DNA of 64,000 nt from Pristiophorus japonicus (lineage: Eukaryota), in the NCBI RefSeq assembly GCF_044704955.1, contig NC_092006.1, forward strand, positions 5,084,001-5,148,000, given 5' to 3'. The notes beneath the pieces are model-generated. The model had not been told where the DNA came from. It saw only the letters and a list, made by a program, of their open reading frames with translations, and searched no databases. Position 1 is the stretch's first letter; each line of letters begins with the position of its first letter. The translations under genes were made by a program, and so were the position numbers. Below, one piece after another: positions 1 through 64,000 of the stretch.

Positions 1-195
1 GGCTCGTTTACAAAACCGGACGGTTCGTGACGCCCGGGGGAAGATTTTCCGGCGAGGTATGCGAGCAATCGGGGAATCATTCGCTGGTCATTGACAACGT
101 CCAGAGGAACGATTCTGGGCGGTATTACTGCGCTGCTCCAAACGCCGGGAATCGGTCCCTGATATTCGGGACTGGCACCACGCTGGTGATCACAG
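1..195 (+). CDS. V-set Ig exon with germline-joined J (5'-truncated by window) of a VJ-C1-TM receptor gene
   Basis: The frame from nt 3 reads LVYKTGRFVTPGGRFSGEVCEQSGNHSLVIDNVQRNDSGRYYCAAPNAGNRSLIFGTGTTLVIT. It has RFSG, SLxI, DSGxYYC and the J motif FGxGTxLxI in one exon with no RSS between them. It ends ACA G|gtaat (phase-1 donor at 196). Confidence 0.93.
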
Positions 196-286
196 GTAAT
201 CCCACACGCCCATCCAATTGTGCGTCGAGACACCAATTCAAACCTGCCTTGTGCGCCTGGTTAATTCCAATTTCCCTTCCATCTAG

Positions 287-592
287 CGGGCCCCCCGGTC
301 CTCTTCCTCTTAACGCCGCCGCCGGCTGAGATTCCCCGGCTGGAGAGGGTGCCCTTGATGTGTCTGGTGCGGGGCGCTGCTCCCGACTCCTCCCCCATCC
401 GCTGGCTGGTTGCGGGACGGGCCGCCGAGGGACGGAGCGAGCCCGGGATGCTGGAGCCGGACGGGAGCTATACCGCCAGAAGCGTCCTGAGCGTCTCGGC
501 CGAAACCTGGCGCAGCGGCGCCGTCTGCACTTGCACCGTTCCGATCAACGCCACCGGGGATCTCCTGAGTGAAAGCGTCGCATCTCCGGGAG
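287..592 (+). CDS. C1-set Ig constant-domain exon of the same gene
   Basis: Acceptor ttccatctag|CG follows a 91-bp intron. Reads AGPPVLFLLTPPPAEIPRLERVPLMCLVRG...IRWLVAG...EPDGSYTARSVLSVSAETWRSGAVCTCTV..., with C1 hallmarks LxCLV, W, DGSY and W-x5-CxC-V. Donor GGA G|gtaact, phase 1. Confidence 0.92.
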
Positions 593-689
593 GTAACTGG
601 AGCTACTGGCGGTTTGCCAAATAGTTAGTGATAATAATGTTCATTATAGTATTGCTGGGATGTGAGGGTTTTTTTTGCACGAGAGATTG

Positions 690-1277
690 TGTAGAATGGG
701 CCTATGTTCTCTGGAGTTTCGTATAAGATTATGAGGGGGCTTGACAAGCTGGATGCAGAGAGGATGTTTCCACTGATGGGGGAGTCTAGAACTAGAGGGC
801 ATAATCTCAGAATAAGGGGCCGCCCATTTAAAACTGAGATGAGGAGGAATTTCTTCTCTGAGGGTTGTAAATCTGTGGAATTCGCTGCCTCAGAGAGCTG
901 TGGAAGCCGGGACATTGAGTAAATTTACGATAGAAATAGACAGTTTCTTAACTGATAAGTAATTAAGGGGTTATGGGGAGCGGGCAGGGAAGTGGAGCTG
1001 AGTCCATGATCGGATCAGCCATGATCGTATTGAATGGCGGAGCAGGCTCGAGGGGCCGAATGGCCGACTCCTGCTCCTATTTCTTATGTTCTTATGGAGT
1101 TTCGAAGAAGGAGAGGTGATCTCATTGAAACGTACAAGACTCTGAGGGGGATTGACAGGGTGGATGCAGGGAGGGTGTTTCCCCCCGGGGCTGGGGAGTC
1201 TAGAACCAGGGGTCACACAGTCTCAGGGTAAGGGGTTGGCCATTTAAGACTAAGATGGGGAGAACGTTCTTCACTTG
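690..1277 (+). mobile_element. Two CR1 LINE 3' fragments (intronic)
   Basis: ORF2 C-terminus (…SRTRGHNLRIRGRPFKTEMRRNFF…) and CR1 3' UTR ending ttcttatg repeats; boundaries approximate. Confidence 0.85.
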
Positions 1278-1830
1278 CGATTTACTACGTTACAGGCGCT
1301 ATATAAATATAAGTTGTTGTATATTGGGAGCACTAGTATGGAAAAGTAGTATTTTATAAATGACATGAGTTTGGAAAACAGCGAGACAGAGAGAGACCAT
1401 ATACACAAACCTGTAAATGTGGGAAGGGCAGGTTGGCGAGCTGGTTAAACTGGCTTACGGGGTACTTGAATTTATATAAGGAGATATTAGAACAGTTGAC
1501 CAAAAGCTTGGTCAAAGAGGGAGGTTTTACAGAAGGAGGAGAGGCGGAGAGGTTTAGGGAGAGAGTTCCAGAGCTTGGGGCCCCAGGCAGCTGAAGGCAC
1601 GGCCACCAATGGTGGAGCGATAGAAATCGGGGGGAATGCTCAAGAGGCCAGGATTGGAAGAGCGCAGAGATCACAGCCACTTACGTTGAGACAGTTCATA
1701 GTTCGTCACCATGTCTTTGATGATTCGGGCCAAAAACCAGCTTCAAACCCTCAGCGGACGAGGTTTCAGAATTTGACTGAATTATTTTGTGTTTCGCTCA
1801 TTTCACAAGAGTTGTCTTTCTGCCGTTCAG

Positions 1831-1947
1831 AGCCCCTTCACAGCTCGACCTGCCGCTTCGCGCTTTATGCCAGCCTGGCGATGGCTCCTCTTGTGATGGG
1901 GTTGATCGGTGTCGCGGTGGCACGGCGTGGCAAGACTCGCCAACCAG
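1831..1947 (+). CDS. Connecting peptide/transmembrane exon
   Basis: Acceptor ctttctgccgttcag|AG; reads EPLHSSTCRFALYASLAMAPLVMGLIGVAVARRGKTRQP (membrane-proximal Cys, hydrophobic span, basic stop-transfer); donor CCA G|gtactg; phases 1-1. Confidence 0.85.
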
Positions 1948-2049
1948 GTACTGCCCGTCTGAGCCAAACCCTCAATTTCGCCTTTAGCTGAACCTCTCCC
2001 TTTGGCGTGCCGGCCTGGACATTAACGCCAGTCATCTTCTTAAACCTAG

Positions 2050-2108
2050 AGAGTGCAGCCACGACTGACCGAGGTACCGCTTCAAGAATAAAGAAAGCAG
2101 AAGAGGAG
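2050..2108 (+). CDS. Short cytoplasmic exon
   Basis: Acceptor cttcttaaacctag|AG; reads ESAATTDRGTASRIKKAEEE; donor GAG|gtaggt (phase 0). Confidence 0.72.
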
Positions 2109-2370
2109 GTAGGTGCCACAAAGATGGGAGATGTTATTTTCATTAAAGAGCGGGGAGCGGGACTAATTGGATCATGCTTTCAAAGAGCCGACACAAGCTC
2201 GAAGGGCCAACTAGCCTCCTTCTGTGCTGTAAGATTCTATACTGGTGTCAAGTGTTTCATTGGTGTCCATGGACATGTCCGTTGTCAGTAACTTCAATGA
2301 GACATTCACATTAATACACTTGTGCCTCTCTCAGAAACAACCCAAAGCTATTCACCTGCAATGAATTGCA

Positions 2371-3250
2371 TAAGAACATAAGAACATAAGAATTAGGAAC
2401 AGGAGTAGGCCATCTAGCCCCTCAAGCCTGCTCCGCCATTCAACAAGACCATGGCTGATCTGGCCGTGGACTCAGCTCCACTTACCCGCCCGCTCCCGTA
2501 ACCCTTAATTCCCTTATTGGTTAAAAATCTATCTATCTGTGACTTGAATGCATTCAATGAGCTAGCCTCAACTGCTTCCTTGGGCAGAGAATTCCACAGA
2601 TTCACAACCCTCTGGGAGAAGAAATTCCTTCTCAACTCGGTTTTAAATTGGCTCCCCCGTATTTTGAGGCTATGCCCCCTAGTTCTAGTCTCCCCGACCA
2701 GTGGAAACAAACTCTCTGCCTCTATCTTGTCTATCCCTTTCATTATTTTAAATGTTTCTAGAAGATCACCCCTCATCCTTCTGAACTCCAACGAGTAAAG
2801 ACCCAGTCTACTCAATCTATCATCATAAGGTAACCCCCTCATCACCGGAATCAGCCTAGTGAATCGTCTCTGTACCCCCTCCAAAGCCAGTATATCCTTC
2901 CTTAAGTAAGGTGACCAAAACTGCACGCAGTACTACAGGTGCGGCCTCACCAATACCCTATACAGTTGCAGAAGGACCTCCCTGCTTTTGTACTCCATCC
3001 CTCTCGCAATGAAGGCCAACATTCCATTCGCCTTCCTGATTACCTACTGCACCTGCAAACTAACTTTTTGGGATTCATGCACAAGGACCCCCAGGTCCCT
3101 CTGCACCGCAGCATGTTGTAATTTCTCCCCATTCAAATAATATTCCCTTTTACTGTTTTTTTTCCCAAGGTGGATGACCTCACACTTTCCGACATTGTAT
3201 TCCATCTGCCAAACCTTAGCCCATTCGCTTAACCTATCTAAATCTCTTTG
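2371..3250 (-). mobile_element. CR1 LINE, 5'-truncated
   Basis: ORF 2414-2926 is the CR1 ORF2 C-terminus; (taagaaca)n tail at the left end. Confidence 0.9.
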
Positions 3251-3264
3251 CAACAGTGATGTCT

Positions 3265-3857
3265 TGCATTTAAATAGCGCCTTTGATGTCCTAAGGCGCT
3301 TCACAGGAGCATTAGTCAGACAAAAATTAAAGGTCGAACCCCACGAGGAGAGATTACGACAGGTGAGCAAAGGCTTGGCCGAGGAGGGAGGTTTTAAGGA
3401 GGAGAGAGGGGCAGAGAGGTTTAGGGAGGGAGTTCCAGAGCTTGGGGCCCAGGCAGCTGAAGGCACGGCCACCGATGGTGGAGCGATTATAATCAGGGAT
3501 GGTCAAGAGGGCAGAATTGGAGGAGCAGTAGGAGATAGGGAGGGATGTAGGTGCTGGAGGAGAGTACAGAGATAAGGAGGGGTGTATGGGCTGGAGGAGA
3601 TTACAGAGATAGAGAGGGGTGTAGGGGCTGGAGCAGGTTACAGAGATAGGGAGGGGTGTAGGGGTTGGAGGGGGTTACAGAGATAGGGAGGGGTGTAGGG
3701 GTTGGAGGGGGTTACAGAGATAGGGAGGGGTGTAGGGGCTAAAGGAGGTCACAGAGATAGGGAGGGATGTAGGGGCTGGAGGAGGTTACAGAGTTAGGGA
3801 GGGATGTAGAGGCTGGAGGAGGTTGCAGAGATAGGGAGGGGTGTAGGGCTGGAGGAG
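3265..3857 (-). repeat. L2-like LINE 3' end running into a ~34-bp G-rich minisatellite (ggttacagagatagggaggggtgtaggggctgga)
   Basis: Same L2-like sequence (ccagagcttggggcccaggcagctgaaggcacgg) also at ~1470-1672 and ~22620-22890; tandem units visible 3530-3857. Confidence 0.7.
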
Positions 3858-3859
3858 AG

Positions 3860-4256
3860 GCAGTACTGAGGGAGCGCCGCACTGTCGGAGGAGCAGTACT
3901 GAGGGAACACCGCACTGTCGGAGGGACCGTCTTTCGGCTGAGACGTTAAACCGAGGCACCATCTGCCCTCTCGGTTGTAAAAGATCCCGGGGCCACTATT
4001 GGAAGAAGAGCAGGGGGAGTTCTCCCCGGTGTCCTGGGGCCAATATTTATCCCTCAACCAACATCACTAAAAACAGATGATCCGGGTCATTATCACATTG
4101 CTGTGTGTGGGAGCTTGCTGTGCGCAAATTGAGCTGCCGCGTTTCCCACAATACAACAGTGACTGCACTTCAAAAAGTACTTCATTGGCTGTAAGGCGCT
4201 TTGGGACGACCGGTGGTGGTGAAGGGCGCTATAGAAATGCACGTCTATTTCTTTTC
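3860..4256 (+). mobile_element. SacSINE1/DeuSINE-like SINE (head missing)
   Basis: Central domain (gagacgttaaaccgagg…aagatccc…gaagaagagcagggggagttctccccggtgtcctggggccaatatttatccctcaacc) and L2-like tail (…gcgctatagaaatgca…ctttt); family name from recognition. Confidence 0.75.
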
Positions 4257-4306
4257 AATATAGTTGAGCAGGAAGGTAACGGTTTTCTCGTGTTGTTCCT
4301 TCACAG

Positions 4307-4342
4307 ACTATGTACGCGCACCTGGCATTCGCTGTGGATTAG
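4307..4342 (+). CDS. Terminal coding exon with ITIM/ITSM-like motif TMYAHL
   Basis: Acceptor tgttgttccttcacag|ACT (phase 0, matching the previous exon); reads TMYAHLAFAVD*; AATAAA follows at 4555. Confidence 0.78.
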   Translation, partial: TMYAHLAFAVD

Positions 4343-4554
4343 ACCGCATCGTGAGAGCGGGAAGGGTTTGCCAATATCCTCCCGGTCCGGATCGGAAGAG
4401 TTGGGGCCTTGAGAAATACAGCGCCCACTCGCCGCGCCCTCAGTCACAACCTGTGCACGGTGACCATTCACTCCAATGTCCCCGAACTCCCAGTGTGACT
4501 TTCCTCTGCCGGTAGTTTTGATCAATCTTTGATTCTTGTCTTTATTAGCGTTGC

Positions 4555-4560
4555 AATAAA
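4555..4560 (+). terminator. Polyadenylation signal of the VJ-C1 receptor gene
   Basis: AATAAA about 210 nt after the stop, followed by T-rich sequence. Confidence 0.65.
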
Positions 4561-4732
4561 AAACATTTTATTCTCTTTACAACCTCATGCCCACTTCGAA
4601 TGCATCCGTTATCAGACACAGAGAAGCGGAATTTATTGTTGAAATCGATGATAACTGTTGCTAAAGGGGCCAATTATCTCAGGATTTGTGTTCAGTTTAA
4701 CTGTCAGAGGGACGAACGTGCATTTTAGATCA

Positions 4733-5387
4733 CATAGAAACATAGAAAATAGGTGCAGAACAGGCCATTCGGCCCTTCGAGCCTGCACCACCATTCAATA
4801 TGATCATGGCTGATCATTCACCTCAGTACCCCTTTCCTGCTTTCTCTCCATACCCCTTGATCCCTTTAGCCGTATCTAAGGGCTACATCTAACTCCCTCT
4901 TGAATATATCCAACGAACTGGCCTCAACAACTCTCTGTGGTAGAGAATTCCACAGGTTCACAACTCTCTGGGTGAAGAAGTTTCTCCTCATCTCGGTCCT
5001 AAATGGCTTACCCCTTATCCTTAGACTGTGACCCCTGGTTCTGGACTTCCCCAACATCGGGAACATTCTTCCTGAATCTAACCTGTCTAATCCCGTCAGA
5101 ATTTTATATGTTTCTATGAGATCCCCTCTCATTCTTCTAAACTCCAGTGAATATAGGCCCAGTTGATCCAGTCTCTCCTCATATGTCAGTCCAGCCATTC
5201 CGAGAAACAGTCTGGTGAACCTTCGCTGCACCCCCTCAATAGCAAGAACGTCCTTCCTCAGATTAGGAGACCAAAACTGAACACAATATTCCAGGTGTGG
5301 CCTCACCAAGGCCCTGTACATCCCGGGAATCAGTCTGGTGAACCTTCACTGCACTCCCTCAATAGCAAGAACGTCCTTCCTCAGATA
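4733..5387 (-). mobile_element. CR1 LINE 3' fragment, split by a younger CR1 (continues at 8248-8340)
   Basis: ORF 4866-5321 is the ORF2 C-terminus; (catagaaa)n tail; the sequence resumes after the + strand CR1. Confidence 0.88.
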
Positions 5388-5394
5388 GAGGACA

Positions 5395-8247
5395 GATGTG
5401 CAAATAGATGTTAACAAATATGATGTGATTGGGATTACGGAGACGTGGCTCCACTATGATCAGGGCTGGGAACTCAACATCCAGGGGTATTCAACATTCA
5501 GGAAAGATAGAATAAAAGGAAAAGGAGGTGGGGTAGCATTGCTGGTTAAGGAGCAAATTAAGGCAATAGTTCGGAAGGACATTAGCTTGGATGATGTGGA
5601 ATCTATATGGGTAGAGCTGCAGGATACCAAAGGGCAAAAAACGTTAGTGGGAGTTGTGTACAGACCTCCAAACAGTAGTAGTGATGTTGGGGAGGGCATC
5701 AAACATGAAATTAGGGGTGCGTGCAATAAAGGTGCAGCAGTTATAATGGGTGACTTTAATATGCACATAGATTGGGTTAACCAAACTGGAAGCAATACGG
5801 TGGAGGAGGATTTCCTGGAGTGCATAAGGGATGGTTTTTTAGACCAATATGTCGAGGAACCAACTAGGGGGGAGGCCATCTTAGACTGGGTGTTGTGTAA
5901 TGAGAGAGGATTAATTAGCAATCTCGTTGTGCGAGGCCCCTTGGGGAAGAGTGACCATAATATGGTGGAATTCTGCATTAGGATGGAGAATGAAACAGTT
6001 AATTCAGAGACCATGGTCCAGAACTTAAAGAAGGGTAACTTTGAAGGTATGAGGCGTGAATTGGCTAGGATCGATTGGCGAATGATAATGAAGGGGTTGA
6101 CTGTGGATGGGCAATGGCAGACATTTAGAGACCGCAAGGATGAACTACAACAATTGTACATTCCTGTCTGGCGTAAAAATAAAAAAGGGAAGGTGGCTCA
6201 ACCGTGGCTATCAAGGGAAATCAGGGATAGCATTAAAGCCAAGGAAGTGGCATACAAATTGGCCAGAAATAGCAGCGAACCCAGGGACTGGGAGAAATTT
6301 AGAACTCAGCAGAGGAGAAAAAAGGGTTTGATTAGGGCAGGGAAAATGGAGTACGAGAAGAAGCTTGCAGGGAACATTAAGACGGATTGCAAAAGTTTCT
6401 ATAGATATGTAAAGAGAAAAAGGTTAGTAAAGACAAACGTAGGTCCCCTGCAGTCAGAATCAGGGGAAGTCATAACGGGGAACAAAGAAATGGCGGACCA
6501 ATTGAACAAGTACTTTGGTTCGGTATTCACTGAGGAGGACACAAACAACCTTCCGGATATAAAAGGGGTCGGGGGGTCTAGTAAGGAGGAGGAACTGAGG
6601 GAAATCCTTATTAGTCGGGAAACTGTGTTGGGGAAATTGATGGGATTGAAGGCCGATAAATCCCCAGGGCCTGATGGACTGCATCCCAGAGTACTTAAGG
6701 AGGTGGCCTTGAAAATAGTGGATGCATTGACAGTCATTTTCCAACATTCCATTGACTCTGGATCAGTTCCTATGGAGTGGAGGGTAGCCAATGTAACCCC
6801 ACTTTTTAAAAAAGGAGGGAGAGAGAAAACAGGGAATTATAGACCAGTCTGCCTGACATCGGTAGTGGGTAAAATGATGGAATCAATTATTAAGAATGTC
6901 ATAGCAGCGCATTTGGAAAGAGGTAATATGATAGGTCCAAGTCAGCATGGATTTGTGAAAGGGAAATCATGCTTGACAAATCTTCTGGAATTTTTTGAGG
7001 ATGTTTCCAGTAGAGTGGACAAGGGAGAACCAGTTGATATGGTATATTTGGACTTTCAGAAGGCTTTCGACAAGGTCCCACACAAGAGATTAATGTGCAA
7101 AGTTAAAGCACATGGGATTGGGGGTAGTGTGCTGACATGAATTGAGAACTGGTTGTCAGACAGGAAGCAAAGAGTAGGAGTAAATGGGGACTTTTCAGAA
7201 TGGCAGGCAGTGACTAGTGGGGTACCGCAAGGTTCTGTGCTGGGGCCCCAGCTGTTTACACTGTACATTAATGATTTAGACGAGGAGATTAAATGTAGTA
7301 TCTCCAAATTTGCGGATGACACTAAGTTGGGTGGCAGTGTGAGCTGTGAGGAGGATGCTATGAGGCTGCAGAGCGACTTGGATAGGTTAGGTGAGTGGGC
7401 ACATGCATGGCAGATGAAGTATAATGTGGATAAATGTGAGGTTATCCACTTTGGTGGTAAAAACAGAGAGACAGACTATTATCTGAATGGTGACAGATTA
7501 GGAAAAGGGGAGGTGCAAAGAGACCTGGGTGTCATGGTACATCAGTCATTGAAGGTTGGCATGCAGGTACAGCAGGCGGTTAAGAAAGCAAATAGCATGT
7601 TGGCCTTCATAGCGAGGGGATTTGAGTACAGGGGCAGGGAGGTGTTGCTACAATTGTACAGGGCCTTGGTGAGGCCACACCTGGAGTATTGTGTACAGTT
7701 TTGGTCTCCTAACCTGAGGAAGGACATTCTTGCTATTGAGGGAGTGCAGCGAAGGTTCACCAGACTGATTCCCGGGATGGCGGGACTGACCTATCAAGAA
7801 AGACTGGATCAACTGGGCTTGTATTCACTGGAGTTCAGAAGAATGAGAGGGGACCTCATAGAAACGTTTAAAATTCTGACGGGGTTAGACAGGTTAGATG
7901 CAGGAAGAATGTTCCCAATGTTGGGGAAGTCCAGAACCAGGGGACACAGTCTAAGGATAAGGGGGAAGCCATTTAGGACCGAGATGAGGAGGAATTTCTT
8001 CACCCAGAGAGTGGTGAACCTGTGGAATTCTCTACCACAGAAAGTTGTTGAGGCCAATTCACTAAATATATTCAAAAAGGAGTTGGATGAAGTCCTTACT
8101 ACTAGGGGAATCAAGGGGTATGGTGAGAAAGCAGGAATGGGGTACTGAAGTTGCATGTTCAGCCATGAACTCATTGAATGGCGGTGCAGGCTAGAAGGGC
8201 CGAATGGCCTACTCCTGCACCTATTTTCTATGTTTCTATGTTTCTAT
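5395..8247 (+). mobile_element. Young CR1 LINE with near-complete ORF2 (APE endonuclease + RT), one nonsense codon at 7138-7140
   Basis: ORFs 5398-7140 and 7153-8148 are in frame: GITETW, GDFN, SDH (APE); YLDFQKAFDKV, GVPQGSVLGP, FADD (RT); (tttctatg)n tail. Confidence 0.96.
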
Positions 8248-8399
8248 GATTAGGAGACCAAAACTGAACACAATATTCCAGGTGTGGCCTCACCAAGGCC
8301 CTGTACATCCCGGGAATCAGTCTGGTGAACTTTCACTGCACACCCCCAGCGGAATTTACAGCTATTTTCGTTGTATCTATAAACCAGTGACCCCTGCTT

Positions 8400-8637
8400 A
8401 AAGGGTCACACTCCAAAGTGTCCCCTTGGTTTTTTGGTTTTTTTTTCCTGAGAGCACCAAAAACACAAATTATACAAGTGGCCCCCCTGACTAACTTAAA
8501 CAAATTAAACTTTAAATATTGTGGTTCAAATTAACATTTGGTTGCCGGGGGCGGGGGGGGGGGGGTGATGATGCACTCCAGTCCCTCGGGCGCCCACCTC
8601 TCGCAGAAGGCCGCGAGCGTACTGGTGGACACCGTGG
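8400..8637 (-). mobile_element. Tx1/L1-clade LINE 3' fragment
   Basis: Minus strand reads …VSTSTLAAFCERWAPEGLECII…, typical of the Tx1-like ORF2 C-terminus; boundaries approximate. Confidence 0.5.
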
Positions 8638-8639
8638 AA

Positions 8640-8948
8640 GAGAACGCGCTTTACAACCTTCCCGTTGGAGCTTGTGGGATCTTCCTGTGCGCCAAAGTGG
8701 CAGCCGCATGTCGCTACATTGCACTGGTGGCCACACTTCAAGATAAAAAGTGCGTTCATTGGCTGGGAAACAGGGCGGGACGTCCCAAGCTCCTTGTGTG
8801 CCGCGACAGAAGACCAAAAGTCTTTCCTGACTGGTCACAATGGAAACGCTGCACAACATCTTTTGGTCAAGTTGTACTCAACACACACAGTTCCAGTTAG
8901 TTAACGGAGGGGAAATATACTTGCAACCCAGGGTGGAGCTTTGGAGGC
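8640..8948 (+). pseudogene. Possible decayed V(J) Ig exon
   Basis: Frame of ORF 8538 read through one stop: C…VHWLGNRAGRPKLLV…VVLNTHSSS*LTEGKYTCNPGWSFGG. W-to-C spacing is 54 aa, with L at C-15 and GxYxC. Confidence 0.35.
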
Positions 8949-9815
8949 AGTTCAGAGAAGGTTCACTCGGTCGATTCCGGAGATGAGGGGGTTGACTTAT
9001 GAGGAAAGGTTGAGCAGGTTGGGCCTCTACTCATTGGGATTCAGAAGAATTCAGAGGTGATCTTATCGAAACGTATAAGATTATGAGGGGGCTCGACAGC
9101 AGGACCCGGGGGTACTTGTGCATGAAACACAAAAGGTTAGTATGCAGGTACAGCAAGTGATCAGGAAGGCCAATGGTATCTTGGCCTTTATTGCAAAGTG
9201 GATGGAGTATAAAAGCAGGGAGGTCTTGCTACAGTTATACAGGGTATTGGTGAGGCCACACCTGGAATACTGCGTGCAGTTTTGGTTTCCATATTTACGA
9301 AAGGATATACTTGCTTTGGAGGCAGTTCAGAGAAGGTTCACTCGGTTGATTCCGGAGATGAGGGAGTTGACTTATGAGGAAAGGTTGAGTAGGTTGGGCC
9401 TCTACTCATTGGAATTCAGAAGAATGAGAGGTGATCTTATGGAAACGTGTAAGATTATGAGGGGGCTTGACAAGGTGGATGCAGAGAGGATGTTTCCACT
9501 GATGGGGGAGACTAGAACGCGGGGTCATGATCTTAGAATAAGGGGCCACCCATTTAAAACTGAGATGAGGAGGAATTTCTTCTCTCAGAGGGTTGTAAAT
9601 CTGTGGAATTTGCTGCCTCAGAGAGCTGTGGAAGCTGGGACATTGAATAAATTTAACACAGAGATAGACGGTTTCTTAACCGATACGGGGATAAGGGGGC
9701 GGGCAGGGAAGTGGAGCTGAGTCCATGATCGGATCAGCCACGATCGTATTGAATGGCGGAGCAGGCTCGAGGGGCCGAATGGCCTACTCCTGCTCCTATT
9801 TCTTATGTTCTTATG
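8938..9815 (+). mobile_element. CR1 LINE 3' fragments
   Basis: ORF 9118-9720 is the ORF2 C-terminus; 3' UTR and tail present. Confidence 0.9.
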
Positions 9816-10067
9816 ATTCCAGTGTACAATACTACCACCTTCACCTCGTATGGGAATTAAACACATACTTATACAGGGGCTCAAAGGGTTAAATTGTGTG
9901 GGCAGTTTGCACAGATGTGGCTTGATTTCCTCGATTATAGAAGATTAAGAGGTCAACCAATTGAAGCGTTTAATTTGCTTGAAGGGTTGATAGGGTCGAA
10001 AGAGAAAAATTATTTCCTCTGTTGGGGGAGTCCAGAACAAGGAGATGTAACTTTAATTTTAAAGCAA

Positions 10068-12721
10068 GTAAGACTTGCATTTATATAGTGCCTTTCACGA
10101 CCACCGGACATCCCAAAGCGCTTTACAGCCAATGAAGTACTTTTCGGAGTGTGGTCACTGTTGTATTGTGGGAAACACAGCAGCCAATTTACGCACAGCA
10201 AGCTCCCACACACAGCAATGTGATAATGACTCAGAACATCTGTTTTACTGATGTTGGCCGAGGGATAAATATTGGCCCCAGGACACCGGGGAGAACTCCC
10301 CCTGCTCTTCTTCGAAATAGTTCTGTGGAATCTTTTACGTCCGCTTGAGAGGGCAGACGTGGCCTCGGTTTAATGTCTCATCTAAAAGACAGCACCTCTG
10401 ATAGTGCTGCGCTCCCTCAGTCCTACCCCTCCGACAGTGCGGCGCTCCCTCAGTACCGCCCCTCCGACAGTGTGGCGCTCCCTCAGTACCGACCCTCCGA
10501 CAGTGTGGCGCTCCCTCAGTACCGACCCTCCGACAGTACGGCGCTCCCTCAGTACCGACCCTCCGACAGTGCGGCGCTCCCTCAGTACTGCCCCTCCGAC
10601 AGTGCGGCGTTCCCTCAGTACTGCCCCTATGACAGTGCGGCACTCCCTCAGTACTGCCCCTCCGACAGTGCGACGCTCCCTCAGTACTGCCCCTCCGACA
10701 GTGCGATGCTCCCTCAGTACTGCCCCTCTGACAGTGCGGCGCTCCCTCTACTGCCCCTCCGACAGTGCGACGCTCCCTCAGTACTGCCCCTCCGACAGTG
10801 CGACGCTCCCTCAGTACTGCCCCTCCGACAGTGCGGCGCTCCCTCAGTACTGCCCCTCTGACAGTGCGGTGCTCCCTCAGTACTGCCCCTCTGACAGTGC
10901 GGTGCTCCCTCAGTACCGCCCCTCCGACAGTGCGGTGCTCCCTCAGTACTGCCCCTCCGACAGCGCGGTGCTCCCTCAGTACCGCCCCTCCGACAGCGCG
11001 GTGCTCCCTCAGTACTGGCCCTCTGACAGTGTGGCACTCCCTCAGTACTGCCCCTCCGACAGTGCGACGCTCCCTCAGTACCGCTCCTCCGACAGTGCGG
11101 CACTCCCTCAATATTGCCCCTCTGACAGTGCGGCGCTCCCTCGGTACTGCCCCTCCGACAGCGCGGTGCTCCCTCAGTACCGCCCCTCCGACAGCGCGAG
11201 GCTCCCTCAGTACTGCCCCTCCGACGGTGCGGTGCTCCCTCAGTACTGCCCCTCCGACAGTGCGGCGTTCCCTCAGTACTGCCCCTATGACAGTGCGGCA
11301 CTCCCTCAGTACTGCCCCTCCGACAGTGCGACGCTCCCTCAGTACTGCCCCTCCGACAGTGCGATGCTCCCTCAGTACTGCCCCTCTGACAGTGCGGCGC
11401 TCCCTCTACTGCCCCTCCGACAGTGCGACGCTCCCTCAGTACTGCCCCTCCGACAGTGCGACGCTCCCTCAGTACTGCCCCTCCGACAGTGCGGCGCTCC
11501 CTCAGTACTGCCCCTCTGACAGTGCGGTGCTCCCTCAGTACTGCCCCTCTGACAGTGCGGTGCTCCCTCAGTACCGCCCCTCCGACAGTGCGGTGCTCCC
11601 TCAGTACTGCCCCTCCGACAGCGCGGTGCTCCCTCAGTACCGCCCCTCCGACAGCGCGGTGCTCCCTCAGTACTGGCCCTCTGACAGTGTGGCACTCCCT
11701 CAGTACTGCCCCTCCGACAGTGCGACGCTCCCTCAGTACCGCTCCTCCGACAGTGCGGCACTCCCTCAATACTGCCCCTCTGACAGTGCGGCGCTCCCTC
11801 GGTACTGCCCCTCCGACAGCGCGGTGCTCCCTCAGTACCGCCCCTCCGACAGCGCGAGGCTCCCTCAGTACTGCCCCTCCGACGGTGCGGTGCTCCCTCA
11901 GTACTGCCCCTCCAACAGCGCGGTGCTCCCTCAGTACCGCGCCTCCGACAGTGCGATGCTTCCTTATTACTGCCCCTCTGACAGTGCGGCGCTGCCTCTA
12001 CTGCCCCTCCGACACTGCGATGCTCCCTCAGTACTGCCCCTCCGACAGTGCGACGCTCCCTCAGTACTGCCCCTCCGACAGTGCGGCGCTCCCTCAGTAC
12101 TGCCCCTCTGACAGTGCGGTGCTCCCTCAGTACCGCCCCTCCGACAGTGCGGTGCTCCCTCAGTACCGCCCCTCCGACAGTGCGGTGCTCCGTCAGTACT
12201 GCCCCTCCGACAGTGCGGTGCTCCCTCAGTACCGCCCCTCCGACAGCGCGTTGCTCCCTCAGTACTGCCCCTCTGGCAGTGTGGCACTCCCTCAGTACTG
12301 CCCCTCCGACAGTGCGACGCTCCCTCAGTACTGCCCCTCCGACAGTGCGGCACTCCCTCAGTACTGCCCCTCTTACAGTGCAGCGCTCCCTCAGTACTGC
12401 CCCTCCGACAGCGCGGTGCTCCCTCAGTACCGCCCCTCCGACAGCGCGGGGCTCCCTTAGTACTGCTCCTCCGACAGTGCGGTGCTCCCTCAGTACTGCC
12501 CCTCCGACAGCGCGGTGCTCCCTCAGTACCGCCCCTCCGACAGCGCGATGCTCCCTCAGTACTGCCCCTCCGACAGCGCAGGGCTCCCTCAGTACCGCCC
12601 CTCCAACAGCGCGGTGCTCCCTCAGTATTGCCCCTCCGACAGTGCGGCGCTCCCTCAGTACTACCCCTCCGACAGTGCGGCGCTCCCTCAGTACTGCCCC
12701 TCCGACAGCGCGGTGCTCCCA
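10068..12721 (-). mobile_element. SacSINE1/DeuSINE-like SINE carrying an expanded 33-bp minisatellite (ccctcagtactgcccctccgacagtgcggcgct)n, about 70 units
   Basis: SINE tail and central domain at 10068-10395, then tandem 33-mers to 12721. Confidence 0.9.
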
Positions 12722-15700
12722 CAGCTCTCTGGGGCAGCGAATTCCACAGATTTACAACCCTCGGAGAGAAGAAATTCCTCCTCATCTCAGTTTTAAATGG
12801 GCGGCCCCTTATTCTAAGACCATGCCCCCTAGTTCTAGTCTCCCCCATCAGTGGAAACATCCTCTCTGCATCCACCTTGTCGAGCCCCCTCATTATCTTA
12901 TACGTTTTGATAAGATTACCTCTCATTTTTCTGAACTGCAATGAGTAGAGGCCCAACCTCCTCAAACAATCCACATAAGACAACCCCCTCATCTCTGGAA
13001 TCAACCGAGTGAACCTTCTTTGAGCTGCCTCCAAAGCAAGTGTATCCTTCCTTAAATACGGAGACCAAAACTGCATGCAGTACTCCAGGTGTGGCCTCAC
13101 CAATACCCTGTACAGTTGTAGCAGGACTTCCCTGCTTTTATACTCCATCCCCCTTTGCAATAAAGGCCAAGATTCCATTGGCCTTCCTGATCACTTGCTG
13201 TACCTGCATACTAACTTTTTGTGTTTCATGCACAAGGACCCCCAGGTCCCGCTGTACTGCAGCACTTTGCAATCTTTCTCCATTTAAATTATAATTTGCT
13301 TTTCTATTATTTCTGCCATTTTCCCACATTATACTCCATCTGCCAAATGTTTACCCATTCACTTAGCTTGTCTATATCCCTTTGCAGATTTTTTTGTGTC
13401 CTCCTCACAATTTGCTTTCCCACCCATCTTTGTATCATCAGCAAACTTGGCTACATTACACTCAGTCCCTTCACCCAAGTCATTTATATAGATTGTAAAT
13501 AGTTGAGGCCCCAGCACTGATCCCTGTGGCACCCCACTGGTTACTGTTTGCCAACCGGAAAATGACCCATTTATCCCGACTCTCTGTTTTCTGTTAGTTA
13601 GCCAATCCTCTATCCATGCTAATATATTACCCCCAACCCCGTGAGCTTTTATCTTGTGCAGTAACCTTTTATGTGGCACCTTGTCGAATGCCTTCTGGAA
13701 ATCCAAATACACCACATCCACTGGTTCCCCCTTATCTACCCTGCTTATTAAGGGAATCGAGGGATATGGGGATCGGGTGGGAAAGTGTTGAGGTAGAAGA
13801 TGTGGTGTATTTGGACTTCCAGAAGGCATTTGACAAGATGCCACATGAAAGGTTACTGCACAAGATAAAAGTTCACGGGGTTGGGGGTAATATATTAGCA
13901 TGGATAGAGGATTGGCTAACTAACAGAGAACAGAGAGTCGGGATAAATGGTTCGTTCTCAGGTTGGCAATCAGTAACTAGTGGAGTGCCGCAGGGATCAG
14001 TGCTGGGACCCCAACTATTTACAATCTATATTAACGACTTGGAAGAAGGGACCGAGTGTAACGTAGCCAAGTTTGCTGATGATACAAAGATGGGAGGAAA
14101 AGCAATGTGTGAGGAGGACACACAAAATCTGCAAAAGGACATCGACAGGCTAAGTGAGCCCACTAGTTACTGATTGCCGACCCGAGAATGACCCATTTAT
14201 CCCGACTCTCTGTTTTCTGTTAGTTCGCCAATCCTCTATCTATGCTAATATATTACCCCCAACCCCGTGAACTTTTATCTTGTGCAGTAACCAAGTCGGG
14301 ATGGTGTGTGACTGGGAGGGGAATGTGGAGGTGGTGGTGTTCCCATGCGCCTGCTGCCCTTGTCCTTCTAGCGGGTAGAGGTCGTGGGTTTGGGAGGTGC
14401 TGCCGAAGAAGCCTTGGCGAGTTGCGGCGGTGCATCTTGTAGACGGTGCACACTGCAGCCACGGTGTGCCGGTGGTGGAGGGAGTGAGTGTTGAAATTGC
14501 AACTCGATATCATACAAGCACAGAAATTTACAGCACGGAAGGAGGCCATTTTGGCCCATCGTGTCCACGCCGGCTGACAAAGAGCCACCCAGCCTAATCC
14601 CACTTTCCAGCTCTCGGTCCGTAGCCCTGTAGGTTACGGAACTTCAGGTGCACATCCAAATGTGGTGAGGGTTTCTGCCTCTACCACCCTTTCAGGCAAC
14701 GAGTTCCACCCCAGACCCCCACCACCCTCTGGGTTAAGAAATTTCCCCTCAAATCCCCTCTAAACCTCCCCCCAATTACTTTCAATCTACCTCCCCTGGT
14801 TGTTGACCCCTCTGCCAAGGGAAACAGGTCCAACCTATCCACTCTATCCAGGCTCCTCATCATTTTATACACCTCAATCAGGTCTCCTCTTAGCCTCCTC
14901 TGTTTCAAAGAAAACAACCCCAGCCTATCCAATCTTTTCTCATCGCTAAAATTCTCCAGTCCAGGCAACATCCTGGTAAATCTCCTCTGCACCCTCTCCA
15001 GTGCAATCACATCGTTCCTGTAATGTGGTGACCAGAACTGCATGCAGTACTCCAGCTGTGCCCTAACCAGTGCTTTATACAGTTCAAGCATAACCTCCCT
15101 GCTCTTGTATTCCATGCCTCGACTAATAAAGGCAAGTATTCCGTATGCCTTCTTAACCACCTTATCCCGGTACAGCGAGACCTAGGGTTACTTGTGCATG
15201 AAACACAAAAAGTTAGTATGCAGGTACAGCAAGTGATCAGGAAGGCCAATGGAATCTTGGCCTTTATTGCAATGGGGATGAAGTATAAAAGCAGGGAAGT
15301 CTTGCTACAGCTATATAAGGTATTAGTGAGGCCACACCTGAAATACTGCGTGCAGTTTTGGTTTCCATATTTATGAAAGGATATACTTGCTTTGGAGGCA
15401 GTTCAGAGAAGGTTCACAAGGTTGATTCCGGGGATGAGGGGGTTGACTTATGAGGAAAGGTTGAGTAGGTTGGGCCTCTACTCATTGGAATTCAGAAGAA
15501 TGAGAGGTGATCTTATCGAAACGTATAAGATTATGAGGGGGCTTGACAAGGTGGATGCAGAGAGGATGTTTCCACTGATGGGGGAGACTAGAACTAGAGG
15601 GCATGATCTTAGAATAAGGGGCCGTCCATTTAAAACTGAGATGAGGAGGAATTTCTTCTCTCAGAGGTTGTAAATCTGTGGAATTCGCTGCCTCAGAGAG

Positions 15701-15833
15701 CTGTGGAAGCCGGGACATTGAATAAATTTAAGACAGAGATAGACAGTTTCTTAAATGATAAGGGGATAAAAGTGCGGGCAGGGAAGTGGAGCTGAGTCCA
15801 TGATCAGATCAGCCGTGATCTTATTAAATGGCG
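12722..15833. mobile_element. Nested cluster of CR1 fragments in alternating orientation plus a second LINE-family fragment (14292-14492)
   Basis: RT motifs on both strands (ORFs 13359-13901 on -, 13616-14173 on +); ORF2 C-termini at 14681-15160 (-) and 15194-15673 (+). Confidence 0.88.
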
Positions 15834-17721
15834 CACACAGCAATGTGATAATGACCCGGATCATCTGTTTTAGTGATGTTGGTTGAGGGATAAATATTGG
15901 CCCCAGGACACCGGGGAGAACTCCCCCTGCTCTTCTTCCAATAGTGGCCCCGGGATCTTTTACATCCACCCGAGAGGGCAGACGGGGCCTCAGTTTAACG
16001 TCTCATCCGAAAGACGACACCTCCGACAGTGCGGTGCTCCCACAGTACTGCTCCTCAGACAGTGCGGCACTCCCTCAGTACTGCCCCTCCAACAGTGCGG
16101 CGCTCCCTCAGTACTGCCTCACCGACAGTGCGGCGCTCCCTCAGTTCTGCCCCTCCAACAGTGCGGTGCTCCCTCAGTACTGCCCCTATGACAGTGCGGC
16201 GCTCCCTCAGTACTGCCTCACCGACAGTGCGGCGCTCCCTCAGTTCTGCCCCTCCAACAGTGCGGTGCTCCCTCAGTACTGCCCCTATGACAGTGCGGCA
16301 CTCCCTCAGTACTGCCCCTCCGACAGTGCGACGCTCCCTCAGTACTGCCCCTCCGACAGTGCGATGCTCCCTCAGTACTGCCCCTCTGACAGTGCGGCGC
16401 TCCCTCTACTGCCCCTCCGACAGTGCGACGCTCCCTCAGTACTGCCCCTCCGACAGTGCGACGCTCCCTCAGTACTGCCCCTCCGACAGTGCGGCGCTCC
16501 CTCAGTACTGCCCCTCTGACAGTGCGGTGCTCCCTCAGTACTGCCCCTCTGACAGTGCGGTGCTCCCTCAGTACCGCCCCTCCGACAGTGCGGTGCTCCC
16601 TCAGTACTGCCCCTCCGACAGCGCGGTGCTCCCTCAGTACCGCCCCTCCGACAGCGCGGTGCTCCCTCAGTACTGGCCCTCTGACAGTGTGGCACTCCCT
16701 CAGTACTGCCCCTCCGACAGTGCGACGCTCCCTCAGTACCGCTCCTCCGACAGTGCGGCACTCCCTCAATACTGCCCCTCTGACAGTGCGGCGCTCCCTC
16801 GGTACTGCCCCTCCGACAGCGCGGTGCTCCCTCAGTACCGCCCCTCCGACAGCGCGAGGCTCCCTCAGTACTGCCCCTCCGACGGTGCGGTGCTCCCTCA
16901 GTACTGCCCCTCCAACAGCGCGGTGCTCCCTCAGTACCGCGCCTCCGACAGTGCGATGCTTCCTTATTACTGCCCCTCTGACAGTGCGGCGCTGCCTCTA
17001 CTGCCCCTCCGACACTGCGATGCTCCCTCAGTACTGCCCCTCCGACAGTGCGACGCTCCCTCAGTACTGCCCCTCCGACAGTGCGGCGCTCCCTCAGTAC
17101 TGCCCCTCTGACAGTGCGGTGCTCCCTCAGTACCGCCCCTCCGACAGTGCGGTGCTCCCTCAGTACCGCCCCTCCGACAGTGCGGTGCTCCGTCAGTACT
17201 GCCCCTCCGACAGTGCGGTGCTCCCTCAGTACCGCCCCTCCGACAGCGCGTTGCTCCCTCAGTACTGCCCCTCTGGCAGTGTGGCACTCCCTCAGTACTG
17301 CCCCTCCGACAGTGCGACGCTCCCTCAGTACTGCCCCTCCGACAGTGCGGCACTCCCTCAGTACTGCCCCTCTTACAGTGCAGCGCTCCCTCAGTACTGC
17401 CCCTCCGACAGCGCGGTGCTCCCTCAGTACCGCCCCTCCGACAGCGCGGGGCTCCCTTAGTACTGCTCCTCCGACAGTGCGGTGCTCCCTCAGTACTGCC
17501 CCTCCGACAGCGCGGTGCTCCCTCAGTACCGCCCCTCCGACAGCGCGATGCTCCCTCAGTACTGCCCCTCCGACAGCGCAGGGCTCCCTCAGTACCGCCC
17601 CTCCAACAGCGCGGTGCTCCCTCAGTATTGCCCCTCCGACAGTGCGGCGCTCCCTCAGTACTACCCCTCCGACAGTGCGGCGCTCCCTCAGTACTGCCCC
17701 TCCGACAGCGCGGTGCTCCCA
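15834..17721 (-). mobile_element. Hybrid SINE with 33-bp minisatellite array
   Basis: 15834-16190 matches the SINE at 22125-22480; 16270 onward matches the array at 11270 onward. Confidence 0.85.
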
Positions 17722-20700
17722 CAGCTCTCTGGGGCAGCGAATTCCACAGATTTACAACCCTCGGAGAGAAGAAATTCCTCCTCATCTCAGTTTTAAATGG
17801 GCGGCCCCTTATTCTAAGACCATGCCCCCTAGTTCTAGTCTCCCCCATCAGTGGAAACATCCTCTCTGCATCCACCTTGTCGAGCCCCCTCATTATCTTA
17901 TACGTTTTGATAAGATTACCTCTCATTTTTCTGAACTGCAATGAGTAGAGGCCCAACCTCCTCAAACAATCCACATAAGACAACCCCCTCATCTCTGGAA
18001 TCAACCGAGTGAACCTTCTTTGAGCTGCCTCCAAAGCAAGTGTATCCTTCCTTAAATACGGAGACCAAAACTGCATGCAGTACTCCAGGTGTGGCCTCAC
18101 CAATACCCTGTACAGTTGTAGCAGGACTTCCCTGCTTTTATACTCCATCCCCCTTTGCAATAAAGGCCAAGATTCCATTGGCCTTCCTGATCACTTGCTG
18201 TACCTGCATACTAACTTTTTGTGTTTCATGCACAAGGACCCCCAGGTCCCGCTGTACTGCAGCACTTTGCAATCTTTCTCCATTTAAATTATAATTTGCT
18301 TTTCTATTATTTCTGCCATTTTCCCACATTATACTCCATCTGCCAAATGTTTACCCATTCACTTAGCCTGTCTATATCCCTTTGCAGATTTTTTTGTGTC
18401 CTCCTCACAATTTGCTTTCCCACCCATCTTTGTATCATCAGCAAACTTGGCTACATTACACTCAGTCCCTTCACCCAAGTCATTTATATAGATTGTAAAT
18501 AGTTGAGGCCCCAGCACTGATCCCTGTGGCACCCCACTGGTTACTGTTTGCCAACCGGAAAATGACCCATTTATCCCGACTCTCTGTTTTCTGTTAGTTA
18601 GCCAATCCTCTATCCATGCTAATATATTACCCCCAACCCCGTGAGCTTTTATCTTGTGCAGTAACCTTTTATGTGGCACCTTGTCGAATGCCTTCTGGAA
18701 ATCCAAATACACCACATCCACTGGTTCCCCCTTATCTACCCTGCTTATTAAGGGAATCGAGGGATATGGGGATCGGGTGGGAAAGTGTTGAGGTAGAAGA
18801 TGTGGTGTATTTGGACTTCCAGAAGGCATTTGACAAGATGCCACATGAAAGGTTACTGCACAAGATAAAAGTTCACGGGGTTGGGGGTAATATATTAGCA
18901 TGGATAGAGGATTGGCTAACTAACAGAGAACAGAGAGTCGGGATAAATGGTTCGTTCTCAGGTTGGCAATCAGTAACTAGTGGAGTGCCGCAGGGATCAG
19001 TGCTGGGACCCCAACTATTTACAATCTATATTAACGACTTGGAAGAAGGGACCGAGTGTAACGTAGCCAAGTTTGCTGATGATACAAAGATGGGAGGAAA
19101 AGCAATGTGTGAGGAGGACACACAAAATCTGCAAAAGGACATCGACAGGCTAAGTGAGCCCACTAGTTACTGATTGCCGACCCGAGAATGACCCATTTAT
19201 CCCGACTCTCTGTTTTCTGTTAGTTAGCCAATCCTCTATCTATGCTAATATATTACCCTCAACCCCGTGAACTTTTATCTTGTGCAGTAACCAAGTCGGG
19301 ATGGTGTGTGACTGGGAGGGGAATGTGGAGGTGGTGGTGTTCCCATGCGCCTGCTGCCCTTGTCCTTCTAGCGGGTAGAGGTCGTGGGTTTGGGAGGTGC
19401 TGCCGAAGAAGCCTTGGCGAGTTGCGGCGGTGCATCTTGTAGACGGTGCACACTGCAGCCACGGTGTGCCGGTGGTGGAGGGAGTGAGTGTTGAAATTGC
19501 AACTCGATATCATACAAGCACAGAAATTTACAGCACGGAAGGAGGCCATTTTGGCCCATCGTGTCCACGCCGGCTGACAAAGAGCCACCCAGCCTAATCC
19601 CACTTTCCAGCTCTCGGTCCGTAGCCCTGTAGGTTACGGAACTTCAGGTGCACATCCAAATGTGGTGAGGGTTTCTGCCTCTACCACCCTTTCAGGCAAC
19701 GAGTTCCACCCCAGACCCCCACCACCCTCTGGGTTAAGAAATTTCCCCTCAAATCCCCTCTAAACCTCCCCCCAATTACTTTCAATCTACCTCCCCTGGT
19801 TGTTGACCCCTCTGCCAAGGGAAACAGGTCCAACCTATCCACTCTATCCAGGCTCCTCATCATTTTATACACCTCAATCAGGTCTCCTCTTAGCCTCCTC
19901 TGTTTCAAAGAAAACAACCCCAGCCTATCCAATCTTTTCTCATCGCTAAAATTCTCCAGTCCAGGCAACATCCTGGTAAATCTCCTCTGCACCCTCTCCA
20001 GTGCAATCACATCGTTCCTGTAATGTGGTGACCAGAACTGCATGCAGTACTCCAGCTGTGCCCTAACCAGTGCTTTATACAGTTCAAGCATAACCTCCCT
20101 GCTCTTGTATTCCATGCCTCGACTAATAAAGGCAAGTATTCCGTATGCCTTCTTAACCACCTTATCCCGGTACAGCGAGACCTAGGGTTACTTGTGCATG
20201 AAACACAAAAAGTTAGTATGCAGGTACAGCAAGTGATCAGGAAGGCCAATGGAATCTTGGCCTTTATTGCAATGGGGATGAAGTATAAAAGCAGGGAAGT
20301 CTTGCTACAGCTATATAAGGTATTAGTGAGGCCACACCTGAAATACTGCGTGCAGTTTTGGTTTCCATATTTATGAAAGGATATACTTGCTTTGGAGGCA
20401 GTTCAGAGAAGGTTCACAAGGTTGATTCCGGGGATGAGGGGGTTGACTTATGAGGAAAGGTTGAGTAGGTTGGGCCTCTACTCATTGGAATTCAGAAGAA
20501 TGAGAGGTGATCTTATCGAAACGTATAAGATTATGAGGGGGTTTGACAAGGTGGATGCAGAGAGGATGTTTCCACTGATGGGGGTGACTAGAACTAGAGG
20601 GCATGATCTTAGAATAAGGGGCCACCCATTTAAAACTGAGATGAGGAGGAATTTCTTCTCTCAGAGGGTTGTAAATCTGTGGAATTCGCTGCCTCAGAGA

Positions 20701-21870
20701 GCTGTGGAAGCCGGGACATTGAATAAATTTAAGACAGAGATAGACAGTTTCTTAAATGATAAGGGGATAAAAGTGCGGGCAGGGAAGTGGAGCTGAGTCC
20801 ATGATCAGATCAGCCGTGATCTTATTAAATGGCGGAGCAGGCTCGAGGGGCCGTATGGCCTACTCCTGCTCCTATTTCTTATGTTCTTATCCACCTGGCC
20901 TGCTACCTTCAGGGATCTGTGGACCTGCACTCCAAGCTCCCTTTGTTCCTCTACACTCAGTGTCGTACCATTTAATGCGTATTCCCTTGCCTTGTTAGAC
21001 CTCCCCAAATGCATTACCTCACACTTCACCAGATTGAATTCTATTTGCCGCTGTCCTGCCCACCTGACCAGTTCATTTGGTGAGCCGCCTTCTTGAACCG
21101 CTGCAGTCCTTTTGGTGAAGGTACAGCCTTGACTTTATTGTAACTGTTTGGTTCAACTGCAGAGGGGCAGTTAACCACAGCCAACCACATGGACAAGCAA
21201 TTAAGAAATTAAGCAATTAAGAAGCAAATGGTCTGTCGGCCTTTATTGCAAGAGGATTTGAGTATAAGTGTAAAGACATCTTACTGCGGTTATATCGGGC
21301 CCTGGTGAGACCACACCTGGAGTACTGTGCACAGTTTGGGTCTCCTTACATAAGGAAGGATATACTTGCCATTGAGGGAGTGCAGCGAAGGTTCACCAGA
21401 CTGATTCCTGGGATGGAGGGATTGTCCTATGAGGAGAGATTGAGTAGACTGGGCTGATATTCTCTGGAGTTTAGAAGAATGAGAGGTGATCTCATTGAAA
21501 CATACCAGATTCTGAGGGGGCTTGACAGGGTAGATGCAGGGAGGGTGTTTCCCCCGGGCTGGGGAATCTAGAACCAGGCGTCACACAGTCTCAGGGTAAG
21601 GGGAAGGCCATTTAGGACTGAGATGAGGAGGAATTTCTTCACTCAGAGGGAGGTGAATCTTTGCAATTCTCTGCCCCAGAGGGCTGTGGAGGCTCAGTCG
21701 TTGAGTATATTCAAGGCTGAGATCGATAGATTTTTGAATATTAAGGGAATCGAGGGATCGGGCGGGAAAGTGGAGTTGAAGTCGAAGATCAGCCGTGATC
21801 TTATTGAATGGCGGAGCAGGCTCGAGGGGCCGAATGGCCGACTCTTGCTCCTATTTCTTATGTTCTTGTG
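17722..21870. mobile_element. Duplicate CR1 cluster plus further CR1 fragments (20890-21075 on -, 21220-21870 on +)
   Basis: Same ORFs as 12722-15833; additional ORF2 C-terminal fragments. Confidence 0.88.
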
Positions 21871-21991
21871 TTAAACATACCTCTTTGACAACCTGTCATA
21901 ATATCCCCTTATGTGGCTTGGTGTCAAATTTTGTGTCATTTACGCTCCTGTGAAGCACCTTCTCCATTAAAGGCGCTGTATAATTAAAATA

Positions 21992-22612
21992 TTGCATTTA
22001 TATAGCGTCTTTCATGACCATTGGGAGTCCCAAAGTGCTTTACTGTCAATGAAATACATTTGGAGTGCGGTCACGTTTGTAATGTGGGAAACACGGCAGA
22101 CAATTTGTGCACAGCAAGCTCCCACACACAGCAATGTGATAATGACCCGGATCATCTGTTTTAGTGATGTTGGTTGAGGGATAAATATTGGCCCCAGGAC
22201 ACCGGGGAGAACTCCCCCTGCTCTTCTTCCAATAGTGGCCCCGGGATCTTTTACATCCACCCGTGAGGGCAGATGGGGCCTCGGTTTAACGTCTCATCCG
22301 AAAGACGACAACTCCGACAGTGCGGTGCTCCCACAGTACTGCCCCTCAGACAGTGCGGCACTCCCTCAGTACTGCCCCTCCGACAGTGCGGCGCTCCCTC
22401 AGTACTGCCTCTCCGACAGTGCGGCGCTCCCTCAGTTCTGCCCCTCCAACAGTGCGGTGCTCCCTCAGTACTGCCCCTCCGACAGTGCGGCGCTCCCTCA
22501 GTCCCGCCCCTGTAACAGTGCGGCTCTCCCTCAGTACCGACCCTCCGACAGTGCGGCTCTCCATCAGTACCGCCCCTCCGACAGTGCGCCGCTCCCTCAG
22601 TACTATCCCTCT
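21992..22612 (-). mobile_element. SacSINE1/DeuSINE-like SINE with about 9 units of the 33-bp repeat, head missing
   Basis: Tail ttgcatttatatagcg…, central domain, then 33-mers. Confidence 0.85.
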
Positions 22613-23771
22613 AACAAGATTAAGGCAACTTTCTGAAATCAGGAGGAGGAGAGAGAGGCGGGGAGGTTTGGGGAGGGAGTTCCAGAGCTTGGGGGCCCAG
22701 ACAGCTGAAGGCACGGCCACCGATGGTGGAGCGATGGAAATCGGGGGATGGGCAAGCGGGCAGAATTGAAGGAGGGCAGAGACCTCGGTGGGGGGGGGGG
22801 GGGCGGGGTTTGTCGGTGACGGAGATAGGGAGGGAGAGGTGGCCAGGAGGGAGTTGAACACGAGCACGAGAATTTTTAAAAGCGGGGCGATGATGGACTG
22901 GCTTGTAACAAGGATTACGAGGTTGTTCCTGGATGGTCACGAGAATTCTCTGTCTTTCTCGCCCCCTCACCCCCCCCCCCACCGCCCAGCATCTACGTCT
23001 GGGTTACGGTCGAGCTGCCCCGATACGAACTCCAGGAGACTGAGATCACACAGTTCTGGTGGGGCTTTGAAACAGTGCAGCGTGCCATCAGAGTGGGGAG
23101 GGGGAGGGGGTGTGTGGGGCGGAGAGATGGGGTCTTGGTGTGGGGGTGAACATCGCTACAGCTGCACTCTGTGGCTTTCTGAGTCAAACAGGCCTGACTC
23201 CAAGCGACATAGACAGAGCCATTGTCTCGGTGAATAAAGGCCCAATTCACAGCCCTGTTATTGAGCACAGTACTACATTAATTTACAGCGCACAAACTGC
23301 CCTTGTTGTCCACAATGTGAACCTCACAGGGGTGCGTTTCAAGCAGGTGCCGCACACTGAATGAGCGAAATTTAAACCGAAGAGACGTCTTGGCCGAGGG
23401 AGCCGCTTCTATGTTCGGACTACCTTCCAGAGGGAGTGAACCCGAGTCAGATCCTCGAAGCACAGGCGCAAAAAAACCGCAAGAAACAGGAGTCGGCCAT
23501 TCGGCCCCTCGAGCCTGCTCCGCCATTCAATGAGATCGTGGCTGATCCGATCATGGACTCAGCTCCACTTCCCCGCCCGCTCCCCGTAACCCTTCACTCT
23601 CTCATCGTTCAAAAATCTGCCGGTCTCCACCTTGAATATATTCGATGACCCCAGACCCCACAGCTCTCTGGGCCAGAGAATTCCACAGGTTCACCAGATT
23701 CATCTCCGTCTTAAACGGGCGGCCCCTTATTCTGGGACCATGTGTCCCCTCGTTCTAGATTCCCCCACGAG

Positions 23772-24582
23772 GAATTTTCTTTTGCTCCGGGGCAGAAACC
23801 GCCCGATGCATACCGTGATGACGTCGTTGTCAAATAGAGACATCATTATTATTCACAGGGAGAAAGATTGCAAAGTGCCGCAGTACAGCGGGACCTGGGG
23901 GTACTTGTGCATTGAAACACAAAAGGATAGTATGCAGGTACAGCAAGTGAGCAGGAAGGCCAATGGTATCTTGGCCTTTATTGCAAAGACGGATGGAGTA
24001 TAAAAGCAGGGAAGTCTTGCTACAGTTATACAGGGTATTGGTGAGGCCACACCTGGAGTACTGCGTGCAGTTTTGGTCTCCATATCCACCCTATCCAGCC
24101 CCTTCAGAATCTTGTACATTTCGATAAGCTCACCTCTCATTCTTCTGAACTCCGATATGTACAGGCCCAACTTGCGCAACCCTTTCCTCATAAGACAACC
24201 CCCTCATCTCCGGAATCAACCGAGTGAGCCTTCTCTGAACAGCCTCCAATGCAAGTATATCCCTCCTTAAATACGGAGACCAAAACTGCACGCAGTACTC
24301 CAGCTGTGGCCTCACCAATACCCTGTACAGCTGTAGCAGGACTTCTCTGCTTTTATACTCTGCCCCCTTTGCAATAAAGGCCAAGATTCCATTGGCCTTC
24401 CTGATCACTTGCTGTACCTGCATACTAACAGTTTGTGTTTCATGCACAAGTGCCCCCAGGTCCCTCCGCACTGCAACACTTTGCAATCTTTCTCCCTGTG
24501 AATAATAATGATGTCTCTATTTGACAGCGACGTCATCACGGTATGCATCGGGCGGTTTCTGCCCCGGAGCAAAAAAAAATTC
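23772..24582. repeat. Fold-back inverted duplication (arms about 23772-24081 and 24275-24582)
   Basis: Both arms contain the same non-CR1 segment (ttgctccggggcagaaaccgcccgatgcataccgtgatgacgtcg…cattattattcacagggagaaag) and the same junction into CR1, in opposite orientations. Confidence 0.88.
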
Positions 24583-25043
24583 CGGGAACGCCGGGACTGA
24601 AGGCGTGCCGGGCGGTGACAGGGATAGCTTCACGGGGGCTAAACATGGCGTCCGTGTGCTAGCGGGGCGCCCGTTAAAGGGGAGGTGGCATGCCGCGAGC
24701 CATAGCCCCCTTGAACGTGGGCGGTCCGTGCCTCCATTTGCCATCTCCCGGCGCCGTGCTTGAGTTGCCCGGGGCTGGGGGGGGGCTGATTTGCATGGCT
24801 CCCACCCCCGCTCCCCGGTGGCCCAGGGAGAGCGCTGCTGGGCCTTCCCCTTTAATGACGGGAGCGACATAGACATCGACATAGATAATAGGTGCAGGAG
24901 TAGGCTATTCGGCCCCTCGAGCCTGCACCGCCATTCAATATGATCACGGCCGATCCCCTATCACAACTATCTCATATTTCCGCTTTTTCCCCATACCCCT
25001 TGATGCCTTTTGTTATCTATGCGGACTATATCTATACGCTCCG

Positions 25044-28000
25044 TGTCGAGGAAATATTTAGCTTAAATTAACTCAGGCGGAGACTTTCAGAAGTGCACTT
25101 CGAGAGAATTTATTTTAAAAAGCGAGATATATCTCAGAGAGCCTGCTTGGACCATACCAAGGCAAAAACTCTGCCATACAGGCAAATTGTCCCTATCTTT
25201 ATACAGAAATTGAATACAGAAATATAAAAGGAATCTTATTCATTAGTCCCGCGAGTACAAAGGTCGTCTCGGGAGGTACACACTCTATCAACCGAGACTC
25301 CAGGATGGTATGTTGCCTCCCTGGTGCAAGGGTCAAGGATGTCTCGGAGCGGGTGCAGGACATTCTGAAATGGGAGGGAGAACAGCCAGTTGTCGTGGTG
25401 CACATTGGTACCAACGACATTGGTAAAAAAAGGGATGAGGTCCTACGAAAAGAATTTAAGGAGCTCGGAGCTAAATTAAAAAGTAGGACCTCAAAAGTAG
25501 TAATCTCGGGATTGCTACCAGTGCCACGTGCTAGTCAGAGTAGGAATCGCAGGATAGCGCAGATGAATACATGGCTTGAGCAGTGGTGCAGCAGGGAGGG
25601 ATTCAAATTCTTGGGGCATTGGAACCGGTTCTGGGGGAGGTGGGACCAGTACAAACCAGACGGTCTGCACCTGGGCAGGACCGGAACCAATGTCCTAGGG
25701 GGAGTGTTTGCTTGTGCTGTTGGGGAGGAGTAAAACTAATATTGCAGGGGGATGGGAACCTATGCAGGGAGACAGAGGGAGACAAAAATGAGGCAAAAGC
25801 AAAAGACAGAAAGGAGATGAGGAAAAGTGGAGGGCAGAGAAACCCAAGGCAAAGAACAAAAAGGGCCACTGTACAGCAAAATTCTAGAAGGAAAAAGGGT
25901 GTTAAAAAAGCAAGCCTGAAGGCTTTGTGTCTTAATGCAAGGAGTATCCGCAATAAGGTGGATGAATTAACTGTGCAAATAGATGTTAACAAATATGATG
26001 TGATTGGGATTACAGAGACGTGGCTCCAGGATGATCAGGGCTGGGAACTCAACATCCAGGGGTATTCAACATTCAGGAAGGATAGAATAAAAGGAAAAGG
26101 AGGTGGGGTAGCATTGCTGGTTAAAGAGGAGATTAATGCAACAGTTAGGAAAGACATTAGCTTGGATGATGTGGAATCTATATGGGTAGAGCTGCAGAAC
26201 ACTAAAGGGCAAAAATCGTTAGTGGGAGTTGTGTACAGACTTCCAAATAGTAGTAGTGATGTTGGGGAGGGCATCAAACAGGAAATTAGGAGTGCATGCA
26301 ATAAAGGTGCAGCAGTTATAATGGGTGACTTTAATATGCACAGAGATTGGGCTAGCCAAACTGGAAGCAATACGGTGGAGGAGGATTTTCTGGAGTGCAT
26401 AAGGGATGGTTTTCTAGACCAATATGTCGAGGAACCAACTAGGGGGGAGGCCATCTTAGACTGGGTGTTGTGTAATGAGAGAGGATTAATTAGCAATCTC
26501 ATTGTGCGAGGCCCCTTGGGGAAGAGTGACCATAATATGGTGGAATTCTGCATTAGGATGGAGAATGAAACAGTTAATTCAGAGACCATGGTCCAGAACT
26601 TAAAGAAGGGTAACTTTGAAGGTATGAGGCATGAATTGGCTAAGATAGATTGGCTAATGATACTTAAGGGGTTGATTGTGGATGGGCAATGGCAGACATT
26701 TAGAGACCGCACGGATGAATTACAACAATTGTACATTCCTGTCTGGCGTAAAAATAAAAAAGGGAAGGTGGCTCAACCGTGGCTATCTAGGGAAATCAGG
26801 GATAGTATTAAAGCCAAGGAAATGGCATACACATTGGCCAGAAATAGCAGCGAACCTGGGGACTGGGAGAAATTTAGAACTCAGCAGAGAAGGACAAAGG
26901 GTTTGATTAGGGCAGGGAAAATGGAGTACGAGAAGAAGCTTGCAGGGAACATTAAGGCAGATTGCAAAAGTTTCTATAGGTATGTAAAGTGAAAAAGATT
27001 AGTAAAGACAAACGTAGGTCCCCTGCAGTCAGAATCAGGGGAAGTCATAACGGGGAACAAAGAAATGGCAGACCAATTGAACAAGTACTTTGGTTCAGTA
27101 TTCACTAAGGAGGACACAAACAACCTTCCGGATATAAAAGTGGTCAGAGGGTCTAGTAAGGAGGAGGAACTGAGGGAAATCTTTATTAGTCGGGAAATTG
27201 TGTTGGGGAAATTGATGGGATTGAAGGCCGATAAATCCCCAGGGCCTGATGGACTGCATCCCAGAGTACTTAAGGAGGTGGCCTTGGAAATAGCGGATGC
27301 ATTGACAGTCATTTTCCAACATTCCATTGACTCTGGATCAGTTCCTATGGAGTGGAGGGTAGCCAATGTAACCCCACTTTTTAAAAAAGGAGGGAGAGAG
27401 AAAACAGGGAATTATAGACCGGTCAGCCTGACCTCAGTAGTGGGTAAAATGATGGAATCAATTATTAAGGATGTCATAGCAGTGCATCTGGAAAATGGTG
27501 ACATGATAGGTCCAAGTCAGCATGGATTTGTGAAAGGGAGATCATGCTTGACAAATCTTCTGGAATTTTTTGAGGATGTTTCCAATAAAGTGGACAAAGG
27601 AGTACCAGTTGGTGTGGTATATTTGGACTTTCAGAAAGCTTTCGACAAGGTCCCACACAGGAGATTAATGTGCAAAGTTAAAGCACATGGGATTGGGGGT
27701 AGTGTGCTGACGTGGATTGAGAACTGGTTGTCAGACAGGAAGCAAAGAGTAGGAGTAAATGGGTACTTTTCGGAATGGCAGGCAGTGACTAGTGGGGTAC
27801 CGCAGGGTTCTGTGCTGGGGCCCCAGCTGTTTACATTGTACATTAATGATTTAGACGAGGGGATTAAATGTAGTATCTCCAAATTTGCGGATGACACTAA
27901 GTTGGGTGGCAGTGTGAGCTGCGAGGAGGATGCTATGAGGCTACAGAGTGACTTGGATAGGTTAGGTGAGTGGGCAAATGCGTGGCAGATGAAGTATAAT

Positions 28001-29056
28001 GTGGATAAATGTGAGGTTATCCACTTTGGTGGTAAAAACAGAGAGACAGACTATTATCTGAATGGTGACAGATTAGGAAAAGGGAAGGTGCAACGAGACC
28101 TGGGTGTCATGGTACATCAGTCATTGAAGGTTGGCATGCAGGTACAGCAGGCGGTTAAGAAAGCAAATGGCATGTTGGCCTTCATAGCGAGGGGATTTGA
28201 GTACAGGGGCAGGGAGGTGTTGCTACAGTTGTACAGGGCCTTGGTGAGGCCACACCTGGAGTATTGTGTACAGTTTTGGTCTCCTAACTTGAGGAAGGAC
28301 ATTCTTGCTATTGAGGGAGTGCAGCGAAGATTCACCAGACTGATTCCCGGGATGGTGGGACTGACCTATCAAGAAAGACTGGATCAACTGGGCTTGTATT
28401 CACTGGAGTTCAGAAGAGTGAGAGGGGACCTCATAGAAACGTTTAAAATTCTGACGGGTTTGGACAGGTTGGATGCAGGAAGAATGTTCCCAATGTTGGG
28501 GAAGTCCAGAACCAGGGGTCACAGTCTAAGGATAAGGGGAAAGCCATTTAGGACCGAGATAAGGAGAAACTTCTTCACCCAGAGAGTGGTGAACCTGTGG
28601 AATTCTCTACCACAGGAAGTAGTTGAGGCCAATTCACTAAATATATTCAAAAGGGAGTTAGATGAAGTCCTTACTACTCGGGGGATCAAGGGTTATGGCG
28701 TGAAAGCAGGAAGGGGGTACTGAAGTTTCATGTTCAGCCATGAACTCATTGAATGGCGGTGCAGGCTAGAAGGGCTGAATGGCCTGCTCCTGCACCTATT
28801 TTCTATGTTTCTATGTTTCTATCTTTCTATGTTTCTATCTGTCCCTGCATAGTTTCTTTCTGTTCACAGTCTGATAAGCAGAATAAAAGGAGACTCCCTT
28901 TTAATACCAGATGGTCATTTAATTGCATCTCTAAGTTTCAAGGCTAAAAAAGCGTGGCTATTTTTCTAGTCCTATTATTTCTTTAAGCATAGCAAAAACA
29001 GAATTTAACCCTTCCCTTTTCCATAAGCCATAGATTCATAGATTCTTTCTTCCACA
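25044..29056 (-). repeat. ERV 3' LTR in two pieces (25044-25289 and 28840-29056), split by CR1
   Basis: The two pieces concatenate to match 35745-36207 with about 6 substitutions. Confidence 0.95.
25290..28833 (+). mobile_element. Young CR1 LINE: ORF1 C-terminal esterase (SGNH-like) domain and full-length ORF2 with one stop (26990-26992)
   Basis: ORF 25305-25733 has VVHIGTND and DGLHL. ORFs 25583-26992 and 27065-28723 give APE + RT. Flanked by a tctatc duplication (25284-25289 / 28834-28839). Confidence 0.96.
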
Positions 29057-29067
29057 ATTCCCTCCTT
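29057..29067 (-). promoter_or_regulatory. Polypurine tract of the ERV
   Basis: Minus strand AAGGAGGGAAT directly before the TG of the 3' LTR. Confidence 0.85.
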
Positions 29068-29102
29068 GTTGATCTTTTTATTTTTTAAATCAACACAATT
29101 TC

Positions 29103-30913
29103 CTATATTCTCTTCTTGAGCAAAAGGGGATTTATTACTTGACTAATTACATTTTTTAATTTTATCCACATTCCGCAAAGGATTATTAATAATACAAGCA
29201 TAACCACACCTACGATTACTATGGGGTGTATAGCAAGCTTCAGTACTGCTGTAGCTTTTGGGGACCATCCGGTAAACACATCCCACCAGTGGTGTACTGT
29301 CAAAGAGGTGACTTCATCTGCGATTCTCACTAGCTGCCCCTTCTTGTAACTCATTTCGACTCTAAATTGGTGGATGTCTCTGCCTTGCTTTGACAGAGCT
29401 TCCTCAATTTTCTTGTTATTACGTATCAAATTGTGCAGTCTGGTCAAATTAATTACAGGGGGTAAGGGTTCAATCTTGTGCATAGACAGATATTTTTCTA
29501 CATTTTGCCATTGCCCAAAGGTATAAGTTCTTTTTACTTCTGGGTCATACAGGGTGTGGACTTTTCTCACGCATTTATTAATGGGGGGTTTATACAAAAT
29601 TCCATCCAGATAGACAGGTTTATTTCCTGTCACACAGATCTCATTCTGTCCTATTTCCGTTATATCAGTGTCATTTGTTAGCTTTAATTCCCATTTACAT
29701 ACTCCAATGGAGTGCTGCAGTGAGCATGGTTCGTATATGGTGGTCTGATAGGGACATACCATTCCGAATGGCCACCTAGCACATCCCCTCTGGTGATGTG
29801 TCATATTCTTCTCATCGACCCAATCTCCTTTAAATTCTGGGTCCCAGAAGTTCTGTCCAAACAGCTGGGGCATTACTTGGAACTGACACCAAATTTCTTT
29901 TCGTGTCATACTTACTATCTCTCCAGTAACGTTACATCCTTTTGAATTACAACTGGTATATTTTTTTTGAGGGCTAATGGTTAAATTAAGAAGCTTATCT
30001 CTTTTGTTAATTTCCAGCAACCTTTCTTATGTGTTAGCATGGAAGGATAATATTTTCCTTTCTAACTCGGCTCTTAATAGCTGTCTGATCATTTCTTTAA
30101 ACAGGCAATGGGTGTACTTGTTTACTTCCTGTTGTTCTTTCATTAGGTTCTCTATTTCCTTCTCTATCCCTTCATTCTGTTGCCAGGTCATTTCATTTAT
30201 GACGTAACCTGATATCTGTAATTGCTGTAATCCTTCATTTCAGGCATTTCTGATTTTTATATCTTCCCCTACCAGTCCTCCGACAGCCTGGATTTTATTT
30301 TGTAGGGTCTCGATATCCATGGAGTTCAATGCTCCTATTCCTGCTCCCACTGCACCTAACACAGTCTCTAATACACCCCGTTTCTTTCTTTGGGGGCTTT
30401 CTTTTTCAAAAGATACCTTAACACTGGTTGTGTGGCAACCATCTTCTTTCTTTGGGGGATATTCACCGGGGTGTTATTCATGCACAACATCCACTGCCCT
30501 TCTACCATACTTGTAAATGAATAACGGAGGACGTCTTTTCTCTCGTCCGGCCCTCCTATGCACCCCCATCTCTTGTTTTTCCCTGTGCTCCAGGTACACT
30601 TCATCCACACATCGGCCTGGTATTCTATGAACAACTGATACCCTTTCCCCAATATAAATTGGAACTCCCCTCTTTCTTCCTTCATTCCACATGCCTCACA
30701 TCATGCCGTAAAATTCCCTACCTTACAACTTTGGCCTACTGGGCATATAAAATTGCCTTGCTGCCTCATATTATTACTTCTTTCCCATACCATATTTCCC
30801 TTCCATACTCTTCCTTCTTTTAGGACTTCTTCCTCCTGCCGGGAGTTCCCTGTTGCTAAAATGATCAGTATACCTAACGTCCATTTATAATTTTTCCAAG
30901 AGTCCCTTCCCAT
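29103..30913 (-). pseudogene. env: ERV envelope (three in-frame stops, one frameshift)
   Basis: Signal peptide (WTLGILIILATGNS), furin site RKKR ending at 30378, fusion peptide GVLETVLGAVGAGIGALNSMDI, heptad repeats, Cys-rich ectodomain, HHWWDVFTGWSP, and TM helix IVIVGVVMLVLLIILCGMWI. Confidence 0.92.
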
Positions 30914-31040
30914 CTTCCCTTTCTTGTTTGTTTCTATACCACTCTTGAATTAAGTCGTTACAATAACAACACGTCCACACGATAGTAACAGTGACCCAAA
31001 TAATAAAGGCCCAAACTGGCACACAAATGAGCTCTGACAT
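30885..31040 (-). CDS. Small 51-aa single-pass membrane ORF between pol and env
   Basis: MSELICVPVWAFIIWVTVTIVWTCCYCNDLIQEWYRNKQEREDGKGLLEKL*; overlaps the env ATG at 30913 in another frame. Confidence 0.5.
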   Translation of the reverse strand: MSELICVPVWAFIIWVTVTIVWTCCYCNDLIQEWYRNKQEREDGKGLLEKL

Positions 31041-31129
31041 CCATCCGTGAATTTTGGGCAATAATTTCAAGTCCAAATATTTAATACAAGAGCAGGTACA
31101 GTTCTTTCAGCGAGAAGATGGCTGTTTTC

Positions 31130-34100
31130 TTAGTCGGGCGACCGTAGTACGTCCTGGCTCAATGCCTTTTCCTTCGGCTGTAATTCGTCGGGGAAATGAT
31201 ATTTACAGCGGGTTGCATGCACCCAGTTCGGGTGCTTTTCCAACTTCAAAGCGGTTCGTGTTGTGAGAATTATCTGATACGGTCCTTTCCACCTAGGAGA
31301 AAAGGATTCTTTATTTAATGTTTTTACTAACACTTGATCTCCAGGTCTGAAAGGTGCATATTTCCTTCCGACGGGGCACCTGTGTCTGCTTTATTTGTTC
31401 ATGCAGCCTTCTTGCTATTTCACACATGGCCTGAGCATACTTTAGTGATTTTTCATCATTCCAAATTAATGCTATTTTTTCATCTGCCAGTGGTGGTTTT
31501 ACGCCAGTAGGCATTGGTCTTCCCAATAAGGCTTCATGTGGTGTCAACCCAGTGTTTCGGTTTTTCTGGTTTCTCATTGTATACAATACTCATGGTAAGG
31601 CATCTGGCCACTTCAGTCCAGTCTCCTGACATACCTTGGTAAGGGTAGATTTTATTATCCCATTTACTCTTTCTACCATTCCCGAGGACTGTGGCTGATA
31701 TGGTATATGTAACTTCCACTGGAACCCTAACGCTTCTGCAAGGTTTTGCACTATTTTTCCTGTGAAGTGGGTTCCCCTGTCACTGTTGATTCCCAAAGGT
31801 ATCCCATATCTTGGTACTATTTCTTTAAATCGAATTTTTACTACTGTTCGGGCATCGTCTCTCCTAGTGGCGTACGCTTCTACCCACCTTGTGAACATAT
31901 CTACTATGACTAATAGATACTTAAGACCTGATACTGGAGGCATGTGGACAAAGTCAATTTGCAAATTTTCAAAGGGCATACTTGGTTGGGGTAGATGATC
32001 ATATCCAGCAGGTGTTTTACCTCTGTTATTTTGTTGACAAATTTGGCATGTCCTAGCAACTTTCTCAATTACTACTGTTATTCCTGGTGCATACCACTGT
32101 GCATTGATAGCATGTATCATCCCTCCTTTGCCCATGTGAGCCTGACCGTGTGCTAGGCGAGACAGGGGCAAAAATAGAGATCTAGGGCAAACAGTTCGCC
32201 CATCAGGGTGATACCAAATGTCGTTTTTTAGAAAACAACCCTGGTTTTCCCAAGTTCTTCCTTCCTGCATGGTAACTTGTTGTTGGGCTGTTTTAAGTTG
32301 TTGGATGTCAAGTACCTGTGGAGGGGAACTGAGACTGCTTGAAGGCAGTCTGCCTGTGCCGAAGCGATCTGTTTGGCTGCCTCGTCAGCCCTCCTATTTC
32401 CTACTGATACTCCATCCTCACCGGTTGTGTGAGCTGCACATTTGATAACGGCTACCTTACTTGGCAACTGAATGGCGTCTAATAGATTAAGCACCAGTTG
32501 AGAGTGCTTAATATGCTTTCCACCAGAGGTGATAAAGCCTCTGTTTTTCCACAGTTGTCCAAAATCATGGAACCACACCGAATGCATATCTAGAATCAGT
32601 ATAGATATTAGCAGTATGATCTTTAGCTATTATACAAGCTCTAGTGAGGGCAAACAATTCAGCAGCCTGAGCCGAGGTTCCGGGAGGCAGGGCGAATGCT
32701 TCAACAGTTTCGTGGGGATTTACAATAGCATAGCCTGCCAAAAACAAATCATCCGATGGCCTATGTGATGATCCATCCATATAGAGAATAAGATCAGGAT
32801 TGTCCATGGGCTCTGTGAGCAAATCTGGTCTTGGTAAGGTGGCTATTTCCACCGTTAACAGACAATCATGCTGGTCTGGATCCTCTACTTCTTTAGCAGG
32901 AAGAAAAGTGGCTGGGTTCACTACCGGTGCACGTCGAAAGGTATAGTTAGGGTGTGACAGCAGTAATACTTCATAACCTGTTCTTCGAGATGCTGTAAAG
33001 TGTTGTGTGGCAGCTGAATTCAAAAGTAATAACACAGCATGGGCTGTAATGACAGTACATGGATGATCCAAGACAATAGGTACCGACTTCTCCACCATGA
33101 CCGCAGTAGCAGCTACAGCACGTAGACATGCTGGCATTCCCCTTACTACTGGAGGCAGCAAAACCGAATAATAAACAACTGGTCTATCTCCCCCACCATG
33201 TTCTTGGGTTAGTACTGCTGTTGCAAATCCTTCTTTCTCATTCACATACATCTGAAAAGGTTTACCATAATTCGGAAGTCCCAACGCCGGAGCATTAGTA
33301 ATGTCTTTCTTTAACTGTTTAAATGCCTCCTCTCTCTCTGGGGTCCACTCCACCTTGGGTGGGGCATCATTTAGGGCAGCTGATCTTAGGACCGCATCCC
33401 ATTCTCGATTCTTTCTGGTCCTAGCTGCCTCTGCCCTTGAGATATGTGAAAACCCAGGTACTGGACTTGAATCTGACAAAATTGTAACTTTGGTAACGAC
33501 ACTCGGTGCCCTCTTTCACATAGGTGCTGTAACAGTTTCAGGGAATCTTGCATGCACCTGTATCCGTGGCTAGAAGCCACAAGCAAATCCTTGGGGCAAC
33601 CTGGTCCATGTGTACTGCTGCTTCTTGTGGGTGAAAGCAAACAGATACTGACTTTCTTGATTTAACGGGATAGAGAAAAAAGCTGAACACAGGTCTATCA
33701 CAGTAAAGACAGTTGCTGTTGGTGGTATAGCAGATAGTATAATGTTGGTGTCCGGTACCACAGGGGTGATAGGGACTACTATCTTATTAATAGCTCTCAG
33801 ATCTTGCGCAAATCTCCATTCCTACAATCGGACCCATATCTTTAGGTTTCGCTGGCGGTTTTACAGCCAAGGTCAGATGGGGTGTCGAGTTCGCTTCTCT
33901 AAACCGCTGTTGCTGTAAGGGTGTCAATCGATGGCTACCCCCAATCCTTCTGGTCCAAAATAAATGCGGGGCGTAGCTTCTACTATTTCTTCTCTATTTA
34001 AAAAGGATTGTACCAAACACTGGTAAGTTTCAGCTTTTTGTCGAGTGTACCAGGCTGTACAGTGAAGCTGAACTGCCTCAAAGCTTGTCAAAATTATATA

Positions 34101-34655
34101 CATCAATTCTTCAGTATTAGAGTCAAATTTAGCTTTTAAGTTTTGTATAACTTCATGTATCAAGGGGGAATAGAAGTTGCCATTCAATTGCCAACAATAG
34201 AGGGCAGCCTTTTCTTTGTTATCCTCCCTTTTCTCTTCTTTAATCCCATTAAAGAACTGATGGATTTTATTTGGAGGGAGCTCCATGAACATTCCTTCCT
34301 TTGTGCAATAAATTGTGGCTCCTAGTTTGCACAAAGTCTGTCTTCCCAATAAAGGGAGCGGTGTTGTTTTAGAGACTATCAAAGTCTCATCATTAACTGA
34401 TTGTCCTTCAATTATCAATTTGGTAGGTTCAGATAAAAATTATTTCATGGGGATACCGGCCACACCCAAACTTAAGACGGTGGTGTTGCTTACAGGTAAT
34501 CCCACAGAGGATGGTACAGAAGACATAGTAGCACCGGTATCCACCAGGAACTTCACATAAGTGTCTCCTACTTTTACTACTGCCAGAGGGTTTTCTTCTA
34601 TGTCTGCCGATAAGCGGAGGGCTGCCGCCTGTAACACTAAGCCTCTGGGGCATCC
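31130..34655 (-). pseudogene. pol: ERV pro-pol, with deletions and frameshifts
   Basis: PR: FLVDTGA…LLGR. RT: WRFAQDLRAINK, VIDLCSAFFSIP, YTWTRLPQGF, with the YxDD region deleted. RNase H: YMDGSS, SAQAAEL, YTDSRYAFG. IN: HHCC, D-D-E (IDFVHM, SDRGTHF, SSGMVER) and a GPY module (PRWKGPYQIILTT). Confidence 0.95.
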
Positions 34656-35405
34656 CTATGCTGATTATTCTGTGCCTGTCCTCGTCCCTTTTGCTGATTT
34701 ACTGACCTGCTGTTTTAGCCTTATTTTCCTTATAGGTAAATAGTCCCTCTCTATCCATGTTAGCCAGTACTGTAACTGTCTCTTTCCAACTTTTTCCTTG
34801 CCAGTCCAAAACCTTTATTTTGTATGTTCTTGCTTGTTGTGGCAACATACAATTTAACAAGGTTTGCACTGCCAAAGGTTCATCTTTTACCCCTTGCCAA
34901 GAGGACCCATATGCTGCCTGCAGTCATAATTTCACATCTCCAGGGAGGGGGTTATAAATGGTACAGGTTTGCTCAAGCCAGTTGTGAAAGGCTACTGGCT
35001 TCTTAACAGGATTAGGGGCGGCTGTTATTTTTTTTAAAAACAATTCTCCATATAATCTTTATCCCAAGTGGGGTCCCCTGTCCCATTTTTGGTGGTCTGT
35101 CTCCATTCCTCAATTAAGGACAATTTAAAACTTCCTCCATATGGCCAATCCCCATCAGACCAACCGTACAAATCTCTACTAAACGTTACCGCGTATCTGT
35201 CGTCTCCTGTTTCTTTAATTACAGTGTCTGCCGGCGAGCCGGGCGGCACGATGGGATCTCCTACCTTCTCTCGTTGCTTTGCTACCTTACGGATTCTTTT
35301 CTCAGTCTTAGGATGTACTTTCATTCTTTCAGTTGAGAGGTCGTCCTTCTTTCCTTTTCTAGGAGCTGGGCGCGAGCGCCCTGCTCGACTAGAGCCGTTT
35401 CCCAT
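34656..35405 (-). pseudogene. gag: ERV gag, internally deleted, ending at an amber readthrough junction
   Basis: MGNGSS (myristoylation-type start), WPYGGSF matrix motif and a capsid-like fragment (PNPVKKPVAFHNWLEQTCTIYNPLPGDV). TAG at 34656-34658 is in frame with protease (TAG GGA TGC CCC). Confidence 0.85.
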
Positions 35406-35720
35406 TCTGCCGGGTGCAACGTCTCGCGATCTTTTCTGAAATGAGAGTTAGGACAATCCTACAAAAGATACAATAATTTACAAAGCGCTCACCGGTGTTC
35501 TCTTTTCTGCTCAGCTCGGGGTCTCCTTTCTCCTTTTGTTATTTTAGCTTCTTTGCGGTAGCTACCTTATGCCTCACCCCCCCCAGGGGATCTCGGCGGC
35601 CTGTCCCCCTTTTGCTAGGACGGCCTTGGCACCTTCCTCCTTTCAGCTAGGAAGGTCCTTAAAATTCCTCTTTTCTCTTTAAAAGTTAAATTTAGTTCTT
35701 TTGGATCTCGTTTTTTAGAG

Positions 35721-35739
35721 ATCCTGCCGGACTACGCCA
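35721..35739 (-). promoter_or_regulatory. Primer-binding site, tRNA-Ser type
   Basis: Minus strand TGGCGTAGTC(C)GGCAGGAT, 5 nt after the 5' LTR; complementary to the vertebrate tRNA-Ser 3' end …ATCCTGCCGACTACGCCA with one extra base. Confidence 0.85.
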
Positions 35740-35744
35740 GAATC

Positions 35745-36207
35745 TGTCGAGGAAATATTTAGCTTAAATTAACTCAGGCGGAGACTTTCAGAAGTGCACT
35801 TCGAGAGAATTTATTTTAAAAAGCGAGATATATCTCGGAGAGCCTGCTTGGACCGTACCAAGGCAAAAACTCTGCCGTACAGGCAAATTGTCCCTATCTT
35901 TATACAGAAATTGAATACAGAAATATAAAAGGAATCTTATTCATTAGTCCCGCGAGTACAAAGGTCGTCTCGGGAGGTACACACTCTATCTGTCCTTGCA
36001 TCGTTTCTTTCTGTTCACAGTCTGATAAGCAGAATAAAAGGAGACTCCCTTTTAATCCCAGATGGTCATTTAATTGCATCTCTAAGTTTCAAGGCTAAAA
36101 AAGCGTGGCTATTTTTCTAGTCCTATTATTTCTTTAAGCATAGCAAAAACAGAATTTAACCCTTCCCTTTTCCATAAGCCATAGATTCATAGATTCTTTC
36201 TTCCACA
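35745..36207 (-). repeat. ERV 5' LTR (463 bp)
   Basis: TG…CA termini; matches the split LTR; adjacent PBS. Confidence 0.95.
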
Positions 36208-36627
36208 GGCACTCCCTCAGTACCGCCCCTACAACAATGCGGCGCTCCCTCAGTACTGCCCCTCCGACACTCCCGCCCCTCTGACGGTACTGCTGTTCCC
36301 TCAGTACCGCCCCTCCGACAGTGCGGCGCTCCCTCGGCACCGCACCTCCGACAGTGCGACGCTCCCTCAGTACTGCCCCTCCGACAGTGCGGCGCTCCCT
36401 CGGCACCGCCCCTCCAACAGTGCGACGCTCCCTCAGTACTGCCCCTCCGACGCTCCCTCGGCACCGCCCCTCCGACAGTGCGACGCTCCCACGGTACTGC
36501 CCCTCCGACAGTGTGACGCTCCCTCAGCACTGCACTGGAGTGTCAGCATAAATTTTTGTGCTCAAGTCTCTGGAGTGGGACTTACAACATTCTGATTCAG
36601 AGGTGAGCATGCTGCCCACTGAGCCAT
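36208..36627 (-). mobile_element. Head half of a SacSINE1-like SINE with 33-bp repeats, cut by the ERV LTR
   Basis: 33-mers followed by a tRNA-like head (minus strand TGGCTCAGTGGGCAGCA…). Confidence 0.8.
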
Positions 36628-36631
36628 GAGT

Positions 36632-36815
36632 AAACCAGATGAGTTTTTACGACAATCCAGTAGTTTTATGGTCACTATTACAGAGTTGAACTGTTAATCC
36701 CAGATTTATTAACTGAATTTAAATTCCCCAGCTGCCCTGGTGGGATTTGAACTCTGGTTTGCGGATCATTATTCCGGGCCTGGGGATTAGTAACGCAGTA
36801 ATTTACCACTACGCT
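36632..36815 (-). mobile_element. Second tRNA-derived SINE family fragment
   Basis: Minus strand A-box-like AGCGTAGTGGTAA and B-box-like GAGTTCAAATCCC. Confidence 0.5.
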
Positions 36816-37153
36816 GACGGGTCTGCCTTCTCTTACAGGCAGCGTCGATGGCAGTATCGATACTGTGAGGAGTTCCCCACTACCGTTGTCTGATTGGGGC
36901 TGCACTGTGACGCGGGAGATTTCAATAAAAGAGCGATAAGTCCGGTGGCCAAACGAGTCTCGTCTTTTTTTGAGTTGCTGTCCGATGGACATCTTACGCC
37001 GTTGTCCGCTCGGGACACGGAAGAGCACTTCAGCGACTGGGAGAGCTTGACACCGAGCCCAGGGTAGCGGTTGGTGGGAGAGTGGGGGGGCACCTGGAGT
37101 GGGCCGGGGACTGAGCGAAGGTTCGCGAGAGCTGGGATTTCAGGGGGACCGTT

Positions 37154-38820
37154 GCTGGGTAGCAGTGTGAGCTGTGAGGAGGACGCTAAGAGGCTGCAAG
37201 GTGACTTGAACAGGTTAGGTGAGTGGGCAAATGCAAGGCACATGCAGTATAATGTGGATAAATGTGAGGTTATCCACTTTGGTGGTAAAAACAGGAAGGC
37301 AGAATGTTATCTGAATGGTGACAGATTAGGAAAAGGGGCGGTGCAACGAGACCTGGGTGTCATGGTACATCAGTCATTGAAAGTTCTCATGCAGGTACAG
37401 CAGGCGGTGCAGAAGGCAAATGGTATGTTGGCCTTCATAGCGAGAGGATTTGAGTATAGGAGCAGGGAGGTCTTACTGCAGTTGTACAGGGCCTTGGTGA
37501 GGCCTCACCTGGAATATTGTGTAGAGTTTTGGTCTCCTAATCTGAGGAAGGACGTTCTTGCTATTGAGGGAGTGCAGCGAAGGTTCACCAGACTGATTCC
37601 CAGAATGGCAGGACTGACATATGAAGAAAGATTGGATCGACTCGGCTTATATTCACTGGAGTTTAGAAGAATGAGAGGAGATTTCATATAAATATATAAA
37701 ATTCTCACGGGATTGGACAGATTAGATGCAGGAAGAATGTTCCCGATGTTGGGGAAGTCCAGAACCAGGGGTCACAATCTAAGGATAAGGGGTAAGCCAT
37801 TTAGGACCGAGATTAGGAGAAACTTCTTCACTCAGAGAATTGTGAACCTGTGGAATTCTCTGCCACAGAAAGTTGTTGAGGCCAGTTCGTTGGATATATT
37901 CAAAAGGGAGTTAGATATGGTCCTTACGGCTAACGAGATCAAGGGGTATGGAGAGAAAGCAGGAATGGGGCACTGAGGGAATGATCAGCCATGATCTTAT
38001 TGAATGGTGGTGCAGGCTCGAAGGGCCGAATGGCCTACTCCTGCACCTATTTTCTATGTTGACAGTCGGAGGTGAGGCATAGATACATAGAAAATAGGTG
38101 CAGGAGTAGGCCATTCGGCCCTTCTAGCCTGCACCGCCATTCAATGAGTTCATGGCTGAACATGCAGTTAGAGAAAGAATTCAGGGAGCGAATTCAGAAT
38201 TCCTGGGCGTACTGACGGAATGCTGGGCTTCCATGGGAACAAGAGTCGGCCATTCGGCCCCTCGAGCCTGCTCCGCCCTTCAATAAGATCACGGCCGACC
38301 TTCGACCTCAACTCCACTTTCCCGCCCGATCCCTTGACTCCCCCCAGCTTCCAAAAATCTATCGATCTCAGCCTTGAATATATTCAACGACTGAGCCTCC
38401 ACAGCCCTCTGGGGCAGAGAATTCCAAAGATTCACCTCCCTCTGAGTGAAGAAATTCCTCCTCAACTCAGTCCTAAATGGCCGACCCCTTATCCTGAGAC
38501 TGTGTGACCCCTGGTTCTAGACTCTCCAGCCTGGGGGGAAACACCCTACCTGCATCTACCCTGTCAAGCCCTGTAAGAATTTTATATGTTTCAATGAGAT
38601 CACCTCTCATTCTTCTAAACTCTCGAGAATATAGACCTAGTCTCCTCATAGGACAATCCCCCCATCCCAGGAATCAGTCTGGTGAACCTTCGCTGCACTC
38701 CCTCTATGGCAAGTATATCCTTCCTTAGGTAAGGAGACTCAAACTGTGCACAGTATTCCAGGTGTGGTCTCACCAGGGCCCAATATAATTGCAGTAAGAC
38801 ATCCTTATTCTTATATTCCA
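37154..38820. mobile_element. CR1 fragments (37154-38060 on +; 38083-38168 and 38240-38820 on -)
   Basis: ORF2 C-terminal translations and 3' UTR tails. Confidence 0.88.
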
Positions 38821-39052
38821 TCTTGGTGCGAGTTAGGACACAGGGCGACAGATTTTTGTTGGCCTCATGTTTAAGGAGGTAGAACGTGGGAGGCCAGGAG
38901 AGCATTGGAATACAAGTGTAAGGGCGAAGATGAAAGCTCCCAATCAGTACCCAGGTTAAAGAAATGGCCCCTTTGAGGGATGTGAATGGCTCCTCCTGGA
39001 CTCTGCTCTCTGTTGATGCCCTTTGGTGTGAAGCTACCGCACAACCGCTGCC

Positions 39053-42005
39053 TCTCCAGCAGGTGGCGCTGTAACATCCCCTCCTTCTCCAGCAGGTGGT
39101 GCTGTAACATCCCCTCCCTCTCCAGCAGGTGGCGCTGTAACATCCCCTCCCTCTCCAGCAGGTGGTGCTGTAACATCCCCATTCACTCCAAGAGTTGGCG
39201 CCGTAACAGTCCCATTCTCTCCAGCAGGTGGCAATGTAACATACACTCCCTCTCCAGCAGGTGGCGCCGTAACAGTCCCGTTCTCTTCAGCAGGTGGCAC
39301 TGTAACATACACTCCCTCTCCAGCAGGTGGCGCCGTAACAGTCCCATTCTCTCCAGCAGGTGGCACTGTAACATACACTCCCTCTCCAGCAGGTGGCGCC
39401 GTAACAGTCCCATTCTCTTCAGCAGGTGGCACTGTAACAGCCCCTCCCTCTCCAGCAGGTGGCGGTGTAACATCCCCTCCCACTCCAGCAGGTGCCGCTG
39501 TAACAGTCCCATTCTCTCCAGCAGGTGGCACTGTAACATACCCTCCCTATCCAGCAGGAGGCGCCGTAACAGTCCCATTCTCTCCAGCAGGAGGCGCTGT
39601 AACAGTCCCATTCTCTCCAGCAGGTGGTGTTGTAACATCCCCATTCTCTCCAGCAGGTGGCGCTGTAACATACCCTCCGTCTCCAGCAGATGACGCTGTA
39701 GCATCCCCATTCTCTCCATCAGGCGGCGCTGTAACAGACCCTCCCACTCCAACAGGTGGCGCTGTAACAGACCCTCCCACTCCAACAGGTGGCGCTGTAA
39801 CAGACCCTCCCTCTCCAACAGGTGGCGCTGTAACAGACCCTCCAACTCCAACAGGTGGCGCTGTAACAGACCCTCCCTCTCCAGCAGGCGGGGCTGTAAT
39901 ATCCCCATTCTCTCCAGCAAGTGACGCTGTAACATCTCCTCGCTCTCCAGCAGGTGGCGCTGTAACCCCCATTCTCTCCATCAGGTGGTGCTGCAACATC
40001 CCCTGCCTCTCCAGTAGGTGACGCTGTAACCCCCATTCTCTCCATCAGGTGGTGCTGCAACATCCCCTCCCTCTCCAGCAGGTGGCTCTGTAACCCCCAT
40101 TCTCTCCAGCAGGTGGCGCTGTATCAAGGATCAAGGGGTATGGCGAGAAAGCAGGAATGGGGTACTAAAGTTGCATGTTGAGCCATGAACTCATTGAATG
40201 GCGGTGCAGGCTCGAAGGGCCGAATGGCCTACACCTGCACCTATTTTCTATGTTTCTATGTATCATCCCCTCCCTTTCCAGCAGGCGGCGCTGTAACATC
40301 CCCCATTCTCTCCAGCAGGTGAAACATAGAAAATAGGTGCATAGGCCATTCGGCCCTTCGAGCCCGCACCACCATTCAATAAGATCATGTCTGATCATTC
40401 ACCTCAGTACCCTTTCCTGCTTTCTCTCCATACTTCTTGATCCCTTTAGCTGTAAGGGCCATATCTAACTCCCTCCTGAATGTATCCAATGAACTGGCAG
40501 CAATAACTCTCTGCGGTAGGGAATCCCACAGGTTAACAACTCTCTAAGTGAAGACATTTCTCCTCATCTCAGTACTAAATGGCTTATCCCTTATCCTCAG
40601 ACTGTGACCCCTGGCTCTGGACTTCCCCAACATCGGGAACATTCTTCCTGCATCTAACCTGTCCAGTCCCGTCAGAATTTTATATGTTTCTATGAGATCC
40701 CCTCTCATCCTTCTGAACTCCAATGAATAAAGGCCCAGTTGATTCAGTCTCTCCTCATATGTCAGTCCAGCCATCCCTGGAATCTGTCTGGTGAACCTTC
40801 GCTGCACTCTCTCAATAGCAAGAACGTCCTTCCTCAGATTAGGAGACCAAAACTGAACACAATATTCCAGGTGAGGTCTCACCAAGGCCCTGTACAACTG
40901 CAGTAAGACCTCCCTGCTCCTATACTCAAATCCCCTAGCTATGAAGGCCAACATACCATTTGCCTTCTTCAGTGCCTGCTGTACCTGCATGCCAACTTTC
41001 AATGGCTGATGAACCATGACACCCAGGTCTCGTAGAGGATTTGAGAATAGGAGCAGGGAGGTCTTACTGCAGTTGTAGAGAGCCTTGGTGAGGCCACACC
41101 TGGAATATTGTGTTCAGTTTTGGTCTCCTAATCTGAGGAAGGATGTTCTTGCTATTGAGGGAGTTCAGCGAAGGTTCACCAGACTGAGTCCCAGGATGGC
41201 AGGACTGACATATGAAGAGAGACTGGATCGACTGGGCCTGTATCCACTGGAGTTTAGAAGAATGAGAGGGGATCTCATAGAAACACATAAAATTCTGACG
41301 GGACTGGACAGGTTAGATGCAGGAAGAATATTCCCGATGTTGGGGAAGTCCAGAAGCAGGGGTCACAGTCTAAGGATAAGGGGTAAGCCATTTAGGACCG
41401 AGATGAGGAGAAACTTCTTCACTCAGAGAGTTGTAAACCTGTGGAATTCTCTACCACAGAAAGTTGTTGAGGCCAGTTCATTAGTTATATTCAAAAGGGA
41501 GTTAGATGTGGCCTTTACGGTCAAAAGGATCAAGGGCAATGGAGAGAAAGCAAGAAAGGGGTACTGAGGTTGAATAATCAGCCATGATCTTATTGAATGG
41601 CGGTACAGGCTCGAAGGGCCGAATGGCCTGCTCCTGCACCTAATTGCTAAGTTTCTATGTAACATCCCCTCGCTCTCCAGCAGGTGGCGCTGTAACACCC
41701 CCATTCTCTCCAGCAGGTGGCGCTGTAACATCCCCATCCCTCTCCAGCAGGTGGTGCTGTAATATCCCCATTCTCTCCAGCAGGTGGCGCTGTAACACCC
41801 CTCCTTCTCCACCAGGTGGTGCTGTAACATCACCTCCTCCAGCACGTGGCACTGTAACATCCCTCCCTTCTCCACCAGGTGGCGCTGTAACATCACCTCC
41901 TCCAGCAGGTGGCACTGTAACATCCCCCCCTTCTCCACCAGGTAGCGCTGTAACATCAGCTCCTCCAGCAGGTGGCGCTGTAACATCCCCTCCCTCTCCA
42001 ACAGG
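39053..42005 (+). repeat. 33-bp minisatellite, each unit carrying a CTCF-consensus motif (ctCCAGCAGGTGGCGCTgtaacatccccattct), about 44 units in three blocks
   Basis: Blocks at about 39053-40121, 40262-40321 and 41658-42005, separated by CR1 insertions. Confidence 0.9.
40122..41657. mobile_element. CR1 fragments inserted in the CTCF-motif array (40125-40260 on +, 40322-41031 on -, 41035-41657 on +)
   Basis: ORFs 40544-41017 (-) and 41085-41567 (+) are ORF2 C-termini. Confidence 0.88.
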
Positions 42006-42688
42006 ACTCCTGTCGGAACCTCAGCACAGAAGGAGGCCATTCAGCCCGTGCCGGCTCTCTGTAAGAGCACTTCAGCTAGTCCCACTCCCTTGCCCTTTCC
42101 CGTTGCCCTGTAGATTGATTTTTCCTCAGGTACTTATCCAACTCCCTTTTGAAAGCCATGATTGAGTCTGCCTCCATCACCCTCTCAAGCAGCACATTCC
42201 AGATCCTAACCACTAGCTGCGGAAAAAGTTATTGCTCCTGTTACCTTTGGTTCTTCTGCCAATCGCCTTAAATCTGTGTCCTCTGGTTCTCAACCCGTCC
42301 GGCGATGTGAACAGTTTCTCCCTCTGTACTCTGTCTAGACCCCTCATGACTTTGAACGCCTGTATCAAATCTGCTCTCAACTTTCTCTAGTCTAAGAAGA
42401 ACAACTGCCAACTGAGCTGGTGATAAACTTCTTGAGTGCTGTCGGAGCTGCAACTCATCCAGGCAAGTGACGAGTGTTCCATCACACTCCTGACTTGTGC
42501 CTTGTAGACAGCGGAAAGGCTTTGGGGAATCAGGAGGTGAGACACTCGCCGTAGAATACCAAGCCTCTGACCCGCTCTTGTTCACACAGTATTTATGTGA
42601 CTGATCTGGTTGTATATTCGATGTAATTCTGTGCAAACCATTTGCAATGTGGCTAGGCAGAGTCACTGCACGAGTTCCCAGCCCCTGT

Positions 42689-43830
42689 ACATAGAAACAT
42701 AGACAATAGGTGCAGGAGTAGGCCATTCGGCCCTTCGAGCCTGCACCACCATTCAATAAGATCATGGCTGATCATGCAACTTCAGTACCCCATTCCTGCT
42801 TTCTCTCCATACCCCTTGATCCCTTTAGCCGTAAGGGCCACATCTAACTCCCTTTTGAATATATCTAACGAACTGGCCTCAATAACTTTCTGTGGTGGAG
42901 AATTCCACAGGTTCACAATTTTCTGAGTGAAGAAGTTTCTCCTCATTTCGGTCCTAGATGGCTTACCCCTTATCCTTAGACTGTGACCCCTGGTTCTGGA
43001 CTTCCCCAACATTGGGAACATTCTTCCTGCATCTAACCTGTCCAGTCCCGTCAGAATTTTATATGTTTCTATGAGATTCCCCTCTCATTCTTCTAAGTTC
43101 CAGTGAAAATAAGCCTAGTCGATCCAGTCTTTCTTCATATGTCAGTCTTGCCATCCCGGGAATCAGTCTGGTGAACCTTCGCTGCACTCTCTCAATAGCA
43201 AGAATGTCCTTCCTCAGATTAGGAGACCAAAACTGTACACAATATTCCAGGTGTGGCCTCACCAAGGCCCTGTACAACTGCGGTAAGAACCTCCCTGCTC
43301 CTATAGTCAAATCCTCTCGCTATGAAGGCCAACATGCCATTTGCCTTCTTCACCACCTGCTGTACCTGCATGCCAACCTTCAATGACTGATGTACCAGGA
43401 CACCCAGGTCTCGTTCCACCTCCCCTTTTCCTAATCTGTCACCATTCAGATAATATTCTCTCTTCCTGTTTTTGCCCCCAAAGTGGATAACTCACATTTA
43501 TCCACATTATACTGCATCTGCCATGCATTTGCCCACTCACCTAACCTGTCCAAGTCACCTTGCAGCCTCTTAGCATCCTCCTCACAGCTCACACCGCCAC
43601 CCAGCTTAGTGTCATCTGCAAACTTGGAGATATTACATTCAATTCCTTCATCTAAATCATTGATGTATATTGTAAATAGCTGGGGTCCCAGCACTGAGCC
43701 CTGCGGTACCCCATTAGTCACTGCATGCCTTTCTGAAAAGGACCCGTTTATCCCGACTCTCTGCTTCCTGTCTGCCAACCAGTTCTCTATCCACGTCAAT
43801 ACATTACCCCAATACCATGTGCTTTAATTT
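42689..43830 (-). mobile_element. CR1 LINE, 5'-truncated and frameshifted
   Basis: GVPQGSVLGP/FADD in ORF 43446-43799; catagaaa tail. Confidence 0.9.
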
Positions 43831-44380
43831 TACACACTGTGTCCTCTCCTTACTCACAGAGCACTTCAATCCCCAGATCAATTCTCATCGCCGCCACATT
43901 TAAAGCGGTCAGTTTCTGACTGGCACTTAGCAAAAAAACATCTGAAATGTTAAAAAAAAAACTACCCAAACCTGACTGAATGATACGGCACAGGAGGAGG
44001 CCATTTGGCCCATCCTGCCTGTTCTGGCTCTGTGAATGGGCTGCACCAGCTGGAGAGATCAGGACGTGTGGGGGCTCTGGGTGAGAAGTGGGTCAGAGCT
44101 CGATGATTTCACCTCTTTAAATTGACACCGACCACATTTTAAGACAATCAAACGTTTTATTATATTCAAGCACAATGGGGGAAAAAATGCAATGATGGCA
44201 AACCCAATAAAAAGAGGGAATGCTGGGAGTACACGGCTGGTCGGTCAGTGTCTGTAGTGGGGACAGACGAGTTAGTGTGGCTCGTAGAGAGGGACCCACT
44301 CCCGCAAACCCTCAGTTACTCATCCCTCCGCCTCACACAGGCTGACTGTGTTTCCAGCGTTTTATAGTGTTATTTTACAA

Positions 44381-44984
44381 NNNNNNNNNNNNNNNNNNNN
44401 NNNNNNNNNNNNNNNNNNNNNNNNNNNNNNNNNNNNNNNNNNNNNNNNNNNNNNNNNNNNNNNNNNNNNNNNNNNNNNNNNNNNNNNNNNNNNNNNNNNN
44501 NNNNNNNNNNNNNNNNNNNNNNNNNNNNNNNNNNNNNNNNNNNNNNNNNNNNNNNNNNNNNNNNNNNNNNNNNNNNNNNNNNNNNNNNNNNNNNNNNNNN
44601 NNNNNNNNNNNNNNNNNNNNNNNNNNNNNNNNNNNNNNNNNNNNNNNNNNNNNNNNNNNNNNNNNNNNNNNNNNNNNNNNNNNNNNNNNNNNNNNNNNNN
44701 NNNNNNNNNNNNNNNNNNNNNNNNNNNNNNNNNNNNNNNNNNNNNNNNNNNNNNNNNNNNNNNNNNNNNNNNNNNNNNNNNNNNNNNNNNNNNNNNNNNN
44801 NNNNNNNNNNNNNNNNNNNNNNNNNNNNNNNNNNNNNNNNNNNNNNNNNNNNNNNNNNNNNNNNNNNNNNNNNNNNNNNNNNNNNNNNNNNNNNNNNNNN
44901 NNNNNNNNNNNNNNNNNNNNNNNNNNNNNNNNNNNNNNNNNNNNNNNNNNNNNNNNNNNNNNNNNNNNNNNNNNNNNNNNNNNN
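44381..44984. other. Assembly gap (N run), followed by a GA-rich simple repeat
   Basis: Run of n. Confidence 0.99.
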
Positions 44985-45592
44985 AGGAAAAAGAGAGAAA
45001 GAGAAGGAAAGAGAGAGAAAGAAGGAAAGAGAGAAAGAGAGAGAGAAAGAGAAAGAAAAAAGGAGAAAGAAAAAGGATAAAAAGAGAAAGAGAGAAACAA
45101 AAGGAAGGAAAGAAAGACTTGCATTTATATAGCGCCTTTCTCAACGTCAGGACGTCCCAAAGTGCTTTGCAGCCAATGAAGTACTCTTGAACCAATCACT
45201 GTTGTAATGAGGGTTAATGAACTGGCAGAGGAGCAGAGGGATTATAGAGTGACGGGTTTATTGCAAGCCCTGCGTTAATCAATAACTTATTTTAAAGTGA
45301 ATGTTGTTCGGAGGTTTCTTTGTCGAGTTTGATTTCAGATCAGAGTGTCCGACTGCCGACGGATTCCGTAAACTGATGAATTTTCTCTGGACCATCAGCG
45401 TCTCCTCCTGTTCCCACTGAGGCAGTGACAGTTGACGATGCAGCTTGAGGAAGAATGAGGAAAAAAAGAGAGTGACTATACGTTAAGTTCTTCATTGTCT
45501 CTAAACGTTTTAGGAAGTCCTGAGATCTGGACTAGGAATTGAACCCACAAATTTCCGAGTTAAGAGGCGAAAGTGTGAGCAACTGAACCACT

Positions 45593-45759
45593 NNNNNNNN
45601 NNNNNNNNNNNNNNNNNNNNNNNNNNNNNNNNNNNNNNNNNNNNNNNNNNNNNNNNNNNNNNNNNNNNNNNNNNNNNNNNNNNNNNNNNNNNNNNNNNNN
45701 NNNNNNNNNNNNNNNNNNNNNNNNNNNNNNNNNNNNNNNNNNNNNNNNNNNNNNNNNNN
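45593..45759. other. Assembly gap (N run)
   Basis: Run of n. Confidence 0.99.
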
Positions 45760-45764
45760 CACAC

Positions 45765-46490
45765 GCAAAGTGCTGCAGTACAGCGGGACCTGGGGGTCCT
45801 GGTGCATGAAACACAAAATGTTAGTATGCAGGTACAGCAAGTGATCAGGAAGGCAAATGGCCTTTATTGCAAGAGAGATGGAGTATAAAAGCAGCGAAGT
45901 CCTGCTACAACTGTACAGGGTATTGATGAGGCCACACCTGGAGTACTGCGTGCAGTTTTGGTTTCCATATTTAAGGAAGGATACACTTGCTTTGGAGGCA
46001 GTTCAGAGAAGGTTCACTCGGTTGATTCCAGAGATGAGGGGGTTGACTTATGACGATAGATTGAGTAGGTTGGACCTACACTCATTGGAGTTCAGAAGAA
46101 TGAGAGGTGATCTTATCGAAGCGTATAAGATAATGAGGGGGCTCGACAAGGTGGATGCAGAGAGGTTGTTTCCACTGATGGGGGAGACTAGAACTAGGGG
46201 GCACGATCTTAGAATGAGGGGCCGCCCATTTAAAACTGAGATGAGGAGGAATTTCTTATCTCAGAGGGTTGTAAATCTGTGGAATTCTCTGCCTCAGAGA
46301 GCTGTGGAAGCTGGGACATTGAAGGCGGAGATAGACAGATTTTTGAGCGATAAGGGAGTGAAGGGTTATGGGGAGCGGGCAGGGAAGTGGAGCTGAGTCC
46401 ATGATCAGATCAGCCATGATCGTATCAAATGGCGGAGCAGGCTCGAGGGGCCGAATGGCCGACTCCTGCTCCTATTTCTTATGTACTTAT
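45765..46490 (+). mobile_element. CR1 LINE 3' fragment
   Basis: ORF 45857-46396 is the ORF2 C-terminus. Confidence 0.9.
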
Positions 46491-46753
46491 GTTCAGACAG
46501 GCACAAATACAAACACAGACTCGCCCACATATAAACACAGACATACACACACACAAATGCATTCTGACGTCTTGTATAACGGCTTCGCATAGAGGCCATT
46601 TAAGAACATGATTTGAGTTACCTTCACAATTACAGATGGTTGTCATCGCATTTTTACATCCCTATAATAATTCCTGTGGCTAAAGTATTAAAAACAGTAA
46701 ACCCACCATGGGCAGGAAGGGGGTAATGATGACCTGTATTCTCTGTAGCGATT

Positions 46754-46849
46754 TGAAAAAAAGATTGCAAATTCTGAAATAAACACAGAAACTGCTAGAA
46801 TTACACGGCGGTTTCTGTGTTTATTTCAGAATTAGCAATCTTTTTTTCA
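46754..46849. repeat. Near-perfect 96-nt hairpin
   Basis: tgaaaaaaagattgcaaattctgaaataaacacagaaactgc, a 12-nt loop, then gcggtttctgtgtttatttcagaattagcaatctttttttca. Confidence 0.85.
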
Positions 46850-47012
46850 TATTTTTCGAAGGCTTTTTCGAAGGCCTATTGCCCGAGACATTGCCCGATG
46901 GTTTCTATTAGTAGATGCCAGTGTGGTCGAAGGATTCGTTTTGTTTCCAGTCAGAGCGACAAATGGCGATTCGATGGACATTAAGGTGATGTGGACCAGA
47001 CCTCTGTTCCAT

Positions 47013-48767
47013 TCATGCATAGGTGAAACTGTCCTTTGAAGCTGTCGGCGAACAAAAGGTGAAACGCACATCAATTCTTGTAAATCCTTGATCACCTTCT
47101 ATAAATATCGAGACTAGAATTGTGAGATGGTCTTTGAATCAATCGTACAAGGCCGTGGAAAATCTTAAAAATATAATACAGAGGTCAGAGTTGGGGGAGT
47201 GAACCGGTTTTGACACAATGTTAAATAGAGTGAGACTGTTGCCGATGAAAACTGGTCCAGTGACTCACCTTTCCTTGTGGGATCGCTTAGAATCACCGAA
47301 ACGTACAGCACGGAAGGAGGCCATTCGGCCCATCGTGTCCGCGCCGGCCGACCAAGAGCCACCCGGCCTAATCCCACTTTCCCGCTCTCGGTCCGTAGCC
47401 CTGTAGGTTACGGCACTTCAGGTGCACATCCAAGTACTTGTTAAATGTGGTGAGGGTTTCTGCCTCTACCACCCTTTCAGGCCGTGAGTTCCATCCCAGA
47501 TCCCCACCACCCTCTGGGTGAAGACATTTCCCCTCAAATCCCCTCTAAACCTCCCCCCAATTACTTTAAATCTGTGCCCCCTGGTTGTTGACCCCTCTGC
47601 CAAGGGAAACAGGTTCATCCTATCCACTCTATCCAGGCCCTTCGTAATTTTATACACCTCAATCAGGTCTTCCCTCAGCCTCCTCTGTTCCAAAGAAAAC
47701 AACCCCAGCCTCTCCAATCTTTCCTCATGGCTAAAATTCTCCAGTCCAGGCAACATCCTGGTAAATCTCCTGTGCACCCTCTCTAGTGCAACATCCTGGT
47801 AAATCTCCTCTGTACCCTCTCGAGTGCAACATCCTGGTAAATCTCCTCTGCACCCTCTCCAGTGCAACATCCTGGTAAATCTCCTCTGTACCCTCTCTCA
47901 TGCAACATCCTGGTAAATCTCCTCTGTACCCTCTCTAGTGCAACATCCTGGTAAATCTCCTCTGTACCCTCTCGAGTGCAACATCCTGGTAAATCTCCTC
48001 TGCACCCTCTCTAGTGCAACATCCTGGTAAATCTCCTCTGTACCCTCTCCAGTGCAACATTCTGGTAAATCTCCTCTGTACCCTCTCCAGTGCAACATCC
48101 TGGTAAATCTCTCTGTACCCTCTCTCCTGCAACATCCTGGTAAATCTCCTCTGCACCCTCTCTAGTGCAACATCCTGGTAAATCTCCTCTGCACCCTCTC
48201 TCGTGCAATCACATCTTTCCTGTAATGTGGTGACCAGAACTGCACGCAGTACTCCAGCTGTGGCCTAACTAGTGTTTTATACAGTTCAAGCATAACCTCC
48301 CTGCTCTTGTATTCCATGCCTAGGCTAATAAAGGCAAATATTCTGTTTGCCTTCTTAACCACCTTATCCACCTGGCCTGCTACCTTCAGGGAATTGTGGA
48401 CCTGCACTCCCAGGTCCCTCTGTTCCTCTACACTTCTCAGTGTCCTACCATTTAATGTGTATTCCCTTGCCTTGTTAGACCTCCCCAAGTGCATTACTTC
48501 ACACTTCTCCGGGTTGAATTCCATTTGCCGCTGTTCTGCCCGCCTGACCAGTCTATCTCTTGTCTCGTCCTTCTGAAAGAATTCGCTGTAAAATTGGCGT
48601 TGAAAGGCACGCGGAGGGAATCACGTCGAGCAAACATTTACTGACGAGCACCAGTTAAGTATCAAGTCTCACCTGTTTTGCCGCTGCCATGATGCCAAAG
48701 TGGAGGATAAGGATCAATACTAGAGCCAGGATCCCCGGGACAGTCATTGCACCAGGCACGCACCACC
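47013..48767 (-). pseudogene. TM and cytoplasmic exons of a second, disrupted membrane-receptor gene
   Basis: Exon 48767-48673 (tctctgtag|…CAG|gtgaga) reads GWCVPGAMTVPGILALVLILILHF. After an 87-bp intron, a 51-nt exon is split by CR1 (48585-48554 + 47287-47269; ANSFRRTRQEISDPTRK, donor gtgagt). Candidate last exon from 47041 reads ASKDSFTYA*. Confidence 0.55.
47290..48553 (-). mobile_element. CR1 LINE containing a 38-bp tandem amplification (about 47749-48207, about 12 units)
   Basis: Unit gcaacatcctggtaaatctcctctgcaccctctccagt; the translation cycles through three frames ([15 protein letters not shown]). Confidence 0.9.
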
Positions 48768-49823
48768 CTACAGAGACAGAACACCGAGACATTGCTGCTG
48801 GCTCAAACCATTATCTCAGTGGTTCTCGACCGGTGTTCCGCGGCACATGCCGTGAACCCTTCACAGGGGTGCCGCCAAATTGTGTAAAAGTATGGTGGAC
48901 TTTTGCTGATTTCACAATGAAACACAAACCATTTAACTCTGAAACAGAATGGGAGGGGGGAGAGAGACAGACAGACACATGTGTCATCTACCTATATGTA
49001 CCACACCACTGCTGTAGTAAGCATTGCCAATATCGACAAATAGCTATCTATTTATCTCTACTATTATCAAAAAAAAACGATGTTCTCGAGTTGTACAAGT
49101 AACAATGACAAGAGACAACAGACACAAACAATGTAAATGTCCATACTCAGAACAAAATCCTTTGGCAAAATGTGTTTCCTCGGACACCACCCCTCTCCCA
49201 CTCCGTTACTCCCTCCCATTACTGATAGAGAAGTGCTGGTGTCTACCATCGAATGAGACTGTGTGTGTGTGTGTGTGTGTGTATATTTACGTTTGGGTGT
49301 GTAAGTGCGTCTGTACCAAGGGCATAGCCTGAGGGGGGCCTGGCCACCCCCAATCCTTAATAATAGCATTAAATTGTTCATGTGAAAAGCTTAAAATGTG
49401 ATTGTTAATTTGGCTGAAAGAAATGAAAGACAAGTCTAACACATAGGCAGTAAAAATTGTAGTTTTTATAATAAAATGTCAAAAACTATTTCATTACATT
49501 TAACCACATTCTTATTTCTATTTTGTTATTTTTGTTTATTGATCTGCTGCATGATGTGTGGCCGGGACTGGTGGCATCTTTGACGCTTTGACCTGAAGCA
49601 GCGCCAATTGACGGCTCCTTCGATGTACGCGGCATCCAACTTGACCTGGCCGAGCCGCCCTATTTGTGAGAGTTGGCTTTTGGCATATTTTGACCACAGT
49701 TCAAATCAACTCTCGCTTCGTTTCTGTCTGGACTCTCTGGCGTTTGGAAATTGGAAGACTCAGTTCGTGCCTGTCTGGAGTTTGGATCGTTCAGACGGAT
49801 AAAGTTTGTCCTCCCCCCTCCCA

Positions 49824-51813
49824 ATGGACAAATTCATCATCAGAAAACGTAAAAATGAGCGAGGAGATAACAATGGCAGTGCCACTACAAGTTGGCCGAC
49901 AACCATCGCCAGTACAAGCGGTGCCCAACCAAATCCTAAAAAACCCAAAATTCATCATCAATATATGGAGGATTATTTGAGGTTCGGTTTTTCATGGACA
50001 GGAGAAGAAGAATGCCCCATTCCCCTGTGTGTTGTGAGCAGCGACTTTACATTGCAAGAAGAAGACTTAAAAAAGGAGGGAGAGAGAAAGCAGGGAATTA
50101 TAGACCGGTCAGCCTAACCTCAGTAGTGGGTAAAATGATGGAATCAATTATTAAGGATGTCATAGCAGCGCATTTGGAAAATGGTGACATGATAGGTCCA
50201 AGTCAGCATGGATTTGTGAAAGGGAGATCATGCTTGACAAATCTTCTGGAATTTTTTGAGGATGTTTCCAATAAAGTGGACAAAGGAGTACCAGTTGATG
50301 TGGTATATTTGGACTTTCAGAAGGCTTTCGACAAGGTCCCACACAGGAGATTAATGTGCAAAGTTAAAGCACATGGGATTGGGGGTAGTGTGCTGATGTG
50401 GATTGAGAACTGGTTGTCAGACAGGAAGTAAAGAGTAGGAGTAAATGGGTACTTTTCGGAATGGCAGGCAGTGACTAGTGGGGTACCGCAGGGTTCTGTG
50501 CTGGGGCCCCAGCTGTTTACATTGTACATTAATGATTTAGACGAGGGGATTAAATGTAGTATCTCCAAATTTGCGGATGACACTAAGTTGGGTGGCAGTG
50601 TGAGCTGCGAGGAGGATGCTATGAGGCTACAGAGTGACTTGGATAGGTTAGGTGAGTGGGCAAATGCGTGGCAGATGAAGTATAATGTGGATAAATGTGA
50701 GGTTATCCACTTTGGTGGTAAAAACAGAGAGACAGACTATTATCTGAATGGTGACAGATTAGGAAAAGGGAAGGTGCAACGAGACCTGGGTGTCATGGTA
50801 CATCAGTCATTGAAGGTTGGCATGCAGGTACAGCAGGCGGTTAAGAAAGCAAATGGCATGTTGGCCTTCATAGCGAGGGGATTTGAGTACAGGGGCAGGG
50901 AGGTGTTGCTACAGTTGTACAGGGCCTTGGTGAGGCCACACCTGGAGTATTGTGTACAGTTTTGGTCTCCTAACTTGAGGAAGGACATTCTTGCTATTGA
51001 GGGAGTGCAGCGAAGGTTCACCAGACTGATTCCCGGGATGGTGGGACTGACCTATCAAGAAAGACTGGATCAACTGGGCTTGTATTCACTGGAGTTCAGA
51101 AGAGTGAGAGGGGACCTCATAGAAACGTTTAAAATTCTGACGGGTTTGGACAGGTTGGATGCAGGAAGAATGTTCCCAATGTTGGGGAAGTCCAGAACCA
51201 GGGGTCACAGTCTAAGGATAAGGGGAAAGCCATTTAGGACCGAGATAAGGAGAAACTTCTTCACCCAGAGAGTGGTGAACCTGTGGAATTCTCTGCCACG
51301 GGAAGTGGTTGAGGCCAATTCACTAAATATATTCAAAAGGGAGTTAGATGAAGTCCTTACTACTCGGGGGATCAAGGGGTATGGCGTGAAAGCAGGAGTG
51401 GGTACTGAAGTTTCATGTTCAGCCATGAACTCATTGAATGGCGGTGCAGGCTAGAAGGGCTGAATGGCCTGCTCCTGCATCTATTTTCTATGTTTCTATG
51501 TTTCTAAGACGTATTGACTTCTATTTCTACAGACCGAGGTCTTAAAATGAAACATTCAGATTTGTCTCCTGATGCGTTCTGGATTTCTATTAAAGAAGAA
51601 TATCCTATAGTATCAAAAAAAGCCTTGATAATTCTGATGCAGTTTTCAGCATCATGTCTCTGCGAATTAGGATTCTCAACTCTTACGAACATCAAATGCA
51701 AAAAACGGGAAAAACTTGGAAAACTTGAACATGAAATGAGAGTCGCCTTATCGGTTATACGCCCTAATATTAGTGACATAACTATAAAACATCAGGCTCA
51801 AGTATCACATTAA
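49824..51813 (+). pseudogene. Buster/Charlie (ZBED5/SCAND3-like) transposase remnant interrupted by CR1
   Basis: N-terminus MDKFIIRKRK…YMEDYLRFGFSWTGEEECPIPLCVV; C-terminal hAT dimerisation region FWISIKEEYP…LCELGFSTL…MRVALSVIRPNI…QAQVSH*. Confidence 0.9.
50067..51505 (+). mobile_element. Young CR1 LINE (RT portion) inserted in the hAT transposase
   Basis: Nearly identical to 27380-28833; aagac duplicated at 50062-50066 / 51506-51510. Confidence 0.95.
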
Positions 51814-52099
51814 AATACTAATTAATCTAGAATTAATGTGAGGAATTATTATTGTAGTTTATTATTTTATTGTTACTTTCAGAATAAAAAATAATTAGTA
51901 ACATACATGTGTACAATGTTCATATGCTGTGATTAATAAAATGTTTTTTAAATTTTCTGAAACTTGCTTTTTTAAAAAAACCTTTTAACCCCTTCAAGTG
52001 TGCCGCCAAAAATTCTAGTATTCGAAAGTGTGCCGCGAACACAGAAAGGCTGAGCGCCACTGCATTATCTGGTGGGAAACTAGACTCAGTTACTACGTG

Positions 52100-52825
52100 A
52101 GACCACCAGCCCGGGGTGTGAAATGACAAGCCACTCGAGGTTCATCCCGAGCAGCTCCGTAACACAGGACCCTGTGCTCTACGGGCTGTTCCCGGGGACA
52201 CACATCGAGACAGACATCACCTGCTGCTGGAGGGTCATCAACTCAGTCAAAGACACACTTTGGTCTTGCCGAAACGTGCTGGTCTTCCAGAACAAGGAGA
52301 TGTCCAAATCTGCGTGTTGCAGACTGGCGCAATGCACGATCCAGGATTGCGTGCTGAGGGTCGCACTTAAAATTGGTGCAGTCGCCGCAAAGGCACGGTG
52401 GGGAAGGGCCACAGTTTAAAGCCCTCCCACCACGGTAAACCCAGGGGCTGGTATCAGTATAAAACTCCCCTCGGGCTGCAATGGTAAACCTTTGTATGCA
52501 TAGAGCACCATGATCTGCAAACACCTGTGTAGTGCCGTGTATAATGCAAGTTCTGTTGTGTAATGCATGATGGATAGAAATATAACTGTACCCTCCCGTA
52601 TGGTGACACATGTAATGTAACTTGATGAACGGACCACAATGTATCCTGGATTGTATGAATCGTACCTTGAAATATAAAGTAAAGAAATGTATTGAACGGA
52701 ACTGCGGTCAGCATCCAAATGTAATGTACGGAATTGCTGACTGCATTCAAATGTACTGAACTGCTTTCGAATGTATTGTGCACATTTTTATATGAATAAT
52801 GTATATTTTGGAAAAAAATAGCCAA
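52100..52825 (+). mobile_element. Tx1/L1-clade LINE 3' end
   Basis: ORF 52123-52419 (VLYGLFPGTH…KDTLWSCRNVLVFQ…ARWG), then an AT-rich UTR and A-rich tail. Confidence 0.65.
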
Positions 52826-53111
52826 CCGATGCGCTTGATATTGGACCAGTGAAAGCCCCTCATGAAATAAATTGCACTGTGTCTGGTATTTGGGAGAAGC
52901 TGGTAGACAGCACTCAAAAAATATTGTTCAGTCCGGAGATGCACTTACAGCAGACAGTTATTATCAATAGGATATTGTCCTTAAGCTGCTGGGCTGATCT
53001 GTGTAAACACACTGACACAATTAGGTTTCAAACATTAACCGATGAAATAATTGGTATTAATATGACTTAGTTCTCTGTCTCTCTGTCTCTCTCTTTGTCT
53101 GTCTCTCTGTC

Positions 53112-53158
<47 letters not shown>

Positions 53159-53165
53159 GACTGTC

Positions 53166-53753
53166 NNNNNNNNNNNNNNNNNNNNNNNNNNNNNNNNNNN
53201 NNNNNNNNNNNNNNNNNNNNNNNNNNNNNNNNNNNNNNNNNNNNNNNNNNNNNNNNNNNNNNNNNNNNNNNNNNNNNNNNNNNNNNNNNNNNNNNNNNNN
53301 NNNNNNNNNNNNNNNNNNNNNNNNNNNNNNNNNNNNNNNNNNNNNNNNNNNNNNNNNNNNNNNNNNNNNNNNNNNNNNNNNNNNNNNNNNNNNNNNNNNN
53401 NNNNNNNNNNNNNNNNNNNNNNNNNNNNNNNNNNNNNNNNNNNNNNNNNNNNNNNNNNNNNNNNNNNNNNNNNNNNNNNNNNNNNNNNNNNNNNNNNNNN
53501 NNNNNNNNNNNNNNNNNNNNNNNNNNNNNNNNNNNNNNNNNNNNNNNNNNNNNNNNNNNNNNNNNNNNNNNNNNNNNNNNNNNNNNNNNNNNNNNNNNNN
53601 NNNNNNNNNNNNNNNNNNNNNNNNNNNNNNNNNNNNNNNNNNNNNNNNNNNNNNNNNNNNNNNNNNNNNNNNNNNNNNNNNNNNNNNNNNNNNNNNNNNN
53701 NNNNNNNNNNNNNNNNNNNNNNNNNNNNNNNNNNNNNNNNNNNNNNNNNNNNN
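53166..53753. other. Assembly gap flanked by (CT/CTGT)n and (TCTATA)-like simple repeats
   Basis: Run of n. Confidence 0.99.
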
Positions 53754-54253
53754 TATCTATCTCTGTTGCTATTTCAATTCTTATCTCCATCTTTATCTCT
53801 ATCTTTACATCAATCTTTAGCTCAATCGCTATCTCTAGACCATATCTCTATCTTTCTCCATCTCTATATCTCTCTATTTTCATTATCTCTATCTTTATAT
53901 CTAACCACGAACAGTTTCCAGTGACCCAATTTCTGTGAAACTTCAAACCAGGGTGAGATCTCCACAATACAAGCTGATTAAAATTAAAATAGCTCTCTTG
54001 AGCAAACGGAGTGGAATTATAGTTTTAAAACAGGGGCATTAAAGAAAACGGGTGCAATTGGGCCTGTACCCATGTCAGTTGTCCCACATTATCGATCAGG
54101 TCGGAGCATTTCCGAGCATTAACTCACTTCTGCTCAGAAAATCTGTCGACTTATTTCAAACCTTCAGTGAGCAAAGTTACACAACATTCCTTGGGAAGAG
54201 AGTGATACTTATAACTTTCCTTAAAAAATGTCAGCTGTGGCCAAGTATATAGC

Positions 54254-54737
54254 GGGTTGTGGGTTCCAGTCCTACTCCAGAGACTTGAGCCCAAAATCTA
54301 GGCTGACACTCCCAGTACTGAGGGAGCACCGCACTGTCGGAGGGGCGGTGCTGAGGGAGCGCCGTACTGCACTGTCGGAGGGGCAGTGCTGAGGGAGCGC
54401 TGTACTGCACTGTCGGAGGGGCAGTACTGAGGGAGCCCCGCACTGTCAGAGGGGCAGTACTGAGGGAGCGCTGCACTGTCGGTGGGGCAGTACTGAGGAA
54501 GCGCCGTACTGCACTGTTGGAGGGGCAGTACTGAGGGAGCGCCGCACTGTCGGAGGGGCAGTACTGAGGGAGCGCTGCACTGTCGGAGGGGCAGTACTGA
54601 GGGAGCGCCGTACTGCACTGTCGGAGGGGCAGTACTGAGGGCGCCCCGCACTGTCGGAGGGGCAGTACTGAGGGATCGCCGCACTGTCGGAGGGGCAGTA
54701 CTGAGGGAGCGCCGCACCGTCGGAGGGGCAGTACTGA
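54254..54737 (+). mobile_element. SINE head plus 33/38-bp repeat variants
   Basis: B-box region ggttccagtcctactccagagacttgagc, then 33-mers, some with a 5-bp (gtact) insertion. Confidence 0.8.
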
Positions 54738-54739
54738 AA

Positions 54740-57062
54740 TTTAGCTACGAGGAAAGATTGGATAGGCTGGGGTTGTTTTCCTTGGAACAGAGGGGGCTGA
54801 GGGGAGATTTAATTGAGGTGTATAAAATGATGAGGGGCCTGGATAGAGTGGATAGGAAGGAGTATAATGTTGGAAAGTGTGAGGTCATGCACTTTGGCAG
54901 AAAAAAATCAAAGAGCAAGTTATTATTGAAATGGAGAAAGATTGCAAAGTGCTGCAGTGCAGCGGGACCTGGGGGTACTTGTGCATGAAACACAAAAGGA
55001 TAGTATGCAGGTACAGCAAGTGATCAGGAAGGCCAATGGTATCTTGGCCTTTATTGCAAAGGAGATGGCGTATAAAAGCAGGGAAGCCTTGCTACAACTG
55101 TACAGGGTATTGGTGAGGCCACACCTGGAGTACTGTGTGCAGTTTTGGTTTCCATATTTACGAAAGGATATACTTGCTTTGGAGGCAGTTCAGAGAAGGT
55201 TCATGTGGTTGATTCCGGGGATGAGGGGGTTGACTTATGAGGAAAGGTTGAGTAGGTTGGGCCTCTACTCATTGGAATTCAGAAGAATGAGAGGTGATCT
55301 TATCGAAACGTATAAGATTATGAGGGGGCTTGACAAGGTGGATGCAGAGAGGATGTTTCCACTGATGGGAGAGACTAGAACTAGGGGGCATAGTCTTAGA
55401 ATAAAGGGCCACCCATTTAAAACTGAGATGAGGAGAAATTTCTTTTCTCAGAGGGTTGTAAATCTGTGGAATTCGCTGCCTCAGAGAGCTGTGGAAGCTG
55501 GGACATTGAATATATTTAAGACAGAAATAGACAGTTTCTTAAAAGATAAGGGGATAAGGGATTATGGAGAGCAGGCGGGGAAGTGGAGCTGAGTCCATGA
55601 TCAGATCAGACATGATCGTATTAAATGGCAGAGCAGTCTCGAGGGGCCATATGGCCGACTCCTGCTCCTATTTCTGATGTTCTTATGAACTGTTTCCCTT
55701 GACAAAAGGGTCAATAACCAGGGGGCATAGATTGAAAGTAATTGGGAGGAGGTTTAGAGGGGATTTGTGGGGAAATTCCTTCACCCAGAGAGTGGTGGGG
55801 CTCTGGGGCGGAACTCACTGTCTGAAAGGGTGGTAGAGGCAGAAACCCTCACCACATTTAAACAGTACCTGGATGTACACTTGAAGTGCCGTAACTCACA
55901 GGGCTACGGACCGAGAGCGGGAAAGTGGGATTAGGCCGGGTGGCTCTTTGTCGGCCGGTGCAGACACGATGGGCCGAATGGCCTCCTTCCCTGCTGTAAA
56001 TTTCAATGTTTTGAATATTCTATAAGCAGGCCGATGAGTGATCAGATAGAGGGGTTTAAGATTATGAAAGGGGTCGACAGGGTAGATGTAGAGAAGATAT
56101 TTCCACTTGTGGGGGAGACCAGAACCAGGGGCCATCAATATCAGACAGTCACTAATAAATCCAATGGGGAATTCAGGAGAAACTTCTTTTTACCCAGAGA
56201 GCGGTGAGAATGTGGAACTCGCTGCCACAGGGAGGGGTTGAGGCGAGTAGTATCAATGTATTTAAGGGGAAGTTGGATAAACACACGAGGGAGAAAGGAA
56301 TAGAAGGATATGGGGATGGGGTGAGATAGAGAGGGGAGGGAGGGGGCTGGTGTGGAGCTTAAAACCCAGCACGGAGCGGTGGGGCCAAATGGCACAGGCA
56401 GTGAAGAAGGCGAATGGTATGTTGGCCTTCATAGCGAGGGGATTTGAGTATAGGAGCAGGGAGGCCTTACTGCAGTTGTACAGGGCCTTGGTGAGGCCTC
56501 ATCTGGAATATTGTGTTCAGTTTTGGTCTCCTAATCTGAGGAAGGACATTCTTGCTATTGAGGGAGTGCAGCGAAGGTTCACCAGACTGATTCCCGGGAT
56601 GGCAGAACTGACATATGAAGAAAGATTGGATCGACTAGGCTTATATTCACTGGAGTTTAGAAGAATGAGAGGGGATCTCACAGAAACATATAAAATTCTG
56701 ACGGGACTGGACAGGTTAGATGCAGGAAGAATGTTCCCGATGTTGGGGAAGTCCAGAACCAGGGGTCACAATCTAAGGATAAGGGGTAAGCCATTTAGGA
56801 CCGAGTTGAGGAGAAACTTTTTCACCCAGAGAATTGTGAACCTGTGGAATTCTCTACCACAGAAAGTTGTTGAGGCCAGTTCGTTGGAAATATTCAGAAG
56901 GGAGTTAGATGTGGCCCTTACGGCTAAAGGGATCAAGGGGTATGGAGAGAAAGCAGGAATGGGGTACTGAAGTTGCATGATCAGCCATGATCATATTGAA
57001 TGGCGGTGCAGGCTCGAAGGGCCGAATGGCCTACTCCTGCACCTACTTTCTATGTTTCTATG
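54740..57062 (+). mobile_element. Nested stack of CR1 3' fragments of several subfamilies
   Basis: ORFs 54942-55592 and 56350-56970 are ORF2 C-termini; the outer CR1 (54740-54858) resumes at about 55690. Confidence 0.88.
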
Positions 57063-57651
57063 CCTGTGTCTGTGCTGCACGCTGTGTGCAATTCTACCTG
57101 AAGGGTCACCCTCTGCAGAAGAATGAAGTGGTGTGGGGAACGGAGCGATGAGAGTAAGCGAGGTAAGTTTCGAATCAATTACCGGTAGAGTTTGGCCGCG
57201 AGTCGAGCGGACCAATTTTTGCACTGCGCTGAATTTCTGAGCCGAGGTGCAGCAGTCCTTGACCTCAAAGGGCAGAGAAGCGAGGGCGACCCTGAAGCAG
57301 AGAGGTCAGGAGGATACAACCCGGCCACAGCCAGAGCAGAGGCGCCCGGCTTGTGGGCCGCGCGTGACGCGGTAGGCGCCTCGCCCGCCGCTCACGCTGC
57401 TTGCGGGGAGGGGCCGCTTGCGAACAGACGCGAAAGGCTCAGCCACGAACTGGTGGAAATAGCTGCACTGCCACAGATTCTGCCTTAGCCCGAAAGAGAG
57501 TGGCCGAGCTCGAAGCTCTCTGTGGTTTTCCTGTTGCTGCAGAAAGGTCAAACTCTGAGACATCACGTCAAACCGCTCGCAGTTTGCCGCCCAGAGTACA
57601 TTCAACCCAACCTACAGCAGCCCCCGTGTGCATTAACCTCATGTGCACCAT
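57063..57651 (-). pseudogene. Possible decayed leader / V-sized exon / start of C exon
   Basis: ATG exon 57651-57612 (phase 1), 75-bp intron, 354-nt exon 57536-57183 with frameshifted V-like fragments (AESVA, CSY, SALAVAGLYPPD), 70-bp intron, then an exon from 57112 (EGDPS…) cut by CR1. Confidence 0.33.
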
Positions 57652-57729
57652 TGCCTTTCTAGGTGGCGGTGCTCGGTGTTCGGACAGAAGGAATTGGTGT
57701 TATTCTGAGTCCCAGTTACATTCATTAAC

Positions 57730-58085
57730 CACCCTCCCGCACTCCCTCCTCCACCGCGGCTGCAGTGTGCACCATCTATCTGGCAAGTGTCTCACCTCCT
57801 GACTCCCCCAAAGCCTCTCCCACCATCTCCAAGTCAGGAGTGTGATGGAACACTCCCCACTTGCCTGGATGAGTTGCAGCTCCAGCAACGCTCGGGAAGC
57901 TCGACACCGTCCAGGACAAAGCAGCCCCGCTCGATCGGCCACGCTCCCCACCACCTTCAACACTCACTCCCTCCACCACCGGCGCACCGTGGCTGCAGTG
58001 TGCACCGTCTACACGATGCACCGCGGCAACTCGCCAAGGCTTCTTCGGCAGCACCTCCCAAACCCGCCACCTCTACCCGCTATAC
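57730..58085 (+). mobile_element. Fragment of a second CR1/L2-type LINE family (also 59289-59562, 14292-14492, 42415-42600)
   Basis: MEHSPLAWMS…HSLHHRRTVAAVCTVYTMH…PRLLRQHLP C-terminal ORF2 motifs. Confidence 0.7.
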
Positions 58086-58409
58086 CAGGGGTGGATTAAC
58101 CCCACCAAAGAACATCGGCCCACCAAATAAAGGTAGGAACAAAATATAAGGCCTTCCAAATAGGCTGAATAGAATCCACAACGAGAGAGGAGAAAAGCAA
58201 GACTGAGGAAAATATCGTTTGTTGGCCTAACGTGTACATAGATCAACGACAGGCCAAATCCACCCTTTTCACTCTGTGTATTGAACATGGCTGCTGGCTA
58301 CTATTGAAATGGGAGACATCATTGAGAAATTCCCATGTAGGAAATCTCGCAATGTTATCCTATAAAGTACCTACGGGCTATATACTGGCTGATACAGGCT
58401 AGATTCACT

Positions 58410-59030
58410 TGTATATACCTATATACAGAAGTACCTATATACACGAATGTACCTATATACAGAAGTACCTATATACACTGATGTACCAATATACAGAAGT
58501 ACCTATACACACTAATGCACCTATATACACTGATGTACCAATATACAGAAGTACCTATATACACGAAAGCACCTATATACAGAAGTACCTATACACAGTA
58601 ATGCACCTATATACACTGATGTACCAATATACAGAAGTACCTATAGACACTAATGTACCTATATACACTAATGTACCTATATACACTAATGCACCTATAT
58701 ACACTGATGTACTGATATACAGAAGTACCTATATACACTAATGTACCTATATACACTAATGCACCTTTTTACAGAAGTACCTATATACACTGATGTACCA
58801 GTATACAGAAGTACCTATATACACGAAAGCACCTATATACAGAAGTACCTATACACACTAATGTACCTATATACACTGATGTACTGATATACAGAAGTAC
58901 CTATATACACTAATGTACCTATATACACTAATGCACCTATATACAGGAATACACCTATATACAGAAGTACCTATATAGACGAATGTACCTATATACAGAA
59001 GTACCTATATTTACTAATGTATCTATATAC
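58410..59030. repeat. AT-rich 16/18-bp minisatellite (tacctatatacagaag / tacctatatacactaatg)
   Basis: Directly visible tandem units. Confidence 0.92.
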
Positions 59031-60350
59031 AGAACAGAAAATGTAGTAACCTGTTTTATTTCACATGTTATTGAGAGAAATTTGCATCTCTAGATAGGAA
59101 CCTAGTATTACAATATTACCAGAATATATACCTACTTGATACAGAATATATGCTTTCATTGTTGAATAAACTGGCCTATGTTTTCATACTGAGAATCAGA
59201 ATCATACACATCATGTAATGAAGATGAACAAATGTAATTATCGGCCCATCTGGATTAGTTTGCCCCAGGATCTTAATCTGGTCCTGAAGGGCAGCAGGTG
59301 CATGGGAACACCACCCCCTCCACATTCCCCTCCCAGTCACACACCATCCCGACTTGGGAATATATTGGCCGTTCCTTCATCGTCGCTGGGTCACAATCCT
59401 GGAACTCCCTCCCTAACAGCACTGTGGGAGCACCTTCACCACACGGACTGCAGCGGTTCAAGAAGGCGGCTCACCACCACCTTCTCAAGGGGCAATTAGG
59501 GATGGGCAATAAATGCCGGCCTTGGCCAGTGATGTCCATATCCCAGGAACAAATAAAAAAAAATTTATTAAAAGGTAAAGAAAAGTGTGTAATATTCTTA
59601 CCACGTTAACCTGAAACAACTCAAAAGTTATCCCACATAAAGCATTCTGTATCTTCACCAGTTAGAATCAATATATCGGAGATGAGCAAGCCATCTGCCA
59701 GAACTGTAACCAAAGCATGTTTTTTATTACTTTAACAGGTTCTCTAGGGGATATATTTTTCTCGTTTTCCAATTCAAACGTGCAAACAAGTGATCGGATT
59801 TTGTATTTTTTTTAAAATCCAGACTTATTCATGCATAATTCATGTTTCCATAAAAGTTGAATTAGTACTTAAAATAAAAAGCAAAGTGCGTATATATCAA
59901 ATTCTTACAAACTTTTCACCCAACTCCCTCAGTGTACTTCCTCCCAGATCGCCCCAGTGCAGATTCTCGGAGATTTTGCTCTCAAATTTTGTTGAATTTC
60001 CACTCAGAATTATTCGCAGTGAAATCACAAGCCAGCTGGAATACCTTCGCGGTTCCGCTAACAATAGCGATCATAAGGCAGCCTTAACCGTACCGCTAAT
60101 AGATTGCAGCCGGGGTTCAATTTCCCTTCGGTTATTCGGTGTACGGAAACGCCTGCGTGCAGCATTGGGGGGGGGGGGGGGACAAAGGTTCAATGTAACC
60201 TCCTCCTGGCAAAACACTTGCAATTTAGGAGCATCGAACACAAGTAGGAACATTTTTTTAACATAGTCCTACTCCGGTTAAAAGGCTCGGCTGTGACCAC
60301 CAACACTCGGCTGTGTGGCCCAATGCTGTCCCGGGGAATTTACAGCCACG

Positions 60351-61320
60351 GAAACATAGAAAATAGGTGCAGGAGCAGGCCATTCGGCCCTTCGAGCCTG
60401 CACCACCATTCGATATGATCATGGCTGGTCATGCAACTTCAGTACCCCATTCCCTGCTTTCTCTCCATACCCCCTGATCCCTTTAGCCGTAAAGGCCACA
60501 TCTAACTCCCTGTTGTCGGGCACTTCCAAAGGCAAAGGCACCTGCAGGGTGTACGTGTGCATGTATATGTAAAGGGCGGCCAGATATATAAAATGGCTGC
60601 CAGAGATTCCGCAAAGCATTAGGGGAATTTAGCTAGCCAGCTTGACTACGTTCCTAGCAACTGAAAAGGGCGCGCTCAGCAGAATGTCTCGAATCAGCAA
60701 CCCCCCCAGACAAGATGTCCTGGTAGATTACTAGACAATGGGATCCCTGTAACTGTGCAACTGAGTAATGGGATTCTCATAACTGTGTCAAGATAAGGAG
60801 GTTAGGCGCCAACAAAACCCAAGGACAGTTGAGGTAAGGGGGTCTGGAAAAACATCAGGAGACCACAAGTAACTCCCTTCCTGGACATGAAGTGATCACA
60901 CAGCCCCTGCTACTGAGGGGCCAAATCCATTGGCCCAAAGGCACCGATATGTAACCGATACTCGTTATGATTGGATTGTGTCCAGCCGAGATGGGCTGAG
61001 TAATTGTAGTGAACTGACTGTAAAACATATAAGTAGTGACGAATTGCTTTGTTCGGCGGAGAGGAGTGCCTGGAGTTACCCAGAGGCTGTCTCCCCGCCG
61101 GCGTAAACAAACCGTTTTTGACGTTTGGAACCGACCCGAGTGACGATCGATTCTTCCAGAAAACATCCGCGCCAACACTCCCTTTTGAATATATCCAACG
61201 AACTGGCCTCAACAACTTTCTGTGGTAGAGAATTCCACAGGTTCACCATTCTCTGGGTGAAGAAGTTTCTCCTCATCTCGGTCCTATATGGCTTACCCCT
61301 TACCCTTAGACTGTGACCCC
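60351..61320 (-). mobile_element. CR1 3' fragment split by a solo LTR
   Basis: …acatctaactccc|LTR|ctcccttttgaatatatcc… rejoins to continuous CR1 sequence. Confidence 0.9.
60511..61177 (+). mobile_element. Solo LTR (667 bp) of a second LTR-element family
   Basis: Termini TGTTG…CAACA; 5-bp TSD ctccc (60506-60510, 61178-61182); CCAAT-type boxes and TATA-like catataag near 61026 (strand tentative). Confidence 0.9.
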
Positions 61321-61646
61321 TAATGTGGAGTGTGACCTCTGCCAATTGCAACCCCGTTGGAGACAATTGGAACTGATCACAGGGCTGGTTCTATCGCTCA
61401 GTGTAATGAATTCTGAAACAAAACCCTCTTTGATGCGATTCATTTACCGGGGTGGACTGCACACACAGCTCTGGGTTCGTTTCTAGAGCAGTGGAATTGC
61501 AAAGGCGAGATGCTCTATGCTTACATGGAACCAAGGTTGGACCACACTTGGAGCACTGTGCATAATTCTGGTCTCCACATTCGAAAAATAGAGAAGGTAC
61601 GAAAAAGATAAACAAGGACGAGACCAAGGACTGAGGGGTTGGAATC

Positions 61647-62345
61647 ATAGAATCCGAGACGTTTACAGCAGGGAAAGAGGCCGTTCAGCCCATCGTGTCC
61701 ACGCCGGCCGACAAAGAGCCACCCAGCCTATTCCCACTTTCCAGCTCTCGGTCCGTAGCCCTGTAGGTTACAGCACTTCAGGTGCACATCCAAATGTGGT
61801 GAGGGTTTCTGCCTCTACCACCCTTTCAGGCAGTGAGTTCCAGACCCCCACCACCCTCTGGGTGAAGACATTTCACCTCAAATCACCTCTAAACCTTCCC
61901 CCCCCTCCTAATTACGTTCAATCTCTGCCCCCTGGTTGTTGACCCCTCTGCCAAGGGAAACAGGGTTACACCTATCAGGAAAGTCCTGTGGAGTGACCTA
62001 ATAGGGGGTCTTTAAAATGATGAAAGGGTAGGGCAGACAGAGAAAGGGAATGGTTCCACTTGTGATGGGAGACCAGAACCAGGGGCCGTTAATATAAGAC
62101 AGTCACTAATAAACCCAATGGGGAATTCAGGAGAAACTTCTTTACCCAGAGAGCGGTGAGAATGTGGAACTCACTGCCACAGGGGTTGAGGCGAATAGTA
62201 TCGATGCATTTAAGGGGAAGCTGGATAAACACATGAGGGAGAAAGGAATAGAGGGATATGGGGATGGGGTGAGATGGAGAGGGGTGGGAGGGGGCTGGTG
62301 TGGAGCATAAACACCGGCACGGAGCGATGGGCCGCTTCTGTGCCG
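61647..62345. mobile_element. CR1 3' fragments (61647-61965 on -, about 62000-62345 on +)
   Basis: Same 3' UTR sequences as 14510-14830 and 56060-56390. Confidence 0.8.
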
Positions 62346-62483
62346 TAATATCAAAAAGTCTTAACGACTAATGCAAACAGAGCATAACTGTGCTATGAAT
62401 TTTCCTGTGGACACAAATTACAATACATCGTGGAACACTGCAATCATTGTTATCGTTTGCCGAGGTGTTCAATCAAACTACGA

Positions 62484-63362
62484 GAAAGAAAGAAAGACTT
62501 GCATTTACATAGCGCCTTTCACGATCAAAGGACATCTCAAAGCGCTTCACAGCTAATGAAGTACTTTTGGGGTGCAGTCACTGTTGTAATGTGGGAAACG
62601 CAGCAGCCAATTTGCGCACAGCAAGCTCCCACACACAGCAATGTGATAATGACCCAGATCATCTATTTTAGTGATGTTGGTTGAGGGATAAATATTGGCC
62701 CCAGGACACCGGGGAGAACTCCCCCTGCTCTTCTTCCAATAGTGGCCGTGGGATCTTTTACATACGGGGCCTCGGTTTAATGTCTCATCTGAAAGAGGGC
62801 ACCTCCGACAGTGCGGCGCTCCCTCAGTACTGCCCCTCCAACAGTGCGGCGCTCCCTCAGAACTGCCCCTCCGACAGTGTGGCGCTCCCTCAGTACTGCC
62901 CCTCCGACAGTGCGGCGCTCCCTCAGTACCGCCCCTCCGACAGTGCGGCGCTCCCTCGGTACTGCCCCTCCGACAGTGCGGCGCTCCCTCAGAACTGCCC
63001 CTCTGACAGTGCGGCACTCCCTCTGCACTGCCCCTCCGACAGTGCGGCGCTCCCTCAGTACCACCCCTCCGACAGTGCGGCGCTCCCTCAGTACCGCTCC
63101 TCCGGCAGTGCGGCGCTCCCTCAGTACCGCCCCTCCGACAGTGCGGCGCTCCCTCAGTACTGACCCTCCGACAGTGCGGCGCTCCCTCAGTACTGCCCCG
63201 CCGACAGTGCGGCGCTCCCTCAGTACTGCCCCTCCGACAGTGTGGCACTCCCTCTGCACTGCACTGGAGTGTCAGCCTGGATTTACGTGCTCAAGTCCCT
63301 GGAGTGGGACTCGAACCCACAACCTTCTGCCTCGGAGGCGCGGGTGCTGCCCATTGAGCCAC
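62484..63362 (-). mobile_element. Full-length SacSINE1/DeuSINE-like SINE with about 14 internal 33-bp repeats
   Basis: tRNA-like head (minus strand TGGCTCAATGGGCAGCA…GGTTCGAGTCCCACTCCA), repeat block, central domain, (TTTC)n tail. Confidence 0.9.
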
Positions 63363-64000
63363 ATTGGTAAATAGTGAAGTATTCCTGTGGATCGAGTGAA
63401 TTCAGAAGAATAAACACGGTTGTCTCTGCCGTTATTTATGCAATAGGTTCAGTCAGTGGAAACCTACGCAATGGGCCTTAACAGAAAGGAGGGCAGTGCA
63501 TGATATATTTTTAAATAGTAGGACTGATTTAAGAAAGGATTTGGATTCATTCAGCTTCTGTCTGAGTGCAATGAACGAAGGTGTCTCACCGATTAGATTT
63601 CCGCGTGCATCTTGTGTCCTGGGGAGCAACAGACCAGTAACTAACACATTACATGCAGCGCGGTCTGGTCCCTTGCAAGTAAGCTGTAGCAAGAATGTGT
63701 CACAACCTCTTTGCAGAATAAACTATAATGACCACTTTCGGATAACACAGCGAGCTTTCACCTCCCAAACCCACGGCTTCCACCACCTAGAAGAACAAGG
63801 CAGCAGGCGCATGGGAACACCACCACCTCCAAGTCCCACACATAGAATCAGGGAAGGGTTACAGCACAGAGTCCGGCCATTTGTCCCGTCGAGCTCGTGC
63901 CGGCTCTCTGCAAGAGCACCTCAGCCAGTCCCACTCCCCCGCCCTTTCCCCCGTACCCTTGCAAATGTTGTTTCCTTCAGGTAATTATCCAACTCCCTTT

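What the first reader, a model, noticed from the sequence alone, without database searches (positions are those of the whole stretch)
39053..42005. Tandem array of about 44 co-oriented CTCF-consensus motifs: a candidate super-anchor/insulator in an immune-receptor cluster
Seen: each 33-bp unit has a conserved core CCA(G/C)CAGGTGGC(G/A)CT, while the pyrimidine spacer varies freely. All units point the same way. A TGTAACATC element lies a few bases upstream of each core, and the array predates three CR1 insertions. Established: the CTCF core consensus is CCASYAGRKGGCRS with an optional upstream TGCAG-type module, and clustered co-oriented CTCF sites form loop anchors at mammalian Igh and protocadherin loci. 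Inference: a minisatellite-built chromatin boundary between the plus-strand receptor gene/ERV and the minus-strand locus.
Basis: partly seen in the sequence, partly recalled or inferred. Interest (0 to 1): 0.75.

Follow-up and report, generated by a model that had tools for sequence, protein, structure and literature searches.

The report
Shark minisatellite built from CTCF motif
A shark genome carries 44 head-to-tail copies of a 33-base unit that each hold the binding motif of the genome-folding protein CTCF, so it likely binds CTCF and would act as a one-way chromatin barrier of a kind known from mice, but it points away from the one immune-receptor gene in the window and binding is untested.

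Summary
The array is real: 44 co-oriented cores, 17 exact and 20 one-mismatch matches to CCASYAGRKGGCRS (chance 1.3 per window). It predates at least one CR1 insertion, which has a 7-bp target duplication. Contigs of one sample fit a single-locus array. The core's only CpG is at the methylation-insensitive position 12, so binding is plausible even if methylated. Core conservation over spacer is borderline (P 0 to 0.14 by simulation, 0.09 by permutation, none by parsimony). TGTAAC is not at the canonical upstream-module spacing. The only receptor gene found ends 35 kb upstream, the motifs face away from it, the ERV is on the minus strand, and no minus-strand locus was found. A rough estimate expects tens of such arrays per genome without selection. 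Best reading: local amplification of one CTCF site, likely bound and a by-product barrier for loops to the right; not an Igh-type super-anchor for this gene. Closest known is mouse DXPas34. This scan noted a similar 11-copy array in a chimaera-like fish (e1-7791257).

The parts
39051..40126 (+). Left block of the minisatellite: 33 CTCF-type cores (39056-40119), 33-bp units with three 31-bp units, and an A/B 66-bp alternation around 39188-39450
40120..40126 (+). Target-site duplication TGTATCA, left copy (variant of the unit's TGTAACA)
40127..40258 (+). CR1-type LINE 3' end inserted into a unit; best window match 96%
40259..40321 (+). Right copy of the target duplication, one full core (40278) and a cut core (40312-40321)
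40321..41033 (-). CR1-type 3' fragment, best window match 91%
41034..41660 (+). CR1-type 3' fragment, head-to-head with the previous one; no target duplication, so DNA between the two insertion sites may have been lost (inference)
41658..42005 (+). Right block: 10 full cores (41677-41978), 30/33-bp alternation, and a cut core at 41998-42005
38920..39050 (.). Left flank covered by a single contig in each of three runs of one sample; no likeness to the SINE that carries the other 33-bp family
3..4342 (+). Context: 3' part of a V(J)-C1-TM-tail receptor gene (V from 3, C1 286-591, TM from 1830, last exon 4304-4342 with TMYAHL); 34.7 kb upstream of the array
25044..36207 (-). Context: broken endogenous retrovirus (RNase H and integrase ORFs on minus strand; LTR pair 98.7% alike, one LTR split by a CR1)

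Best explanation
This is a 33-bp minisatellite whose unit contains a consensus CTCF core, likely made by local tandem amplification of one site; it is predicted to bind CTCF at several units and would then stall cohesin arriving from the right, as a lineage-specific by-product barrier rather than a selected anchor for the receptor gene. Shown: anatomy, orientation, CR1 insertion into a unit, CpG only at core position 12. Inferred: single locus, occupancy, barrier activity, origin from one site. The CTCF ZF3-11 footprint spans about 33-35 bp, so neighbouring units would be fully engaged only in part or in alternation.
For: 37 of 44 cores within one mismatch. C2 is followed by A in 44 of 44, so no inhibitory C2 CpG; binding is methylation-insensitive at C12 (PMC10484683; C2 dominant in PMC10325916). 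The motif is the same in lamprey, chicken and human (PMC5504073), and skate TAD borders show CTCF orientation bias (PMC10115646). Summed contig depth over unit 1 is 28-38 times the flank's, and 4 of 5 loose or joint strings checked occur in this array; the tool warns that this depth is no copy number. The unit has no source elsewhere in the window and is unrelated to the SINE-borne 33-mer (51 of 150 shuffles score as high). The window holds 10 long minisatellites; rough arithmetic expects about 39-52 arrays per genome to capture an existing CTCF core and 0.6-2.7 per Gb to hold a perfect core by chance. 2-4 tandem sites suffice for insulation at Sox2 (cited in PMC12885311).
Against: No occupancy or Hi-C data. 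The CpG at 12-13 has decayed in 14 of 44 units (7 TG, 7 CA), which points to germline methylation, and the region is at least 64% repeat, so chromatin may exclude CTCF. The upstream module, linked to strong insulation (PMC12885311), is missing at canonical spacing. Against 'by-product': neutral simulations reach the core-spacer contrast in only 0-14% of runs (10 settings), so some selection or biased spread is not excluded. The runs come from one sample that may be the assembly's source, and 29 loose ends were not shown.
Confidence: 0.5

Rival explanations
1. Inert minisatellite: the motif was captured and amplified, but the array sits in methylated, LINE-rich closed chromatin and is not bound.
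For: CpG decay in 14 of 44 cores; CpG o/e 0.36; three CR1 insertions tolerated; variants per site equal inside and outside the core; parsimony shows no core constraint; motif alone predicted binding poorly in Hox clusters (PMC5504073).
Against: Methylation at C12 does not block binding; 17 exact cores remain; the identity contrast exceeds most neutral simulations and exceeds the best window in 4 of 4 control arrays (0.075 vs 0.054-0.067; these are less diverged).
Confidence: 0.28
2. Selected super-anchor or boundary: the array is kept because it closes or organises a domain of non-rearranging V-C1 receptor genes, as 3'CBEs do at Igh.
For: Many strong co-oriented cores; only non-core variants reach 10 or more of 33 units (P=0.10); 5 of 6 consensus-tolerated core changes occur against 17 of 36 others (P=0.11); all length variants fall in the spacer; two related receptor proteins in Heterodontus list the same longest-contig length, hinting at a cluster.
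Against: Motifs face away from the only receptor gene found, whereas Igh 3'CBEs converge on the locus (PMC10293834). The gene is 34.7 kb away. No second gene in 108 long and 150 short ORFs scanned. No upstream module at canonical spacing. The best-kept 14-bp windows are shifted off the core (rank 9 of 33). Spacer variants are few linked haplotypes in a C-rich tract.
Confidence: 0.15
3. Multimerised E-box element: the CAGGTG inside the core binds E2A-type or ZEB-type proteins, and the array acts as a lymphoid enhancer or silencer, competing with CTCF.
For: CAGGTG is intact in 33 of 44 units; it is the canonical dsDNA site of E2A (PMC11165027).
Against: The hexamer is a by-product of the T at core position 9, which varies in 5 of 44; no other enhancer motifs were tested; far from the gene.
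Confidence: 0.05
4. Remnant of a coding mucin-like exon (11-residue PAGGAVTSPPS repeat).
For: A 329-codon open frame at 39032-40018.
Against: A 33-bp unit is a multiple of three and several frames are open; 31-bp units and CR1 insertions break the frame; no homologue at E<=1e-10 among 8000 candidates scored.
Confidence: 0.02

Closest known systems
DXPas34 minisatellite at mouse Tsix (PMC3149622, passages read)
   Same: Monomers of 30-34 bp, each described as holding a CTCF site; lineage-specific origin by local amplification; CTCF site number varies widely between species.
   Different: DXPas34 is CpG-rich and next to a promoter with a known role in X inactivation. This array has one CpG per unit (o/e 0.36), a closer fit to the modern core consensus, no promoter found nearby and no known role.
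Igh 3'CBE super-anchor (PMC10293834, passages read) and Pcdh tandem CBS arrays (PMC7087399, passages read)
   Same: Many co-oriented CTCF motifs in the wider vicinity of an Ig-superfamily gene.
   Different: Those sites converge on the locus they organise and have genetic proof. Here the motifs face away from the one receptor gene, are packed at 33 bp, and come from a tandem repeat.
DXZ4 and ICCE tandem repeats (PMC6125249, passages read)
   Same: Tandem repeat with CTCF motifs, interrupted by LINEs.
   Different: Units of 3-5 kb, motifs conserved across mammals, inactive-X-specific binding. Here the unit is 33 bp and cross-species conservation could not be tested.
Transposon-spread CTCF sites (lamprey hAT-Tip100; PMC5504073, passages read)
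   Same: Repeat-driven, lineage-specific multiplication of CTCF motifs.
   Different: Those are dispersed single sites; this is local tandem growth with no transposon source found in the window.

Membership tests
CTCF binding site | Core match to CCASYAGRKGGCRS | tested here: met
   17 exact and 20 one-mismatch of 44. Consensus taken from the finding; no PWM was run.
CTCF binding site | No methylatable CpG at inhibitory position C2 | tested here: met
   0 of 44 CpG at C2; CpG at C12 in 28 of 44 (PMC10484683).
CTCF binding site (two-part, ZF9-11 type) | CTGCAGTTCC-like motif at a 5- or 6-bp linker | tested here: not met
   Best 6 of 10 bases in 5 of 44 units; 0 of 44 have T-12, C-10, G-16 and C-15 together; 20 of 44 have T-12 and C-10 only.
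CTCF binding site | Occupancy in vivo | not testable with these tools
   No run with a recorded ChIP library among the 7 listed.
Igh 3'CBE-type super-anchor | Cluster of co-oriented sites | tested here: met
   44 of 44 on +; automatic for a head-to-tail repeat.
Igh 3'CBE-type super-anchor | Orientation convergent on the receptor locus served | tested here: not met
   The only receptor gene found lies upstream of the motifs; CTCF's N-terminal side faces downstream of the motif (PMC12885311). Genes beyond the window are unknown.
Igh 3'CBE-type super-anchor | Loop anchoring, stripe or insulation in contact maps | not testable with these tools
   No Hi-C analysis available.
Igh 3'CBE-type super-anchor | Purifying selection on the cores | tested here: inconclusive
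   Parsimony P=0.84, permutation P=0.09, simulations P 0-0.14.
DXPas34-type CTCF minisatellite | 30-34-bp monomers each with a CTCF motif | tested here: met
DXPas34-type CTCF minisatellite | Local array, not a dispersed family | tested here: inconclusive
   Consistent with one locus in one sample; no genome is held.
DXPas34-type CTCF minisatellite | CpG-rich monomers next to a regulated promoter | tested here: not met
   CpG o/e 0.36; nearest CpG-rich stretch seen is about 15 kb away. It shares the design, not this feature or the role.
DXZ4/ICCE macrosatellite | Kilobase-sized units | tested here: not met
   Unit 33 bp.

The most novel reading that the evidence does not exclude
A shark built a methylation-proof CTCF super-anchor from scratch by minisatellite growth: the unit equals one ZF3-11 footprint, lacks the inhibitory C2 CpG, and core-damaging variants are kept from spreading along the array, so it forms the left wall of the next domain beside a non-rearranging VJ-C1 receptor cluster. 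With the chimaera array, this may be a recurrent route to new boundaries in cartilaginous fish.
Probability: 0.15. Interest if true: 0.65.

Novelty: new member of a known kind. Interest (0 to 1): 0.3.

Why it matters
If bound, it shows that minisatellite growth, and not only transposition, makes strong CTCF clusters in sharks, whose genomes are rich in such repeats. It offers a natural test of how many CTCF molecules fit at 33-bp spacing and whether C12-only CpG arrays stay bound in methylated DNA. If unbound, it is an ordinary repeat and a caution against reading boundaries from motif counts.

Tried and rejected
No whole genome is held, so no genome-wide count or orthology test. Metagenome scan for two tandem units: 0 hits. 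X5 gave no cover. Origin from the SINE-borne 33-bp minisatellite: rejected. Coding repeat: no homologues. Rfam: 0 matches in the window. Second receptor gene: none in 108 of 179 ORFs of 100 aa or more (those left out were mainly repeat-array frames, N-spanning frames, duplicates and antisense overlaps) or in 150 of 203 shorter ORFs, nor by tblastn with 5 relatives or a TM/ITIM scan; very short exons could be missed. A chi-like octamer GCWGGWGG (recalled motif) is in 26 of 44 units; not pursued. Earlier notes: none by sequence, place or genome. Literature: no report of such an array in cartilaginous fish in searches (open-access library only; supplements not read).

Full report
Observation. The region 39051-42005 is a 33-bp minisatellite in two blocks. 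It has 44 full cores, all on the + strand, and two cut cores. Against CCASYAGRKGGCRS, 17 are exact, 20 have one mismatch, 6 two and 1 three. The window holds 39 matches within one mismatch, 37 of them here, against 1.26 expected. Co-orientation follows from head-to-tail repetition, so the array is one founding motif, not 44 independent ones.

History. Three LINE 3' ends interrupt the array. I call them CR1-type because the long copy in the window has an esterase ORF1 and endonuclease-RT ORF2; the label itself is recalled. The first insert is flanked by TGTATCA at 40120 and 40259, a target duplication inside a unit, so the array is older than it. The other two lie head-to-head with four core bases missing and no duplication; loss of intervening DNA is an inference. 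Their best matches in the window are 96, 91 and 92%.

One locus or a family? No genome is held. Four runs of one sample hold part of the stretch; this may be the assembly's source and is not independent support. Laid on the flank plus first unit, three of these runs show one contig over 38920-39036 (depth 15-23), a joint going back 33 bases, and summed depth over the unit 28-38 times the flank's. The tool warns that summed depth is no copy number, and 29 loose ends were hidden. Of five loose or joint strings I checked, four occur in this array and one does not. This fits a single array, not thousands of dispersed units. The unit has no match elsewhere in the window and is unrelated to the commoner 33-bp repeat that rides in a SINE-like element.

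Is the core conserved? I used the 33 gapless units of 44. Identity is 0.916 in the core and 0.841 outside. For: neutral forward simulations reach that contrast in 0-1.3% of matched runs with strong CpG mutability (3 settings) and 2.4-14% in 7 other settings; none of 4 control arrays reaches it; length variants fall only in the spacer. Against: variants per site are equal (1.29 vs 1.21), parsimony puts 26 of 54 changes in the core (P=0.84), column permutation gives P=0.09, the core ranks 9 of 33 circular windows, and non-core TGTAACA is the best-kept part. The common spacer variants are two linked blocks (positions 22-23 and 27-29) spread by duplication. The simulations assume even mutability, which a C-rich tract may break. 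Verdict: inconclusive, leaning weakly to constraint.

Would CTCF bind? The motif is the same from lamprey to human (PMC5504073, passages), and skate boundaries follow the CTCF orientation rule (PMC10115646, passages). [quoted passage not shown] Here C2 is never in a CpG (0 of 44), while the C12 CpG is intact in 28 and decayed in 14. So the array was probably methylated in the germline, yet that need not block binding. The upstream module is not there in canonical form: CTGCAGTTCC normally sits at a 5-bp linker, range 2-7 (PMC12885311, passages). TGTAAC lies at the 7-bp extreme in 33-bp units, with a mean of 4.2 of 10 bases matched; at 5-6 bp only 5 of 44 units reach 6 of 10. In its favour, 20 of 44 units have the ZF9-10 bases T-12 and C-10, but none also has G-16 and C-15. 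ZF3-11 was crystallised on 35 bp, so full engagement of adjacent 33-bp units would be crowded (inference).

Context. The window is at least 64% self-repeating. Its start holds a V(J)-C1-TM-tail receptor gene whose C1 exon is 99% identical to a Pristiophorus japonicus protein, so the organism is that sawshark or a close relative. The gene ends at 4342, 34.7 kb before the array. The ERV at 25044-36207 is on the minus strand. No minus-strand receptor locus was found. CTCF's N-terminal side faces downstream of the motif as written, so these sites would hold loops running to higher coordinates, away from the gene. The ten Igh 3'CBEs instead converge on their locus (PMC10293834, passages). The array could still be the left wall of the next domain.

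How surprising? A random 33-bp unit holds a perfect core with probability 1-4 x 10^-5. With 3-4 locally born arrays per 64 kb, extrapolated from this one repeat-rich window, that gives 0.6-2.7 per Gb by chance, and about 39-52 per genome capturing an existing site if sharks have as many as lamprey's 41,421 peaks. These are rough figures, but they make such arrays expected without selection.

Verdict. A real CTCF-motif minisatellite, probably single-locus and probably bindable (best reading 0.5; inert 0.28; selected boundary 0.15; E-box 0.05; coding 0.02). It shares the design of DXPas34, could work like a tandem-CBS barrier, and fails the orientation test for an Igh-type super-anchor of the one gene in view. 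I found no report of such arrays in cartilaginous fish (searches; open-access only). Also seen as passages only: PMC6125249, PMC7087399, PMC11165027, PMC12227049 and PMC10751288. No supplements were read. Interest 0.3.

Noticed in passing
window 3-4342 (+): Germline-joined V(J)-C1-TM receptor gene with a tail motif TMYAHL; relatives in Heterodontus, Pristis and Hypanus carry only automatic names or none. It did not match the description of UrIg or UrIg2 in the passages read, and may be an undescribed non-rearranging antigen-receptor-like family.
   Followed up: partly
window 3860, 10395, 16020, 22312, 36297, 54313, 62802: A second 33-bp minisatellite family expands inside a SINE-like element at seven places, from 2 to 71 copies: a transposon-borne variable repeat.
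   Followed up: partly
window 11020-15833 and 16020-20834: A 4.8-kb tandem duplication at 99.1% identity with minisatellite ends; recent duplication or assembly artefact.
   Followed up: no
window 25044-36207 (-): Broken endogenous retrovirus with LTRs 98.7% alike; one LTR is split by a near full-length CR1 (about 25290-28833) with an esterase ORF1.
   Followed up: no
window 57071-57780: CpG-island-like unique stretch (GC 0.58, CpG o/e 0.80) with a lone CTCF-like motif near 57655 and a possible + strand splice donor; may be a promoter.
   Followed up: no
window 39044: The flank contig in all three runs of the sample reads G where the window has A: another haplotype, another individual or an assembly error.
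   Followed up: no
window 13359-14157, 40321-41660: Head-to-head CR1 pairs forming long inverted repeats recur in the window.
   Followed up: no
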